From contig JACVJF010000003.1 of NCBI GenBank assembly GCA_015711855.1, positions 1 to 63,780 on the forward strand: a stretch of DNA of 63,780 nt, in the 5' to 3' direction. The notes under the pieces are model-generated. The model had not been told where the DNA came from. It made no database searches and saw only the letters and a program-made list of their open reading frames with translations. This document shows, piece after piece, positions 1 through 63,780 of the stretch; positions within the stretch are counted from its first letter, which is position 1, and every line of letters begins with the position of its first letter. The DNA comes from Candidatus Solincola quzhuomuensis (GTDB lineage: Bacteria; Actinomycetota; Geothermincolia; Geothermincolales; RBG-13-55-18). The translations under genes were made by a program, and so were the position numbers.

Positions 1-19
1 GCTGCAAGTGTGCTTCCAT
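1..19 (-). CDS. Probable N-terminus of a gene running off the left edge (MEAHLQ...)
   Basis: ATG at 19-17 preceded by GGAAGG on the minus strand; only 6 codons visible. Confidence 0.35.
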
Positions 20-420
20 GCCTTCCGTTTTCGTTTCTTCCCTACCGGTTCAAACGCACCCGACTTAGAGGCATTTGCCGGTTTAACAGGAGAGCACGCT
101 CTCGTATCGAGCAACGGTTGCCTTCATTCCGCCAGGGCTTTTCCCGAGTCTTCGTAAGAAACTTCCCCTTCAGAACTTCCACTCTGCCCGCTCAAAACCT
201 CGCAGGTTTGACTTGCGGGCCTACACAAAATCAATATTCCTCTTGAAAATTACCGTCGTTTTACTTTTTCCCAATACAAAGAGAACTTTGCGATATGTCT
301 TTTTTGCCATACCTCTTGCCCATGTTTACCGGCTTCTTCATCACAGAATTATACATTAAAATTATTTATATATAATATTGAAATTTTTTGGGAACAAATA
401 CACTTTCCTAGGTGTTGCAT

Positions 421-449
421 AGTTTATTAAAGGTTGGGTGGGCTGTCAA
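421..449 (-). promoter_or_regulatory. Sigma70-type promoter TTGACA-N17-TAAACT, firing leftward
   Basis: Minus-strand TTGACA (449-444), exactly 17 nt, then TAAACT (426-421). Confidence 0.65.
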
Positions 450-454
450 TATTT

Positions 455-650
455 TGTGCCCGTTCACTACACCGTGGACATCTTATCCCCACACCACTTC
501 TCCTCCTGCCACCACCTTAGGAACTCGGCGGGAGTGAGATATCCCGGGCTCCGGTAGGGCCTCACGTTCTTCTTCCTGGCCTGCTCCGTGAGGCCCTCTA
601 TCTCTCGAGGGCCGCCTCTTCTATATGGGAAAAGTCGTGCTTAAGGGATG
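455..650 (-). mobile_element. IS3/IS481-family remnant: transposase C-terminal fragment plus one terminal inverted repeat
   Basis: Start-less minus frame 640-467 reads ...KKNVRPYRSPGYLTPAEFLRWW..., matching the N-x2-RPHxSLGYxTPxEF tail of DDE integrase cores; followed by a TG-ended IR-like sequence TGTGCCCGTTCACTACACCGTGGACA (455-480). Confidence 0.55.
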
Positions 651-950
651 CCGATCTCTGGGAAAGTGACCCCTTAAGGGAAGGAAAGCAGCTCTAAGCG
701 CCTAAGAAATGTCCGCTAAGCGACCCACAGCTGAAAATTTAGCCTTGCCATAATAGCTATTATTAAATTATTTATAAATATTAATTGAGATATAATATAA
801 AAAGATTTAATAAAATTACCGGATCATAGATTCTAAGAAAGGCGGTGATGCCCAAACAAGTTCAAGCAGACTTTCTTGCTTTGAAGGACCAGTCTTAGTA
901 GTCGGTCGGATGCCGGCCTCTAAACGGCAACGGGGGCATGGGGGGTTGAA

Positions 951-2054
951 GTGGAAAAGGCTAACAGATTTTTTCAATCGCGCTGGGGCATGATTTCCAC
1001 GGGGTTGATCATCGGTATCCTGGCTTCCACTCTCCAGAAATTGGGTAACCCCAAAAACATGGGGATCTGCGTGGCCTGCTTCGAGAGGGACATCGCCGGA
1101 TCCTTAGGACTACATCGCGCTTCGCCTGTGCAATACATAAGACCGGAGATAATAGGCTTCGTATTCGGGGCCATGATCGCCGCTTTTCTTTTTCGCGAAT
1201 ACCGAGCACGGGTGGGGTCCGCCCCCGTAATCCGTTTCATGCTCGGTTTCTTTGCCATGGTGGGAGCCCTTGTGTTTCTTGGTTGCCCCTGGAGGGCATT
1301 GCTCCGCTTAGCGGGGGGTGACGGGAACGCCATTCTCGCCCTGGTCGGTCTGGCCTGCGGTGTGGGCATAGGTGTCTCCTTCATCAAGCGCGGCTACAAC
1401 CTTGGGCGAAACCAGAAAGCAAGCCCCATGGTGGGCGCCGTCATGCCCCTCATCATGCTCGGGCTTCTACTGCTCCTTATCGTCAAGCCGGTGCTCGCCA
1501 CAGGAGCTCCGTTCTTCAGTGCAGAAGGTCCGGGGTCCCAACACGCCAATTACCTGGTCGCCTTGGGCATCGCCGTGGTCATCGGGTTCGTCGCCCAGCG
1601 GACCAGGTTCTGCACCATGGGCGCTATCCGCGACGTGATACTCCTGCGAGATTTCCACCTCATGAGCGGCGTGGTGGCACTCCTCGCCGGAGCCTTCGTC
1701 ATGAACCTCATTTACGGCCAAGCGCACTGGGGTTTTGTCGGACAACCGGTGGCCCACACCAACCAGCTCCTAAACTTCGGCGGCATGCTTCTGGCGGGAC
1801 TGGCTTTCGCCCTGGCCGGTGGATGCCCGGGGAGGCAACTCTTCCTTTCCGGTGAGGGAGACGGCGACGCGGCCGTCTTCGTGCTGGGCATGATCGTGGG
1901 TGCCGGTTTCGCCCATAATTTTGGAACCGCCGGCACGCCCTATCCCAACAATCCGGCCAACTGGGGCTGGGGACCGGCGGCCATCATCGTGGGAATTATC
2001 TTCTGCGTGGTGGTGGGACTGACCATGCGGAGCAAGGCGTCCGTAAAGGCCTGA
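951..2054 (+). CDS. yedE: YedE-family putative selenium/sulfur transporter
   Basis: Multi-TM protein with GNPxNMGICVACF, LGCPWR, RTRFCTMG and GGCPGRQ motifs; followed by TusA-like and DUF3343 genes. Confidence 0.85.
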   Translation: MEKANRFFQSRWGMISTGLIIGILASTLQKLGNPKNMGICVACFERDIAGSLGLHRASPVQYIRPEIIGFVFGAMIAAFLFREYRARVGSAPVIRFMLGFFAMVGALVFLGCPWRALLRLAGGDGNAILALVGLACGVGIGVSFIKRGYNLGRNQKASPMVGAVMPLIMLGLLLLLIVKPVLATGAPFFSAEGPGSQHANYLVALGIAVVIGFVAQRTRFCTMGAIRDVILLRDFHLMSGVVALLAGAFVMNLIYGQAHWGFVGQPVAHTNQLLNFGGMLLAGLAFALAGGCPGRQLFLSGEGDGDAAVFVLGMIVGAGFAHNFGTAGTPYPNNPANWGWGPAAIIVGIIFCVVVGLTMRSKASVKA

Positions 2055-2104
2055 AGACGGCCTACAACGCCAATCTTCGTCTTGTCCCAGGGAGGTGGTA
2101 ATCC

Positions 2105-2323
2105 ATGGAGCGCCTGGACTGTCGTGGGCTTTCCTGTCCCCTGCCGGTCACGGAGACCCGCAAGTATCTGGAAAAACTTTCCAGAGGGGGAAAACTGGAG
2201 GTGATCGTGGATACCGGAACGGCACGGGACAACGTCTCCAGGCTGGCGGCCAGAGAGGGGTGTGAGGTGGAGGTATCGGAGACGGAAAACGAGGAGTTCA
2301 TCTTGACCATAACCAAGAAGTAG
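2105..2323 (+). CDS. SirA/TusA/YedF-family sulfurtransferase
   Basis: 72 aa; LDCRGLSCPLPV motif; GGAGG RBS. Confidence 0.85.
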   Translation: MERLDCRGLSCPLPVTETRKYLEKLSRGGKLEVIVDTGTARDNVSRLAAREGCEVEVSETENEEFILTITKK

Positions 2324-2390
2324 CCTTCCTACGCCGAGCGGCTAAAAAAACATTGGTTAATCCATCCAGTCAGGTAATAGCGGAGCGGCG

Positions 2391-2642
2391 ATGGGAAGAC
2401 GGCTCAAGGACCCGTTTGAGGGAAAACCCACCCGTGTGGTGCTTTTTTACTCCATGCATTACGCCATCAGGGCGGAAAAAATAGCCCTGGAACAGGGGCT
2501 CGCCGTCAAGCTCATCCCCATACCTCGACACCTTAGCTCGGACTGCGGGGTATGCCTCCGGCATCTTGCCCTGGAGAGTGATCGCCTGCGAGAAGCCTTG
2601 GAATCCAAGGGCGTGGAATACGACCGTTTCGAGGATTACTGA
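2391..2642 (+). CDS. DUF3343-family small protein
   Basis: H-A-x-x-AEK ... LIPxPRxLSSDCG pattern; usual neighbour of yedE/tusA. Confidence 0.75.
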   Translation: MGRRLKDPFEGKPTRVVLFYSMHYAIRAEKIALEQGLAVKLIPIPRHLSSDCGVCLRHLALESDRLREALESKGVEYDRFEDY

Positions 2643-2832
2643 GAAGCCGCGTGGAAGTTGCCGAGGATGGACATTTGATGGCCGCAAACACCGTAGGAAA
2701 CAAGCCGCGAGACCGCTTCGCAAGCGAATCGCAAGATGTCCATAGCCGGAAACCGCCTTTGTCCCCGTACCCCAGGTTCCCCATCCCCAACCTGCATCGA
2801 TGCGGGAAGGCGGCGATCCCACCTCTTGCCTT

Positions 2833-3225
2833 TCAGGTATTGCCCACGGGGCGGAACTGGTGGAGGACCAACCCGTCCGGAGAGGTCCAGGTGGAGAAGG
2901 TCACCCGCATCCCGATGTGCAGGTCCTCGTAAGGGGCGTCGACGCGGGTGAAGACGTTGCCCACTCCCTCCAACTCCACTAACCCCAAGACCTCCGGCTT
3001 TCGGCAGCGTATGGCCGCCTCCTGCCAGGTAAAGGCCAGGAGGATGCCCTCGCAGGGCAGGTCCACCCATTCCATCTCCCCGCTCAGGCACTCCGGGCAC
3101 ACCACCCGCGGTGGATAGTGCACCCTCCCGCATCCCCTGCACCGCGTGCTCTGGAACTTCCCCTCCGAAAGCCGGGAGAAGAACTCCTCCGCGGCGCGAT
3201 CCTGCATGTAGGGCTTGGTATCCAT
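2833..3225 (-). CDS. DUF35 Zn-ribbon/OB-fold protein
   Basis: CRGCGRVHYPPRVVCPEC ribbon followed by an OB-fold; directly downstream of a thiolase-like gene. Confidence 0.85.
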   Translation of the reverse strand: MDTKPYMQDRAAEEFFSRLSEGKFQSTRCRGCGRVHYPPRVVCPECLSGEMEWVDLPCEGILLAFTWQEAAIRCRKPEVLGLVELEGVGNVFTRVDAPYEDLHIGMRVTFSTWTSPDGLVLHQFRPVGNT

Positions 3226-3240
3226 AAATCCTCACCCCGC

Positions 3241-4437
3241 TCAGGACATCTCCCGGTCCAGGACCATCACTATGGAGCCGTTGATGAACCCCTGCTCGGT
3301 GTGCACCAGGCCCACCGCGGCCCCCGGGCGCTGGCGCTCCCCGGCCTCGCCCCGGAGCTGTCGCACCACCTCCACGATCTCCAGGAGGGGGGTGACGTAG
3401 GCCGGATGGCCCAGGGAGAGCCTACCCCCGCTGGGGTTGAGGAGGACGTCTCCTCCGTGGGTGGTCCTCCCCTCCCGGACAGCGGCCGGGGCTTCTCCCC
3501 GGGGGAAGAACCCCAGCCTCTCGTACATGATGAGTTCCAGGCCGGCGAAGGCCCCGTAGACCTCGGCTACGTCCACCTCCTCCACCCGGTAGCCGCTTTC
3601 GGCCAGGGCGGCACGGACGGCGCGTTCCACGCAGGGGAACTCGTCTATCTCCCCTCGGTAGGGGAGGAAATTGGTGGGGTCGTGAGCCTCGGCCACGGCA
3701 GCTATCCTCACGGCTCGGCTCCGGTCGCGAAGCAGTTCCTCCGAGACCAGCACCACCGCCGCGGCGCCGTCGTGCATCTCCGAGCTCTCCAGGCGGTGGA
3801 TGGGTGGGGACACCAGGGGGCTTAAGAGCACCTCCTCCACCGTCAGGGGTTCCTTGTAGGCGGCCTGAGGATGCCTGAGGGCATGCTCCCTTAGGAGGAC
3901 GGCTACTCGGGCCACGTCCTCGGGCTCCAAGCCGTACTTGTGCATGTACCTCTGCACGGCCATGGCGTAGAAGGGGAGAGGGCTGATCACCCCGTAGGCC
4001 GCCTGGTAGGTGTCGTAGAGCGAGTTGGCGGCCCTTATGAGGTGGAAGTGGCCCAAAACGTCCTTCTGGACCTCCTTTTTGGGTACCTCCCTTTGAGCCG
4101 CGTAGACCAGGCAGGAGCTTATCCTCCCCAAGCGGATGCGGTCGCAGGCGACCTGCACGGCGGCGGTGCTGGAGTTGCCGCCGCTGTCCACGTCCATCAT
4201 GAACCCGGCGGTGATGCCCAGATAATCGGCCATCCTCTGGCTGGGAAAACGGCGGAAGTCGGCCATGTAGCCGTGCGGTGTGGTGGCGATGCCCTCCACC
4301 TCGCGGGGGAGGAGCCCGGCATCCCGCAGGGCCTCGGCGCACACCCGCGCCCCCAGCTCATGGGGATCGAGGATATGCCTCCCCACGTCGGCCATGGCCA
4401 CGCCGGCTACATAGACCTCCTTCACCGCGTCATCCAC
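3241..4437 (-). CDS. SCP2-type thiolase-like protein lacking the nucleophilic Cys (Ltp2-like aldolase candidate)
   Basis: Thiolase fold motifs NPSGGRLSLGHP and MHDGAAAVVL; VDSGGNSS in place of VxxxCASG; EVYGAF in place of ExHDxF. Confidence 0.75.
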   Translation of the reverse strand: MDDAVKEVYVAGVAMADVGRHILDPHELGARVCAEALRDAGLLPREVEGIATTPHGYMADFRRFPSQRMADYLGITAGFMMDVDSGGNSSTAAVQVACDRIRLGRISSCLVYAAQREVPKKEVQKDVLGHFHLIRAANSLYDTYQAAYGVISPLPFYAMAVQRYMHKYGLEPEDVARVAVLLREHALRHPQAAYKEPLTVEEVLLSPLVSPPIHRLESSEMHDGAAAVVLVSEELLRDRSRAVRIAAVAEAHDPTNFLPYRGEIDEFPCVERAVRAALAESGYRVEEVDVAEVYGAFAGLELIMYERLGFFPRGEAPAAVREGRTTHGGDVLLNPSGGRLSLGHPAYVTPLLEIVEVVRQLRGEAGERQRPGAAVGLVHTEQGFINGSIVMVLDREMS

Positions 4438-4860
4438 CTCCGAAGCTCACCCTTTGCCGAAAGAACGGTTATATTTATAAGGCCTTTCCGGGCAATCGGC
4501 AAACATCACTGAGATCACCAAACTCGGTTCTCGGCGCCGGTCTCCTTGACGCCAGGAGATAAAAACAAGCGCATTATCTATATAGGCATGGCAACAACGT
4601 CACTTTTCGGATCTATCCTCGTGTTGATCATCGCAGAGCTCTGATCTCCGCCTGTCGCCATGCTTCTCCGCGGGACCCTACTTTGCCTCTTGACCCACTC
4701 ACGGGACGGACGAATTATGCTGCGACTCCCGCCCCCGTGGCTTCCGAGGTTAAGGGGCAATCGAGATGGGAAAGATAATTATGCCTCCCGATCTCGAGAA
4801 GGAGCGCTGCCGAGGGACAAACCCTCCAGAAACACTAATGAAGGAAGGGAGTGGTTCAAG

Positions 4861-6270
4861 ATGTCCGATAAGCGGAGGATAGTGGTGGTCGGCGGGGTAG
4901 CCGGGGGAGCAACCGCCGCTTCCAAAGCCCGGCGATGCTGCCCGGACGCGGAGATAGAGATTTACGACCAGGACGAATTCATCTCCTATGCCGGATGCGG
5001 CCTCCCGTACTTCATAGGGGGGCATTCTCCCAACTGGCGAAGGCTCCTGGCTCGCACCCCGGACCAGTTCCTGGAAAAGCAAGGGATCCGCGTCTTTCTC
5101 CGCCACCGCGTGAGTTCCATCGACACCACCAATAAGACCCTACGTGTAGTGGATCTGGAAGGGGTGAGCGAGCTTTCCATCGACTACGACGTGCTCATCC
5201 TGGCCACCGGAGCCGCTCCCGTGGTCCCGCCCCTGCCCGGGCGTGACCTGGAAGGGGTCTTCGTCCTCCGCACCCTAACCCAGGCCCTGGAGATGAAATC
5301 CTTCATCGACCTGCAGGCGCCCCATCGCGCGGTCATCGTGGGAGGCGGGGCTGTGGGCCTGGAGATGTGCGAGGCCCTGAGGCGCTTGGGAGTGGAGGTC
5401 CATCTGGTGGAGCTGCTGGACCACGTCCTGCCGCCGCTGGATGCCGACCTGGCCAGCATGCTCGGCGATCACCTGGAAAAGAACGGAGTGCAGCTCCACC
5501 TGGGGGAGAAAGTGGAGGGCCTGGAGGGAGACGGCAACGGCAGGGTGCGGCGAGTGGTCACTTCCGGAGGCGTGTTGGAAGCCGAGCTGGTACTTCTTTC
5601 CATCGGTATACGTCCCGTCAGCGACCTGGCCGGCCAAGCGGGGATCGAGCTGGGCGTGCGTGGAGCCGTCAGGGTGGACGCGGGAATGCGCACCAGCGCT
5701 CCCGACGTCCTGGCCTGCGGGGACTGCGCCACCACCCTGCACCGGGTGACGGGAAAGGAAAGCTGGATACCCCTGGGCTCCACGGCCCGCAAGCAAGGTC
5801 GGGTGGCCGGGGAGACGGCGGCAGGGAACGAGGCTTCCTTTCCCGGAGTGCTGGGGACCTTCATCCTCAAAGCCTTCGACATGGCCGCCGGCAAGACCGG
5901 ACTCGGCGTATCCGAGGCCGTCGAGGCCGGCTTCCAGGCGGACGCGGTCACCGTAGAGGACTCCGTCTTACCCGGATACTACACCAGGGACCTTCCCCGC
6001 CTCACGGTCAGGGTGACCGTGGAGAAGAATACGGGAAGGGTGCTCGGCGCCCAGGTGGTGGGCGATTACGCGGCCCAGGCGGACAAGCGCTTGGACGTTT
6101 TCTCCCTATGCCTGGCGGCGGGATTGACGGCGAGCGACCTCTCCTCCCTGGACTTGGCCTACGCCCCGCCCTTCAGCCGGCCCGTGGACCTTCCCATCGT
6201 GGCCGGGAACCTGGCCGAGGCCCGGGTGCTGGGGCGGGAATGCACCTGCGACGCCGAAGGCCTTGAGTAA
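4861..6270 (+). CDS. CoA-disulfide reductase / NADH oxidase-family flavoprotein
   Basis: VVVGGVAGG FAD motif, SYAGCGLPY redox Cys, GGGAVGLE NAD motif, DLAYAPPFS tail; start placed at ATG 4861 after GGAAGGGAG. Confidence 0.85.
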   Translation: MSDKRRIVVVGGVAGGATAASKARRCCPDAEIEIYDQDEFISYAGCGLPYFIGGHSPNWRRLLARTPDQFLEKQGIRVFLRHRVSSIDTTNKTLRVVDLEGVSELSIDYDVLILATGAAPVVPPLPGRDLEGVFVLRTLTQALEMKSFIDLQAPHRAVIVGGGAVGLEMCEALRRLGVEVHLVELLDHVLPPLDADLASMLGDHLEKNGVQLHLGEKVEGLEGDGNGRVRRVVTSGGVLEAELVLLSIGIRPVSDLAGQAGIELGVRGAVRVDAGMRTSAPDVLACGDCATTLHRVTGKESWIPLGSTARKQGRVAGETAAGNEASFPGVLGTFILKAFDMAAGKTGLGVSEAVEAGFQADAVTVEDSVLPGYYTRDLPRLTVRVTVEKNTGRVLGAQVVGDYAAQADKRLDVFSLCLAAGLTASDLSSLDLAYAPPFSRPVDLPIVAGNLAEARVLGRECTCDAEGLE

Positions 6271-6406
6271 ACCCCGAGGTCGGTTCATCTTCTCATCCGA
6301 AGGAGTCGGGGCGTGGGGCGGAAAAGGAGGCCATTCCCGACCATGTCCCCGGACGCGGTCGATGGCTTGTTCCACGACACGCGATACGGTGGGCATCTAC
6401 GTTCGA

Positions 6407-6445
6407 ATACCCCTAAGGGTATCAAAATTCAAGACCTGACCCCTT
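6407..6445. repeat. 39-nt hairpin-containing dispersed repeat, copy 1
   Basis: ATACCC-CTAA-GGGTAT-CAAAATTCAAGACCTGACCCCTT; matches 45760-45798. Confidence 0.8.
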
Positions 6446-6826
6446 GATTAGTTTGGTAACGGTTTCCAGGAGAACGTCGGGATCCGCGGGCTTCTCCAGG
6501 TAGGCCGCATAATCCATCTTGCGGCCCGTCTCCAGCTCATAGCGCCGGTTGCTCACCTCCTCCCGCACCGAGGTGAGGATGACCACGGGGATCTTGGACC
6601 AGCGCTCGTAGCGGGGGTCGCGCAGCATTTGGAAGACGGCGAAACCGTCCACGTGCGGCATGAGCAGGTCCAGGATGATGAGGTCCGGGCTTTCCAGCTT
6701 GATCTTCTCCAGCGCCTCGGCCCCGTCCTTGGCGGTAATCACTTCGTACCCCTCGTCCTCGAGGAGCATGGTGATCACCTCCACCACGTCCGGGTCGTCG
6801 TCCGCCAGCAGTATCTTTTTCTGCAT
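6422..6826 (-). CDS. Single-domain response regulator (receiver only)
   Basis: ILLADDD, DLIILDLLMP, ILTS and YLEKP receiver motifs; no output domain. Confidence 0.9.
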   Translation of the reverse strand: MQKKILLADDDPDVVEVITMLLEDEGYEVITAKDGAEALEKIKLESPDLIILDLLMPHVDGFAVFQMLRDPRYERWSKIPVVILTSVREEVSNRRYELETGRKMDYAAYLEKPADPDVLLETVTKLIKGSGLEF

Positions 6827-6948
6827 CTCGCACCTCCGTCGTTGTTCCGTCTCCGGTCTTTACACTTCCGCGCCGCTTATTTCTCGATAAATGAAAGTGA
6901 TCACCCTTGTGGATAGACCTCTCTTTCCGGGGTTTTAGCATGCCTCCG

Positions 6949-8235
6949 CTAATCGCTATCCGTGACCTCGTGGTGGGACTCCATGATCCACCGGTCCTCG
7001 AGGGAGCAAGTTACCCCCACGGGGATGGTGAAGGTCACCCGGGTTCCGATCCCTGTCTCCGGAACCGGGCTTTCCGCCCATATCTCGCCATGGTGCATGT
7101 CCACGATACGCTTGCATATGGACAGTCCCAGACCCGTGCCTTCGGGGGAATCCGGGTCGCCCTTGTAGAACTCCTCGAATATGTGGGGCAGTTTCTCCGG
7201 TTCAATGCCCGTACCCTCGTCCTCCACGCTCACCGTGACCGCGTCGTCTTCCCTGCGAGCCCTGATCGTGATCTTCCCCCCTCGCGGGGTGTAACGCACG
7301 GAATTGGAGACCAGGTTGAGGATGAGCTGTTGGAGCCGGACGTCCGAGGCGAAGACCTCGGGTAAGGGATGGCGTATCTCGGTGGCCACGTTTATTCCCT
7401 TAGGCTCGGCAAGTTCGTGGGCCATCTCCACGGCGGCCGACAATACCTCCTCCCAGGAAACCGTCTTCAGCTCCGCGAGAATCTGGCCGCTCTCCAGTCG
7501 GGAGAGTTCCAAGAGATCGCTTATCAGCTCCATCATCCCGTCCAGGCGCTGGATGCTCCTTCTTATGCCCTCCACTAGGCGATCATCCAGACGGTTCGCA
7601 GCCTTGCGCAGTAATAGTTTGAGGTATCCCTGCACCGCCACCAGGGGGGACTTTAGGTCATGGGTGACCATGGAGAGGAAACTCAGGAAGTGGCGCCTCT
7701 CGTCCCTCATGCGCAGTAGACTCCGGCGCACTTCTTCGGCATCTCTGGTCGCCGATTCGCGTTCCTCGGCCATCTCCAGTATGGTCCCGCACAACTCGGC
7801 GACCGAGCTCAGAAAATCTATGTCCTCCCGGTTGAATCTCTTGGCTTCCTCGAAGTAGAGCCGCATTACTCCCCTGATGCCCCGGCTGTCCCGGAAGGGG
7901 AGGAAGACGATGGAGGAGATCCCCTCGCGCCGGAGTTCCTCGCGATGGATGATGCGGGGGTCACCGTTCACGTCCCAAACGAAAAGCGGATTGCCCCGCA
8001 GCACCTGGCGCAGAGCGTGGTCAGCGATAACCTGACCTCTCTGCAGATATGGACCGCTTACTCCGCAACTGATACCCGGCTCCAGTCGCTCGCCCTCATC
8101 CCGAACGACGAGCATGGAGCATCCCTTAGCTCCCGTACCCCGGGAAGTTGCTTCGGCCAGGGAACGGATTATGTTCTCCACTCCTCCCGCCGAGACCACT
8201 GCGCGGGCTATCTCCCTGATGATTTGCCGCCTCAA
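6949..8235 (-). CDS. GAF-domain sensor histidine kinase
   Basis: N-terminal GAF-like region; H-box THDLKSPL, N-box LVSNSVRY, DEGTGI and GTGLGL. Confidence 0.9.
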   Translation of the reverse strand: MRRQIIREIARAVVSAGGVENIIRSLAEATSRGTGAKGCSMLVVRDEGERLEPGISCGVSGPYLQRGQVIADHALRQVLRGNPLFVWDVNGDPRIIHREELRREGISSIVFLPFRDSRGIRGVMRLYFEEAKRFNREDIDFLSSVAELCGTILEMAEERESATRDAEEVRRSLLRMRDERRHFLSFLSMVTHDLKSPLVAVQGYLKLLLRKAANRLDDRLVEGIRRSIQRLDGMMELISDLLELSRLESGQILAELKTVSWEEVLSAAVEMAHELAEPKGINVATEIRHPLPEVFASDVRLQQLILNLVSNSVRYTPRGGKITIRARREDDAVTVSVEDEGTGIEPEKLPHIFEEFYKGDPDSPEGTGLGLSICKRIVDMHHGEIWAESPVPETGIGTRVTFTIPVGVTCSLEDRWIMESHHEVTDSD

Positions 8236-8749
8236 ACGCCTACCCCTCTCCTGTGATCGAGGCCGATTTTCCTGCGCCGCGGGTAATCTTCGCCGGGGCG
8301 GAACGTCCGCCGCAAGACCCTGCGCGATATTTCCATCTTCTTAACGTCTACGGAAACCGGGGTCACGTCCCGCCAATCTGGAAAAGGTTTCGCCGCGGAG
8401 CTTTTCTCCAAATCGCCGAGAACGAAATCCCCAATGGTATTTAAATTATATACCTCCCGATGCTCGCGGAAATAACGCCCCAGGCCGACGGCTTCTCGCC
8501 ACACCGTCCATAAAAACCGAAGGGCCCTCTATGAAGGACGATGTTGGGTATGCTCTTGCGCGTCGGAACCATCCGCCCAAAGATGCTCCTGCGGGGCGCG
8601 CTCGGCTCCGTTGACATATAATTAACGGGTGGAAAACGGACCGGGTGTAACGAGCCTTGCGAGCAGCAAGGGTCAGGAAGGCGGGGTGACAGCGCGGGCG
8701 CCTCGAAAGAACGGGGAAAGACGGCGGCAGAGATAAAAGGAGCATCATC

Positions 8750-10402
8750 ATGTTCTCTTGGCGGCAGCGAGAGGAAAACATCGCCAGATGTCAGGCCGAG
8801 GTGTTCGACGTCCTCATCATCGGGGGCGGCATCACCGGGGCCTGTGCGGCCAGGGACGCCGCCCGAAGAGGCCTCTCCGCGGTTATCCTGGAGAAGAACG
8901 ATTGGGCTTTCGGCACCAGCTCCCGGTCATCCAAATTGGTCCACGGGGGACTGAGGTACCTGGAGCTCTTCGATTTCAAGCTCGTCTTCGAGGCCTGCCG
9001 GGAGAGGAGGCGTCTCCTCCGCAACGCCCCCCACGTGGTCTGGCCGCAGTCCTTCATCTTCCCCGTCTATAAAGGGGACAAGAACCCGCTTTTCGTCATC
9101 GCCATGGGACTGTGGCTCTACGACATCCTGGCTCTCTTCCGCAACGTGCAGAACCACCAGCTCCACGGTTCCCGTCGCATACTGGAAGTGGAGCCCGAAC
9201 TGGACCGGGAACGGCTCAAGGGAGGGGGCCAGTTCTACGACTGCGCCACCGACGACGCCCGCTTGACCCTCTCCCACGTGCAGTCCGCACATCTGGAGGG
9301 AGCATGCTGCCTGAGCTACACCAAGGTGGTGGACTTCCTGCGCCGGAACGACAAGGTCTGTGGGGTGAGGGCCAGGGACGAGATCGGGGGCAAGGAGTTC
9401 GACATCGAGGCCCGGGTCGTGTTGAACTGCACCGGACCCTGGACGGACCACATATGCCGCCTTGATGACCCCCACGCCGCCCCCAAGCTCCGCCCCACCA
9501 AGGGCTCCCACGTTGTCGTCCCCTGGAAGAGGGTAAAGGCCTACAACGCCATGCCCATACTCTCACCGCGCGATCAGCGCATGCTCTTCGTCGTTCCCTG
9601 GAGGGACTTCGCCCTCATCGGGACCACGGACACCGACTACGACGGCGACTACGACGCCGTCCGCGCCTCCCGAGAGGACGTGGACTACATACTGGAAGCG
9701 GCCAACCGCGCTCTTCCCCGTGCCCGCCTCGACTACGACGACGTGCTCAGCACTTATGCGGGGTTGCGCCCTTTGGTCCTGGAGGGCGGGGGTAAAGACG
9801 TCAAGGAATCACAGGTCTCGCGGGAGCATTCCATCTACGAGAGCCACTCCGGGCTCATCTCCATCGCCGGGGGCAAGCTGACCACGGCACGCTCCATGGC
9901 CGAGGAACTCGTGGACCTGGCCGTCCGCCGCCTGGCGGAAAGGCACGGGCTGCGCGGATTCTCCAGGTGCACCACAAAGGACGCTCCCGTCTTCGGTAAG
10001 GACGGGAAGGACTTTTCCAAGAGGCTGGAAAGGCTTGCCAGGGAAGTGCGACTGGAAGACGACGTCATCGCCAAACTCCAGCTTCTGGGAACCGGTGCCG
10101 TGCGCGTATTGGGTATGCTGTCCGAGGACCCCTCCCTGTCGCGCAGGCTGGGCGAGGGCATTCCCTACATCGAGGCGGAGGTGGTCTATTCCGCCCGCGA
10201 GGAGATGGTCGTCAAGCTGAGCGATTTCATGGTCCGCCGCAGCTTCCTATTCTACGAGGACAGGGAACAGGGTCTGGGCTGCGTGGAGAGGGTCGCCGAA
10301 CTGCTGGGTCGCGAGCTGGGCTGGGACGAGGAGGAACGAAGGCGCCAGGTGGAAGAATATCGCCGGGTTGTGGAGATGTCCCGCGCTTACCGCGAGGAGT
10401 GA
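8750..10402 (+). CDS. glpD: FAD-dependent glycerol-3-phosphate dehydrogenase
   Basis: IIGGGITG, GTSSRSSKLVHGGLRYL, GLRPL and GGKLTT motifs. Confidence 0.9.
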   Translation: MFSWRQREENIARCQAEVFDVLIIGGGITGACAARDAARRGLSAVILEKNDWAFGTSSRSSKLVHGGLRYLELFDFKLVFEACRERRRLLRNAPHVVWPQSFIFPVYKGDKNPLFVIAMGLWLYDILALFRNVQNHQLHGSRRILEVEPELDRERLKGGGQFYDCATDDARLTLSHVQSAHLEGACCLSYTKVVDFLRRNDKVCGVRARDEIGGKEFDIEARVVLNCTGPWTDHICRLDDPHAAPKLRPTKGSHVVVPWKRVKAYNAMPILSPRDQRMLFVVPWRDFALIGTTDTDYDGDYDAVRASREDVDYILEAANRALPRARLDYDDVLSTYAGLRPLVLEGGGKDVKESQVSREHSIYESHSGLISIAGGKLTTARSMAEELVDLAVRRLAERHGLRGFSRCTTKDAPVFGKDGKDFSKRLERLAREVRLEDDVIAKLQLLGTGAVRVLGMLSEDPSLSRRLGEGIPYIEAEVVYSAREEMVVKLSDFMVRRSFLFYEDREQGLGCVERVAELLGRELGWDEEERRRQVEEYRRVVEMSRAYREE

Positions 10403-10597
10403 CTCTCTCCAACTCCTATATCAACCCCTAAAAGACCGGCCACCGAGAGGATCTCTGGGGCGGCGAGGAAAGTCCGCTGGAAGGATGTTACCTCGCGGGA
10501 GCGCGAGGAGTCGGTCACCTCGGAGCGCACGACCTCCAAACCTTCGGCCAAGAGGACCACGCCCGCGCGGAGGTAACCTGTGTCGGAGGAGGGACAG

Positions 10598-11305
10598 ATG
10601 GGATTCTGGGACGAGTTCGAGGGGGATTACGAGGGCCTGTTCGACAAGGATCCCATGTATTGGAAGGCCCTGGACATGATGGTGGAGCTGGCCGGCGACC
10701 TCTCCGGGAAACGATTACTGGACCTGGGCTGCGGGGCCGGTCTTTTCATCTCTCGCCTGGTCGAAATCTTCCCCGACGCCAAGCTCTACGGGGTGGATCC
10801 CTCGGAAAAGATGGTGCGGCGCTGCGAACTGCGGCTACGGGACAGGAAAAGGGTCTGTATCCTGCGGGGAACGGCGGTGAGCATACCCCTTCCCGACCAA
10901 TGCGTGGACGCCGTCTTCTCCAACCTGGCTCTGCACCACGTGCCGCCCGAAGAAAGGCCGAAATGCGCTCGGGAGATATGCCGGGTGCTGCTTCCCGGCG
11001 GACGGCTGTTTTACGCGGACATGTTCTGCGATGTCGAAGGGCCCCCCGAGGACCCGGAACGATGCCGGGACATCATAGTGAAAATGGTCGGAAAATCACT
11101 CTACGACCTGGAACATGGAGCCTACCGGACCATGCTCCTGCATCTGGGGGACATTCCCGCCGTCCTCAAGGAGGAAGGCGAATACTTCACCACACAATGG
11201 GTATGGCGAGAAGCCTTTCTTGAGGCCGGCCTGGAACGCCTGGAGGTCATCCCTGTGCCTCCTGAGGAATTCGGGTACCGTATAATGACCGGCTTCAAAA
11301 CCTAA
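10598..11305 (+). CDS. Class I SAM-dependent methyltransferase
   Basis: LLDLGCGAG motif I, GVDPS, ALHHV; start at ATG 10598 after GGAGGAGG. Confidence 0.85.
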   Translation: MGFWDEFEGDYEGLFDKDPMYWKALDMMVELAGDLSGKRLLDLGCGAGLFISRLVEIFPDAKLYGVDPSEKMVRRCELRLRDRKRVCILRGTAVSIPLPDQCVDAVFSNLALHHVPPEERPKCAREICRVLLPGGRLFYADMFCDVEGPPEDPERCRDIIVKMVGKSLYDLEHGAYRTMLLHLGDIPAVLKEEGEYFTTQWVWREAFLEAGLERLEVIPVPPEEFGYRIMTGFKT

Positions 11306-11484
11306 ATCCCACAAGGGCTTGGTTGCCGAAAGCCGAAACCTGCGGCTTCACCGAGACACAAAAGGAGGAGTTTTACCCGGGAAGGGTATCGCTCCCCGGG
11401 CAGAAGCGGACGGTGAGGATAGACATCGCGGCGAAACGAAGAGTTTAAGCGAACCTGTGAGAACCCAGAAAGAGGAGGTGGGAA

Positions 11485-12294
11485 TTGGGAGGTTTCGACT
11501 GTCGGGGTTTCCTGGATGAAAGGCTCAGATGGGTTGCCGCCCATAAACCGTTGGTGCACCATATCACCAATTACGTGGTAAAGAACGAGACGGCCAACGT
11601 CACCTTGTGCCTGGGAGCCCTTCCGGTGATGGCCCATGCCGTGGAGGAGGTGGAGGAGATGGCCACCCAGGCGGGATCCTTGGTCATCAACATGGGGACT
11701 CCCTACCCGGACCTGGAGAGGGCCATGCTGGCAGCCGGGAGGGCCGCCAACCGTGCCGGCGTGCCGGTGGTCTTCGACCCCGTTGGGGCAGGGGCCACAT
11801 CCTATCGCACCCGCCTGGCTCGGGAGTTGGTGGAGGAAGTCCGCTTCGCCGTGGTGAGGGGCAACGCTGCGGAGATGGCCGTCCTGGCGGGTATGGATGC
11901 CGAAATAAAAGGCGTGGAGGCCATATCCTCCGGGGAGGACGCAGAGGTGGTGGCCCGATGTGCCGCCTCCCGGTTGGAATGCGTGGCCGCCGTCACCGGA
12001 GAGGTGGACGTGATCAGCGACGGCACTCGTGTCCTTCGGGTGCGCAACGGTCATCCCCTGCTCACCAAGGTCACCGGCACGGGTTGCATGGCCACGACGA
12101 CCATAGCCGTACTCGTGGCGGCGGGCGAACCATTCCTGGAGGCCGCGGCATCCGCCTTGGCCCTATTCGGCCTGGCGGGGGAGAGGGCGGCGCAGACCTC
12201 CGGCGAGAGGCCCGGCTCCTTCCACGTGGAGCTCTACAACGCCCTATACGAGCTGAGTAAGGGCCTGGACCTGGATGGCCTGCTCGTTTCCTGA
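11485..12294 (+). CDS. thiM: Hydroxyethylthiazole kinase
   Basis: PLVHHITNYV, TANVTLxLGAxPVMA, DPVGAGAT, RGNAAE, VTGTGCM. Confidence 0.92.
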   Translation: MGGFDCRGFLDERLRWVAAHKPLVHHITNYVVKNETANVTLCLGALPVMAHAVEEVEEMATQAGSLVINMGTPYPDLERAMLAAGRAANRAGVPVVFDPVGAGATSYRTRLARELVEEVRFAVVRGNAAEMAVLAGMDAEIKGVEAISSGEDAEVVARCAASRLECVAAVTGEVDVISDGTRVLRVRNGHPLLTKVTGTGCMATTTIAVLVAAGEPFLEAAASALALFGLAGERAAQTSGERPGSFHVELYNALYELSKGLDLDGLLVS

Positions 12295-12348
12295 GCGCGG
12301 AAGTCCGGTCCCTCGGCGGGACGGGAACGGCAAGTCTGGAGGGAGGAA

Positions 12349-13131
12349 ATGGAAAGATGGCAAGAAGTGGGGGTGTCGCTAGAGAAGTTCTTGAGGGTTT
12401 CCACCTTTCCGGTGGCCGTGCGTTTCCTCGAAAGAGGTGAGGAGACTCCGGAAAAGGTGCGCTTACCGGTACAGGAGGCCGGGGAGCCCATGGCCCTGTG
12501 CCAAGCGATCACTTTCACCCGGAGGCGGGGACTCACCATGTGCTTGGACCGGGATCAATCCTCCTGTCCCCTGGCCGTCTCCGCCTTGGGTTGGGACGAC
12601 GGCGAGGGGCTGGACTTCCTTCCCGCCTTTCTTCTGGCCATGAACTATGCCCGTGACGAAGAGTCCGCCCGCCTTAGAGCGGAGGGGATGGCTCGCCTGG
12701 AGAAAGGCAGGTACGGCCGCATCGTCCTGTCGCCGCTGACCCGCACCAAGGTGGAACCGCATCTGATAATGGTCTTCGGCAATCCCGCCCAGATTATGCG
12801 CCTGGTCCAGGCGACGAGCAGGTGGACCGGGAAGAGGGTGGACGCAGGCTTCGGGGGAATCGGCGGTTCATGCAACGAGGGCCTGGTGCGCACGTTTCTC
12901 GAAGACCGGCCCCGGGTGGCCCTTCCCGGCAACGGGGACCGGGTCTTCGCCGCCACCCAGGACGACGAGCTGGTCTTCTGTTTTCCGGCCTCCTGGGCCG
13001 AAAGGGTGGTGGAGGGGCTGGAGGCCACCAGCCGGCGGGGCATCCGCTATCCCATTCCCACCTTCATCAACTACCGGCTCCCCTTCGTGGAACTCATGGC
13101 CAGGTTCGGGAACACGGGAGGTGGGGCCTAA
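12349..13131 (+). CDS. DUF169-family protein
   Basis: PVAVRF...CQA...R...SSCP...LG and GxGDRxFAxxQDDELxF pattern. Confidence 0.75.
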   Translation: MERWQEVGVSLEKFLRVSTFPVAVRFLERGEETPEKVRLPVQEAGEPMALCQAITFTRRRGLTMCLDRDQSSCPLAVSALGWDDGEGLDFLPAFLLAMNYARDEESARLRAEGMARLEKGRYGRIVLSPLTRTKVEPHLIMVFGNPAQIMRLVQATSRWTGKRVDAGFGGIGGSCNEGLVRTFLEDRPRVALPGNGDRVFAATQDDELVFCFPASWAERVVEGLEATSRRGIRYPIPTFINYRLPFVELMARFGNTGGGA

Positions 13132-13302
13132 CCCGCTTGCCCCTATCCGCCCCTCGAGGAGCGGCAACGCCGGATACGGGAACGTAGAGATGGAGGACTG
13201 GCCCCACGCATATAAATCGCGACCCATGATGTCTATGCCCATCATCCGGGCCAGGAATTGAAGGACGCTCGACGAACCGGGTCCGATATATCTTCAGGGA
13301 AG

Positions 13303-14391
13303 TCAGCCTCCCCTGGCGATAACCCCCCCACCCAGGACCTCGTCGTCGTCGTAGACCACCGCATGCTGGCCGGGGGTTATGGCCCACACCCTCTTCTCGA
13401 AGAAGAGGCTGAAACCATCCCCGGCCACCGTGACCCGACAGGGGGCGGGAGGCGAGTTGTAGCGCACCATGGCCCGGGCCCAGAATTCCCTCCCGGGAGG
13501 CTCGCCGCGCACCCAGGAGGCGTTCTCCGCCTCCAGATACGTTCCGGGGACCTCCTCACGCTCTCCCAGGACCACCGCTTTGTTCTCCGCCTCAAGCCTC
13601 ACCACGTAAAGGGGGCGGGAGGAGGAGACCCTCAGTCCCCGGCGCTGACCCACGGTATAGAAGGCCAGGCCCTCGTGTTCCCCGAGGAGGTTTTTTTTCG
13701 TGTCCAGGATGGGCCCGGGATCGAGGCACTGGGGACAGTTCAGGGCCAGGAAATCGCGGTAGTTCCACCCGGCCAGGAAGCATATGTCCTGGCTCTCGGG
13801 CATATCCACCAAGTGGATCCCCAGGGAGGCCACCCTGGCCAGGACCTCCTCCTTGGTGGCCGTCCCGTTGGGGAAGAGGCAGCGGGACAGCTCCTCCTGC
13901 CCCAGACGGTAGAGGACGTACGACTGATCCTTCTTCCCGTCGATCCCCCGCAGGAGGGAAAAGGTGCCATCCGGGTTCTCCCTCACCCGTACGTAGTGGC
14001 CGGTGGCCACCCACCGCGCCCCTTCCTCTTGGGCCGCCCGAAGAAGTGCGGGGAATTTAACCTGTCGGTTGCATTCCACACAGGGATTGGGAGTTCTAGC
14101 CCTAAGGTATTCCGCGGCGAAGGGCTCCACTACCAGCCTGCGGAACTCCTCCCGGAGGTCGATCACCCGATGCTTTATACCCAGGGCGGCGGCCGCCCTG
14201 CGGGCCAATTCCGCCTGCCCGATGTCCGCCTCCGAAAGGGGGTCGTCGGTGGCCGCTGCGCCGTGCCCGAAGACGAAGGTGACTCCCTTTACCCGGAAAC
14301 CCTCCTCGAGCAGAGCCAGGGCGGCGGCGGCGGAATCCACGCCTCCGCTCATGGCCACCAGCACCAGCTCCCCTTTCCTCCCGCTTTTCAT
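13303..14391 (-). CDS. mnmA: tRNA 2-thiouridine(34) synthase
   Basis: AMSGGVDS, PNPCVECN, ATGHY, KDQSY, ESQDICF, ITPGQ; start placed at ATG 14391. Confidence 0.95.
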   Translation of the reverse strand: MKSGRKGELVLVAMSGGVDSAAAALALLEEGFRVKGVTFVFGHGAAATDDPLSEADIGQAELARRAAAALGIKHRVIDLREEFRRLVVEPFAAEYLRARTPNPCVECNRQVKFPALLRAAQEEGARWVATGHYVRVRENPDGTFSLLRGIDGKKDQSYVLYRLGQEELSRCLFPNGTATKEEVLARVASLGIHLVDMPESQDICFLAGWNYRDFLALNCPQCLDPGPILDTKKNLLGEHEGLAFYTVGQRRGLRVSSSRPLYVVRLEAENKAVVLGEREEVPGTYLEAENASWVRGEPPGREFWARAMVRYNSPPAPCRVTVAGDGFSLFFEKRVWAITPGQHAVVYDDDEVLGGGVIARGG

Positions 14392-14494
14392 AGTCCCACG
14401 CTTCGCGTCGACCGCGGCCCGCACAGACCCGCACCCGCGGTCTGCGCAAACTCTCCTTGACAGGCATCCTGCACCTTTATATTATTTCACATAT

Positions 14495-14513
14495 TATTTG
14501 TCATAACCAAATA
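14495..14513. promoter_or_regulatory. Candidate MarR operator TATTTG-N7-CAAATA
   Basis: Inverted repeat in an AT-rich tract immediately upstream of the MarR start. Confidence 0.5.
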
Positions 14514-14519
14514 TTAGGG

Positions 14520-14972
14520 ATGTCAAAGATGGAGGAACGGGAACTTGACCGGTTGACCCAAGAGTTCCTGGAGCTCATGATCCAGGTGAGTTCCCGCTTC
14601 CGTGAGGAGCGGCGTTGGAAGGCGGGGATGGACCTCTCCGTGCCCCAGATGATCCTGCTCCTCATACTTCACCGGCACGGACCCTGCAAAGCCGGGGACC
14701 TGGCCCGCGAACTGCGCGTGACCCAGGGTGTGGTGACGCGCATGGTGGACCGACTTCTGGAGAAGGGGCTGGTCTCCCGCAGCCGCCTCCCCGACGACCG
14801 CCGGATGGTCCTGCTATCCCTGACGCCGCAGGGTAAGCGGCTGGCCACGCGGTTGGAGAGGCAGCATGCCCAGGATATAAAGGGATTCCTGCGCAGTATC
14901 CCGGCTCAGGAACGGCGCGACCTGTTGGACATTTTCAAGAGGATAAAGAATTATTTGGAAAGCACCGCGTGA
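14520..14972 (+). CDS. MarR-family transcriptional regulator
   Basis: LSVPQM...GDLARELRVTQGVVTRMVDRLLEKGLVSR...DRR...LTPQG winged helix. Confidence 0.9.
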   Translation: MSKMEERELDRLTQEFLELMIQVSSRFREERRWKAGMDLSVPQMILLLILHRHGPCKAGDLARELRVTQGVVTRMVDRLLEKGLVSRSRLPDDRRMVLLSLTPQGKRLATRLERQHAQDIKGFLRSIPAQERRDLLDIFKRIKNYLESTA

Positions 14973-15059
14973 CCGAAAGAGCACTGAAAACCGCGCCAAG
15001 CGCGGCGAGGAGGAACCACAAACGCCAAAAGGAGCTTTAGTGAAAGGGGAAAGAGGAGG

Positions 15060-17459
15060 ATGATAGAGAAGGTCTTTCGCGGCCTGGCCGTCCAGAGCGA
15101 GAAAAGACCCGTGCTGGTCATCCTTATCATCCTGGCCGTGACCGTGCTGGCCGTGGCGGGCATGGGCCGCATGAAGTCGGAGTACAGTTACAAGGCCATG
15201 CTCCCCAAGGACCTGGAATCGGTGCGCACGCTGGAAGAAGCCGAGGATCTCTTTGGGGGCACCAATGAGGAACAAGTGATGCTTGAGGGAGACGTCCTGC
15301 GAGGAGAGGTACTGCGAAGGGTCGTGGGATACAAGTCCTTCATGCGCGAGAAGTCCGACGTATGGGAGACCTTCGCCACCGACATCATCACCCCCATGGA
15401 CGGGATGACCTACTTCACCGACGTGGGCGGGGGCAACTACCAGCCCACGGACCAGCTCCTCCTCGATAGGTTAGGAGACCTTAACGACGAGCAGCTGACA
15501 TCCCAGGTGAAGCTGAACATCGAAGCCGCGGCGCAGAGGGCCAAGGCCCTGGGCTTGCCGGGGTCTGGCATCCGGGGCATCTCCCAGGATCAGACGGCCA
15601 TGCTCATCACCGCCAGGGTCAACCCCGCAATAGACACCATGGAGCAGATCAAGCTTGTCGAGCCCTTCGAGAATTACACCCGAGAATATTTCGGGGATCT
15701 TTCGGATATAAAACTGTACATCAGCGGAAACGCCTCCCTGAGCCGCGACGCCAACCAGCGGACCATGAAAGAGACTCGGCTTCTCTTCAGTATCGCCCTC
15801 GCCTTCATCCTGCTGGTTCTCTTCCTGACCTTCCGTCGCCTCTCCGACGTGCTGCTCACCATCACGGTCATCATAGTGACCATAATCTGGGTCATGGGCC
15901 TTTCCGGCTGGGTGGGCTTCCCCTTCACCTACCAGAGCACGGGCATCATGCCTCTACTCATGGGAATAGACATCGCCTACGCCATCCACGTCATGTCCCG
16001 TTACTACGAGGAACGCCGCTTTGGCAACGACCCTTACGCCTCCTCCACCCGAGCCGTCGTTACCACCGGGGTGGCCGTCTTCCTCACCGCGGCCACCACC
16101 GCCTTCGGATTCGCCTCCTTCTCCATCTCCGACATGCCCCCCATCGTGCAGTTCGGCATCCTCTGCGTCGCTGGAGTAATGTTCAGCTTCCTTCTGGCGG
16201 TGACCCTTCTCCCCGCGGCCATCGTGCTGCGCGACCGCAGCCCTCGAGCCCAGGAGAAATGGGCGCGCAAGAACCGGGGACGGGTGGAGAAAGCCGGGGA
16301 AACCCTCCTGGACAGGACCCTGGCCCAGATCGCCGTCCTCTCCGAGCATCACCGGCTGACGGTGGGCATCGTCACCCTGCTCATCCTGGCCGCCTGCGTG
16401 GTCCTGTCCTTCAACATCTCCACCGAGGCGGACCTGTCCAAGATGATGGGCTCCGACACCCCGTCCATGCGGGCCTCGGAGCTCATAAACCGTTACTTCG
16501 GGGGGCAGAACGTAGGCTACGCCCTGGTCAAGGGGGACATCCTTCAGCCGGAGAACCTGGAGGCCATGCTCCGTTACGAGGACCGCATATCCTCTTCCGG
16601 CCTTTACGACGAGCACGGCGACCCGCTCATCGAACGCGGCCGGGTCATAAGCATCGCCGACGTGGTGCGCGGCGCCGGGCAGGGGACCATCCCCTCCACC
16701 AAGCAGGAGGTGGTCTCCATGCTCATGAAGATGCGGAACGGCAGCGGGGGCTCGGGGATGCCCCTGATCAGCGAGGACGGACAGACGGCCATAATCAGCG
16801 TCCGCGTGTCCCGAGGATCCCAGAGCGATATGGAAAACATAGCCAGGATAATGCGGGAAGCGGGCCGGGAGGTCACCGCGGATAATCCTTCCCTCCGGAT
16901 GACCTACAGCGGCCTCCCCGTCCTCATGAGCGACCTTTTGGCCTCCATCGTACCCACCCAGCTCAAGACCTCCGGGCTAGCCCTGCTCCTCTGCGCCCTC
17001 ATAGTCATGCTGGTGTTCAGATCCGTGTTCCTGGGGTTGGCCGCCACCAGCGTGGTCTTCCTGGGCATCGCTCTGGAGATCGGGGCCCTGGCGGTCCTGG
17101 GCTGGTCCCTGGACTTCATGACCGTGATGATCTCCTCCCTGGTCATCGGGGCGGGCATCGACTTCGGCATCCACGTCACCCATCGCTTCCGCGAGGAATG
17201 GTGCGCCGGGGTGGAAGTGGACGAGGCCATCCGCAGGACGGTAGGCCACGTGGGGAAGGCGCTCCTGGCCGCGGCGGTGACCACCGCCGGGGCCTTCACC
17301 ATCATCGCCCTGAGCGACATGCCCCCTCTGAGGAGGTTCGGTGGGATCACCGCCCTGTCCCTCGCCTTTGCCCTCATGGCCTCCCTCCTGGTCCTACCCT
17401 CCATCCTGGCCTGGTACGCCGGGTGGATGGAGAGGCGCAACAGGGGATGCCGGGCCTGA
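15060..17459 (+). CDS. MMPL/RND-family transporter
   Basis: 799 aa with two repeats of one TM + loop + five TMs; GIDIAYAIHV and GIDFGIHV motifs. Confidence 0.85.
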   Translation: MIEKVFRGLAVQSEKRPVLVILIILAVTVLAVAGMGRMKSEYSYKAMLPKDLESVRTLEEAEDLFGGTNEEQVMLEGDVLRGEVLRRVVGYKSFMREKSDVWETFATDIITPMDGMTYFTDVGGGNYQPTDQLLLDRLGDLNDEQLTSQVKLNIEAAAQRAKALGLPGSGIRGISQDQTAMLITARVNPAIDTMEQIKLVEPFENYTREYFGDLSDIKLYISGNASLSRDANQRTMKETRLLFSIALAFILLVLFLTFRRLSDVLLTITVIIVTIIWVMGLSGWVGFPFTYQSTGIMPLLMGIDIAYAIHVMSRYYEERRFGNDPYASSTRAVVTTGVAVFLTAATTAFGFASFSISDMPPIVQFGILCVAGVMFSFLLAVTLLPAAIVLRDRSPRAQEKWARKNRGRVEKAGETLLDRTLAQIAVLSEHHRLTVGIVTLLILAACVVLSFNISTEADLSKMMGSDTPSMRASELINRYFGGQNVGYALVKGDILQPENLEAMLRYEDRISSSGLYDEHGDPLIERGRVISIADVVRGAGQGTIPSTKQEVVSMLMKMRNGSGGSGMPLISEDGQTAIISVRVSRGSQSDMENIARIMREAGREVTADNPSLRMTYSGLPVLMSDLLASIVPTQLKTSGLALLLCALIVMLVFRSVFLGLAATSVVFLGIALEIGALAVLGWSLDFMTVMISSLVIGAGIDFGIHVTHRFREEWCAGVEVDEAIRRTVGHVGKALLAAAVTTAGAFTIIALSDMPPLRRFGGITALSLAFALMASLLVLPSILAWYAGWMERRNRGCRA

Positions 17460-17546
17460 AGGAGGTCCGGAAGGCCGAGACCTTCCAATTAAGGTGCGTG
17501 AGGCCGGGAGGCGGGGACCTCCTCCTCCCTTCCAAGCCGGGAAAGA

Positions 17547-18512
17547 TTAGGGGGCCGGAATCTTCTCTCCCTGGGCACGGAGCACCGGCTCCCTTCCCCG
17601 TCGTCCCCCCACCTGAGCTTTGCTCTCCTCGCCCTTGCGCAGGGATAGAATGACCGCACCCCCGATGATAAAGACGAAGGACCCCAAGCGCAGAAGGAAC
17701 ATGCCCACCGAGGAGGGCATGGGCTCGTGCATGGCCACGATGCCCACGATTATGGGAATGAGGTTGGACATCCCGGTGGTGATGGGAACCACCACGATGG
17801 CCTTACCCCGCTGCATGGCCATCTGGTCGAGAATCAGGGTGACGAAGGGCAAGAAGAACACCAGCCATATAAAAGGGGAGGCCAGGGCGTGGCGAAAACC
17901 GTGCAGCCAGAAGCGGCTCCCGAAATCGTTCCAAGCCAGCTTGATGAGCACCGCGGTAATCCCCACCAGGACACCCGAGGCCACGGCGATTAGGTTGGGG
18001 GCCTGCTCCCCTTTCTTGGTGATGCCGTTGAAAAGGCTCACTCCGGCGACGACGAAGAAGAAAACGACGAAAAACCAGAGCACCACCGGGTTGTAGCTGA
18101 AAGCTCTGGAGGGAACCCCTATGAGGCTCCTCCCCAACATGAAGAGGCCCACCACGATGGTCCCGATACCCAGCCAATCAGAGACGGAGGGCCGCTCCCC
18201 GAGCTTGGTGATGGCCAACAAGGCCAGAACGGCTATCCCGGCCGTGTTGATGGGCTGGACCACCGACAGGGGGGCCAGGCCCACGGCGATGCCCTTTATG
18301 AAGGTCCCCGCGAACTGCAGCCCTTGGGCCTCCAGCCATGGGCGGCAGGTGAGGAAGGCCTTGGCCGTCTGCAGCGGCTTCTGAGAGCCGATAAGGGGGA
18401 GCCTGTCCAACTCCCTCTTCTGCATGTAACCGCTGTAATTGATCATGGTGGTGGCCACCATGGCCAGGATGACCGCAAGGACTAGTATGTTCCCACCTCC
18501 CCGGTTTTCCAC
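17547..18512 (-). CDS. DMT/EamA-like (NIPA-like) membrane transporter
   Basis: About 9 TM segments, GLAPLSVVQP motif, ERPSxxDWLG; start uncertain. Confidence 0.65.
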   Translation of the reverse strand: MENRGGGNILVLAVILAMVATTMINYSGYMQKRELDRLPLIGSQKPLQTAKAFLTCRPWLEAQGLQFAGTFIKGIAVGLAPLSVVQPINTAGIAVLALLAITKLGERPSVSDWLGIGTIVVGLFMLGRSLIGVPSRAFSYNPVVLWFFVVFFFVVAGVSLFNGITKKGEQAPNLIAVASGVLVGITAVLIKLAWNDFGSRFWLHGFRHALASPFIWLVFFLPFVTLILDQMAMQRGKAIVVVPITTGMSNLIPIIVGIVAMHEPMPSSVGMFLLRLGSFVFIIGGAVILSLRKGEESKAQVGGRRGREPVLRAQGEKIPAP

Positions 18513-18587
18513 CTATTATACACACCGCCGGGAACCGCACGGGACCGCTTGCAGGTACTGCCGACCAGCCTTTGAAGTTCGTCGTGC

Positions 18588-18596
18588 TGGTATAAT
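18588..18596 (+). promoter_or_regulatory. Extended -10 promoter (TGnTATAAT) for the tRNA
   Basis: TGGTATAAT ending 13 nt before the tRNA 5' end. Confidence 0.55.
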
Positions 18597-18609
18597 CTAA
18601 CCTGTAAGG

Positions 18610-18684
18610 GCCGGTGTAGCTCAATGGTAGAGCGTCCGCCTTGTAAGCGGTTGGTTGGAGGTTCGATTCCTCTCACCGGCTCCA
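18610..18684 (+). tRNA. tRNA-Thr (anticodon UGU)
   Basis: Acceptor stem GCCGGTG/CACCGGC, D-arm GCTCAATGGTAGAGC, anticodon loop CTTGTAA, GGTTCGATTCC T-arm, encoded CCA. Confidence 0.97.
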
Positions 18685-18744
18685 TTTTTCCGTGGAAAAC
18701 GCGGCGCATACGCTTTCTTGGAAATCGCCGTCAGGAGGCGACCC

Positions 18745-19254
18745 TCACCCGTATCGCATCCGATCGAGCAGTTGGCGCACCTCGGGGCTCATCCTGTCCT
18801 CCAGGGTAACCCGCGTCTTTTTGGATATATTTTCCATTTCCCTGCGGATGGTCTCCCTGGCCTCCTTCACCATATCGAAGAGGGCCGGGGCGCCCACGGC
18901 TCCTGCCCCGTAACCCTCCACCATGCGCCGGAGTATCCGGTCGGAGGTGGCTACCGTCACTCGATCCCCGGCGGCCTTCATCCGCACCGCGGCCTCGATG
19001 AAGGAGTCCGCCGTTTGGCGCCTCCTAGTGAACACGGCCACCAATCCTCCCCTGTCCTCCACCACCGGTTCCGGTCCTCCCCACCCGGCGGCATCGAAGA
19101 CCACCAGAACCACTTGGAAATATTCCGGGGACACCAGGGGCAGGAGCTCTCTCAAGAGCCCCTCCCGAGCGGACTCCATATCGCTCTTCACCAACCGGGA
19201 AAGGACCGGATGGGCGTGTATTAGGTTATAACCGTCAACCAGCAGTGCTTCCAA
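18745..19254 (-). CDS. yacP: NYN-domain endoribonuclease, YacP/Rae1 family
   Basis: LLVDGYNLI, VVFDA, TADSFIE, VATSD; follows rlmB as in Firmicutes. Confidence 0.85.
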   Translation of the reverse strand: MEALLVDGYNLIHAHPVLSRLVKSDMESAREGLLRELLPLVSPEYFQVVLVVFDAAGWGGPEPVVEDRGGLVAVFTRRRQTADSFIEAAVRMKAAGDRVTVATSDRILRRMVEGYGAGAVGAPALFDMVKEARETIRREMENISKKTRVTLEDRMSPEVRQLLDRMRYG

Positions 19255-19286
19255 CTATCCGCTCCAGTGTCCCACGATCGCTAGGT

Positions 19287-20027
19287 TCAAACCGTTCCCC
19301 GCTGCCTCATTACCTCGTAAAGGATCACCGCCGTGGCTACCGAGACGTTGAGGGAAGCCACCTTCCCATACATGGGTATCCTGACGAGCACATCGCAATT
19401 CTCGCGCACCAGCCGGTGCATTCCCTCCCCCTCGGAACCGACTACCAAAGCCAGAGGGCCGGTGAGGTCCGTGCGGAAACAGGATTCCTCAGCCCGGGCA
19501 TCGGCTCCCACCACCCACATACCCAGTTTCTTCAGCTCGCGCATCACGCTCACCAGGTTGGGCACGGTGGCCACGACGAGGTTCTCCACGGCTCCCGCCG
19601 AGGAATGGAAGACGGCGGGGGTCACGGGAGCCGAGCGACTGCGCGGCAGCAGCAGCGCGTCCACGCCCACCGCCTCGCAGGTGCGGGCTATGCTTCCCAG
19701 GTTCCGGGGGTCGGTCACCCCGTCCAGCAGTACCACCAGCGGTTCGCTCTTCTCCTCCAGCCCCTTGTATACCTGCTTGAAGGTGGCGTAGCGGTAGGGT
19801 TCGACGCGCAGGACCACCCCCTGGTGATTATCCGAGACGGCCAGCCGCTCCAGTTCCTTCCGTGGTAGGTTGGTCACGGGAACCCTCCGGCGCCGGGCCA
19901 GGGCCAGGATCTCGTCCAGGACCTCGCCGGGACGCAGACCCTCGGCCACCAAGAGCTCGTAGGCGGCCCGCCTTCCTCGCAGGGCCTCCAGGACCGCACG
20001 CTTCCCCTCGACCTGCTCGTACCTCAA
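19287..20027 (-). CDS. rlmB: 23S rRNA G2251 2'-O-methyltransferase
   Basis: HQGVV, LDGVTDPRNLGSIART, GSEGEGM, IPMYGKVASLNVSVA SPOUT motifs. Confidence 0.95.
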   Translation of the reverse strand: MRYEQVEGKRAVLEALRGRRAAYELLVAEGLRPGEVLDEILALARRRRVPVTNLPRKELERLAVSDNHQGVVLRVEPYRYATFKQVYKGLEEKSEPLVVLLDGVTDPRNLGSIARTCEAVGVDALLLPRSRSAPVTPAVFHSSAGAVENLVVATVPNLVSVMRELKKLGMWVVGADARAEESCFRTDLTGPLALVVGSEGEGMHRLVRENCDVLVRIPMYGKVASLNVSVATAVILYEVMRQRGTV

Positions 20028-20179
20028 AGGACCTTCCTCCTCCGCTCGGCCCGCTCCAAACCCCCTTAAACCTCGTCCGCATGCCGATACATAGATTATC
20101 AGGCCCGCATTCCGCAGCGCACGGCGGAAAACTCGTCGGCGACTTGAGGATGGATGGGGGTTTCCCGGGGCGAACTCTA

Positions 20180-21682
<1,503 letters not shown>

Positions 21683-21685
21683 GCC

Positions 21686-22507
21686 TTATCCTCCCGTCTC
21701 CTCCAGGCGATGTTCCCCGTTCCGAACCTCCCCGGTCTCCTCGCTCTCGCTCGCCTCCACACTCTCCCCCGTCAGGGACTTTCCCATGGATAGGCCGATC
21801 TTATTCTCCACTCGCTTCAGTTCCTCCTCCGCCCGGCGGAGTTTCCTCTCCACGGCCTCCAGCTCCTTGTGCGTCCGTTCCAACCTGTCCTCCAATTTGC
21901 GGACCAGGGAGTCCAAGGCCTCTAACCTGTCCGCCACCGGGTCGGGAATGGCCTCGTGGTGGAGGTCGATGACCGGCTCGCCCTCCCTGACCACCACCTT
22001 GCCCGGCACCCCGACCACGGTACAGCGGGGAGGAACGTCGCGGATGACCACCGCTCCCGCTCCCACCTTCGAATCGTCCCCGATGGTTATGGGCCCCAGC
22101 ACTTTGGCTCCCGCAGCGATGACCACGTTCCTGCCCACGGTGGGGTGCCGCTTCCCCTTCTCCTTTCCCGTACCGCCCAAAGTCACTCCCTGATAGAGGG
22201 TGACGTTGTCCCCTACTTCCGCCGTTTCCCCGATGACCACGCCCATACCGTGATCTATGAACACACCCTTGCCTATCTTGGCCCCGGGGTGAATCTCTAT
22301 GCCCGTCAGCCAGCGGTTGAGGTGGGAGATCAGGCGGGGCACCACCGGAAGCCCCTTTTTCCACAGCCAATGAGCCAGGCGATGCATCCACAGGGCGTGC
22401 ACCCCCGGATAGGCGAGAAGGATCTCCAGGATGCTGCGGGCGGCGGGATCCCTGTCCCGCGCCGCCTGTATGTCCGTCTTCAGGGTTTCCAACATCTCCC
22501 GCCACAT
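21686..22507 (-). CDS. cysE: Serine O-acetyltransferase
   Basis: [34 protein letters not shown] hexapeptide repeats; coiled-coil tail. Confidence 0.95.
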
Positions 22508-22611
22508 TTCCTACTCTTTCCTCCGAGGCGATGAATCCACCTCTTCCCTCCGGCGTAACCGGCGTAATGAATATTATAAAGGCTCATAAAGGCGGCGGGC
22601 CGCAACGGAGG

Positions 22612-24042
22612 TCAGGCGTCCGACCCGGCCAGGGCCTGCCGCAAACGGCGCAGGCACTCTCCCTTGCCCAGCACGTAGAGGAGATAGTGAAGCCCGGGTC
22701 CGTGGTCCTTTCCGGTCAGGGCCACCCGCAGGGGCATGAGGATCTCTCTCGGTTTGACGTCCTTCTCCGCGAAGGCCCTTTTCAGCTCGCCCACCACCTC
22801 CCTGGCGCTTTCCAGGTCCGCCAGCTCCCGGCGGTCCAGGATGTCCGCCGCTTTTTCCAGGACCCTCACGGCCACCTCTCCGCGCAGCCACTCCGCGGTC
22901 TTCTCATCCGGAGGCGCCTTTGTGCCGTAGGTCTGCAGGTATCGCGGCAAATCGCCCAGAGTGGTAATATTATCCAAAACGGATTCCACCATCACCGGGA
23001 AGAGCGCATGACCAGACCACTCCGGAGCGAAACCCCTGGCCGCCTCCACCACCTCCGAGAGGGACATGCGCCGGATGTGCTTCCCGTTCAGCCAATCCAG
23101 GCGCTCCCGATCGAAAACGGCGGGGCTGGAAGATAGGTCACCTATATCGAACAGCTCCAGGAGCTCCTGCAGGTCGAGTACCTCCCGACCCTCCGGCGGG
23201 GACCAGGAGAGCAGGGCCAGGTAGTTGGTCAGGGCTTGCGGTAGGTAGCCCATCTCCCGATATTCCCGTACCGCAGTAGCGCCGTGACGCTTGCTCATCT
23301 TCCCGCCGTCAGGCCCCAGGAGCAAGGAATGGTGAAGGTACATGGGGGGCGTATAGCCAAGGGCATCGAAGAGGAGGAGGTGTCGTGCCGTGTTGGTCAG
23401 ATGATCCTCTCCCCGTATGACATGGGTGATGCCCATGGTGGCGTCGTCCACCACGCCCGCCAGGTGAAAACCCGCCCTTCCGTCGGAACGTATGAGGACG
23501 AAGTCCCCGATGCTGTCCGGCGGGAAGCGGACGAAGCCGTGGAGCAGGTCCTGGAAGGACACCTCCCTTTCCGGAACCCGGAATCGCACCGCCGGCCTCC
23601 TTCCCTGTTCCTCCAGCTCCCGCCTGCGCGCGGAGGAGAGCTCGCGACAGGTCCCGTCGTAGATCGGCGTCCTTCCCTCGGAAAGCGCCCTTTCCTTTTT
23701 CTCTTGCAGTTCCTCCGGGGTGCAGTAACAGGGATAAGTCAAGCCCTTTTCCTCCAGGAGAGCGGCGTGCTCGCGGTAGATCTCGCCCCGCTCGCTCTGG
23801 CGGTAGGGAGCATGCGGCCCCCCTACGTCCGGTCCCTCGTCCCAGTCCAGGCCCAGCCAGCGCAGGTCGAAGAGGATGGCCTCCTCCATCTCCCGGCTCG
23901 ACCTTCCTACGTCCGTATCCTCTATGCGCAGGACGACGCTTCCGCCCTGACCGCGCGCGAATAGCCAATTGAAAAGCGCGGTTCTGGCCGACCCCAGATG
24001 AAGGTATCCGGTGGGGGAAGGGGCAAACCTCACTCTGACCAT
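22612..24042 (-). CDS. gltX: Glutamate--tRNA ligase
   Basis: RFAPSPTGYLHLG, LRIEDTD, CYCT..YDGxC, KMSKR; start placed at ATG 24042. Confidence 0.95.
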   Translation of the reverse strand: MVRVRFAPSPTGYLHLGSARTALFNWLFARGQGGSVVLRIEDTDVGRSSREMEEAILFDLRWLGLDWDEGPDVGGPHAPYRQSERGEIYREHAALLEEKGLTYPCYCTPEELQEKKERALSEGRTPIYDGTCRELSSARRRELEEQGRRPAVRFRVPEREVSFQDLLHGFVRFPPDSIGDFVLIRSDGRAGFHLAGVVDDATMGITHVIRGEDHLTNTARHLLLFDALGYTPPMYLHHSLLLGPDGGKMSKRHGATAVREYREMGYLPQALTNYLALLSWSPPEGREVLDLQELLELFDIGDLSSSPAVFDRERLDWLNGKHIRRMSLSEVVEAARGFAPEWSGHALFPVMVESVLDNITTLGDLPRYLQTYGTKAPPDEKTAEWLRGEVAVRVLEKAADILDRRELADLESAREVVGELKRAFAEKDVKPREILMPLRVALTGKDHGPGLHYLLYVLGKGECLRRLRQALAGSDA

Positions 24043-24261
24043 TAGATCCGCCTTTCCTAGTGTCTCGGGCTCAGCCTTCCGAAAGACGCCATATGAAGCC
24101 GCTTTCCTATAATAACCTCTCACGAGGTCAAGATGACCGCCGGCCTTCAGGTGCGGGGTCGCAGGAGGGAATTCTTCGTCAACTTATCGAACTCGTCAAG
24201 AGAATCGTCTTAAAGAAGGGCCGCCGCAGACACCGACCGGGGGGAAAGGACTGCAAGCCGT

Positions 24262-25338
24262 TCAGCGCGGGATTACCTCCACCAGAAGGTCTCCGTCTTC
24301 TTTCAGTTCCCACTCCACCTCGCTTTCCCCCCCGAAGGCTATCTCGAAAAGACCTTGGGTCAAACCCACGCCCAGCAGCGGCAGGGCCACGTTCTCCATC
24401 TTCAGCTGCACGCCTCTTCTTCCTATGCGCAGGTATGCGAGGTATCCCAGTCCCCGAACGGCCAGCTTCTCCCGCATGCCCTCTTCCCCGGTAACCTCCT
24501 CCACACCGAAAAAGCCGGACTTGACGAAGCGCCTCTGGGCCTCCACGACCACCTTGGGAATAGTTTCCCCGAGTTCGGCCTCCAGCTCCTCGAAGACGGG
24601 ATCGATGATGGATGGACCGGTCAGCACCATGCGTCGACCGGTGGCCGTGCTCCTTATGGAGCCGTTGGCCAGGTCCCACTTGAACTCACGGAGCGCCAAG
24701 GGGGCATCGCATGAAGAGCACCTTTCCATCCGCCACTCGGCTCTCTTGTACTCGCGCGCATAAGCGGACCAGCGCAACCTGCTCTTGAGCTCGGGCGGGT
24801 TCGGGGACTCGAAGACGGTTATGCAGAAAACCCCGGGCGAAGTCTCCTCATATTCCACCCCGGGCTCCCTTCCCACCAGGGCTTCCACGGACCCGGCTAA
24901 ACTCCCTACCGCCAGCGGGACGGAAAAAGGGCGCTCCGCGAGAACGGTGATGAAGTCGTCTTCCTTGCCTTCATACTTGATGTCCACCAGGTTGAGCACG
25001 CCGTAACCCATGGCCTTCCAGATGAGAAAGGTGGGCTCAATGATAAGCTTCAGGTCTACCCCGCCCTCCGCGACCGTCTCCCTGACGTCCTCCGGCACCA
25101 CACCGCGCATGTAATCGCGTGCCGATCTTCGCGAGGCATCCACTACCAGGCGGTCGATGGGAAGGCCGATCAACTCGGATATCCCGTTGAAGAGGGGATC
25201 CAAATTTCCACACTCGAAGAGGACCAGTCTCTGTTTCGCTTCCCTTCGGGACTGGATCACTCCGTTCTCCGTCCAGGCGTGCTGACTGCTGATATAGAGG
25301 GGTAATCCGCACTGAGTGCAAGTTTCGAAAGCGTGCAT
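24262..25338 (-). CDS. Hypothetical protein with tandem CxxC + V4R-like modules (paralogue 1)
   Basis: 358-aa ORF with RBS; internal duplication; colinear with 37254-38324. Confidence 0.8.
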   Translation of the reverse strand: MHAFETCTQCGLPLYISSQHAWTENGVIQSRREAKQRLVLFECGNLDPLFNGISELIGLPIDRLVVDASRRSARDYMRGVVPEDVRETVAEGGVDLKLIIEPTFLIWKAMGYGVLNLVDIKYEGKEDDFITVLAERPFSVPLAVGSLAGSVEALVGREPGVEYEETSPGVFCITVFESPNPPELKSRLRWSAYAREYKRAEWRMERCSSCDAPLALREFKWDLANGSIRSTATGRRMVLTGPSIIDPVFEELEAELGETIPKVVVEAQRRFVKSGFFGVEEVTGEEGMREKLAVRGLGYLAYLRIGRRGVQLKMENVALPLLGVGLTQGLFEIAFGGESEVEWELKEDGDLLVEVIPR

Positions 25339-25503
25339 TACCGCATGGCTCCTTCGGCTCCCATAGGACTAAAAAGGCGATCCTCGCCGTGGGCACGATC
25401 TCAGCCCTACTCTTTCCGGCAGGTTGGGGACTTCCCGGTTCAGCGAGCCGATATCCTCTCGAACGTTGCTTGTGAGGACGGGTTCACCCGTCGATGCGGT
25501 GAT

Positions 25504-25532
25504 ATTATATCCGTTGCCAAACAGCCGAACAA
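25504..25532 (-). promoter_or_regulatory. Promoter TTGTTC-N17-TATAAT upstream of paralogue 1
   Basis: Canonical spacing, about 165 nt before the ATG. Confidence 0.5.
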
Positions 25533-25570
25533 GCCGGTTGTCCGTACTTCCGGCGGCACGGATCCAGCGA

Positions 25571-26206
25571 TCACTTACCCTCCACCATGAAGCGAACGTG
25601 CTCGCCTATATCCACGGCATGGTCAGCGATACGTTCGAAGAAGCGAGCGATCATCACGATGCGCACCGCCACCTCCAGTTCTTCCTCCCTTCCGCGGTCG
25701 AACTCCTTGAAAAAGCCGCGGTAGAGGCGGTCCACTGCGTCGTCCATGGCATCCAGCTCCCGGGCCATCTCCACGTTGCGTTCCTTAAAGCATTCCATGG
25801 CCCTCTCCACTAGCCGGATGGCCCGACGAGCCATCTCGTCAATGGCCTCCCTTATCCAAGAGTGAATCCGGTCTACACGGATGTTCTTAACCGCCATCGC
25901 TATGTCCTCGCAGAGGTCCGCCATGCGCTCGAACTTCTGGGCGATACGCATGATGACGATTATCAGCCGCAGGTCGATGGCCACGGGGGCCTGCCGCGCG
26001 AGCAGTTCGAGCCCTCCCTCCTCCAGCCGGTTGCGGTAATCGTCGAAAAGATCGTCCCCGGCGATGATGTCATCCGCCGCATCCCTGTCGAGCTCCAGGA
26101 AACACAGGCGGGTCTTCTCTATGATGCGCAGGAGGTCGCTGCCCATGCGCAGGGTCTCCTCGTAAAGCTCATTTAGCCTCTGGTGAAAATCCTTTCTGGC
26201 CTCCAA
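25571..26206 (-). CDS. phoU: Phosphate signalling protein PhoU
   Basis: QAPVAIDLR, ERMADL, DDAVD, FERIADHAVDI; TTG start after GAGGAG (GTG 26233 is an alternative). Confidence 0.93.
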   Translation of the reverse strand: MEARKDFHQRLNELYEETLRMGSDLLRIIEKTRLCFLELDRDAADDIIAGDDLFDDYRNRLEEGGLELLARQAPVAIDLRLIIVIMRIAQKFERMADLCEDIAMAVKNIRVDRIHSWIREAIDEMARRAIRLVERAMECFKERNVEMARELDAMDDAVDRLYRGFFKEFDRGREEELEVAVRIVMIARFFERIADHAVDIGEHVRFMVEGK

Positions 26207-26370
26207 AACATCTCTCCTCTCAACGCTCGTCACGCTCCGCGAGGGTTTCCCCGCCTCACCCCCTTAGGAACTAAGCCGGCCGGAATCTCTTCACGCAGGC
26301 CTTCCCCTTTTCCGGACCCGGATCCCCTCGCTTCGGGCGGCGCGCCCTCCTGGGACCTGGCGGCGCCCTT

Positions 26371-27171
26371 TCAACCGAATCTGCCCGTAATATACCTTTC
26401 CGTCCTCTCGTCCGCGGGAGCGGTGAAGATCGTACCCGTCTCCCCGAACTCCACCAGCCTGCCTGGGTCGCCTTGGCACCCGATGAGGAAAAAGGCGGTA
26501 TAATCGCTTATTCTTGCCGCCTGTTGCATGTTGTGGGTCACGATCACTATCGTATACTTTTCCCTTAACTCCGAGAGCAGGTCTTCTATACGCTGAGTGG
26601 CGATGGGGTCCAGGGCCGAACACGGCTCGTCGAGGAGGATGACCTCCGGCTCCACCGCCAGGACCCGCGCGATGCACAGCCTCTGCTGCTGTCCGCCGGA
26701 GAGGGCCAGGGCCGGCTCCTTGAGCTTATCCCTCACCTCTTCCCATAAAGCCGCTTTCTTGAGGCTGGACTCCACGATCTCGTCAAGCTGGGCCCTCTCC
26801 TTGATCCCCAGGATCCGCGGCCCGAAGGCAACGTTCTCGTAAACGGTCTTGGGAAAAGGGTTGGGTTTCTGAAAGACCATCCCCACCTTCTGCCGCAACG
26901 CGGTCACGTCGCATTCCCTACGGTAAACATCCTCTCCGTCCAGGAGGACCTCCCCTTCCACGCGACAGCCCTCCACCAAGTCGTTCATTCGGTTAAGGCA
27001 ACGGAGAAAGGAGGATTTTCCGCAACCGGAGGGACCGATTATGGCCGTGATCTTGCGCTCCGGTATATCCATAGTGATATCTTCCAGTATCTTCCTCTCG
27101 CCGTAATAGAGACTCATGCTTCCCAGGCGGAACTTGGCCTCGCCGTCCACGGCGGCTTGATTGTGAACCAT
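26371..27171 (-). CDS. pstB: Phosphate ABC transporter ATPase
   Basis: [49 protein letters not shown]. Confidence 0.97.
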
Positions 27172-27280
27172 CTCCAACTCCTTCAGGCTTGAAGAACGAC
27201 CGATTCCGCCCGTGTCTACCACCTCGTGCTGGGACCGGCTCTCGGCTGTCCTCGCCCTTACCTCCGCCACGGTCAACACC

Positions 27281-28252
27281 TCATGTCCTGTAACCCGTCT
27301 TCCTCCTGACCACGCTCGCCGCCAACCTCGCCAGGAGGTTCAGAACCAGCACGACGATGAGGAGAAAAGCCGCTTCGCCGCTGGCCACGCGGAACCAGTC
27401 CGGGACCAACGCACCTTCGGTATACATATGCCATATATTGGCAGCCATGGGGGCCGCCGGTTGAAAGGGCGACCAGGGTACTTTGCGCACGAAAAGCCCC
27501 ACGGTGTATATGACCGCAGCGCTCTCGCCCACTATCCGTCCCGCCGATAGGATGGCTCCCGTGGTTATACCTGGCATGGCCACGGGCAACACGACCTTCT
27601 TCACCGTTTCCCATCGCGTGCACCCCATGGCCAAAGCCGCTTCGCGGTAAGATTTGGGAACGGATTTGACGGCCTCCTCCGCGGAACGCATCACCGTGGG
27701 CAGGTTCAGAAGGGTGAGGGTCAGGGCTCCGGCCAGCAGGGAATATCCCAGACCCAGGTAGATGACGAAGACCACCATGCCGAAGATACCGAAGACCACC
27801 GAGGGGACTGCGGAAAGGGAGTCCGCGCCGAAACGCACCAGTCGCGCCACCCGACCTTCCCCGGCGAACTCCGACATGTAGATAGCCGCCCCTACCCCGA
27901 GGGGGATGACCAAAAGAAGGGTAAGGGCGGCCAGGTAGAAAGACGAAACCACCATGGGCCATATGCCTCCCCCCTCCCTCATGGCCTGAGGCTTGCCGAA
28001 AACAAATGAGGGAGTGAGAGCAGTGCTAAGCCCGTTCCAGAGGATGACGCCGAGAACCAGGGCCACAAGAGCCAGGGCCAACAGGGCAAAGGCCCATATC
28101 ACCACCGTAGCCGCGCGATCGGCAAGGAACTGCCCGGAGCGCCGTTTGCCTCGCTCCTTCGGGGACGGGGTCTCTTCTCTCAACTTAGGGCGAACCTCGG
28201 TAGAAACACCGACTTTCTCCCTTGTCGCCAAGGCACTCCCTCCGTACTTCAT
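27281..28252 (-). CDS. pstA: Phosphate ABC transporter permease
   Basis: [26 protein letters not shown]. Confidence 0.93.
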
Positions 28253-29119
28253 CTACTCGACCCACCCCTCATATCTCCGGGCCTTGGAAACCCGGCGCAC
28301 CAGGACGACCAGAGCCATGGCTAAAAAGAGCAGGACCAACCCCATGGCGAAGAGGGAGGAGCGCTGCACTCCCGTGGACTCCCCCATCTCCATGAGTATC
28401 TTGGTAGTCAGCGTGTGGGTGGGGGAGGTGAGAGAGGTGGGGAACACCGAGGCGGGACCGATGACCATGGCCACGGCCATGGTCTCCCCTACGGCCCTGC
28501 CCATCCCCAGAATGACCGCGGCCAGGATGCCGTGGCGCGCCGCCGGCAGGATCACTCGAAAGATAGTCTGCCAGCGGGTTGCTCCGAGAGCCAGCGAAGC
28601 CTGCGCATAGGAGGAGGGAACGGCCTCCAGGGCATCCCGGGAAATGGCGGTGATGGTCGGAACGACCATCACGGCAAGGATTATGGAGGCCGCCAGGATA
28701 CCGCTTCCGGAACTTCCCGTCACGCTCCTTATCCAGGGCACGAGCATGGTGAAACCGAGCCAGCCCAGAACTATGGAAGGAACCCCGGCGAGTACTTCCA
28801 CGGCCCTCGAAAACAGCCCACGGGAACGCCGGGGGGCAACCTGGGTGAGGAAAAGGGCCAAGCTCAGGGCCAGGGGGGTGCCCAGGAGGAGCCCCCCGGC
28901 GGTGGTGGTCAGGGTTCCCACCAAGAAGACCAACATCCCGTAGCGCCCTTCGCGCGGGTTCCACGTGGCGGAGAAGAGGTTGGCCGGTCCGGCCTTCCTG
29001 AAGGCCGGAAGGCTTTCCTTGACCATGAAGAAGACGACCAGGGCTAGGCCCACCACAACCACCATGGCCGTCACCATGAGGGTCTTCCTCACCAGCCATT
29101 CCCTGCTTATCGAGGTCAT
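28253..29119 (-). CDS. pstC: Phosphate ABC transporter permease
   Basis: LAGVPSIVLG, ASLALGATRWQTI, GRAVGETMAV. Confidence 0.93.
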   Translation of the reverse strand: MTSISREWLVRKTLMVTAMVVVVGLALVVFFMVKESLPAFRKAGPANLFSATWNPREGRYGMLVFLVGTLTTTAGGLLLGTPLALSLALFLTQVAPRRSRGLFSRAVEVLAGVPSIVLGWLGFTMLVPWIRSVTGSSGSGILAASIILAVMVVPTITAISRDALEAVPSSYAQASLALGATRWQTIFRVILPAARHGILAAVILGMGRAVGETMAVAMVIGPASVFPTSLTSPTHTLTTKILMEMGESTGVQRSSLFAMGLVLLFLAMALVVLVRRVSKARRYEGWVE

Positions 29120-29163
29120 CCTGCTCCTCTTCTCCCGTCACTTTCCTTAACGGCAAGACGGCG

Positions 29164-29182
29164 GCCGGGGGCGAGCCCCGGC
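29164..29182. terminator. GC hairpin between pstS and pstC (possible mRNA-stabilising or attenuating stem)
   Basis: GCCGGGG-GCGAG-CCCCGGC, no U-tract. Confidence 0.35.
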
Positions 29183-29205
29183 ACACCCTTGACCTTCGTG
29201 CTCTA

Positions 29206-30069
29206 TTAGATCCTTGTCATGGGGACATATTCCTTGGCCACCACCTCGTCCTGGAACCGGTCCGAAAGGACGAAGTCTATGAAGGCCTTAACCAGTCCGG
29301 AGGCCTCCCCCTTGGTGAACATGTGCAAGTATCGGGATAGCGGGTAGGTCTTGCTGACCGCGTTTTCCACGCTGGCCGCCACCCCGTCGTACTTCAAGGC
29401 CTTCACCGAATTGTCGAGGTATCCGAGGGATATATACCCGATGGAGAAGGGGGTGGAGGAAACCGTCTGTCGCACGATCCCGTTGCTGTTGCACTCGATG
29501 GCCCCGGCCACCGGCTTCTCCTTCCCCAGGGCTTTCTCGTCGAACATCTCGCGGGTCCCGGAGGCCTCATCCCGTACGACCACTTTGACGGCCTGATCCG
29601 GCCCTCCCACTTCCTTCCAATTGGTTATCTTCCCCGTAAAGATGCCCTTGACTTGGTCCTTGGTGAGGTTATCCACGGGTACTTCCTTATGGGCTATGAC
29701 CACGATGACGTCGAGGGCTATCCTGTGGTCCACGAGCCCCAAACTCCTCTCCTCGTCCTTCAGCTCACGGGAGGAATTGCCTATGTCCACCACGCCCTCG
29801 GCCACATTGGAGATGCCCACGCTGGAACCGCCGCCCTGCACGTTCACCGTCACCTCGGGGTTTTCGTCCATGAACATCTCCGCGGCCTCCTGAGCGATGG
29901 GGAGCACCGTGGTGGAACCGGAGAGGCTCAGGGTCCCCGACAGCTTCGGCCTCTCCTCCTCGCCCTCGGTCTCCTTCCCGCCTCCGCCGCAGCCCGTCGC
30001 CAATACCGCCGATATAAGGACCAGCGTAAGCACGACGGCAGCGGAGTAAAGGAACTTTTTACCGGCCAT
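29206..30069 (-). CDS. pstS: Phosphate-binding lipoprotein
   Basis: Lipobox LATGC, SGSTTVLP, QGGGSSVG, RDEASGTR, YPLSRYL. Confidence 0.95.
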   Translation of the reverse strand: MAGKKFLYSAAVVLTLVLISAVLATGCGGGGKETEGEEERPKLSGTLSLSGSTTVLPIAQEAAEMFMDENPEVTVNVQGGGSSVGISNVAEGVVDIGNSSRELKDEERSLGLVDHRIALDVIVVIAHKEVPVDNLTKDQVKGIFTGKITNWKEVGGPDQAVKVVVRDEASGTREMFDEKALGKEKPVAGAIECNSNGIVRQTVSSTPFSIGYISLGYLDNSVKALKYDGVAASVENAVSKTYPLSRYLHMFTKGEASGLVKAFIDFVLSDRFQDEVVAKEYVPMTRI

Positions 30070-30193
30070 ACTTTACCTCCTTTTCGGCTTCTTGCCGGGC
30101 AGGTCGCCTCCCGGCTCGTACGTCGTCGCCAACACGCTTCCGGAACGCAGGGGAACCAGGATTTCTTTCATGTCCTTTCCTCTTCCTACGTCG

Positions 30194-30270
30194 ATTACAG
30201 GGGTGCCCATTTAAAAGTGGGTTGAGGGCAAGTAAATTCTTGGATAAGGAAAGATTAAATCCTGTTTAAA
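30194..30270 (-). promoter_or_regulatory. Pho-box-like array (six 7-mers at exact 11-bp period) plus -10 for pstS
   Basis: TTTAAAC, TTTAATC, CTTATCC, ATTTACT, CTCAACC, TTTAAAT starting at 30270/59/48/37/26/15, then 9 nt and TGTAAT. Confidence 0.65.
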
Positions 30271-30448
30271 AGGTGAACCTCGACGTCGTTCCGCGTGCCG
30301 TTCCCGCTCAAGGCGCAAGGTAGCACATCGCCAGTGACGCTATAGAGGCCTTCGCCCTGCTTCAACCCGATATCTTCCGCACGGCGACGGGACTTCCTCG
30401 CCTCAAGGACTCCCGATGGGGGAAAGCCTCCAAGCGGTGCAATGATGC

Positions 30449-32236
30449 TCAATATCCTTCTTGCCGCGCGCTCTCAGGCGGCTGGGGTAGGTAAACGAGG
30501 AAAACGGACCCTTCCCCCGGTTCGCTCTGCACGGTCACCGATCCTCCGTGGAGCTCGACGATATGCTTGACGATGGAAAGTCCCAGCCCCGTCCCTCCCG
30601 TCTCGCGCGAGCGCGCCCGGTCCACCCGATAGAACCTCTCGAAGATGCGGGGCAGCTCTTCGCGGGGCATGCCCACGCCCGTATCCCGGACCTCGAGTAC
30701 CAACCCTCTCGACTCCCGGCGGCAGCCGACCGACACTCGGCCTCCCGGCCGGTTGTACTTGACCGCGTTGTCCAGGAGGTTGTCCAACAAGGTGGCCAGG
30801 AGGCGGCGGTCCGCCTCCACCGTCAGCTCCCCGCTCAGGTCCGCGTTTATCTCCACCCCGTAATTCGCGGCCAGCTTGGACTTCCTTTCCAGGCATTCGG
30901 CGACCAGTTCGCGCAGCGGAACGCTTTCCAGGCGCAACACCGTCTCGCCGGCTTCCAGCCGGCTCAGGGCGAGCAGGTCCTCGATGAGCTGGGAAAGCCT
31001 CGCCGTCTCGCGATCCAGATCCCGAAGGAACCGGTCCGCCGTCTCTTTCTCCTCCAGGGCCCCACCCAGCAGGGATTCGGTCAGGGCGCGCACGGTGGCC
31101 ACCGGGGTGCGGAGCTCGTGAGAGACGTTGGCCACGAAATCCTGCCTGATGCGGTCCACGCGTCTCAACAGGGTGATGTCTTCCAGGGTGCTGACCGTGG
31201 CCATGACCTGTCCGTCCGAGCCCCTTACCGGACCGGACTTGAGGCGCAGATGCATGTGCCGGGGGTAGAGGAATTCCAGGTCAAACTCCACTCCCTCGCC
31301 GGCGGCGGCTCTCTTTACCGCCTCCTCCAGCTCCGTGCTGGAAAACACCTCGATAAGGCGGCGACCCCGGGCTTTTTCGGCGTCAACTCCCAGTATGTCC
31401 ACCGCGGCCGGATTGAGAAGAAGGATGCGATTATCACGGTCCGCCACCAACACACCGGTGGACACGCTTTCCAGAATGGCTACCAGTTTATTCCTTTCGG
31501 AGTCCGCTTCCTCCATGCGCCTGCGCACTTCTTCGGCCATGGCGTTGAAACTCTCCGCCAGCTCCTTGAAATCGGTTATGCTCGGCGCGTCGACCCTCTT
31601 GCGGAGATTCCCCGCCGAAACGTCGGACACCCCTTCCCGAAGCCCGTCCAAGGCTCCCACCACCGACCTCTCCGCCCACACGCTGGCAGCCACGATCACC
31701 AGGAGGAGAAGCCCGAAGGCGGCCAGGAATATCCCCCAAACCCTCAGGATGACCGGCATGACGCTCTCCTCCTGTACGGAGACGCGCGCCACCCCCACCG
31801 TCTCGCCCCCCAGCTTCACGGGCGCCGCGGCATAGATGAACCTTTTGCCCAGAGTTCGCGACTCGCGGCTGGCCGAGGACACCTCTCCACGAAGGGCAGC
31901 CGCCACCTCCGGGCGACCGGCGTGGTTCTCCATCTGCGCGGCAGTAAACTCCGAGTCCCCGAGCACCCTTCCTCGGGTATCGATAACCGTGAGTCTTACG
32001 GAAAGCTCGCCGGCCAGTTCCTTGAGGAAAAGGTCAACCTCATCGGGTGTCATCTCCCCGGTGAAAAATCGGTCGGCCTGGCCGGCGAAGAGCTGGGCCT
32101 GTTCCTCCAGGTTCCTCCTCTCCCTGGAAAGGGTATAGCTCCTGATGGGGATGACCACGAGTAGAGAGAGGAGCACAAGGACCACGGTGACCAGGATGGT
32201 GTAGCGGGTGATGAGGATGCGTTTCAGGCTCTTCAA
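30449..32236 (-). CDS. phoR: PhoR/SenX3-type sensor kinase (Cache-like, HAMP, PAS, HisKA, HATPase)
   Basis: DFVANVSHELRTP, NLLDNAVKY, FERFYRVDRARSRETGGTGLGL; TTG start overlapping the response-regulator TGA. Confidence 0.9.
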   Translation of the reverse strand: MKSLKRILITRYTILVTVVLVLLSLLVVIPIRSYTLSRERRNLEEQAQLFAGQADRFFTGEMTPDEVDLFLKELAGELSVRLTVIDTRGRVLGDSEFTAAQMENHAGRPEVAAALRGEVSSASRESRTLGKRFIYAAAPVKLGGETVGVARVSVQEESVMPVILRVWGIFLAAFGLLLLVIVAASVWAERSVVGALDGLREGVSDVSAGNLRKRVDAPSITDFKELAESFNAMAEEVRRRMEEADSERNKLVAILESVSTGVLVADRDNRILLLNPAAVDILGVDAEKARGRRLIEVFSSTELEEAVKRAAAGEGVEFDLEFLYPRHMHLRLKSGPVRGSDGQVMATVSTLEDITLLRRVDRIRQDFVANVSHELRTPVATVRALTESLLGGALEEKETADRFLRDLDRETARLSQLIEDLLALSRLEAGETVLRLESVPLRELVAECLERKSKLAANYGVEINADLSGELTVEADRRLLATLLDNLLDNAVKYNRPGGRVSVGCRRESRGLVLEVRDTGVGMPREELPRIFERFYRVDRARSRETGGTGLGLSIVKHIVELHGGSVTVQSEPGEGSVFLVYLPQPPESARQEGY

Positions 32237-32931
32237 CTTATCTCTCCGCTTGCCTCGAAGCGATAGCCCACCCCCCGAACGGTTATTATGCGGCTGGGGC
32301 GAGACGGATCCGGCTCGACCTTCTCCCGAAGCCGCCTGATGTGCACTTCCAGGGTCTTGCTCTGGCCGTAATAGTCCCCCTCCCAAACTTGGCCGATCAG
32401 GTACTCTCGGGGAAGGGCCTTACCGGGATGGCGTAGGAAGAGTTCCAGGAGGCGATATTCCATGAGGGGCATCTCCACCACCCTACCGCCCACTCTCACC
32501 TCGTGCCGCTCCCGGTCCAGCTCGATGTCCCCGGAGCGGAGGATAGCCTCCTCCCTCGCCTCCCTGTCTTTTGCCCCCCGACGGAGGACAGCCTTCACCC
32601 TCGCCGTGAGCTCCCGCATGTTGAAGGGCTTGGTGACGTAGTCATCGGCGCCCATCTCCAGACCCAGGACCTTGTCCACGTCGGAATCCTTGGCCGTGAG
32701 CATGATCACCGGTACGTCGCTCTCCTTGCGCAGCCTCCGGCATATCTCCATCCCGTCCATGCCCGGCAGCATGAGGTCCAGAAGGACCAGGTCGTAGGCA
32801 CCCTCCCGGCATTTCCTCCAGCCGCTCTCCCCGTCGAGGGCTATGTCCACCTGGTATCCTTCCTTCTCCAGGCTGAAACCCACCGCCTCCGCCAGCGGCC
32901 TCTCGTCCTCGATGATGAGTATTCTTTTCAC
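32233..32931 (-). CDS. phoB: PhoB/RegX3-type OmpR-family response regulator
   Basis: Receiver plus winged helix (VHIRRLREKVE, TVRGVGYRF); upstream of phoR-pst. Confidence 0.9.
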   Translation of the reverse strand: MKRILIIEDERPLAEAVGFSLEKEGYQVDIALDGESGWRKCREGAYDLVLLDLMLPGMDGMEICRRLRKESDVPVIMLTAKDSDVDKVLGLEMGADDYVTKPFNMRELTARVKAVLRRGAKDREAREEAILRSGDIELDRERHEVRVGGRVVEMPLMEYRLLELFLRHPGKALPREYLIGQVWEGDYYGQSKTLEVHIRRLREKVEPDPSRPSRIITVRGVGYRFEASGEIS

Positions 32932-33272
32932 GCGCCAACCTCGAAAGTACGCCTCCCGTGTGCACAACGCCGATTTTAATATACCCCATTTCGTTTTATC
33001 GCCGACAAGGCTTAGCTTGCGTGCGGTTCCCGATTACCCGCACCGTGAAGTAGGTGACGCAAAGGGGTGCCGGGATGGGTGGTGGGGAGGGGCCTTTCGG
33101 CCCCTCCCGCTCATCAGGGTGGGAGAGTGGCTTAACCGCAAAGACGCTCCTCTTGTCCCTGCCCCGTTTCTCTTTTTCCAATTCCGCCGGATCCCTGCGC
33201 AATCCGATTTTTTGGGCCTCCTGCCTTCACCAATCGCTTTCGCCCCACGCCGGTCAGCCCCAAGCGAAAGGA

Positions 33273-33326
33273 AAGATACTGCGGGAAAATTAAATCCGGG
33301 TAAAGGACAATTTAAACCCGGTTAAA
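33273..33326 (-). promoter_or_regulatory. Second Pho-box-like array plus -10, upstream of phoB
   Basis: TTTAACC, TTTAAAT, CTTTACC, TTTAATT at 10/11/11-bp steps, then 9 nt and TATCTT (same spacing as at pstS). Confidence 0.55.
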
Positions 33327-33555
33327 ATCATGTTTACGGCAGGCCGACGGTCTTCTCCAACAAGTAGGGCTAACCCTCGGAACGCAGCTTGAACAGCCCA
33401 ACGTCTCTCACGCGGGGTGGGCGCGAAACGGGCGCTGGACAGACGGAAATCAAGGAAAAAGTAAACCTACCCTTACCTTGCCTTCACCCGTTTTTCAACC
33501 TCCGGATCTTGAATGGTTATCGGCATGGAAATACGCACGAAAGGAGGATTGTGAG

Positions 33556-33750
33556 ATGGAGGAGTTCTTTGAGTTCCTGGACGAGAGCCTCGACGGCAGG
33601 TCCGTCTTGGAACAGGAGGCCGGGCCGAGCGCCTTCGATGCTCGGCGCCACGCGGAAGAGAAAGAAGGCGCCGCGGAAGGATGCGACCTCGAGGTGCTCG
33701 GCAAATGCTTGCTGGATCCGGACGGACCGCAACATAGGCGAATCGTTTGA
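33556..33750 (+). CDS. Small acidic hypothetical protein (64 aa)
   Basis: AAGGAGGA RBS 7 nt before ATG; lies in an otherwise empty intergenic region. Confidence 0.6.
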   Translation: MEEFFEFLDESLDGRSVLEQEAGPSAFDARRHAEEKEGAAEGCDLEVLGKCLLDPDGPQHRRIV

Positions 33751-34076
33751 CAAAGACTTGTCATCGCCATATATATCAACTGCGCCTTACCGTTCTCCGT
33801 TTGCGGAAGGAAATTCCGCGACAGTCTCTCCCCTCAGGCAACGCCAAGAAACGTCTGCGGGATGAAGGTAAGGAAAAGAGGGCGGCGGCGCAGGAAGAAC
33901 CGTCCGAGATCCGTTTCGGGTAAATCCCGTCCCTATCAGGCAGGCCGACTCGGCTTGCTCATCCGCCACATCGCGCGGATGACAATGGAGGAGAACGCAT
34001 AATCCTCGCCCGGGACCACCGCGCGGCCCGTCCGACGGTCGCCTCGCCTCATCTTGAACGAGAGCCGACCCCTTCT

Positions 34077-34565
34077 TCATGACGCGGGCGGTGGTTCGTG
34101 GCCCGAGATAAGGGCCTCGAGGGTTTCCGCCCACCGGAGGTTGGAGCGGACCAGGAAAGCACAGGCGTCCTCTTTGCCTTCTCCGCTCCTGAAATCGATG
34201 CGAAGCAGGCCTTTACCCATCCCTTTACCCAGAAAGGAACGGGGAGTGGAAACGGCGGTAATCGCATCAAGGGGGATGAACAGGCGTCTTTGCGGATAGA
34301 GCATGCGGAAACGCACGTACTTGTCGGTGAGTGCCAGAAGTCCGTTACCCCTCAACTGCGCATGACCGCGCGAAAGCTGTCCGAAAAAGTTGCAGGGCTC
34401 CATGCCGTAGAAAATCTCCCCGCCCATATGGCCGCGCATGTCCTGCTCCGCTTCCCTATACAGCCTCCCAATCCAAGCGCGGAGGCAGACGACCGCCGTC
34501 GCCAGAAATGCCAGAGTTGTCAGGCTCACCACCATGATGACCACGGAATCCCGCACTCCTGCCAT
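34077..34565 (-). CDS. Membrane-anchored hypothetical protein, PH-like fold suspected
   Basis: One N-terminal TM, then NFFG..SRG..QLRGNGxLxLT...IPLxxI beta-rich domain; GGAAAG upstream. Confidence 0.65.
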   Translation of the reverse strand: MAGVRDSVVIMVVSLTTLAFLATAVVCLRAWIGRLYREAEQDMRGHMGGEIFYGMEPCNFFGQLSRGHAQLRGNGLLALTDKYVRFRMLYPQRRLFIPLDAITAVSTPRSFLGKGMGKGLLRIDFRSGEGKEDACAFLVRSNLRWAETLEALISGHEPPPAS

Positions 34566-34689
34566 ACCGCTTTCCGCCGAGGAGGAGCGGATGGATCCTG
34601 CGCCACGAGCTGCTTTCCTCTCCCGCCACTCATATACATCGAGATCAAAGGGGAAGAGCTTTATCTCCAGGCAATGGGCACTCCCCAGA

Positions 34690-34778
34690 AAGGCTTCCCT
34701 CTTCCGGGAGAACTCATCGCGGTATTACTGACGGAATTCGGAAGGGCTTGCCCCCTCCGGGTGAACTTATCGCGGTAT
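34690..34778. repeat. Imperfect 36-nt direct repeat (two copies, 53-nt period) upstream of ppa
   Basis: 34690-34725 vs 34743-34778, 30/36 identical. Confidence 0.7.
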
Positions 34779-34868
34779 CCGTGGGGTGATATCTTATCTA
34801 AAGAGATGATGAAGAGGTTTATGGGACCGCGCTCAGTCATATGCGAGCGGGAGCGGAAAGGGGTCACG

Positions 34869-35360
34869 ATGCGAAGCGAGGGCTATCCCTATAAGGTGAG
34901 GGTCGTCGTAGAGGTCCCCAAGGGCTCGCGGAACAAATACGAATACGACCGTAAGAGCGGCCGGATAAAGCTGGACCGGGTACTGTTCAGCGCGGTACAC
35001 TACCCGGCTGATTACGGCTACGTGGAGGGGACCCTGGCCGAGGACGGGGACGAGGTGGACGTCCTGGTGCTCATCGACGAGCCCACCTTCCCGGGCTGCC
35101 TCATCGAGGCCAAACCCATCGGGATGCTGCGCATGAGAGACGAGAAAGGCGTCGACAACAAGGTCCTCGCCGTGCCGGAGAACGACCCCCGCTGGTCCCC
35201 CTTTCAGGACATCTCCGAACTACCGCCCCACCTCTTGGTGGAGGTGGAGAACTTCTTCCTCACCTACAAGAAGCTGGAGGCGAAGGAGGTCCGGAGCGAG
35301 GGCTGGAAAGGTTCCGAGGAGTCTCGCGAATACCTCGTCCGCTGCAAGATCGGAACATAA
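34869..35360 (+). CDS. ppa: Family I inorganic pyrophosphatase
   Basis: EVPKGSRNKYEYD, YPADYGY, DGDxVDVLV, DxKVLAV; the upstream 257 codons of the tracked ORF are not pyrophosphatase-like. Confidence 0.93.
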   Translation: MRSEGYPYKVRVVVEVPKGSRNKYEYDRKSGRIKLDRVLFSAVHYPADYGYVEGTLAEDGDEVDVLVLIDEPTFPGCLIEAKPIGMLRMRDEKGVDNKVLAVPENDPRWSPFQDISELPPHLLVEVENFFLTYKKLEAKEVRSEGWKGSEESREYLVRCKIGT

Positions 35361-35592
35361 TCTCGGAAGCGTCCCGCCCACGAGCAGATGAAAGATGCTT
35401 TCAGGACCCGTCATGTACTAAGCGGGCTGCCGCTCCGGTCTTAAGCTGCGGAAATGTCCGAATTACGACAATGGGCGCATCACCGTCACACTCCTATCGC
35501 GTTGACGGAGACGGCCCAAGGAGACCGTCGGAGACCGAAGGGAGGGCGCCGCCGGAGCGCCCTCCCGATGCATCAGGCTTACCAGCTGCGGC

Positions 35593-36777
35593 TTATTCCA
35601 CCTTCTCCCAAAGGGTGGCGTTGGCGTTTCCGAAGCCGCCGCACAGAGTGGCGATGGCTCGCTTGGCCTCCGGGAAGTCCTTCTTCATGATGTTGTTCAG
35701 GGTGATGACGATGCGGCATCCGGACTCCCCTAGGGGATGACCCAGGGCCAGCGCCCCGCCCCACACGTTTATGTTGTCAAAGGGGGCGTTCTGCCCGATG
35801 CCCAGTTCGCGGATGACCGCCAGGGCCTGGGTGCCGAAGGCCTCGTTGAGCTCCCAGAGGTCGATGTCGTTTATGGTTAGTCCCTTGCGGGCCAGGAGCT
35901 TCTGTACCGCGTACACCGGCCCTATCCCCATGATGGTGGGGTCGCAACCGGCCATGCACCCGCCGCCATAACGGAGGTGATAGGAGAGACCCAACTCGTC
36001 GGCCTTCTCCCGGCTCATAAACAGCGCAGCGCAGGCCCCTACCGTCAGGGGTGAGCTGATGGCCGCGGTGACGATGCCGTCGGGCTTGAAGGCCGGCTGC
36101 ATCTGGGCCATCTGCTCCAGGCTGGGGTTATCCCGGATCCACTGATCGCGGTCGCAGAGGAACTCGTTCCCGTTCTCGTCCAGAGCGGGTATGGGGACGA
36201 TCTCGTCCTTGAACTTTCCGGCGTCGCGGGCGTCGCGGGCTTTAATGTGGCTCCAGTAGGCCATGAGTTCGGCGTCGGCGCGGGAGACGTTGTAGACCTC
36301 GGCAATCTTCTCCGCCGTGGCCCCCATGGGAAGTTCGAGGGGGTTGTAATACTGGGCGATACGGGGCGGGATGTCCATACCCGCGGCCATGGGTACGTTC
36401 ATCATGTCTTCCACCCCGGAGGCGATGAAGATCTCGCCTTCCCCGGCCATGATAGCCCGGCAGGCATGTTCGATGGCCGACATCCCCGAGGGGCACTGCT
36501 GGTTGATGCCGTTGGTAGGCACGCTCTCCGGCAGCCCGGAGGCCAGCCACCCAAGGCGGGCGATGTCGTTCTGCATGCCGGTCTGGTTGGCGGTGCCGCA
36601 GAACACCGCGTCCACGTCCTCCGGCTTCACCTGCGGGTTGCGCTCGAAGAGCGCCTTGTACACGTAGGTGAGTAGTTCGTCCGGACGCAGGTGCCGAGCC
36701 CATCCCTTTTCCTTGTGGGCCCGGAAGTTGGGAGTCCTCACCCCGTCCACCAAGACCGCTTCCTTCAATTCTGCCAT
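35593..36777 (-). CDS. Acetyl-CoA C-acyltransferase (classical thiolase)
   Basis: NQQCPSG, NEAF, GGALALGHPLGESG and LCGGFG catalytic motifs. Confidence 0.92.
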   Translation of the reverse strand: MAELKEAVLVDGVRTPNFRAHKEKGWARHLRPDELLTYVYKALFERNPQVKPEDVDAVFCGTANQTGMQNDIARLGWLASGLPESVPTNGINQQCPSGMSAIEHACRAIMAGEGEIFIASGVEDMMNVPMAAGMDIPPRIAQYYNPLELPMGATAEKIAEVYNVSRADAELMAYWSHIKARDARDAGKFKDEIVPIPALDENGNEFLCDRDQWIRDNPSLEQMAQMQPAFKPDGIVTAAISSPLTVGACAALFMSREKADELGLSYHLRYGGGCMAGCDPTIMGIGPVYAVQKLLARKGLTINDIDLWELNEAFGTQALAVIRELGIGQNAPFDNINVWGGALALGHPLGESGCRIVITLNNIMKKDFPEAKRAIATLCGGFGNANATLWEKVE

Positions 36778-37253
36778 GTCCCTTACTCTCCTTCCTATCC
36801 TCCGATGCTTACAATAAAACACCTCTCCATCGAGGCCTCTATGACCTTCACGCCATACATGCAGTCGACCTCCCTCCTCCCCGGAAACCCCGAGCTCACC
36901 TTCTCGACCTTGCTGTCCCGCCTTTCCGGGAGAAGTTACCGAAGATAAAACAAGGCTTGGGTAATTATATCAAATTCATGACATCCGAGTACCCGATCAA
37001 GGGAGGGCTTCGTAGGGCAGAGACTCGGTCGGCAGCCGGCCATGACGGATTTTCTCGTTCGTGAAGAGGGAGGTGTCAGCGGATAAGCGGCCGTTAAACC
37101 CAGACGTAAAAAGACCGCGAGGAGGGCGGATGTGTCCGGTTGGGTGGAGTGGTAAACTAACATAGACCGAGAGATTCCGTCAAAAGCAGAGGAGAAAAGG
37201 CCGGGGGGTCGACATCTCGATCCGACCTCCACTAAAACATGGGAGGAGTGGAT

Positions 37254-38324
37254 ATGGAAGGCGTGGAGTTCTGTCCGGTGTGCGGCGTGCCGCGCCAGTT
37301 CGTGGAGAACCATACCTGGCTCGACAACGGCGTGATCGTCCAGACCTCCGATCGCCAGCACCGCATGGTGATCATGGAGAGCGAGAACCTGGACAATCTC
37401 TACCGCGGCATAGAGGAGATCATAGGTATACCCGTGGAGCGTATCGTCATCGAGACCAAGCGAAGGGCTACCCGGGAATACATAGACCGACTGGTGCCGG
37501 AAGAGGTCAAGGACATGGTGTTCCGCAAGGAGCTCGACATAGAGTTGTTGATCCAAGCCAACAACAACATCGCCCGCATCATGGGTTACGGGGACGTGCG
37601 CGTGAAGGGCTACAGGTTGGAGTTCGACGAGGGCGATTACCTCGAGGAAGAGGTGAGAAACCCATACTCCGTACCCATGTGGTGCGGGGACCTGGCGGGG
37701 GCGGTGGAAGCCGTGACTCGCCGCGACAACGACGTGGAATACCGCATGATCTCCTCAGACGTGGTGGAGATCAAAGCCTTTCCTGCGGAACATCCCCCTC
37801 AGTTCCAGGGGCGGCTGGAGTTGAAGGAGTACCATTTGCTCGAGGGGGAGGTCGGCCTGGACCGCTGTAAAACGTGCGGAGGACCTTCGGGTCTCTCCGC
37901 CCTCAAGTGGGCCCTGGAGGAAGGCACCATCAAGGACACCACCACGGGTCGGCGGGTGGTCATGCTCGGGCCCGCTTACCAGGAAGCGGTCTTCGAGGAG
38001 CTGGAGAGGGAGCTCGGAGAGGAGATCCCGCAAACCATCGTGGAGGCCCAGAGGCGCTTCGTGAGATCCGGCTTTTACCGGGTGAAGGAGATAGAGAGCG
38101 AGGATCAGTTCCGCAAGCTTCTGGCCCTACGCGGCCTGGGCAACCTACGCACGCTGGCTTTGGAGGGAGACCGGCTGCGGGTCCGCCTGGAAAATGCTGC
38201 CCTCCACCTAATGATCGTGGGGTTGCTGCAAGGCTACCTGGAGACCCTCACCGGTCGCGATTCGGCCGCGGAGTGGAATCTTACCCCGGAGGGAGTTCTC
38301 GAATTGGAGATCGTCGCCCGTTAA
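37254..38324 (+). CDS. Hypothetical protein with tandem CxxC + V4R-like modules (paralogue 2)
   Basis: 356 aa, GGAGGAG RBS; colinear with 24262-25338. Confidence 0.8.
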   Translation: MEGVEFCPVCGVPRQFVENHTWLDNGVIVQTSDRQHRMVIMESENLDNLYRGIEEIIGIPVERIVIETKRRATREYIDRLVPEEVKDMVFRKELDIELLIQANNNIARIMGYGDVRVKGYRLEFDEGDYLEEEVRNPYSVPMWCGDLAGAVEAVTRRDNDVEYRMISSDVVEIKAFPAEHPPQFQGRLELKEYHLLEGEVGLDRCKTCGGPSGLSALKWALEEGTIKDTTTGRRVVMLGPAYQEAVFEELERELGEEIPQTIVEAQRRFVRSGFYRVKEIESEDQFRKLLALRGLGNLRTLALEGDRLRVRLENAALHLMIVGLLQGYLETLTGRDSAAEWNLTPEGVLELEIVAR

Positions 38325-38458
38325 GAATAACGATAAGAAATCTTAAAATAAGACCCACGGTTTCGACACCATTAGATCGTTATTTTGCCCACCTCGTCTC
38401 GGTAGGGAACCGCATGTTTAAATCGTCGCCTTAGGTTCCGCGAGGCCGGTTTCCCGAC

Positions 38459-39907
38459 TCACGCGCTCGAAGCGGAGCGCCCGGGAAGGACGGAGACGAA
38501 AATCCTCCAGTCGGAGGCGTCGAAGGTACGCAGCAAGAAGAGCGCTCCCAGATAGGAGGCCACGTACACCGGCGCGAGGCCATAGAAGGGAAGGGCGGAG
38601 CGCAGGGGGAGGCATACCATTGCAGCCCCCAAGGCGGCCAAAGCCGGCTTCCAGTTCCCCAGAAGGCGGGGATGGATACGCATGTGTCTCCAGGCCAGAA
38701 AGAGGGTTAACCCCAGCATGGCCACCTCCGAGATCAGGGTGCTGACCGCAGCGCCCAAAAACCCCATTGCCGGAGCCAACGCCAGGCACAGGACCACGTT
38801 CAATCCCGCGCAGGACAGGATGGCCATCATGCTCAGCTTCTGCTTGTAGTGCGCGTTCATGAGATCGATGAGAGGTATGTAGGTGAAGCTGAAAAGCGGG
38901 ATGGCGGCCAGGACCCAAAGGGCGGATCGGGCGGAGAGGTAGGATTCCCCGTAGATCATTCTTATAAGCTGGGGGGCAAAAAGGGCCATGATCCCGCAGA
39001 AGGGCAGGCTGACGCAAGCCAGATATTTGACCACCCTGCGTATGACCTCCCGGTGTCTATGATCGGAGGACCTTCCTATCCTGGAGAGAAACGGAAACAC
39101 TGCGGTCATACAGGTGGCGGGAACCACGGCCATGGCCCAGATGATGCGGTACGCGGAGCTGAACAGGCCGGCCTGGTGATCGCCCTTGAAGGCGGAGACC
39201 AGCACCGTGTCCGTATACCCGAAGAGAAAGGTCACCAGCCCAATGATCCCGAAGGGCAGGGCGCCGGCGATCATCTTCTTCCAGAAGGCCAGGTTCCAGG
39301 TAAAGGCGGGCTGGCCCATCCTGCGGGTCAGGATGACGAAGTCCACCCCTAAAGAGACCACCGCCCCCACCATCAGGGCGTAGGAGATACCCACCAACCC
39401 GTAGCCCTTGAGCAGTAGGAACGAGCCCACCCCGAAGGTCAAGAGGATATCCACCAGGTCGGAGAGGGCCTGGTACTTCATGACCTCGAAGGCCTGGAAG
39501 ACGGCATCGAAGAATCGCCTCAGCCCGGTGAACACCACGTAGCTCAGCCCGATGAGAAAAAGAGGAAGACGGGTATCGGTGGACCGGGAGGTTAGGGCTA
39601 TGACGGCATAGATGATCCCCGCACTGGCTATCCCGGTCAGGAGCCTCAGCACCGTCAGGTCGCCCACGTACCGGGCCACGTTGTCCCGGTTGGCGGCCAG
39701 CTCCCTCACCACCAGCTTGGGAAGGCCCATCTCCCCCAGGATGAGCAGGATATAGGCCAGGGAAAGGGCGAAGGAATAGGCGCCGAAGCCCTCCGTTCCC
39801 AGCCGGCGGGCTACGAGCACGGTGAAGAGGGGCATGAGCACCGCGCGGAAGGTCCCCCCTCCCATGATCACCAATATGTTCCTGGCTATTCTCTTGGCGT
39901 CTTCCAA
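38459..39907 (-). CDS. Wzx/MOP-family oligosaccharide flippase
   Basis: 12-14 TMs; ARRLGTEGFGAYSFAL and QAGLFSSAYRI patterns. Confidence 0.8.
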   Translation of the reverse strand: MEDAKRIARNILVIMGGGTFRAVLMPLFTVLVARRLGTEGFGAYSFALSLAYILLILGEMGLPKLVVRELAANRDNVARYVGDLTVLRLLTGIASAGIIYAVIALTSRSTDTRLPLFLIGLSYVVFTGLRRFFDAVFQAFEVMKYQALSDLVDILLTFGVGSFLLLKGYGLVGISYALMVGAVVSLGVDFVILTRRMGQPAFTWNLAFWKKMIAGALPFGIIGLVTFLFGYTDTVLVSAFKGDHQAGLFSSAYRIIWAMAVVPATCMTAVFPFLSRIGRSSDHRHREVIRRVVKYLACVSLPFCGIMALFAPQLIRMIYGESYLSARSALWVLAAIPLFSFTYIPLIDLMNAHYKQKLSMMAILSCAGLNVVLCLALAPAMGFLGAAVSTLISEVAMLGLTLFLAWRHMRIHPRLLGNWKPALAALGAAMVCLPLRSALPFYGLAPVYVASYLGALFLLRTFDASDWRIFVSVLPGRSASSA

Positions 39908-40159
39908 GTCCTATGTCTCCAGCCTTTGTGCCTCCGTCTGCGGGGGACCTTTAGAAGCGACAGCCTGCTATCGGTCCTAAACGGCGGGGTGATAACCCCC
40001 GTTTACCGGATGACGGGACCATCGGTCAAGTATGGTACCCCATCCCGGTGATGTCAATCGGAATTTTTCCCCTATACCTTAGCGGAGCAGGCCTTCACCT
40101 TTCGCCTGCCGCGCGGAAGCGGCTGGGGAGAGCGGCATCACCGGTGCCCGTACCCCTCC

Positions 40160-42088
<1,929 letters not shown>

Positions 42089-42343
42089 GTTCGCCCTCCT
42101 TGTCGCCAAGCCGTTCTCGACTTGCCACTCCCTGCCTGTCCTCGGCACGCATATGCTGCGGCATGCACGCACATGCTCCGACGATAATTATTATCGGCGA
42201 CCGGTCGGCGGTTGAAACGGCGGGTACCACCGCCCGCAGGGGATGAGAGGTCCCCACCTTACCAACAGAAAGGAACGAACAGTGCTGCAAGGTTAAAGCC
42301 GCCCTTAAACTCCCTTATTCGTTTTTCCTGCGAGATCGACGCT

Positions 42344-43201
42344 TCAGAGTAAGCGGCGCCCGACCAGGGAAGCAACGCGCAAGCAGAACATGGGTGCCAG
42401 GCGCTTCATGCCGTAAAGGAGGTAAGCCTCTTTTCCCAGGAGGACAAGGAATTTCCCGGCGGCTACCGCTTCCACTATTTTCCTGCCGGCGACCTCGGGG
42501 TCCATGCCCCTTTCCCGAAGCATGGCCGCGTAGCGCTCCTCGTTAACCTTCTGTTTTTCCGTGCGGTAGTGATTGCGGCTGCGGAAACCTATGTCCGTGC
42601 TGATGGCCCCGGGACAGACCACGGTCACCCCCACCCCGTGATTGCGAGCCTCCGCCCAGAGCATCTCCGAGAGGCCCATGACGCCGAACTTGGTCACCGT
42701 GTAGGCCACGTGGAGAGGGAGGGCGGCGAAACCGGACACGGAGGCGATGTTCACGATGTGGCCCTCGCCGCGTTGGACCATATGAGGGAGGAAAAAGCGG
42801 CACCCGTAGATCTCCCCCATGAGGTTCACGCCCACGATCCACTCTATGTCCTCGACGGGGATAACGTCCAGCTCTCCGGAAACGGCCACTCCGGCGTTGT
42901 TCACCAGGATGTCCACCCCTTGCGTTCCGGAAGTCAATCTCTTGGCAAGATCTTCCATGAGTTTACGGTCGGAGACGTCCACCGTTTCCGTCGCGCACTT
43001 CACGCCCTGGGATTCCACCGCGCCGCGGACCCTTTCCAGTCCTTGTGCATCGATGTCCACAGCCACCAGGTCGCATCCCGCCCGGGCCAAGGCCAGGGCT
43101 ATACCCCTTCCCAGGCCGGAGGCGGCTCCAGTGACCACGGCCCTCCTTCCCCGGAACCACTCCATACTTTTACGGCCCGGCAAATTCCCCTTTTCGCCCA
43201 T
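42344..43201 (-). CDS. Short-chain dehydrogenase/reductase
   Basis: TGAASGLG, NNAG, YTVTK. Confidence 0.9.
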   Translation of the reverse strand: MGEKGNLPGRKSMEWFRGRRAVVTGAASGLGRGIALALARAGCDLVAVDIDAQGLERVRGAVESQGVKCATETVDVSDRKLMEDLAKRLTSGTQGVDILVNNAGVAVSGELDVIPVEDIEWIVGVNLMGEIYGCRFFLPHMVQRGEGHIVNIASVSGFAALPLHVAYTVTKFGVMGLSEMLWAEARNHGVGVTVVCPGAISTDIGFRSRNHYRTEKQKVNEERYAAMLRERGMDPEVAGRKIVEAVAAGKFLVLLGKEAYLLYGMKRLAPMFCLRVASLVGRRLL

Positions 43202-43247
43202 CGTTCCCTCCCTTTCTCGGGGTATTTAAGCCAAAGGGTCCCTTTTC

Positions 43248-44102
43248 CTACTGGATGAGGCCCTTGCGCGCCATCCACAGGAGGAGACGCCGTCCCAGGT
43301 CGTCGCGGTTGAAGAAGGCCAGGGTACCGTGATATAAGCCGGGCCGCATGCGCTTCAGGGCCCAGAAGAACCGGCCGGAAGGTTGGGGGATGACGTAGAG
43401 CTTCCTCCTCTCCACCGCCCGCAAGACGGCCTCCGCCACCTGATCCGCCGTCATCCTGGCGTGATCGAAAGAGGTATGGGCGAACTCCCTCTCGAAATCG
43501 TCTGTGCAGCGCAGGGTCTCCAGCAGGCGGGTCTTGAAGAACATGGGGCAGACTACGGTGACCCCGATGCGGTAAGGGGCCAGCTCGCTCCGGAGGGTCT
43601 CGGAAAGGGCGATGACCGCCGCCTTGGTGACGTTGTAGGGTGCCATCTCCGGGAGGGCGAGAAGTCCGGCCGCCGAGGCCACGTTCACGATCCATCCCCC
43701 TCCTTGAGCCTTCATGCGGGGGATGAAGAAGTGGCACCCGTAGAGCATTCCCCAAAAGTTGATCCCCAATATCCACTCCCAGTCCTCCAGCGGTGCCTGG
43801 CCCACGAAACCGGCAGCGGCCACCCCGGCGTTGTTCACCAGGACGTCCACCCCTCCCCAGGAGGTGAAGAAATGGGCGGCCATGGCTTCCACTTCCTCCG
43901 GTCGGCTCACGTCGAGAAGGTAGAACTCGCCGTCACCGCCTCTTTCTCTAACGGTCTTCAGGGTCTCCTCCGCCCGATCGACGTCTACGTCCGCCGCGCC
44001 GATGCGGCATCCCCTCGCGGCCAGGGCCAGCGAAAGCGCTCTGCCCAGCCCGGAACCAGCCCCGGTTATCACCACCCTCTTGCCCGCCAGCCTATACATC
44101 AT
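43248..44102 (-). CDS. Short-chain dehydrogenase/reductase
   Basis: TGAGSGLG, NNAG, YNVTK. Confidence 0.9.
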   Translation of the reverse strand: MMYRLAGKRVVITGAGSGLGRALSLALAARGCRIGAADVDVDRAEETLKTVRERGGDGEFYLLDVSRPEEVEAMAAHFFTSWGGVDVLVNNAGVAAAGFVGQAPLEDWEWILGINFWGMLYGCHFFIPRMKAQGGGWIVNVASAAGLLALPEMAPYNVTKAAVIALSETLRSELAPYRIGVTVVCPMFFKTRLLETLRCTDDFEREFAHTSFDHARMTADQVAEAVLRAVERRKLYVIPQPSGRFFWALKRMRPGLYHGTLAFFNRDDLGRRLLLWMARKGLIQ

Positions 44103-44332
44103 CCACCCCCTTAACTCTCACATCTTCGAGCGAAGGGCCGCTCTTTTTGCCCTCTCCTCGTTCTTTAATGAAGTCGAGGTCAATGCCGAAGCCGATGCTT
44201 TCCTGTTTCTCGCCCGCCTTTTACCTCTCCTCCATACCGATTTCGGCGTTCCGCGCCGCTCGAAATTCTCCGGGTTCTTCCTGCCACTAAGGCTCCACCC
44301 GAAAAAGAATCCTCGTTACGCCGCCTTTACCG

Positions 44333-45685
44333 TCAAGTTTCGTAGAGCCTCTCGAAGACCTGGCCCTTGTAGGTGGAGCGCTCCAGCTCGCCGGGCTCGG
44401 CCCAGACGATCTCCGGGGTGAACTTGGCTTTGACGTGGAAAGCCTCCTTCATCTCCGCCTCCAGCTCGGGGAGCTTTTCCACGGGGAAATCCTCGCCTCG
44501 TTCGATCTTCACCTTCAGGGGAGGCACCACGCGGGGTGGCCTCTCGGTGAGCACGATGCGGAACTGCCCGGTGACCCGGGGGACGAAGGAGGAAACCACG
44601 CCCTCCACCATGGAGGGATAGACTATGACCCCTTTCACCTTGAGCATGTCGTCGGTGCGTCCCACCACCTTGTAGCGGAAGCCGGTGCGGCCGCAGGGAC
44701 AGGGAGAGACGAAGACCTGGTGTACGTCCCCCAGGCTGGTGCGCAGCCAGGCCATTCCCTCCCCCTCCATGACGGTGAAGATGGCCTCCCCTTCCGCCCC
44801 GTCCTCCAGCGGTATGGGCTCCTTGGTCTCCGGGTCCACCAGCTCATAATAGGCCAGGTCGTCGGCCGTCCAGTGCATCCCTTGGTACTCCTCGTGGTCG
44901 CAGGAGAAGCCAAACCCCGCCCCGGCGTCGAAGACGCGGCACCCGTAGGCCGACTCCAGTCTCTCCCGCACCTCGGGGATGCCGGCTCCGGGTTCCCCGC
45001 CGCACATGAGCATGCGGAACCCCAGGTCCTTCGGGTCCCGGCCCTGCTCCCGGCACTTCTCGATGAGGTACTCGGCCAGGGAGGGGGTCCCGGAGTAGAC
45101 CGTCCCCCGGAACAGGGTCTGCATGAGCAGGATGCGATCGGTCCCCGCCTCGGCGCCCACGGGTATGGCCATGGCCCCCAATTTGTGCATGCCCATCATG
45201 GTGGGAATGCCGGCGATGACCATGGACAAGGCAAAGCAGAAGAGCACCCGATCGTGGGAGCGCACGCCTGCCCGCCAGGCCCCCCTCACCATGGCCTCGC
45301 CCCACACGTCCTCCATGTCGTGGCGGGTCATGGGGTAGGGGGTAGGCACGCCGGTGGTTCCGGTGGTGGTGGCCATGATGTTTAGGTCGTCGACGGACAC
45401 GGGGATGATCTGGTCGATGACCTTGAGGATATCCCCACCGAACTCCACCACCATGGCCCGCAACCTCTCCTTGTCGAAGAGGGGCACGGCTCTCGCGAAG
45501 TCCTCGAAGCTATTTATCTTCTCCGGCTTTAAACCCAACTCGTCGAACTGCCTGGTGTAGAAGGGAGCGTTGTCGTAGAGTCGCTGCAGAAGTTTTTTGA
45601 GCTTGGCCAGCTGTATCTCCCGCATCTGCGGGGTGTTTAAGATGGGCTCCATCTCCATGTTCCAGTAAGGCCGCTCTTTTTCCAT
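44333..45685 (-). CDS. Phenylacetate--CoA ligase (PaaK)-family acyl-CoA ligase
   Basis: TTGTTGVPT, GGEPG, GRTDDMLKVKGVIVYP. Confidence 0.85.
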   Translation of the reverse strand: MEKERPYWNMEMEPILNTPQMREIQLAKLKKLLQRLYDNAPFYTRQFDELGLKPEKINSFEDFARAVPLFDKERLRAMVVEFGGDILKVIDQIIPVSVDDLNIMATTTGTTGVPTPYPMTRHDMEDVWGEAMVRGAWRAGVRSHDRVLFCFALSMVIAGIPTMMGMHKLGAMAIPVGAEAGTDRILLMQTLFRGTVYSGTPSLAEYLIEKCREQGRDPKDLGFRMLMCGGEPGAGIPEVRERLESAYGCRVFDAGAGFGFSCDHEEYQGMHWTADDLAYYELVDPETKEPIPLEDGAEGEAIFTVMEGEGMAWLRTSLGDVHQVFVSPCPCGRTGFRYKVVGRTDDMLKVKGVIVYPSMVEGVVSSFVPRVTGQFRIVLTERPPRVVPPLKVKIERGEDFPVEKLPELEAEMKEAFHVKAKFTPEIVWAEPGELERSTYKGQVFERLYET

Positions 45686-45759
45686 TTTCCGCCTCCAATT
45701 CCACTCGTCCCCTGTTGAAGGGGAGGGGATTTCACACCCCTGATCACGGCCTCGTTTCT

Positions 45760-45798
45760 ATACCCTTTGGGGTATCAAATTTCAAGACCTGACCCCTT
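45760..45798. repeat. 39-nt hairpin-containing dispersed repeat, copy 2
   Basis: ATACCC-TTTG-GGGTAT-CAAATTTCAAGACCTGACCCCTT; matches 6407-6445. Confidence 0.8.
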
Positions 45799-46129
45799 AA
45801 AAATTCCTGGGGGGGACCATCTCCGCTCGGTGGAGCGCCTTGTAGAAGCCGCCGAAGTCGTAACCTTGTTCCGCCCGGATGGCCCCCCGCTTGCAGATGG
45901 CGGCGCAGGCGTTGCAGGACATGCAGTCGGGCACCGCCTTGTCGACCATGTAGGCCTTGCGATCCCTGCCCACCCCGGCCACGTAAAGGCAGGCCCCGGG
46001 GCAGACGAGGGCGCAGTTCCCGCACCCGTTGCATTTCTCGTGCTCGATTACCACCCGGCCCGCCCGGCAGGTCTTCGGGTCGTTGTAGGTGGGGATGGTC
46101 ATCCTCTCCTTGAGCGTGAGGTAAGCCAT
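45797..46129 (-). CDS. 2x[4Fe-4S] ferredoxin
   Basis: CNGCGNCALVCP and CMSCNACAAIC; ATG 46129 after GAGGAGG. Confidence 0.88.
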   Translation of the reverse strand: MAYLTLKERMTIPTYNDPKTCRAGRVVIEHEKCNGCGNCALVCPGACLYVAGVGRDRKAYMVDKAVPDCMSCNACAAICKRGAIRAEQGYDFGGFYKALHRAEMVPPRNF

Positions 46130-46143
46130 GCCCGCATCCCTCC

Positions 46144-46899
46144 TCAAAAAACGGACCTCTTCCGGCCGCCTTCCCACCAGTCGATCTCGTGCAGCTCGCG
46201 GGCCACCATGCCGTCGGGCTCTCCCACCGGATACCCCAGAGCGATGGCCTCGATGAACCGGTAAGGCCAGGTGGCGCCCAGCTTTTTCTTCCATTTGCTC
46301 CCGAACTTGAGGAGCTCCACGAACCCCACCCAGCAGGTCCCCAACCCCAGGGAGTGCGCCGCCAGGACCATGTTCTGACCGCAGATGCCGATGTCCACCT
46401 GAGGCTTGGAGACCCCCCGCACGTCCTCCAGGATGAAGATAACCGTGGGAGCCCCGTGGAACAGCTTGAGCTTGCCGTCGGCGATGAGGCGTATGGCTCC
46501 GAAGGGTATGGGGTGCAGCTTGTTGGGCATGAGCCGGATGTAGATCTGGGAGAGGACCCAAGACAGCCTCCCCAGGGGGCTGCTCTCCCAGTCCAGCATG
46601 AATTTCAGGATTTGGCATCGCCATCTAACATATTTTTCCATTTCATCCAGCATGTCCCGGTCGCGGACTACCACGAACCTCCAGGGCTGGGCGTTTCCCG
46701 CCGAAGGGGCGAACCGACCGGCTTCCAGGATGCGGCGCACCAGCTTCTCCGGGACCTGCTCGTCCCGGTACTTGCGCACGCTGCGCCTCTCCAAGATGAC
46801 CCTCTCTACCGGGTTCCAGTCCATGCCCTCGCGCCAGACGTACATCTCGCCGAACGCGGCTTCCTTCCCGTGTTTCTTCTCCGTCAACGTCTCCACCAT
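46144..46899 (-). CDS. Nitroreductase-family flavoprotein
   Basis: RRSVRKY, APSAGNAQPWRFVVV, LAAHSLGLGTCW, IALGYP. Confidence 0.9.
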   Translation of the reverse strand: MVETLTEKKHGKEAAFGEMYVWREGMDWNPVERVILERRSVRKYRDEQVPEKLVRRILEAGRFAPSAGNAQPWRFVVVRDRDMLDEMEKYVRWRCQILKFMLDWESSPLGRLSWVLSQIYIRLMPNKLHPIPFGAIRLIADGKLKLFHGAPTVIFILEDVRGVSKPQVDIGICGQNMVLAAHSLGLGTCWVGFVELLKFGSKWKKKLGATWPYRFIEAIALGYPVGEPDGMVARELHEIDWWEGGRKRSVF

Positions 46900-47128
46900 T
46901 AATCCCCCCCTCAATCCATGTCCCGTAGCCGGGCGTGGGCCGAGCGCGGCTTTCCCTAAAGGACACGCGCTCATGCCATGCCTCCACCGCTTTACCTTCC
47001 CGCCCCGTCAGTCGCCGGGTGCCGAAGCGAAGACCCGGCCCGTACCGAGGCGATATCCGCCCCTTCATTTCCTCGCTCCGTCCGCGATGAATGCCGTGGC
47101 CCTTCGCAGGCAGACCGGTTGTGCCTTC

Positions 47129-48646
47129 TCAATCCTCGAAGACCCGGGCCTCGGGAGCCGCCGGAGAGACGAGGCACTTGAAGAGGTTCAGTCGATTGAG
47201 CTGGTTGGTCCCCTCGTAGATCTGCAGGAGCTTGGCGTCGCGCAGGCACTTCTCCGCCCGTCGATCGTGACGCAGGCCCGCCTGGCCCATGAGCTCCAAG
47301 GCCAGCTGGCAGTTCCTCACCCCCAGGTCGGTGCCCGCCACCTTGGCCAGGGAGGCCCATCCCGACGCACGCCTCGCCTCCTCGTCGCTCTGTCCGTCCA
47401 TGACCAGTTTACGGAAGACTTTGGTCACCGCCTCCTTGGCGTTGACCGCCGGCATCAGGCGGTCCATGACCCGGTTCGGTGCGTAGCGATGATAATAATA
47501 GAGCGGTTTGAAGCCGAGCAGGCGAGCCATCCCGTACATGCTGTTGGAATAATTGGCCTCCATGTAGGAAAGCCTGGCCAAGGCGGCGTTCTTGTACATC
47601 TCCGCCAAGAGACATTGGGCCCACTCGTGGTTGACGAGGAGGCGCCCCTCCACTTCCGTCTCCCTGGCGAACTGCAGGGCCAGCTCGAAGGCCCCCCGGG
47701 CCACGCCCGCACCCATGGCCCCCACCCCGGGCCGGGTGGCGGAAACGACGAAATCTATGAGCTGCATCCCCGCCTCCCTGGGGCTCCTCCTCATCCCCAT
47801 ATCCCGCGCTTGAGAGGCGGAGACGAGCACGTATTCGTCGGGTATGAAACAGTCCTCGAAGACCAGCTCGCTGGCCGGGCAGCCCTTCTGCCCCATCTTC
47901 TTCTCCATGCGACCGAAGGAGAAACCGGGTATCCCGTTTTTCACCGCTAAGGCGATCATGGTCTCGTCCGGATGTTCCAAATCCTCATAGGCTACCAAAA
48001 TATGCCAGGTAGATAAGTGCCCGTTGGAGATGAATATCTTGCGCCCGTTGACCACGTAGCCTCCCTCCACCCTGCGCGCCTGACAGCGAACCTTGGCCCG
48101 GGCCAGGAGCTCCACCTCCTCGGCGTCCGTACCCGCCTCCGGCTCGGTCACCGCTCCCGAGACCAGGCAGGGCTTCCCGTTCCTCTCCCCTTCCACCACC
48201 TCCCGGCTGATCAGATCTATGAGCCGGATGTTCCAGGTAGCCGCCAGTATGGAGTAACCGAAATAGTGCACCCCGATGAGGTTGGTGATGGCCAGGCACT
48301 CCGAGGCCAGTTCCTCCACGAAGGGGGAAATGCTGGTCAAGCTCCAACCCTTGCCCCCGAAGAGCTTGGGGATCCACATGGTGAAGAAACCCCAGCGGTT
48401 GGCCTCCTCCACCAGTTCCCAGGGGAGGTGGGTGGGGTCCTCCTGCATCTTGCGGTCCAAATCCAGGGAGTAGGAGTGCGCCACGGCACGGTTGAAACGC
48501 CGTGCCATAGCCACCGCCTGACGACATTCCTCCACCACCCCTATGGGCATCCTCTCCAGGGCCGTCAGGCTGTGCATGGTGTCCGTGAAGTCCGGGAACT
48601 CCCGGAGGAGCTCCGAGGATTCGCCCTTTCTCCACATCCCTCTCAC
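47129..48646 (-). CDS. Acyl-CoA dehydrogenase (catalytic Glu present, long form)
   Basis: VTEPEAGTD, NGRKIFISNG, KMGQKGCP, RDAKLLQIYEGTNQ; ATG 48637 is an alternative start. Confidence 0.9.
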   Translation of the reverse strand: MRGMWRKGESSELLREFPDFTDTMHSLTALERMPIGVVEECRQAVAMARRFNRAVAHSYSLDLDRKMQEDPTHLPWELVEEANRWGFFTMWIPKLFGGKGWSLTSISPFVEELASECLAITNLIGVHYFGYSILAATWNIRLIDLISREVVEGERNGKPCLVSGAVTEPEAGTDAEEVELLARAKVRCQARRVEGGYVVNGRKIFISNGHLSTWHILVAYEDLEHPDETMIALAVKNGIPGFSFGRMEKKMGQKGCPASELVFEDCFIPDEYVLVSASQARDMGMRRSPREAGMQLIDFVVSATRPGVGAMGAGVARGAFELALQFARETEVEGRLLVNHEWAQCLLAEMYKNAALARLSYMEANYSNSMYGMARLLGFKPLYYYHRYAPNRVMDRLMPAVNAKEAVTKVFRKLVMDGQSDEEARRASGWASLAKVAGTDLGVRNCQLALELMGQAGLRHDRRAEKCLRDAKLLQIYEGTNQLNRLNLFKCLVSPAAPEARVFED

Positions 48647-49794
48647 CCCCTAAAGACCCACGGTTTTTCCCCGTCCACCACGCGCCGGATGAAGCGTAGC
48701 TTCCGCAGCGGGGCCATCCCCAGGAGAGCCTGCAGCTGCTTGGCGTCGCGGAAGCGCTTCTCCTGCCCGTAATCCTGCATGTACCCGTTGCCGCCCAGTA
48801 GTTGTATCCCGTCGCAGGCAACCTCGGCTGCCGCCTCCTGGACCTGCAGGGCGGCGGCTCGGGAGGCCAGCTCCCATCCCGCTCTTCGGGAATCCGCGGC
48901 CTCGGCCGCCTCGCGAACCATCATCTCCGCAGCCTTAGTCCGCACGGCCATGGAGGAGAGGATCATGCGCACCTCCGACCAGTTGACGATCTCCCTTCCT
49001 CCCTGCATCCTCTGGCGCGCGTAATCCAGCGCCGTCTCGAAGGAGCCCTTCATCACCCCACAGGAAGCGGCGGCCGCCGCGACGCTCAAGCGGTCCACGG
49101 CGGCCTCGAAATATCCCTCCCCCTTGCCCTCCTCCCCGACCAGCTCACCAGGAGCCTCGTCGAGATGCAGGTCCACCGCCGGGCAGGCATGCAGTCCCAG
49201 GCTGAGCACGGGCTCGCCCGCCAGCACTCCCGAGCTTCCCAGGTCCACCAGGAAGAGGGACCAGCCCTCACCTGCCGAGCGGGCGGGCAGGAGGGCTTTC
49301 CCGGCCAGGTTTCCCAAGACCACGTATTCCGCTTTTCCGGAGAGCCGGTAGGCGCCGCCGTCCCTGCGGGCCTCCAGGGAGAGGGTCGTGTCGGAGGGGT
49401 TGTGGAAGGACGGGAAGGCCGGTAGGGTTTCCCGGAGGGAAGCCCCGCCGGCGCAGATCTTCTTCCATATCTCCTCCGCCCCGGCCAGCCGCAAGAGCTC
49501 CTGGGTCAGGGCCACGGTGAATATCGCCCCTCCCAGGCTGGCGTCCTCCCTACAGACCTCCTCGAGCACCAGGCAAAGAGCCTGGACGGGCTCAGTGGCG
49601 CCCCCCGACTCCTCCGGGGAAAGGATGGTAAAAAATCCTACTTCAAACGCCTTGGACAGGACTTCCTCGAAGAGAGGCGCGAACGGATAGCGGTCCCGTT
49701 CCTCCCTCCCCTCCACGAGTTCCTTGAGGGCGAAGTCCCTGGCCATATCGTCCAGAAGCCTCAACTCCTCGCTCAAGCCGAGCAACGCCATCAC
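48643..49794 (-). CDS. Acyl-CoA dehydrogenase-like protein lacking the YEG motif
   Basis: YARQRMQGG, QLLGGNGYM, RDAKQLQALLG; stop overlaps the next start (GTGA). Confidence 0.85.
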   Translation of the reverse strand: MMALLGLSEELRLLDDMARDFALKELVEGREERDRYPFAPLFEEVLSKAFEVGFFTILSPEESGGATEPVQALCLVLEEVCREDASLGGAIFTVALTQELLRLAGAEEIWKKICAGGASLRETLPAFPSFHNPSDTTLSLEARRDGGAYRLSGKAEYVVLGNLAGKALLPARSAGEGWSLFLVDLGSSGVLAGEPVLSLGLHACPAVDLHLDEAPGELVGEEGKGEGYFEAAVDRLSVAAAAASCGVMKGSFETALDYARQRMQGGREIVNWSEVRMILSSMAVRTKAAEMMVREAAEAADSRRAGWELASRAAALQVQEAAAEVACDGIQLLGGNGYMQDYGQEKRFRDAKQLQALLGMAPLRKLRFIRRVVDGEKPWVFRG

Positions 49795-50199
49795 CCCTTT
49801 CCTCTTCGGAACGGACGATCGAATCCCGAAACGTCATGACGACGGCCTACGGATACGACCACAGGCCAATAGCCGGAACCGTCCGGCGTCGGGCAGGGGT
49901 CGCCCTTACAAAACCTCGTTAACACGGCGCTTACTAACCGATCCGCCGCCATCCCGCCGTCTTTCCACCCTGGTCATCCGCATCCGCCCTCGCCTTTCCC
50001 TTCCCCGCCGACGGGCATAACCCGAAGCCGTCCGCTGCGAGTGTCGGGTTACGCGAGTAGGTCGTCAAGCCCCCTTCCTCTTTCAGGAAATCGGCACGCA
50101 GCCCTTTGCCTATCCTCGCGCTAATTCCCACTAGGGAAGATAGGAAAAACGTCTCGCTCCTCGACGGCTCCCCTAGCGGTATCCGTCTTTTCCGGCCAT

Positions 50200-51441
50200 C
50201 TAAACTTTTTCCAGAATATGGATGCACATGGCCGCTTCTCCCAGCCCGATGAAACCGCCGCCGTTCTCCGCCAGGGCGATGCGCGCCCCTTCCACCTGGC
50301 GGGGACCGGCCTCTCCCCGTAGCTGCAGGACCAGCTCGTATATCTGGGCTATCCCCGAGGCCCCGATGGGATGTCCCCGGCACTCCAGACCACCGCTGGT
50401 GTTCACCGGGAGCCTCCCCCCGATCTCGGTGGCGCCGCTTTCGGCGAAGGGTCCTCCTTCTCCCTCGGGGCAGAACCCCAGTTCCTCGTACTGCATGAGT
50501 TCCCCGAAGGCGGTGGCGTCGTGCACCTCGGCCACGTCCACGTCCTCCGGCCCTAATCCGGCCTTATCATAGGCCTCCCGGCTCAAACGGCGGCCGATGG
50601 ACTCCAACCCCGAGCCGGGGAGGGAGCCCGAGGCCAAAACGGAGGCTCGGACGCGCACCGCCCGGGCTTGGGGGTACTTCCGGAGAGCCCTTTCCGAGCC
50701 GAGGAGGGCCGCCGCCGCCCCGTCGCCGATGGGAGCGCACATGGAACGGGTGAGGGGGTAGGCCACCAGGACGTCCTCCAGGACCTCCTCCACGGTCATG
50801 TCCCTCTGGTACTGCGCCAAGGGGTTGAGGGAGCCGTGACGGTGATTTTTGGCGGCGATGACCGCTAGCTGCCTCTGGGTGGTCCCGTATCTTTGCATGT
50901 GGGCGCGCGCCCCCATGGCATAGACGTCCATGAAGCCGGAATGGCCTCCTCTCTTCTCCTTGCCCTCCGCCCCCACTTCCCGGGCTTTGCGGGCGGCGTC
51001 AGCCTGGAAAACCTCGATGACCTTGCGGGCGAACTCCACGTCCATCCCGGAGAGGAAACCCTCGAACATCTTGGCCTTGTCCTCCGGGAACCAGGTCTTC
51101 TCTGCACCCACCGCCAGCACCAGGTCGAACTCTTCCGCCTTGACGCTCAACCAGGCCTCGCGCAGGGCGGTGGAGCCCCCGGCACAGGCGTTCTCCACGT
51201 TGACGATGGGTATGCCCTGGAGGCCCAAGGGCGCCAAGGCCACCTGCCCGCGGATGCAGTGCTGCCCGGTGTTCATCCCCCACCCCGAGTTGGAGAACCA
51301 GGCCGCTTGGATGTCTTTTCCATCCACCGGCAGGTCCTCGAAGAGGGCCTGCAGGGCCTCGGCGGTCAGTTGCTTGACGCTCTTCTCCGCGTACTTGCCG
51401 AAGCGGGTCATGCCCACGCCCAGGATGTAAACGTCTCCCAT
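50200..51441 (-). CDS. SCP2-type thiolase
   Basis: VENACAGG, EVHDAT, NTSGGLECRGHPIGASG, ENGGG; ATG 51441 after AGGAGG. Confidence 0.9.
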   Translation of the reverse strand: MGDVYILGVGMTRFGKYAEKSVKQLTAEALQALFEDLPVDGKDIQAAWFSNSGWGMNTGQHCIRGQVALAPLGLQGIPIVNVENACAGGSTALREAWLSVKAEEFDLVLAVGAEKTWFPEDKAKMFEGFLSGMDVEFARKVIEVFQADAARKAREVGAEGKEKRGGHSGFMDVYAMGARAHMQRYGTTQRQLAVIAAKNHRHGSLNPLAQYQRDMTVEEVLEDVLVAYPLTRSMCAPIGDGAAAALLGSERALRKYPQARAVRVRASVLASGSLPGSGLESIGRRLSREAYDKAGLGPEDVDVAEVHDATAFGELMQYEELGFCPEGEGGPFAESGATEIGGRLPVNTSGGLECRGHPIGASGIAQIYELVLQLRGEAGPRQVEGARIALAENGGGFIGLGEAAMCIHILEKV

Positions 51442-51491
51442 CTCGCCTCCTTTTCCTCCGAGCCGAAAAGCGGGCGGCGAGCGCCCCTTGG

Positions 51492-53213
51492 TCACTTCCC
51501 GGCCGGCCTGGCATCGTAAGTGTCCGGGGTCACCCCCAGCCTTTCCAAGTCCTTCTTGATCACCCGGTGGGTCTCCGTTTTGGGAAGTTCTTCCACCACC
51601 CGCCAGTAGCGCGGGATGGCGAACTTGGCCAGCTTGTCGGAGAGGAATTCGGGCAGGGAAGCAGGATCCAGCGTCTTGCCCTCCACCGGGACCAAGGTGG
51701 CCATGATCTCGTCCTCGGCCAACTCGGAGGGGACGGCGTAAACCGCGCATTCCAAGACGTCGGGGTGTTTGAGGATAGCCTGCTCCACCTCGTAGGCGGA
51801 GACGTTCTCCCCTTTGACGCGCATGGATTCCGTATTGCGCCCCAGGAAATAGATGTAGCCTTCCTCGTCCGCATAGACCAGATCCCCAGTATAGAGCCAC
51901 CCGTCCCTCACCTTGTCGCTGGTGGCCTCGGGGTTCTTGTAGTACTCCACCGCGCCCTTGCGTTCCCCCACATAGCAGATGAGCTCGCCGGGAGTACCGG
52001 GGGGCACGTCCTCGCCCCTACCGTCGACGATACGGCACCTGGCGTTCAGGGGCTTGCCCATAGACCCCACGGGGGCGGTCCCGAAGTTGGTGATCACCAC
52101 ACCCCCGCCGTCCACCGCCCCGTAGCCCTCGAAGATCTTGACGCCGAAACGCCTCTCGAAATCCTCCCACATGTCCGCCGGGCAACCGGCGGAGAGGACG
52201 AAGCGCACCCGGTGGTCCCTGTCGGAGGGTTTAGGAGGCTGTTTCATGAGGATGGGCATGACCGCGCCGAGACCGTTGAAGGTGGTGGCGCCGTGCCTGC
52301 GCACTTCCTCCCAGAAGCGGCTGGCGCTGAACCTCACCCCCAGGGCCACCTGCGCCCCGCAGTGCATGGCCGGGGTAACGGTGAGGAAGAGGGCGTTGGC
52401 GTGGAACAGAGGATAGCAAGTGTAGGCCACGTCTTTCCGGCCGGTGAGCAGGCGGCCGATGACGGAGATGGCCTTGACGTTGGTGTTCTTGTAACGGTAG
52501 ACCACGCCCTTGGGAAGTCCCGTAGTCCCCGAGGTGTACATTATCACGCACAGGTCATCCGGGTTATAGGTCACCGCCGGTTGGGAGGGATCGGAGCCCG
52601 GCCCATAGGCTCGGTCGAGGTCCTCCAAACCCTCGGATAAACGGAAATCCGAAGGAGCCCCTTCTCGGTTGACGATGACCTTCCTCACCTTCTCCAAGCG
52701 ATCCGCCACGGCCAGGTAATAGGGGAGTAGATCATGGTCCACTATAACCATGGAGGCGTCGGAATTGTCCAGGACGTAGGCCAGCTGATCCCCCCGCAGG
52801 GCCACGTTCACCGGGACGGCGTACATGCCCAGTTTCTCCAGCCCGAAGAAGACGTCCAGCCAACGAGGGGAGTTCTTCATGACGATGGCCAATCCCACCC
52901 CGGGACCGCCCCCCAGCTGTTGGAGAAAATTGGCAACCCGGTTGGCGTTGAGGTTCGTCTCCCGGTAGGTGAAGACCCGGTCCTGGAAGCGGAGGAAAGG
53001 CCGGTCGCCGTACCTCTCCGCCTTTTCCTCCAGGAGCTCGGCGTGGGACATGTCCCGAGCCAGGGAAAGGCCCCTCGCCTCCCGGATGCTGCGGAGGTTC
53101 TCGCGCAGCGTACCCCGGCGGTATTCGTCGGCCAGGAAGAGCGCCAGGGAGCGGGCCAGACGCCAGGCCAGCCATGCCCGGCGAAGGTACATCCGCCTTT
53201 CCTCGGGAGTCAT
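51492..53213 (-). CDS. AMP-binding acyl-CoA synthetase (CaiC-like)
   Basis: YTSGTTGLPKG, YPLFHANA, EGYG, YTGDL, GENVSAYEVE, LPKTET. Confidence 0.9.
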   Translation of the reverse strand: MTPEERRMYLRRAWLAWRLARSLALFLADEYRRGTLRENLRSIREARGLSLARDMSHAELLEEKAERYGDRPFLRFQDRVFTYRETNLNANRVANFLQQLGGGPGVGLAIVMKNSPRWLDVFFGLEKLGMYAVPVNVALRGDQLAYVLDNSDASMVIVDHDLLPYYLAVADRLEKVRKVIVNREGAPSDFRLSEGLEDLDRAYGPGSDPSQPAVTYNPDDLCVIMYTSGTTGLPKGVVYRYKNTNVKAISVIGRLLTGRKDVAYTCYPLFHANALFLTVTPAMHCGAQVALGVRFSASRFWEEVRRHGATTFNGLGAVMPILMKQPPKPSDRDHRVRFVLSAGCPADMWEDFERRFGVKIFEGYGAVDGGGVVITNFGTAPVGSMGKPLNARCRIVDGRGEDVPPGTPGELICYVGERKGAVEYYKNPEATSDKVRDGWLYTGDLVYADEEGYIYFLGRNTESMRVKGENVSAYEVEQAILKHPDVLECAVYAVPSELAEDEIMATLVPVEGKTLDPASLPEFLSDKLAKFAIPRYWRVVEELPKTETHRVIKKDLERLGVTPDTYDARPAGK

Positions 53214-53247
53214 GCCATCACCCCTTTCCCATTCCTCGAGCGGACGA

Positions 53248-53913
53248 TCAAGAAAACATGGGGGCCATGTACTTGTCCATGAAATGCGGGTCGTTCACCG
53301 CCTCCTCATCCATCTCGGCCATGAGGATGAGGGTGAAATACCCGCCCACGAAGAACCATGCCCCTATCTTGGGGTCGATGGTTTCCCGGAGCTCTCCTCT
53401 TTTTTGCGCCTCCTTGATCACCTCCTCCACCGCCATGCGATTCACGGTGAGGAATCCTTCCAGCTCCCTCAAGAAGTCCTCGTCGTAGCTGTTGTTGAGG
53501 ACGAAAGCCAGGAACTTGCGCATGGTGGGGTTCTCCCGGATGAAATCCAGGTAGCTCTGGCCCACCCTCTTGAGGGACTCGAGGGGCTGGTCCCTGTACT
53601 CACGGTAAACGGCACGATAACGCTGCAGGAGCTGGTCCTCGATATACCGGCAGCAAGCGAGGAAGAGCTCCTTCTTGCTGGGGAAATACTTGTAAATGGT
53701 CCCCTCCGCCACCCCCGCCTCACGGGCCAGCATGGCCGTGGTGGCTTTCTCGTAGTTGGTTCGCGAAAAGACCTTTATGCAGGCCAGGATTATCCGGGTG
53801 CGACGGTCGTCCCTCTCTCCATGACGTGATGGTTTACCACGGTTCCCGACCTCCACCGCTCGGGCCTCTTGCCCTTCAACCGGTGGTTCCCCGCCTCTCC
53901 CAGCCGATGCCAT
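53248..53913 (-). CDS. TetR/AcrR-family regulator (FadR/YsiA-like)
   Basis: ATTAMLAREAGVAEGTIYKYFPSKKELF helix-turn-helix. Confidence 0.92.
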   Translation of the reverse strand: MASAGRGGEPPVEGQEARAVEVGNRGKPSRHGERDDRRTRIILACIKVFSRTNYEKATTAMLAREAGVAEGTIYKYFPSKKELFLACCRYIEDQLLQRYRAVYREYRDQPLESLKRVGQSYLDFIRENPTMRKFLAFVLNNSYDEDFLRELEGFLTVNRMAVEEVIKEAQKRGELRETIDPKIGAWFFVGGYFTLILMAEMDEEAVNDPHFMDKYMAPMFS

Positions 53914-53949
53914 CCTTCACCCGCGGTATTCCGCCGCTGCCCCTTATAA

Positions 53950-53967
53950 TGAGTGAGCACTCACTCA
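53950..53967. promoter_or_regulatory. TetR operator, perfect palindrome TGAGTGAG-CA-CTCACTCA
   Basis: 8-2-8 inverted repeat just downstream of the promoter at 53982-54010. Confidence 0.8.
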
Positions 53968-53981
53968 CAACCGACCTTAAC

Positions 53982-54010
53982 TTTATAATCCAAAACCCCC
54001 AGACTGTCAA
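53982..54010 (-). promoter_or_regulatory. Promoter TTGACA-N17-TATAAA for the tetR-led operon
   Basis: Near-consensus hexamers with 17-nt spacer. Confidence 0.75.
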
Positions 54011-54351
54011 TCTCCTTGAGGAAGAGGCGTGGAAGCCTCCTCACGGATTCGAGAACTCGGGAAGCCTCGAATCTCCCCCACCGCTTCTCCGCCGGGGGGA
54101 GGAAAGGGAAGGCCGCTAAACTTCGCGCGCCACGTCCCGAACCCGTAAGGAAGCGGCACCTTCACGGTCACAGAGCCGGCTCGTCCTCCCTTGGAGAAGG
54201 AGGTACGGACCGCCCATGGATATAATAGCCTGAAGGACAGGGGAAAAAGCGCTGCCGAGGGCTTCATGCGTAGCGCGGCCTTCATTTGCCTTTCCTTGGA
54301 CAGGCCCGGGAGCATGAACAAAGGATCCGCACGCGGGAAACGGAGGAGGAG

Positions 54352-54909
54352 ATGAACAGGGAAGAGGCGCTGGTCCTACTGCACGAGAACCTACGCGCGG
54401 ATAACCTGCGCAAGCACTGCTACGCCACCGAGGCGGTGATGCGCCGGCTGGCCTTGGCCAGAGGGGAGGACGAGGAGCTTTGGGGATTGGCCGGACTGCT
54501 GCACGACATAGACCTGGAAAAATGCGGTAATGATATGACCGTGCACGGCGAGCTGGCCGCGATACTTCTGGCGGAAAAGGGCGCCGACCCGGAGATGGTG
54601 CAGGCGGTGCGTATGCACAACGCCGAGGGCCTAGGGCTGGGAGAGCGGACCACGGTCTTCCAACACGCCTTGGCCGCGGCGGAGACGGTGACCGGGCTCA
54701 TAGTGGCCGCCGCCCTGGTCCTGCCGAGCAAAAAGCTCTCCGAGGTCAAAGTGAGATCCCTACGCAAGCGGATGAAGGAAAAGGCCTTCGCCCGGGGAGC
54801 CCGTCGGGAAGTGATCATGGAGTGCGAGCAAGCCGGGTTCGAGCTGGACGAGTTCCTGTCCTTGGCCCTGGAAGCGATGCAGGGTATATCCGACCGGCTC
54901 GGATTGTGA
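54352..54909 (+). CDS. HD/HDIG-domain metal-dependent phosphohydrolase
   Basis: KHC, GLLHDID, HG..HN motifs; GGAGGAG RBS. Confidence 0.85.
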   Translation: MNREEALVLLHENLRADNLRKHCYATEAVMRRLALARGEDEELWGLAGLLHDIDLEKCGNDMTVHGELAAILLAEKGADPEMVQAVRMHNAEGLGLGERTTVFQHALAAAETVTGLIVAAALVLPSKKLSEVKVRSLRKRMKEKAFARGARREVIMECEQAGFELDEFLSLALEAMQGISDRLGL

Positions 54910-55073
54910 AGCGTGGAGCCAAGCCCCCCGAACTTTCTCGCATGAAGTGGAGGGTAACGAGGGCGGCCTTTCTCGGCGGACATCCGACAACAGACTCTGA
55001 GGGTTACCGGGCAGCCGGCTCGAGAACGACCTTTCCTCGAGGAGACCGGCGACCGCATGGAGGCCAAAAGCGC

Positions 55074-55559
55074 TTAGGGCTCGCCTCTTTCCAGCAGGAC
55101 CACGGCCACGGCGGCTATGCCCTCACCCCTCCCGGTGAATCCCATCCCCTCCGTGGTCGTGGCCTTGATGCCTATCTTGTCCGGGGTGAGGCGAAGGATG
55201 GGTGAGAGTCGGGTCCTCATCTCCGGTATGTGGGGTGCGATGCGGGGTTCCTGGGCCACGATCACGCAGTCCGTGTTGACCAACCGGTACCCGCGCTCCG
55301 CGAGGATGCCCATGACTTCCTCCAGGAGAACCAGGCTGGAAATACCCTGGTAAGTGGGGTCGGTGTCCGGGAACTTGAAGCCTATGTCCCTCTCCCCGCA
55401 GGCGCCGAGTAGGGCGTCCATGATGGCATGCACCAGCACGTCCGCGTCGGAGTGACCGGCCAGGCCCCGAGCATGAGGGAGCTCGACCCCCCCGAGGACC
55501 AACCTCCTCCCCTCCTCGAAAGCGTGAGCGTCAAATCCCAGGCCCACCCGGTGCGGCAA
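55074..55559 (-). CDS. ispF: 2-C-methyl-D-erythritol 2,4-cyclodiphosphate synthase
   Basis: GLGFDAH, GHSDADVLVHA, KATTTEGMGFTGRGEG. Confidence 0.97.
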   Translation of the reverse strand: MPHRVGLGFDAHAFEEGRRLVLGGVELPHARGLAGHSDADVLVHAIMDALLGACGERDIGFKFPDTDPTYQGISSLVLLEEVMGILAERGYRLVNTDCVIVAQEPRIAPHIPEMRTRLSPILRLTPDKIGIKATTTEGMGFTGRGEGIAAVAVVLLERGEP

Positions 55560-56262
55560 CCCTCAGCCCCCCTTTTTCCAGTAGCGCCTCGGCCAGGATA
55601 AGATCGGTGGAATAGGTGATCTTGATGTTGGTGATCTCTCCCTCCACCACGCGAACCCGGTAACGGTATCGTTCCAGCAGGGCGGCGTCGTCAGTGGCCC
55701 ATACCCCCTCCCGGAAAGCCTTTTCGTGCACGTCGAGGAGGGCGAAGGCCCGGAAGCACTGGGGAGTCTGCACAGACCACAGGCGCCTCCTTTCCGGCGT
55801 TCTCACCACCCAACCACCCTCCACTTCCTTGATGGTCTCGACCGCCGGAACGGCGGTGATCACCCCCTCGCATTCCGCGTCGCGGACGGCCTTCAAGGTC
55901 CGACGGAAAAGCTCGGGGGTGGCCAGGGGACGGGCGCCGTCGTGCACCAGGATCAGCTCCGGGTCGCCGCGGAGCGAACGGAGGGCTTTGAACACCGACT
56001 CCTGGCGGTATTCGCCGCCGGGCACCACGGCGACGACCTTGTTCATCCCGTAGGCGGAGACTATCTCCTTCTCCGCCCGAACGATCTCGTCGGGGTTGAC
56101 CACCAAGATTATCTCCCCTATATCCTCCACGGCCTCCAGGTTCAGCAAGGAGCGGGCCAGTACCGGGATACCGGCCAAAAGGCGGAATTGTTTTCCCTCC
56201 GGCAGTCCGACCCTCTCCCCGCGGCCCGCGCCGGCAACGATGGCGGAAACGGATACTTTCAA
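55531..56262 (-). CDS. ispD: 2-C-methyl-D-erythritol 4-phosphate cytidylyltransferase
   Basis: AGAGRGER, RQESV, VHDGARP, QTPQ, TDDA, NIKIT. Confidence 0.97.
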   Translation of the reverse strand: MKVSVSAIVAGAGRGERVGLPEGKQFRLLAGIPVLARSLLNLEAVEDIGEIILVVNPDEIVRAEKEIVSAYGMNKVVAVVPGGEYRQESVFKALRSLRGDPELILVHDGARPLATPELFRRTLKAVRDAECEGVITAVPAVETIKEVEGGWVVRTPERRRLWSVQTPQCFRAFALLDVHEKAFREGVWATDDAALLERYRYRVRVVEGEITNIKITYSTDLILAEALLEKGGLRVAAPGGPGI

Positions 56263-57326
56263 CTCCTCCCCTCCCTGACGGTTGCGAATATCATCCTCCC
56301 CGCCGGTGTCTGCAATGTACTGGTAACCGTGGTGTGCACTTCCTTGCCGATGAATTTCTTACCCCCCTCCACCACCACCATGGTACCGTCGTCCAGGTAG
56401 CCGACTCCCTGCCCCGGTTCCTTGCCCTCGCGTATGAGGGCGACGGTGAGGGACTCGCCCGGAAGCACCACCGGTTTCAGGGAATTGGCCAGTTCATTGA
56501 CGTTCAAAACCCTGACCCCCTGTAGCTCGGCGATCTTGTTGAGATTGAAATCGGTGGTCAGGACGGCGGCGTTTTGCGCCTTGGCTAGGGCCACCAGCTT
56601 GGAATCCACCCCGGCCAGTTCGGGAAAATCCTGCTCCTCGATGCGCACTTCCACCCTCTCCTGCCTTTGCAGGGCATTGAGGATTTCCAGCCCCCGTCGG
56701 CCCCGGTTGCGCTTCAGGGGATCGTCGGAATCGGCGATGGCCTGCAGTTCCCGCAGGACGAAGCGAGGCACCACCAATTCGCCCTCCAGGAAACCCGTTA
56801 AGCAGATATCGGCGATCCTCCCGTCAACTATCACACTGGTATCAAGTATGCGGACCTGCCCGGGTCTCTCCTTGGTTTCCCTGGGTAAGGAAACCTTGCT
56901 CGGCCGGAAGAACCCGAGCAGGTCGTCCTTTTTCTGGACGGCGACAATATAACCTATCACGCCGCACACGGCGTAGAGGATGAGCGCGAAAATCCATCCG
57001 GGATAGGATCTGAAGAGGATCATGGAGGGCAGAAAAGCTATGAGAAACCCGGCGATGATCCCCAGGGTGCCCATAAGCAGGTCCGTGCCGGGGATGTCCT
57101 GGATGGCCACCTCGAAGCGGTTAAGCAACTTGGCCGTATATCTCCCAGCGGCTCCTCCGATGACGAAACCCAGCCCCACACAGACGATAAAGGAAACTAT
57201 GAAGCCTATGATGGAATAAGTTGGGTCCAGGTTCTGCAGATAAGAGTGCCGCATCAGGTCCCCGAGCTCGTAGCCCCCTATCCCTCCGACGAACATGAAT
57301 ATAAGTCGGACGATCAGGACTACCAT
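56259..57326 (-). CDS. yacL: Membrane PIN/TRAM-domain protein
   Basis: N-terminal TMs, ILDTSVIVDGRI, RGRRGL, TTDFNLNK, GYLDDGTMVVVE. Confidence 0.9.
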   Translation of the reverse strand: MVVLIVRLIFMFVGGIGGYELGDLMRHSYLQNLDPTYSIIGFIVSFIVCVGLGFVIGGAAGRYTAKLLNRFEVAIQDIPGTDLLMGTLGIIAGFLIAFLPSMILFRSYPGWIFALILYAVCGVIGYIVAVQKKDDLLGFFRPSKVSLPRETKERPGQVRILDTSVIVDGRIADICLTGFLEGELVVPRFVLRELQAIADSDDPLKRNRGRRGLEILNALQRQERVEVRIEEQDFPELAGVDSKLVALAKAQNAAVLTTDFNLNKIAELQGVRVLNVNELANSLKPVVLPGESLTVALIREGKEPGQGVGYLDDGTMVVVEGGKKFIGKEVHTTVTSTLQTPAGRMIFATVREGRS

Positions 57327-57482
57327 TAATCCCGTCTACACCCTTCCGGGCTAGGCAACCCTCCTTTCCTTCCTGCGGTCGAGCGACGTCTCGATTTTCC
57401 CTTCCCCGCCGAACGATGAAGATGATTGTAGGGCGGGAATCGGATTATGATGAGAACAACATATATGACACCCAAGAAGAGG

Positions 57483-57968
57483 TCAAGAAGGCGAGGTGAA
57501 TACGTCCTGTATCATACGCAGGGCTTCGTCCACCTCCACCTCCACCGCATACATCAGCTCGCTGGCCAATATCTCCCTCGCCTGGTTGAGCATGCGCTTT
57601 TCCCCGGACGAAAGCCCCTTCTCCATGTCCCTTACGGTCAGGTTGCGCACCACTTCGGCTACCTGGAAGATATCGCCACTGCGGAGCTTATCCCTGTTCT
57701 TCTTATAGCGGTGGTTCCAATTGCTGGGCATGGGGGTGCACTCCGCGCTGAGCACCTCAAAGACCTTGTTGACATCTTCCTTGCTTATAACCCGGCGCAG
57801 ACCCACCTCCTCGGTGTTGTCCGCCGGGACCATCACCTTGAGGTTCCCCTGGCACATGCGGAGAACGAAATAGGTCTTCGTCTCGCCCTCTATCTCCGTC
57901 TCCGATATGCTTTCTATGACCCCCGCCCCGTGCTGAGGATAGACAACCACATCTCCGACACGAAACAT
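57483..57968 (-). CDS. carD: CarD-family RNA polymerase-binding factor
   Basis: FRVGDVVVYPQHGAG, NWNHRY, LSSGEKRML. Confidence 0.95.
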   Translation of the reverse strand: MFRVGDVVVYPQHGAGVIESISETEIEGETKTYFVLRMCQGNLKVMVPADNTEEVGLRRVISKEDVNKVFEVLSAECTPMPSNWNHRYKKNRDKLRSGDIFQVAEVVRNLTVRDMEKGLSSGEKRMLNQAREILASELMYAVEVEVDEALRMIQDVFTSPS

Positions 57969-58142
57969 CCTCCTCACCCCTCCAGACTTTCAGGCTACCA
58001 GCCGTTTTCCAGCGCGGACAACCTCGTGGAAACGGGTGGTTCTTGTGAGGTCTGGACTCATAAATTCATGACTTTCCCTAACATGCGCTGCATCTATAAG
58101 TACAACCTGTGTCCCGCCTAAAACGTTTATCCATACGAGCGC

Positions 58143-58538
58143 TCAGGTAAGGCTGAAAACGCCGAGTGTCCGGATGCGATCGTTCTCCCTTTCCAGAACG
58201 CTCTTGAAATCGAGGTCCAGCAGGCAACATATAGCCGCCAAGTAAAAGAGCGCGTTTCCCAGCTCCGTCTCGATTACATCCGCACAATTAGGGCATAGCT
58301 TCCCTTCTATGTGGCTCTTCACGTAATTGGCTACCTGGGAAAAACTGACGTCAGCGGGAAGCTCCTGCTTGCTGGCTTCTATGCGCAGACATCCGCAGCT
58401 GGTCACCGTTTTTGCCAACGCCCGATTTACTCTGGTTGCGGCATCCTGCAACTTGGTCATGACATCAAGGATGCTTCGATTGCGTACCAGATACTCCGAA
58501 ACCGTCTTCTGGAACTCCGCGCAATCCGCTTCCCTCAT
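58143..58538 (-). CDS. Conserved hypothetical helical protein (MazG-like tail, CGC and CxxC)
   Basis: RSILDVMTKLQ..RVNRA..TSCGC...LCPNC...ELGNxLFYLAA; GGAGG RBS. Confidence 0.75.
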   Translation of the reverse strand: MREADCAEFQKTVSEYLVRNRSILDVMTKLQDAATRVNRALAKTVTSCGCLRIEASKQELPADVSFSQVANYVKSHIEGKLCPNCADVIETELGNALFYLAAICCLLDLDFKSVLERENDRIRTLGVFSLT

Positions 58539-58566
58539 CTCATGACCTCCGTCATTAATCAAATTA

Positions 58567-58596
58567 ATTATAGACGGGCCTTTTCGCGGGTGTCAA
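58567..58596 (-). promoter_or_regulatory. Promoter TTGACA-N18-TATAAT for the ORF-carD-yacL-ispDF genes
   Basis: Both hexamers are perfect consensus. Confidence 0.75.
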
Positions 58597-58675
58597 ACGA
58601 ATGAGATACCATATATTACCATTCAATTCTTATGGCTTCGCAGCTCGTTACAGAAGACGCTCCTCGGGGTGGATG

Positions 58676-59821
58676 CTAGATGTATCTTTCCACCAGACTG
58701 GTTTCCGCGATGCGACGCAATCCTTCTTTGATGGCCCGGGCACGCGCCCTGCCCACTCCCTCCACTCCTTCCAGCATCTTCTCCGAGGCCTGCATGACGG
58801 CCTGGATGTCCCCGAAGCTTTTGACCAGCTTTTCCACCACCGAACTCGGAAGATGCGGGATGCGCTCCAAGATGCGGTAACCCCTTGGCCTGAGCGGCCT
58901 GTCCAGTTCGTCATGAACGCCGGAATATCCAAGGGCTTGCGCCACGTTGGTCAGCTGCAGGAGCTCCTCGTCGCTCAAGCGGGCCAGGCTACGCTCCACC
59001 GCCTCCACGGTCTTGCCCCTCTCTTCCAGGCGGTAGTCCCGGACGACGTTTCTCTTCTCTCTCTCCACCCCGGTCATCAACTCCTCGAGCTGCAGCTCGA
59101 TCAACCTTCCCTCTCTCCCCAGCTCCGCCAGATAGACCCGGATCTCGTCGGCTATCCTCTGCATCATCTCCGCCCTCTGCAGGACGCTTACCACGTCCTG
59201 GAGACTCACCAAATCCTCGAATTCCAGGGCGCTTAAAGTCGCTGAAACCTGGTCCAGGCGGGATTTGTATTTCTCCAGGGTCTGCAGGGCCTGATTGGCC
59301 TTGCTTATCAGGACACGGACGGGAAGGACGACGTGGCTCCAATCGCCCTTATACATGGTGACTCTTTCCATACGCTCGGAAACGGCGATGACCAGCTTGT
59401 CCGTCTGGCGGGCAACCCGCTCCGCGGTACGGTGGCGGGTGCCGCTCTCCGAGGTCGGGATGGAAGGGTCCGGGACGAGATGCACGTTGGCGAACCGGAT
59501 GCGGGAAAGATGCTCGTCCAGGATCACCGCTCCGTCCATCTTAACTACTTGGTATAAATTGGCAGCATTGAATTCCCAATCCAACTGCACGCCGCCGTTT
59601 ATCACCTCCTGTACGCCCTGGTCGTCACCCACCACGATCAGAGCTCCGAGATGTGAGGCGATGATGCGCCCCAAACCCTCGCGCAGCTCGGTGCCCGGGG
59701 CGATCAGCCTCAGGAGGTGAAGGTGTTCGCGGTCTTTCTTATAGCCTTCCATTTTCTCGCTTCCGGCTGGTGGTGGTCCTCTCGCTTCCTCCGCGTACGT
59801 GCTCAACCCCTTTTCTTTCAT
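58676..59821 (-). CDS. disA: DNA integrity scanning diadenylate cyclase
   Basis: APGTxLREGL, KMDGAV, GTRHRTAER, C-terminal HhH; ATG 59752 is an alternative start. Confidence 0.95.
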   Translation of the reverse strand: MKEKGLSTYAEEARGPPPAGSEKMEGYKKDREHLHLLRLIAPGTELREGLGRIIASHLGALIVVGDDQGVQEVINGGVQLDWEFNAANLYQVVKMDGAVILDEHLSRIRFANVHLVPDPSIPTSESGTRHRTAERVARQTDKLVIAVSERMERVTMYKGDWSHVVLPVRVLISKANQALQTLEKYKSRLDQVSATLSALEFEDLVSLQDVVSVLQRAEMMQRIADEIRVYLAELGREGRLIELQLEELMTGVEREKRNVVRDYRLEERGKTVEAVERSLARLSDEELLQLTNVAQALGYSGVHDELDRPLRPRGYRILERIPHLPSSVVEKLVKSFGDIQAVMQASEKMLEGVEGVGRARARAIKEGLRRIAETSLVERYI

Positions 59822-59929
59822 CCGCGGGGAACCCGGCAGAGCACCTCGCGGGCAACATGCGGATTCAAGCTCTTTATATCACACGAAAGACAAGGCTGAA
59901 AAATGTGGCACGTCCCTCCGGGGAGGTTT

Positions 59930-61297
59930 TCAGGAAGACCCGTTCTCGAGGTCGCGCTTCAACACGAACCTGGTCACGGCTTCCCGCACATCTCTCACCT
60001 TTATCAATTCCATCTCGGGAAGGCGGTTGCGGAGCCGCGCTCCGTCGGAGATAACCGCGGTTTTGAAGCCCAAGCGGCTCGCCTCCTGCAAGCGGTCCTC
60101 CAACCTGGAGACGGGACGCACTTCCCCGGTCAGGCTCACCTCGCCGAGGAAAACGGAACCTCGGGGAAGTGGCCGATCCTGCCTGGAGGAGGCCACCGCG
60201 GCGCACAGCCCCAAGTCCAGTGCGGGCTCGCTTGCTTTCAGCCCACCCGAGATGCCCACGTAGACATCCCGATCGGAGAGCCTTATTTGTCCCTTGCGTT
60301 CCAAGACCGCCACGTCGACGGCCAGGCGCCGGTGATCTATGCCCGCCGAGACCCGTTTGGGCATGGGCAAATTGCTGGGGACCACCAGGGCCTGTATCTC
60401 CACCACCAGAGGCCTCCTACCTTCCATGAGAACGGAGACGGCTGTCCCGGAGACCTGTTCATCGCGTCTTCCCAGAAAGTGCAGGGAGGGGTCCTCCACC
60501 TCCCGAAGTCCGACGTCGGTCATCTCGAAGATGCCTACCTCGCTGACGGATCCGAAGCGGTTCTTTACCGCCCGCAGGACGCGGAGGGAATCGAACCTCT
60601 CGCCCTCGAAGTAGAGAACGCAGTCCACCATGTGCTCCACCAGCCTGGGCCCCGCCAGTACGCCCTCCTTGGTAACGTGCCCCACCAGGAAAACAGCCGC
60701 CCCCGTTTCCCTGGCCAGGGCCTGCAGGCGCAGGACGCATTCCCGCAATTGGGTTATACCTCCAGGGGACGATTCCAGCTCCGTACACCTCATGGTCTGC
60801 ACGGAATCCACCACCACTACCTGGGGGTTGGCTTTCCTTGCGGCGTTTATGACCGCCTCCAGGTCGGTCTCGCATAGTAGGTAGATGTCGGGGTGAAAGG
60901 TCCCCGTCCTCCGCGCCCGCGCGGCTATCTGGGCCGCCGATTCCTCGCCGCTCACCAGAAGGACTCTGGACTTACTCGAGGCCAGGGAGAAAGCAGCCTG
61001 CAGGAGTAGGGTGGATTTACCGATGCCCGGTTCCCCTCCCAGAAGGATAAGCGAGCCGGGGACGGCGCCTCCGCCCAGGACGCGGTCGAGTTCCGGTATG
61101 CCCACTAAAAGACGGGGAGCATCCGTACCCAAATCCATCATTCGCAACGGTTCCGCGGAGGTCTCGCATCCTTCCGCCCGGGAGCTTTCCTTCCTCTCCT
61201 CCCGCATGGTCCCGAAATTCCCGCAAGACGGGCAGCGTCCCAGCCACTGAGCGGAACCCCCTCCGCATTCCGTGCACACGTAAAGCGCTCTTTCCAT
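59930..61297 (-). CDS. radA: DNA repair protein RadA/Sms
   Basis: CxxC-x8-CxxC zinc finger, GGEPGIGKST, VVDSVQ, KNRFG, Lon-like C-terminus. Confidence 0.97.
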   Translation of the reverse strand: MERALYVCTECGGGSAQWLGRCPSCGNFGTMREERKESSRAEGCETSAEPLRMMDLGTDAPRLLVGIPELDRVLGGGAVPGSLILLGGEPGIGKSTLLLQAAFSLASSKSRVLLVSGEESAAQIAARARRTGTFHPDIYLLCETDLEAVINAARKANPQVVVVDSVQTMRCTELESSPGGITQLRECVLRLQALARETGAAVFLVGHVTKEGVLAGPRLVEHMVDCVLYFEGERFDSLRVLRAVKNRFGSVSEVGIFEMTDVGLREVEDPSLHFLGRRDEQVSGTAVSVLMEGRRPLVVEIQALVVPSNLPMPKRVSAGIDHRRLAVDVAVLERKGQIRLSDRDVYVGISGGLKASEPALDLGLCAAVASSRQDRPLPRGSVFLGEVSLTGEVRPVSRLEDRLQEASRLGFKTAVISDGARLRNRLPEMELIKVRDVREAVTRFVLKRDLENGSS

Positions 61298-61390
61298 AAC
61301 GACCCGCCTCCCAACCCAGGGAGATTATAGACCCCAGCGACGTCAAAAAAGCCCCGGCTCGCCTCCCCGTAGCCGCAACCGTGTCCTGCC

Positions 61391-61502
61391 TCTCGGCGGG
61401 CATGTTCGTTATCATTATGTCCAGCCGGCGGCTCCACGCAGCTCCGGGCGCGGTGAACTTCCTCGTCTCGGCAGGAGCGTCGTTATCATTAGGTCCAGCC
61501 GG
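61391..61502. repeat. Two 37-38-nt imperfect direct repeats separated by 37 nt
   Basis: 61391-61428 and 61466-61502; core TCGTTATCATTA(T/G)GTCCAGCCGG 22/23 identical. Confidence 0.7.
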
Positions 61503-61533
61503 AGCGGGGCGCTGCATGTGTTAAGGAACGGGG

Positions 61534-61905
61534 GTGCGCATGAGAAAAGGCGGGGCCTCGTTACGACTTGCGGTCGTCGTGCTGCTTCTATCCCTCTTCG
61601 TGGTCCTGGACCTGCGGGTAGCCCTGTATCACCTGTCCACGGAGGGCAAGAGGTCGGGTCTGACCGAGGTGGTCGTGGCCCTGGTGGTACTTATACTGGT
61701 CTATGTGGGGATGACCTCGCGCCCTTCTGGCGGGTCAGGGACGCGCCGGATAATGCACGGTGCCTCGGTCGGCCTGCTTTCGTGCCTCGCCCTTCTCTTC
61801 CTGTTCCTCAGCGTCTATCACTTCACCCACCAGGGGATACGTTCCGGCTCCGTCGAGCTCTCCCTGGCGTTGCTCCTCCTTCTTGAAGCACGCCTCATCC
61901 TCTGA
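61534..61905 (+). CDS. Small 4-TM hypothetical membrane protein with internal duplication
   Basis: Four hydrophobic segments; YHxSxxGxRSGxxE occurs twice (ATG 61540 is an alternative start). Confidence 0.65.
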   Translation: MRMRKGGASLRLAVVVLLLSLFVVLDLRVALYHLSTEGKRSGLTEVVVALVVLILVYVGMTSRPSGGSGTRRIMHGASVGLLSCLALLFLFLSVYHFTHQGIRSGSVELSLALLLLLEARLIL

Positions 61906-62010
61906 AACCAGCGCCTCGCCTTTGCCGTCAACGCAAAGAGCGGGTAGGCCCCGGAATGAAAGGGAGCTGCAGCTTCCCTGCTGCAGCTCCCCTCATCCAC
62001 GCGAAGGCGA

Positions 62011-63780
62011 TCAAGTGAGCTGGACCAAGTCCGCCCCGCTCTCGGGGGCCTGCACCTTCTCGAAGGTGATGTGGCCCTCTCCGTCGGTGGCCACCAGTAT
62101 GGTGGACCCGGGCACGAACTCCTTGGCCAGGATCTTCTCCGAGAGGGGGTCCTCGATAAGCTTCTGGATGGCCCGTCGAAGGGGTCTAGCCCCGTACACG
62201 GGATCGTAACCCTCCTTGACCAGGACTTCCTTGGCGTCCTCGGAGAGGATGAGCTCCATGTCCTGGTCGGCCAGTTGGTCCTTCACCCGTTTCATGAGCA
62301 GGTCGACTATCTGTTTGATCTGCTCGTGGGTCAGCTCGTGGAAGACGATGACGTCGTCGATGCGGTTGAGCAGCTCGGGACGGAAGGTCCTCTTCAACTC
62401 GGAGAGAACCCGCTCCTTCATCTTCTCGTAATCCAGCCCTCCCTCTTTCTTGGCCGTGAACCCCAGGGAGGTTCCCTTGCTTATGTCCCTGGCCCCCAGG
62501 TTGGAGGTCATGATGACTATGGTGTTGCGGAAATCCACCTTATGCCCCTGGGAATCGGTCAGCCGCCCGTCCTCCAGGATCTGCAGGAGCATGTTGAAGG
62601 CGTCCGGGTGAGCCTTTTCGATCTCGTCCAGGAGCACCACGCTGAAGGGCTTGCGTCTCACGGCCTCGGTGAGCTGTCCTCCCTCCTCGTAGCCCACGTA
62701 GCCCGGTGGAGAACCCACAAGGCGGGAGACGGCGTGCTTCTCCATGTACTCGGACATGTCGATCTGGATGAGGGCGGATTCGTCCCCGAAGAGAAATTCG
62801 GCCAGGGTCCGTGCCAGCTCCGTCTTTCCCACACCCGAGGGACCCAGGAAGATGAAGGATCCGCTGGGCCTCTTGGGATCCTTCAACCCCGAGCGCGCCC
62901 TGCGGATGGAGCGGGAAACCGCCCGCACCGCTTCGTCCTGACCCACGATGCGTTTGTGGAGCTCTTCCTCCATGCGTAGGAGCTTGCTGCTCTCCTCCTC
63001 GGTCAGCTGGCTCACCGGTATTCCCGTCCAGGAGGAGAGGATGTCGGCGATGTCCTCCTCCGTCACCTGGAGCTGGTGCGAGCCGAGGGGCATCTTCCAC
63101 TCCTCGAGCTCCTCCATCTCGCTGAGGATCTCCTTCTCGCGATCACGGAGCGCGGCCGCCTTCTCGAACTCCTGGGCAGCTATGGCCGCTTGCTTCTCCT
63201 GGCGCACCTTCTGGAGCTTTTCCTCCAGCTCCCGGAAGTCGGGAGGGGCGGTCATGGCCCGGATACGAAGCCGAGAGGCCGCCTCGTCGATAAGGTCTAT
63301 GGCCTTGTCCGGCAGGAAACGGTCGGTGATGTACCGGCTGGCCAGCTTGGCCGCCGCCACCAGGGCTCCGTCGGTTATGGCCACCCGGTGATGTGCCTCG
63401 TAACGATCGCGCAGCCCTTTGAGTATCTCGATGGTCTGCTCCACGGTGGGCTCCTCCACCAGGATGGGCTGGAACCTCCTCTCCAGGGCGGCGTCCTTCT
63501 CCAGATGCTTTCGGTATTCGTCCAGGGTGGTGGCCCCGATGGTCTGGAGCTCCCCCCTGGCCAAAGCCGGCTTGAGGATGGACGCCGCATCGATGGCCCC
63601 CTCGGCGGCTCCGGCACCCACCAGGTTGTGCAACTCGTCGATGAAGAGGATGATATCCCCGCGGCTGCGGATCTCCTTTACCACCTTCTTCAGCCGTTCC
63701 TCGAAGTCGCCGCGGTAGCGGGAGCCGGCAACCAGGGCCCCCAGGTCCAGGGTGTAGAGCTGCTTCCCGGCCAATATCTG
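62011..63780 (-). CDS. clpC: ClpC AAA+ chaperone (N-terminus outside the window)
   Basis: [20 protein letters not shown]-like linker, [27 protein letters not shown]. Confidence 0.95.

Follow-up and report, generated by a model that had tools for sequence, protein, structure and literature searches.

The window, i.e., the whole 63,780-nucleotide stretch of Candidatus Solincola quzhuomuensis DNA analyzed here, carries on its minus strand the gene for a 358-residue protein (P0001; 24262..25338, stop codon included) that is tandem V4R/XylR-A-like in its predicted structure. The frame is open from the ATG at 25338 to the TGA at 24262-24264, and its translation contains every peptide that an earlier, sequence-only reading of the window had quoted for this ORF. 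The gene call recorded for the contig (P0002, 303 residues) begins at an internal TTG (Leu56) and loses the first of the two CxxC knuckles described below. Residues 1-55 are conserved in 47 homologues of about 358 residues, i.e., in all full-length homologues that were aligned, and we hence conclude that the ATG at 25338 is the real start codon. Reading of the sequence places a Shine-Dalgarno motif AAGGAG (25349..25354, minus strand) 10 nt ahead of it.

The gene lies between phoU (25571..26233) and gltX (22612..24123), with cysE at 21686..22507, all on the same strand. Upstream, pstB and pstA precede phoU, and the same gene order is found at the related locus L001; phoU, pstB, and pstA were named from the window translations together with the Pfam families of the syntenic L001 genes.

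A promoter of its own, TTGTTC-17-TATAAT, had been assigned to the gene in the sequence-only reading. Such a sigma-70-like sequence is present on the minus strand (25504..25532), with the -35 element TTGTTC at 25532..25527 and the -10 element TATAAT at 25509..25504, separated by a 17-nt spacer, and orthologues at loci L005, L006, and L007 have a comparable TTGnnn/TAnAAT pair upstream. We therefore retain it as a candidate promoter, which would give a leader of about 158 nt. It was omitted by an automated promoter scan because TTGTTC matches the -35 hexamer in only three of six positions. A riboswitch or attenuator in the leader was considered and dropped, as folding gave no structure signal (z-score 0.03) and the Rfam search a single match far under threshold; a 5-bp terminator-like hairpin at 25388..25376 was not above chance. 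In a Pho-regulon comparison, the region upstream of pstS carries GTTCACC, whereas the target promoter has merely a loose GTTCGGC/GTTTGGC pair. An expression search for the locus recovered 7% of its words in only two runs, both of DNA, and found no RNA-seq runs.

Two homologous modules in one chain

The two halves of the protein are homologous to each other. BLASTP aligned the N-half with the C-half at 28% identity (E 1e-9), and hhalign of the corresponding profiles, built from 201 family members, gave a probability of 99.75% over 153 columns (E 2.8e-27). Matched signature residues of the N- and C-module include C7/C207, C10/C210, P13/P213, W22/W221, and G26/G226, and further along the chain R37/R236, G111-x-G113/G296-x-G298, G145/G325, and E152/E332.

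The N-module (residues 1-180; 24799..25338, minus strand), delimited by the DSSP elements of an AlphaFold2 model, is the variable lobe. It consists of a knuckle, three strands, helices, a turn at G111-x-G113, a helix with G145-x3-G149, and a terminal hairpin. A linker (residues 181-199; 24742..24798, minus strand) follows, which has the lowest confidence of the model (pLDDT 72-76 in the residue blocks of 181-200) and corresponds to an indel-rich stretch of the family alignment. The C-module (residues 200-358; 24265..24741, minus strand) has the same predicted fold and is the more conserved lobe. Each module is opened by a CxxC motif, i.e., the rubredoxin-type CxxCG knuckle C7-T-Q-C10-G-L-P in the N-module (25300..25320, minus strand) and C207-S-S-C210-D-A-P in the C-module (24700..24720, minus strand).

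The repetition of one module, the CxxC at the start of each copy, and the lack of an output domain had all been proposed from the sequence, and our analysis agrees on these points, with modules of about 160-180 residues. Pfam and NCBIfam scans of the protein and its family found neither an output domain (AAA+, HTH, kinase, cyclase) nor a catalytic-family match or cofactor-binding motif. The order of elements that had been claimed for V4R-like modules likewise recurs, identical in both halves of the DSSP string of the AlphaFold2 model: knuckle, short helix, three strands, helices, G-x-G turn, two strands, G-x3-G helix, two strands.

Predicted fold of the modules

An AlphaFold2 model of the whole protein, built from a 48-sequence alignment, had a pLDDT of 88.3 and a pTM of 0.85; the C-module folded alone reached 90.3 and 0.83, respectively. 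In Foldseek searches of the PDB with the whole model, PoxR headed the list; MopR, DmpR, and H-NOX also ranked at the top with similar E-values, and TRAPP Bet3/TPC6, YslB, and the V4R protein MJ1460 came further down. With the isolated C-module, the top nine matches were all MopR or PoxR, with TMq values of up to 0.64-0.65 across about 175 columns (E 2e-5), followed by Bet3, YslB, and BcsD (TM about 0.5-0.58) and H-NOX (0.46-0.50). The Foldseek probability for the V4R/XylR_N/H-NOX/Bet3 superfamily fold of the predicted structure was 1.00; this fold has a layer of helices on a four-stranded sheet and encloses a cavity in known members. Each module hence has the confidently predicted fold of the effector-sensing domains of MopR, PoxR, and DmpR, by which bacterial regulators detect phenol or toluene, and the V4R/H-NOX-like fold that had been guessed from the sequence is borne out at the level of the predicted structure.

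Membership in these families by sequence did not hold up. V4R (PF02830), XylR_N (PF06505), and HNOB (PF07700) gave no Pfam match at E<=10 for the target or any of the 48 members (0/48), while the positive control, the XylR A domain against the V4R HMM, scored 42.3 bits (E 7.9e-11). No known family was recovered from Pfam, NCBIfam, or PDB sequences, the latter queried with the protein itself and with profiles of the whole family and of the C-module; all that surfaced were subthreshold zinc-knuckle matches (eL37, zf-Mss51, TFIIB ribbon). The hhalign probability was 1.4% against XylR alone and 2.3% against a profile of 120 XylR/DmpR A-domain sequences, the latter being a weak test due to the low diversity of that profile (Neff 1.6). 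Both modules had their best local XylR alignment on an equivalent strand and helix (XylR 33-59), which is suggestive only. The haem signature of H-NOX is not kept either, as the invariant proximal His is absent. The likeness to V4R/XylR_N is thus one of predicted structure only, the sequence and profile tests having all failed. We conclude that the protein belongs to an unnamed new family inside the known V4R/XylR-A/H-NOX/Bet3 fold superfamily, which its tandem modules, putative Cys4 site, and lack of an output domain would set apart.

Covariation between the modules

We analyzed residue covariation by mean-field DCA (280 sequences, Meff 218, 62,128 pairs). Top pairs within the modules (T23-Q29, V161-V175, A301-E315, V341-V355, C7-P13) match hairpins of the AlphaFold2 model, so the method behaves sensibly here. 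The two highest-ranking pairs of all, L40-M237 (2.01) and S17-A212 (1.96), link the two modules. L40-M237 joins strand 37-42 to the equivalent strand 236-240, with the register that an antiparallel pair about a dyad would have; S17-A212 connects the helix after the N-knuckle with the C-knuckle and shows size compensation (T/G, S/A, G/V). R32-M237 is a further inter-module coupling. Strand 236-240 was down to two residues in the model of the C-module alone, as expected if it is paired with the N-module.

The knuckles are themselves coupled by T8-A212 and Q9-S209, Q9 and S209 occupying the same x position in their respective CxxC motifs. With ranks 58 and 75 of the 62,128 pairs they are two knuckle-by-knuckle pairs among the top 100, compared with 0.10 expected (P about 0.005), although ranks of this order are moderate, and shared phylogeny can raise coupling scores. 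Residues of the two modules hence co-vary across a putative interface that includes strands 37-42 and 236-240 and both CxxCG knuckles. The conserved RR motif R269/R270 is also coupled across the modules (I57-R269, L56-R270) and therefore looks like interface rather than ligand contact. Together with the conserved acidic motif, it seems to supply interface residues, and no conserved pocket residue indicates a ligand class. The putative interface recalls DmpR, where residues 18-45 intertwine to form an interlocked homodimer (PMC7264223). V4R, TRAPPC3, and H-NOX proteins have a common fold, dimer geometry, and cavities but place their Zn ligands differently (PMC10933270).

Conserved cysteines and the putative metal site

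Across 202 full-length members the cysteines C7, C10, C207, and C210 do not vary: C7 and C10 occur in all 195 sequences that reach the N-terminus, C207 and C210 in 202 of 202, and the most divergent branch keeps all four. H20 is conserved to 68% and H180 to 41%, and in the same 202 members no other Cys or His beyond the two CxxC motifs is conserved. Gly follows CxxC in 76-79% of members. Weak matches centred on CxxCG-x-P were obtained among the 48 members for zf-Mss51 (36/48), Zn_ribbon_TFIIB (28/48), and RUBY_RBDX (13/48).

Zinc ligands of the V4R type, which in DmpR are C151, E172, C177, and C185 (PMC7264223), are absent from the alignment of 202 members, in line with the sequence-only reading, which had noted that the usual C-terminal V4R cysteines are missing. 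Its assignment of one zinc knuckle to each module had to be revised. Each module has only two conserved ligands, with H20 at 68%, and two ligands cannot hold a metal; the knuckles hence either share one site or act as dithiols. Since the knuckles also co-vary, a single shared Cys4 site at the pseudo-dyad appears more likely than one knuckle per module. Against a shared site speaks the isolated C-module model, where the knuckle was still predicted confidently (pLDDT 93), so that its formation would be independent of the other module.

Conservation of the two modules

Positions conserved to at least 90% number 18 in the C-module and nine in the N-module, and the former include the polar residues R236, E255, N316, and E332. 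Among the 40 positions most diagnostic of six orthogroups, 30 fall in the N-module (binomial P 0.006). These paralogue-specific positions lie mainly in helices 62-80, 96-110, and 140-155 and in strands b4-b7, which may enclose a cavity if the topology of the DmpR sensory domain applies. A variable N-module and a conserved C-module fit a lobe that sets specificity next to a constant one.

Distribution of the family

A first homologue search yielded 357 full-length homologues. A profile search of 1.84 billion representatives (E<=1e-3) found 517 proteins, of which the full-length ones have about 345-380 residues and both modules, the shorter ones being fragments. Single-module or differently fused relatives were not found with the C-module profile among 5.8 billion proteins, only family fragments. 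Family members have a uniform length of about 355-370 residues; the lone long one (P0149, 549 residues) was dismissed as a fusion with an extra domain, its tail being of low complexity and resembling an out-of-frame read-through.

Species-representative genomes contained 74 loci, and where the record is specific all hosts are Geothermincolia-type MAGs, named as Candidatus Solincola, Geothermincola, and Anoxymicrobiaceae; the labels "Actinomycetota" and "uncultured bacterium" and a doubtful "Acidimicrobium ferrooxidans" were set aside in this tally. So far, the family has been found only in uncultured Actinomycetota from hot springs and the subsurface. The closest relative of the target is from Candidatus Solincola tengchongensis (74% identity). 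A single MAG has up to at least nine copies, and single-linkage clustering at 52% identity divided the family into 16 groups. Several copies in relatives are disrupted by frameshifts or in-frame stops, which points to birth-and-death evolution.

Genomic neighbourhoods

The orthogroup of the target has the layout phoU-X-(X2)-gltX-cysE, with a second, tandem copy in six relatives that is not present in the window. We clustered the genes flanking 79 family ORFs, taken from the window and 78 loci, and no cluster recurred across orthogroups. The commonest neighbour was gltX (10 loci); we rejected it as a partner, as its frequency stems from plain synteny within a single orthogroup.

A second orthogroup is part of a conserved cluster that starts with a PASTA Ser/Thr kinase, a GGR-family reductase, a B12 radical-SAM protein, and the family member and continues with MazG on the opposite strand, a CARDB-like protein, a HisKA_3 histidine kinase, a LuxR-type response regulator, and a divergent family member. 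In 7 of 13 loci of one orthogroup the family gene directly follows a co-directional B12-binding radical-SAM gene, and a geranylgeranyl-reductase-family gene is also present in six loci (TIGR02032, 224 bits vs a cut-off of 158.8). Nothing but this cluster hints at an isoprenoid or lipid ligand or at a role in signalling, and the hint is not transferable to the target copy. Other copies of the family adjoin genes for a thiolase, an acyl-CoA ligase, a glycosyltransferase, or a flippase.

Discussion

Among known systems, the A domains of the sigma-54 activators DmpR, PoxR, MopR, and XylR (XylR_N PF06505 plus V4R PF02830) are the best structural match over the whole module, N-terminal strands included. 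They have the same order of secondary structure elements, carry a Cys-based metal site and a cavity, and dimerize in an interlocked manner via their N-terminal segments, an arrangement that would fit the inter-module couplings described above. The family differs from them in placing two copies in one chain without AAA+ or DNA-binding output; sequence similarity is undetectable, the V4R zinc ligands are missing, and the His/Trp pair that contacts phenol in DmpR-type domains is not conserved. Unlike the DmpR zinc site, the N-terminal CxxCG knuckle of each module would apparently contribute to a shared inter-module site.

H-NOX proteins (Tt H-NOX, So H-NOX) are of the same fold superfamily (TM 0.46-0.50). 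Stand-alone H-NOX act on kinases or cyclases in trans and lack an output domain, as the family does, and one family branch similarly adjoins a histidine kinase/response regulator pair, although no kinase or cyclase neighbour is generally conserved. In contrast to H-NOX, the family has neither an invariant proximal His nor Y-x-S-x-R nor an HNOB match, and it is tandem with a putative Cys4 site. TRAPP Bet3/TPC6, MJ1460, YslB, and Thor-TRAPPC3 share the predicted fold, with TM values by target of 0.52-0.58. Bet3/V4R proteins are obligate dimers with internal hydrophobic cavities; Thor-TRAPPC3 has a Cys4 zinc site, and ligand positions vary across the superfamily (PMC10933270). They are, however, single-module proteins without sequence similarity to the family and dimerize by N-terminal helices, and their zinc site lies inside one subunit, where it ties sheet to helix, unlike the inter-module site proposed here. 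As in the M(Cys)4 sites of rubredoxins and zinc ribbons, the family has two CxxCG knuckles, which, judged by the C7-P13 coupling and DSSP bridges, each sit on a predicted β-hairpin and would be related by the pseudo-dyad; these are 200 residues apart in two large domains, and no rubredoxin or ribbon domain is present.

We propose, with a probability of about 0.5, that the protein is soluble and non-catalytic, a single-chain pseudo-dimer whose two XylR-A/V4R-like ligand-binding modules are stapled by a Cys4 site, with the N-lobe providing specificity and the C-lobe contacting a partner. It would mimic, within one chain, the interlocked homodimer of DmpR-type sensory domains. The two rubredoxin-type knuckles would come together on the pseudo-dyad as a single M(Cys)4 centre, with Zn or Fe, and so staple the lobes, and each lobe would retain a cavity for a small ligand, which is probably amphipathic or hydrophobic. 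Ligand specificity would be set by the variable N-lobe and presumably differs among ten or more paralogue lineages, and the conserved C-lobe and interface would carry the family-wide function, most likely contact with a partner in trans, as in stand-alone H-NOX. The most likely role of such a protein would be that of a stand-alone small-molecule receptor or carrier. The GGR/radical-SAM and kinase/LuxR neighbours of one orthogroup fit a greasy ligand or a signalling link in that lineage.

No feature of the family is more conserved than the four cysteines, and the metal centre might itself be the sensor, as Fe(Cys)4, an inter-lobe [2Fe-2S] cluster, or a thiol/disulfide switch whose oxidation or metal loss loosens the lobes and alters partner binding. 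CxxCG is the rubredoxin type of knuckle, with weak RUBY_RBDX matches in 13 of 48 members, and the hosts are anaerobic, thermophilic Geothermincolia-type organisms. Sensing by an Fe-S centre in a bacterial sensor domain has a precedent in OrpR (PMC8359166). The Cys site of the related V4R/TRAPPC3 proteins is, however, structural zinc (PMC7264223, PMC10933270), Fe and Zn are not separable on the present evidence, and redox sensing would leave the diversification of the N-lobe between paralogues unexplained. We hence regard a primary redox or metal sensor as unlikely. About equally unlikely, in our view, is a carrier or chaperone for a hydrophobic biosynthetic intermediate, be it an isoprenoid, quinone, lipid, or tetrapyrrole, which it would pass on to radical or membrane-associated enzymes. 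A role of this kind has been proposed for the V4R protein BchJ, and Bet3 holds palmitate. Such a carrier would suit the radical-SAM gene ahead of the family gene in 7/13 loci, the GGR gene in six, and the thiolase, acyl-CoA ligase, glycosyltransferase, and flippase genes beside other copies, as well as a fold superfamily that binds palmitate, haem, and phenols (PMC10933270). The GGR/radical-SAM linkage is, however, confined to one orthogroup, and the target copy, between phoU and gltX, has no adjoining lipid or isoprenoid gene.

Two other functions appear far less probable. The knuckles could together form a zinc ribbon contacting DNA or RNA, as in a transcription or translation factor, a reading that draws on weak matches to Zn_ribbon_TFIIB, the DNA-ligase zinc finger, and ribosomal protein eL37, on conserved arginines (R37, R236, R269/R270), and on the adjoining gltX. 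All these matches are subthreshold, though, and cover CxxCG-x-P only, about 95% of the protein is predicted to be ligand-binding fold, and the arginines co-vary with the other module, which argues for interface instead of surface. The Pfam/NCBIfam scans moreover contained no HTH or other nucleic-acid-binding domain, and we consider nucleic-acid binding very improbable. An enzyme with an unrecognized active site on the V4R-like scaffold might explain why R236, E255, N316, and E332 of the C-module are conserved to at least 90%, yet cofactor-binding motifs and catalytic-family matches are lacking, and birth-and-death evolution with many pseudogenized copies is more typical of receptor families. 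We also know of no catalytic H-NOX/V4R/Bet3-like domain among the structural neighbours listed by Foldseek, judged by general knowledge of their functions, and hardly expect catalysis here.

Extending the pseudo-dimer proposal, the family might represent a previously undescribed, Geothermincolia-only class of stand-alone, single-chain receptors with two DmpR-like pockets and a rubredoxin-type Fe/Zn(Cys)4 clamp on the pseudo-dyad, in which the N-lobe reads a metabolite specific to each paralogue, the metal reads redox or metal status, and the C-lobe relays both signals in trans, the copies together acting as a metabolite-sensing array. The common partner of the C-lobe would then be, for instance, a kinase, a PhoU-type regulator, or an enzyme, and the ten or more copies per genome would replace the one-component regulators of other bacteria. 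This is speculative, and we think it improbable as a whole. Should the pseudo-dimer proposal itself be right, the family would be a new sensor design from the ancient V4R/H-NOX/Bet3 fold, in which an obligate dimer is fused into a single chain, fastened by a Cys4 site between its domains, and freed of any output domain.

Copy numbers of the family have risen to about ten in the small genomes of an uncultured, deep-branching actinobacterial class; a published genome size for a Candidatus Solincola MAG is 2.82 Mb (PMC12917137). The family offers a handle on the physiology of Geothermincolia. As natural, thermostable, single-chain ligand-binding scaffolds with a variable and a constant lobe, its members could possibly serve in the design of biosensors, as MopR and DmpR already do. 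The copies of Pfam and NCBIfam that we searched have no model for the family, and it could be given one. The protein between phoU and gltX is one further member. A second, dispersed paralogue is present in the window on the plus strand (37239..38324). It is intact, has no Pfam or NCBIfam matches, and was found by tblastn over residues 1-358 (E 5.6e-82, 40.5% identical). This copy is flanked by genes for a thiolase and a polysaccharide flippase, both on the minus strand, and has the same context at the related locus L004.

Family copies in the window and in relatives

The window encodes a second intact member of the family of tandem two-module proteins with a predicted V4R/XylR-A-like fold (37239..38324, forward strand), which is 40.5% identical end to end to the target protein. 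It is flanked by genes for a thiolase (35593..36822) and a polysaccharide flippase (38459..39907), both on the reverse strand, an arrangement also present in the relative carrying family locus L004.

At gltX, the window and its closest relatives have a single family gene. Six relatives (loci L001, L009, L010, L011, L014 and L056) carry a second, tandem gene between the target's orthologue and gltX, with about 39% identity to the first copy. We therefore conclude that at the window's gltX locus the second copy was lost or never gained.

Some family copies in relatives are disrupted, i.e., L012:7190-8344 with two in-frame stops, L043:3378-4598 with one, and L003/L018:4754-5847, L070:5971-7099, L071:1-827 and L075:5887-7040 with frameshifts. 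These are probable young pseudogenes, and we hence conclude that birth-and-death evolution operates in this family.

A conserved cluster was found in relatives, at L058:702-11903 and also in L045, L050, L054, L057, L060 and L077. It comprises, in order, a PASTA Ser/Thr kinase, a GGR-family FAD reductase, a B12-binding radical-SAM protein, a family member, MazG (on the opposite strand), a CARDB-like protein, a GAF/HisKA_3 histidine kinase, a LuxR-type response regulator and another, divergent family member (about 380 aa), in which all four cysteines are retained.

At least five copies (L018, L019, L039, L048 and L049) come from a MAG labelled 'Acidimicrobium ferrooxidans' (contigs DYIU01000001-3); apart from this assembly, the family was seen only in Geothermincolia-type MAGs. 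The label is probably wrong.

Start of the target gene and flanking signals

At the 5' end of the target ORF (25171..25338, reverse strand), the gene call on record (P0002, 303 aa) takes the internal TTG at Leu56 as its start codon. This start is probably a mis-annotation, because it leaves out 55 conserved residues, the first CxxC knuckle among them.

Within the target's leader, about 38 nt 5' of the start codon, lies a terminator-like hairpin, GGCGA-GGA-TCGCC followed by TTTTT (25376..25388, reverse strand); its stem has only five base pairs, and such hairpins were not more frequent than in shuffled sequence. The 138-nt gap between the target stop codon and gltX holds a promoter-like TTGACG-17-AAGAAT (24171..24199, reverse strand). 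No terminator was detected 3' of the target gene, and transcription may read through into gltX.

Elsewhere in the window, GTTCACC, the core motif of PHO boxes (PhoP sites) in actinobacteria, occurs at 30272..30278 (reverse strand), upstream of pstS (29206..30069) and roughly 200 nt from the start of that gene, and a PhoR/PhoP-like kinase/regulator pair is encoded at 30449..32967.

Follow-up and report, generated by a model that had tools for sequence, protein, structure and literature searches.

Two genes in the 63,780-nt stretch of Candidatus Solincola quzhuomuensis DNA that we analyzed (the window), here called gene A and gene B, are best read as old paralogues in an undescribed family of cytoplasmic proteins, each a metal-clamped, single-chain pseudo-dimer that would bind a small molecule and act in trans; we give this reading as a whole a probability of about 0.6. 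What is new is the family and its single-chain, putatively knuckle-clamped architecture, and what is known is the V4R/XylR-type ligand-binding fold on which it is built. The two genes and their neighbors, the latter as identified by Pfam, are as follows:

37254..38324, plus strand: gene A, twin-module protein of 356 aa (from the ORF and its homologues; the stop codon lies within the coordinates)
24262..25338, minus strand: gene B, paralogue of gene A, 358 aa (from the ORF and BLASTP against gene A)
35593-36780: thiolase, beside gene A
38459-39907: Wzx/MurJ-type flippase, beside gene A
25571-26233: PhoU, beside gene B
22612-24123: GltX, beside gene B

The ORF enclosing gene A spans 37239..38324 on the plus strand, and we placed the start at the ATG at 37254 since it agrees with the starts of the homologues and gives a protein of 356 aa. 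By BLASTP, genes A and B align end to end (residues 1-356 with 1-358) with 145 of 358 residues identical (41%), 60% positives, two gaps and an E-value of 3e-97, which, together with the nearly equal lengths of 356 and 358 aa, bears out the claim of an earlier note on this DNA that the one is a second copy of the other. All of the motifs that the note had listed are present in both proteins (given as A/B where they differ): CPVCGVP/CTQCGLP, HTWLDNGVI/HAWTENGVI, MGYG, TGRRVVMLGP/TGRRMVLTGP, VFEELERELGEEIP/VFEELEAELGETIP, VEAQRRFV.SGF and RGLG. The genes lie 11.9 kb apart on opposite strands, and their neighbors are indeed unrelated, as Pfam agrees with all four neighbor identities that had been proposed and places PstB likewise among the neighbors of gene B. 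No third copy of the family was found in the 64-kb window by tblastn; a weak match at 46741-46980 falls in a 276-aa ORF (46144-46974) that is otherwise without similarity to the family, and we rejected it as noise.

Sequence and profile searches against Pfam, NCBIfam, PADLOC and the PDB gave no match for the family, so the proposal that it is undescribed holds, and the PADLOC search likewise gave no match pointing to a role in a defense system. Gene A has 258 homologues at E ≤ 1e-3 among 5.8 billion proteins (best 92% identical); none carries a Pfam domain, and the named ones all come from Actinomycetota MAGs, e.g. Candidatus Solincola. When 1.84 billion cluster representatives were searched exhaustively with a profile, 534 passed E ≤ 1e-3 and 237 passed E ≤ 1e-30, almost all with a length of ~355 aa. 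Members are without added domains and no fusion partner was found; the apparent fusion in the 549-aa representative P0158 is a low-complexity read-through artefact. A search with the profile of the C-terminal module for single-module relatives outside the lineage gave only truncated fragments of the same family, and a search of sequencing runs gave weak DNA matches only and no RNA.

To count copies, we scanned GTDB (one genome per species) with a single family-specific peptide pattern; as only one pattern was used, the counts are lower bounds. It turned up at least 71 loci, and every one of them belongs to a Geothermincolia-type MAG (Solincola, Geothermincola, Anoxymicrobiaceae and other Actinomycetota); as found so far, the family is confined to this one deep-branching group of hot-spring and subsurface Actinomycetota. 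One record of the scan is labeled Acidimicrobium ferrooxidans and is probably mislabeled. Including tandem neighbors, the four richest MAGs hold at least 9, 9, 9 and 8 full-length copies; the most contiguous assembly, DYIU01 (contigs up to 1.1 Mb), holds at least five, and tandem arrays reach four genes, as at locus L057, where four stand in a row. In a maximum-likelihood tree of 81 members, we found at least eight well-supported clades, and since each of them holds genes from several MAGs, the paralogues must be old. Gene A falls into a clade with loci L001 and L002 (80% identical), and gene B into a different old clade with L039 (68% identical) and L014_4760. A distant subfamily of 64 members (e.g. 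L011:11632-12768), ~20% identical and of the same architecture, occurs only in these Actinomycetota as well. The earlier note's view of a lineage-expanded, stand-alone family is thus supported by at least eight old groups and by two to nine or more copies per MAG, some of them in tandem. Its prediction of many copies per genome held in part: relatives carry two to nine or more, but the two MAGs closest to the window carry few (JACIXB01 at least three, JACVJH01 at least two).

Each protein consists of two related halves. The N- and C-terminal halves of gene A share 25% identity over 172 residues (BLASTP, E 3e-10), and the profiles of 45 N-modules and 45 C-modules match each other in hhalign with a probability of 99.1% (E 4e-19, 164 columns), from which we conclude that genes A and B encode a tandem duplication of a ~170-aa module. 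Each module of A and B begins with a rubredoxin-type CxxCG-x-P knuckle, and the two knuckles are ~195 residues apart. The features are as follows:

37254..37793, plus strand: N-terminal module of gene A, residues 1-180 (knuckle, beta strands, helices and a V4R-like alpha/beta core; the more variable half)
37851..38321, plus strand: C-terminal module of gene A, residues 200-356 (fold as in the N-module; the conserved half)
37272..37292, plus strand: knuckle 1 of gene A, C7-P-V-C10-G-V-P13
37866..37886, plus strand: knuckle 2 of gene A, C205-K-T-C208-G-G-P211
25300-25320 and 24700-24720, minus strand: knuckles of gene B, C7/C10 and C207/C210

Besides the second knuckle, the C-module carries the conserved motifs TGRR, ELExELGExIP, EAQRRF, RGLG, GxxQGxxE and WE. 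Among 283 non-identical full-length members, the four knuckle cysteines are invariant with few exceptions: C7 and C10 are missing only from N-terminally truncated gene calls and, by a C10-to-G change, from one member (P0011), and C205 and C208 occur in 282 members, the one exception being a frameshifted copy. The 283 members have no other conserved candidate metal ligand, H20 being present in only 61%, and the cysteines beyond the knuckles (C144 in A; C43 and C172 in B) are not conserved. Weak Pfam zinc-ribbon matches in 43 of 60 members, none at threshold, reflect only the knuckles, and we rejected them as a link to a known family.

An AlphaFold2 model of the full gene A protein, built from a 60-sequence alignment, reached a pLDDT of 94.3 and a pTM of 0.91; the C-module modeled alone reached a pLDDT of 90.5, and the block of knuckle 2 scored 96 in the full chain versus 80-89 in the isolated module. 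In a Foldseek search of the PDB, the best matches of the full model were the sensor domains of MopR, DmpR and PoxR, followed in order by H-NOX; by YslB, MJ1460 (V4R) and BcsD; and by Bet3/Trs33/TPC6, each of these with a Foldseek probability of 1.00 and with TM-scores of 0.44-0.64 per module, of which those of 0.5-0.64 are moderate. The C-module alone matched PoxR (5frw/5frz) with an E-value of 1.6e-6 and a TM-score of 0.61-0.64 over ~178 columns, and this alignment spans the entire module, including its N-terminal strands. The models show the two-layer arrangement of helices on a four-stranded antiparallel sheet that defines the V4R/H-NOX/Bet3 superfold. Since the whole C-module including its N-terminal strands matches PoxR, the predicted fold can be assigned firmly at the superfold level, with the XylR_N+V4R sensor domain as its closest relative.

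At the level of sequence, homology to V4R/XylR_N is not demonstrable. Pfam V4R (PF02830) and XylR_N (PF06505) gave no match at E ≤ 10 for A, B, 60 homologues, the module consensuses or the distant subfamily, while the A domain of pWW0 XylR, as a positive control, matched XylR_N at 2.1e-31 and V4R at 7.9e-11. Against a 10-sequence alignment of XylR-type A domains (A4), hhalign gave non-significant alignments for the C-module (probability 17.9%, E 1.4e-3, 55 columns) and for the N-module (probability 2.9%, E 0.016, 116 columns), both in topologically correct register.

To see how the two modules sit together, we ranked 61,425 residue pairs by mean-field DCA on 283 sequences (Neff 222). The top intramodule pairs correspond to hairpins of the model (e.g. 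297-313, 121-128 and 339-353), which shows the couplings to be informative. Among the top 20 pairs, eight to ten connect one module with the other, including 40-235, 17-210, 136-223, 136-225, 126-336, 53-258 and 3-212. The pairs 40-235, 136-223 and 136-225 connect the sheet of the N-module with the N-terminal strands of the C-module, which would pack on it; their mirror counterparts 39-317, 43-317 and 38-337 come further down, at ranks of ~100-115, and 134-236 lies within the top 180. Residue coupling thus supports an interlocked arrangement in which each N-terminal arm packs on the sheet of the other module. The pairs 53-258, 71-256, 49-266 and 63-254 have the first helix of one module facing that of the other, with a weak enrichment of helix-helix pairs (p 0.06). 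Finally, 17-210 and 3-212 link the region of one knuckle to that of the other; pairs of this kind occupy ranks 4, 20 and 57 (hypergeometric p ~0.016, for few pairs and regions chosen post hoc), and the coupling weakly suggests that the knuckles are adjacent. From this and the invariance of all four cysteines, two per module, we infer that they bind one shared metal ion, most likely Zn and possibly Fe.

The sensory domains of DmpR form a tightly interlocked homodimer in which residues 18-45 intertwine, and each has a hydrophobic phenol cavity (PMC7264223); dimers of V4R and TRAPPC3 proteins join via their N-terminal helices (PMC10933270), and V4R/Bet3 proteins dimerize and bind hydrophobic ligands (PMC10933270, PMC2253512). 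As the modules interlock in the manner of the intertwined DmpR homodimer, we regard the protein as a covalently linked pseudo-dimer. The best structural match is the effector-sensing A domain of the phenol/xylene regulators PoxR/MopR/DmpR/XylR (PF06505 + PF02830; PDB 5frw, 5frz, 5kbe and 6iy8), whose elements follow one another as they do in the family: an R-M strand, then a helix with 'LG' at its end, another helix, a G-x-G turn and, late in the module, a G-x3-G helix. The coupling pairs suggest two units that interlock via their N-terminal arms like those of the DmpR homodimer, but here both are fused in one chain, and unlike the sigma-54 activators, the family has neither an AAA+ nor a DNA-binding output domain. 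In DmpR, Cys151, Glu172, Cys177 and Cys185 form an intradomain Zn site (PMC7264223), and the cysteines of this site are invariant or nearly so in alignment A4. This Cys-Glu-Cys-Cys site of DmpR, PoxR and MopR is absent from our family, which has an N-terminal CxxC knuckle per unit instead, and the phenol-positioning His and Trp of the DmpR-type domains are not conserved either.

Other members of the superfold offer further likenesses. V4R/Bet3 proteins have G-x3-G doublets in helices alpha2 and alpha5 (PMC2253512); the late-helix doublet is found in both modules (G145-x3-G149 and G323-x3-G327, invariant or >90% conserved), but the early helix has no clear one, with only G58 and G255 at the helix ends. 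Stand-alone V4R proteins (COG1719: MJ1460 and BchJ) are believed to be binders of hydrophobic molecules that act in trans, and seven V4R proteins in Ignicoccus hospitalis show that a lineage expansion of V4R is possible (PMC2253512). Our family resembles these proteins (MJ1460, PDB 2oso) in being stand-alone and lineage-expandable and in sharing their superfold; it differs in being a Pfam-invisible tandem of two larger modules with Cys knuckles, V4R being single-domain. The TRAPP Bet3-family proteins (Bet3/Trs33 and TPC6) and the Asgard TRAPPC3-like proteins also have the same fold, and Bet3-family proteins dimerize via N-terminal helices and have an internal hydrophobic cavity; the tandem would mimic a Bet3/Trs33-type heterodimer in a single chain. 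In a TRAPPC3-like protein of a Thor archaeon, a Cys4 Zn site links helix and sheet within a single domain (PMC10933270). Unlike in TRAPP and the Thor protein, the two cysteines of each module would here meet those of the other between the modules, and the family has no link to vesicle tethering. As in rubredoxin and zinc ribbons, two CxxCG-type knuckles supply four cysteines, but they lie far apart, one heading each module, and give no match at the Pfam threshold. The fold also resembles that of H-NOX (TM ~0.45-0.5), but the family lacks the conserved proximal His and the Y-x-S-x-R motif, the N-module having P-Y-S-x-P, and nothing suggests haem. H-NOX proteins that stand alone pass their signal in trans to kinases or cyclases and thus provide a model for a sensor that lacks an output domain of its own.

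The two halves have diverged to different extents among the paralogues. Mean column identity is 53% in the C-module versus 42% in the N-module, and 42 of 156 versus 28 of 180 positions are universally conserved. Ten positions are group-specific, i.e. constant within groups and differing between them, and eight of these lie in the N-module and two in the C-module. At positions 67-69, 143 and 146 of the N-module, the group of gene A has E-T-K, W and D, and that of gene B has D-A-S, a and N; the equivalent positions of the C-module (the EAQRR helix, L295 and L324) are invariant. Position 146 is a hub of coupling with 69, 112 and 138, and in the non-significant but register-consistent hhalign alignment it stands opposite the conserved Tyr of the G-Y-A-S-G-Y block of the XylR family. 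That Tyr is probably Tyr155 of DmpR, which lines the phenol cavity (PMC7264223), and by sequence alignment, the equivalence of position 146 to it is tentative. The mapping of conserved and variable positions, for which a variable pocket and a conserved surface had been envisaged, therefore places the variation among paralogues mainly in the N-module and leaves the C-module nearly constant. This pattern fits a protein with one variable, specificity-setting half and one constant half, which is not proof of ligand binding: covariation of the K69/D146 type may reflect a structural pair rather than ligand contacts, and charged residues (RR, E, Q and R) are frequent among the conserved ones of the C-module, which would also be compatible with a polar ligand, with an active site or with an interface.

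In the reading we favor, a Cys4 metal ion would staple the two N-terminal arms together, replacing the intradomain Zn site of the DmpR type, and a small, probably hydrophobic or amphipathic molecule would be bound in the cavity of a module, as the fold family suggests. The N-module, with its co-varying cluster 69/112/138/146, would set the ligand specificity, since most differences between groups are found there, and the C-module would hold a common ligand or the surface for a common partner, since it is nearly constant across all groups. The protein would act in trans, either as a sensor touching a partner protein or as a carrier or buffer of its ligand, because it has no output domain and is almost always encoded by a lone transcription unit. 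By analogy with its structural relatives, we infer that it functions as a stand-alone ligand-binding protein, sensor or carrier. The sensing proposed in the earlier note would follow from the fold, which is that of known small-molecule sensor domains; the accompanying idea of a signaling system was not supported, as there is no output domain, fusion, constant neighbor or shared upstream motif. In a stronger version, which we consider rather unlikely, the proteins would be a hitherto unrecognized class of output-less, single-chain pseudo-dimer sensors peculiar to Geothermincolia, whose variable N-modules read a different metabolite in each of the eight or more groups of paralogues and whose invariant C-module and inter-module Cys4 clamp signal to a common partner. 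If true, this would be a many-inputs, one-output network without counterpart among described one- or two-component systems, and in a sharper form of it, an iron-binding clamp would gate ligand sensing by redox state.

The gene neighborhoods bear on two of the alternatives. In the type of gene A, the order is an unknown gene, the divergent thiolase, the family gene, the convergent flippase and an SDR. A second type, found for gene B, L039 and L014_4760, has the family gene directly upstream of gltX; in a third, it follows a PASTA kinase, an FAD reductase and a B12-radical-SAM gene, and beyond a MazG gene stand a GAF-HisKA_3 kinase, a LuxR-type regulator and a gene of the distant subfamily; in a fourth, it lies amid GT4 glycosyltransferases and UDP-glucose dehydrogenase; and in a fifth, it follows a CbbQ/NorQ-type ATPase. 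MAG JACIXB01 has both the third type and the distant-subfamily gene beside the GAF kinase and LuxR pair; the JACVJH01 locus with the third type stops at the edge of its contig, short of where the distant-subfamily gene would stand. For the genome of the window, we predict at least four copies, namely A, B and one of each of these two. Each clade thus has a conserved neighborhood of its own, and no partner gene is common to the whole family; the test for recurrent neighbors or fusions that had been suggested turned up neither a constant neighbor nor a real fusion. Of the neighbors from outside the family, just 3 of 71 on the upstream side and 4 of 75 on the downstream side share the strand of the family gene and lie within 50 bp of it, and the family genes are nearly always lone transcription units. 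An accessory subunit or enzyme of the acyl-CoA/beta-oxidation type, e.g. a substrate carrier for the divergent thiolase, would explain why a thiolase lies directly upstream and divergent at eight loci (gene A and members of three clades), twice at separate loci (L008 and L020) in MAG CAYPZH, and why ~22 of 71 loci have AMP-dependent ligases, SDRs or acyl-CoA dehydrogenases no further than 6 kb away. Such genes are, however, simply abundant in these genomes: they make up 5.1% of the immediate neighbors versus 7.1% of the genes further out at the same loci (Fisher p 0.55), so that adjacency shows no enrichment and we rejected a functional tie on this ground. Neighbors of this sort are missing around gene B and in several other groups, the protein has no recognizable catalytic motif, and we hold this reading to be most improbable.

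A role in the cell envelope, as a twin-lobed structural or scaffold protein that assembles with membrane or polysaccharide-synthesis machinery much as BcsD does in cellulose secretion or Bet3/Trs33 in TRAPP, is unlikely. In its favor, the fold matches include BcsD and TRAPP subunits, gene A adjoins a Wzx/MurJ-type flippase, one paralogue group lies amid the GT4 glycosyltransferases and UDP-glucose dehydrogenase, and another follows the PASTA kinase, FAD reductase and B12-radical-SAM gene. But these neighbors each belong to single paralogue groups and in most cases lie on the other strand or at a distance above 100 bp, the loci all come from one class so that shared synteny may be mere inheritance, the ligand-sensing domains rank above BcsD and TRAPP among the matches, and the protein has no membrane or secretion signal. 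The knuckles invite yet another explanation, a redox or metal sensor with an Fe(Cys)4 or labile Zn(Cys)4 site in which oxidation or loss of the metal opens the pseudo-dimer. Metal sites of the rubredoxin type typically have CPxCG/CxxCG knuckles like these, the four cysteines are all invariant, and the hosts are hot-spring and subsurface anaerobes; on the other hand, Cys4 zinc sites are structural in this fold family (PMC10933270, PMC7264223), Pfam gives no rubredoxin match at threshold, and up to nine diverged paralogues with a variable N-module would be left unexplained. We therefore regard a redox or metal sensor as very unlikely.

Geothermincolia are uncultured, deep-branching and mostly thermophilic anaerobic Actinomycetota whose physiology is inferred from genomes only, and a family that escapes Pfam and NCBIfam and has up to nine or more diverged copies per genome probably has a substantial part in their handling or sensing of small molecules. 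The ligand-binding pseudo-dimer that we propose would be nature's own single-chain form of the interlocked DmpR/PoxR sensor dimer, in which a putative inter-module clamp takes the place of the zinc site within each domain. DmpR/MopR-type domains are widely used as biosensor scaffolds, so a thermostable, covalently dimerized and diversified set of such domains could be useful once the ligands are known. For annotation, a new family model is justified to replace "hypothetical protein".

Two elements can be read from the sequence upstream of gene A:

37241..37248, plus strand: Shine-Dalgarno-like GGGAGGAG, 5 nt before the ATG at 37254
37150..37158, plus strand: TGGTAAACT, candidate extended -10

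The Shine-Dalgarno-like GGGAGGAG is found at the same place in the orthologues L001 and L002. The extended -10 proposed in the earlier note is present at its position, but a consensus sigma-70 promoter scan missed it and it has no conserved counterpart in front of the 80%-identical orthologues, so a promoter role for TGGTAAACT is a guess. A k-mer analysis for a promoter or operator shared upstream of the family genes gave Shine-Dalgarno-like words only, and the 430-bp leader of gene A has no Rfam match to a regulatory RNA. The single Rfam match in the whole window is a tRNA at 18610-18681.

A distant subfamily (~20% identical, 374-380 aa) shares the two-knuckle tandem architecture of the main family, and its 64 members come from Actinomycetota MAGs only. 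In at least four MAGs, a GAF-HisKA_3 histidine kinase and a LuxR-type response regulator lie convergent with the distant-subfamily gene, and this kinase/regulator pair is the sole recurrent tie to signalling genes. The distant-subfamily genes concerned are these:

L011:11632-12768, minus strand, distant-subfamily gene
L028:6552-7691, minus strand, distant-subfamily gene
L070:11314-12450, minus strand, distant-subfamily gene
L050:11373, minus strand, distant-subfamily gene

A general link between thiolase and the family gene found no support in the adjacency statistics across all loci. In the MAG CAYPZH01, a thiolase sits immediately upstream of the family gene at two separate loci, L008 and L020, whose family genes fall in different clades; this double arrangement could have arisen by segmental duplication or could reflect a genuine pairing. 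In the window, thiolase and gene A are separated by a divergent intergenic region of ~430 bp (36823-37253), which contained neither an Rfam match nor a consensus promoter and showed no conservation against the orthologous loci. Further upstream, a 420-aa ORF (34098-35360, plus strand) has its inorganic pyrophosphatase domain confined to residues 269-416; either the start was over-called or the protein has an N-terminal extension of 268 aa without a Pfam match.

The largest tandem array seen for the family is a head-to-tail row of four genes, 33-38% identical to gene A, at L057:3319-8484 (CAKZMC010000006.1); L010, L012, L014, L020, L023 and L051 contain tandem pairs. Five copies are found in DYIU01 (L037, L043, L053, L054, L055), a MAG labelled Acidimicrobium ferrooxidans; the tree places them within the Geothermincolia sequences, and the label is probably wrong. 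Frameshifts or stop codons break up several of the family genes, which are either pseudogenes or the result of MAG assembly errors; five are listed here:

L037:4793-5850, split family copy
L056:6001-7069, split family copy
L062:6001-6759, split family copy
L066:6001-7068, split family copy
L067:6001-7051, split family copy

The representative P0158 (549 aa) is the only member seemingly longer than the rest. Its low-complexity, Arg/Ser/Pro-rich tail resembles read-through into another frame rather than a fusion.

Elsewhere in the window, the minus strand of 40160-53213 is densely packed with acyl-CoA metabolism genes, among which the two putative acyl-CoA dehydrogenase paralogues overlap:

40160-42172, minus strand, AMP-dependent ligase
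42344-43201, minus strand, SDR
43248-44102, minus strand, SDR
44333-45685, minus strand, PaaK-like ligase
47129-48646, minus strand, putative acyl-CoA dehydrogenase paralogue 1
48643-49794, minus strand, putative acyl-CoA dehydrogenase paralogue 2
51492-53213, minus strand, AMP-dependent ligase
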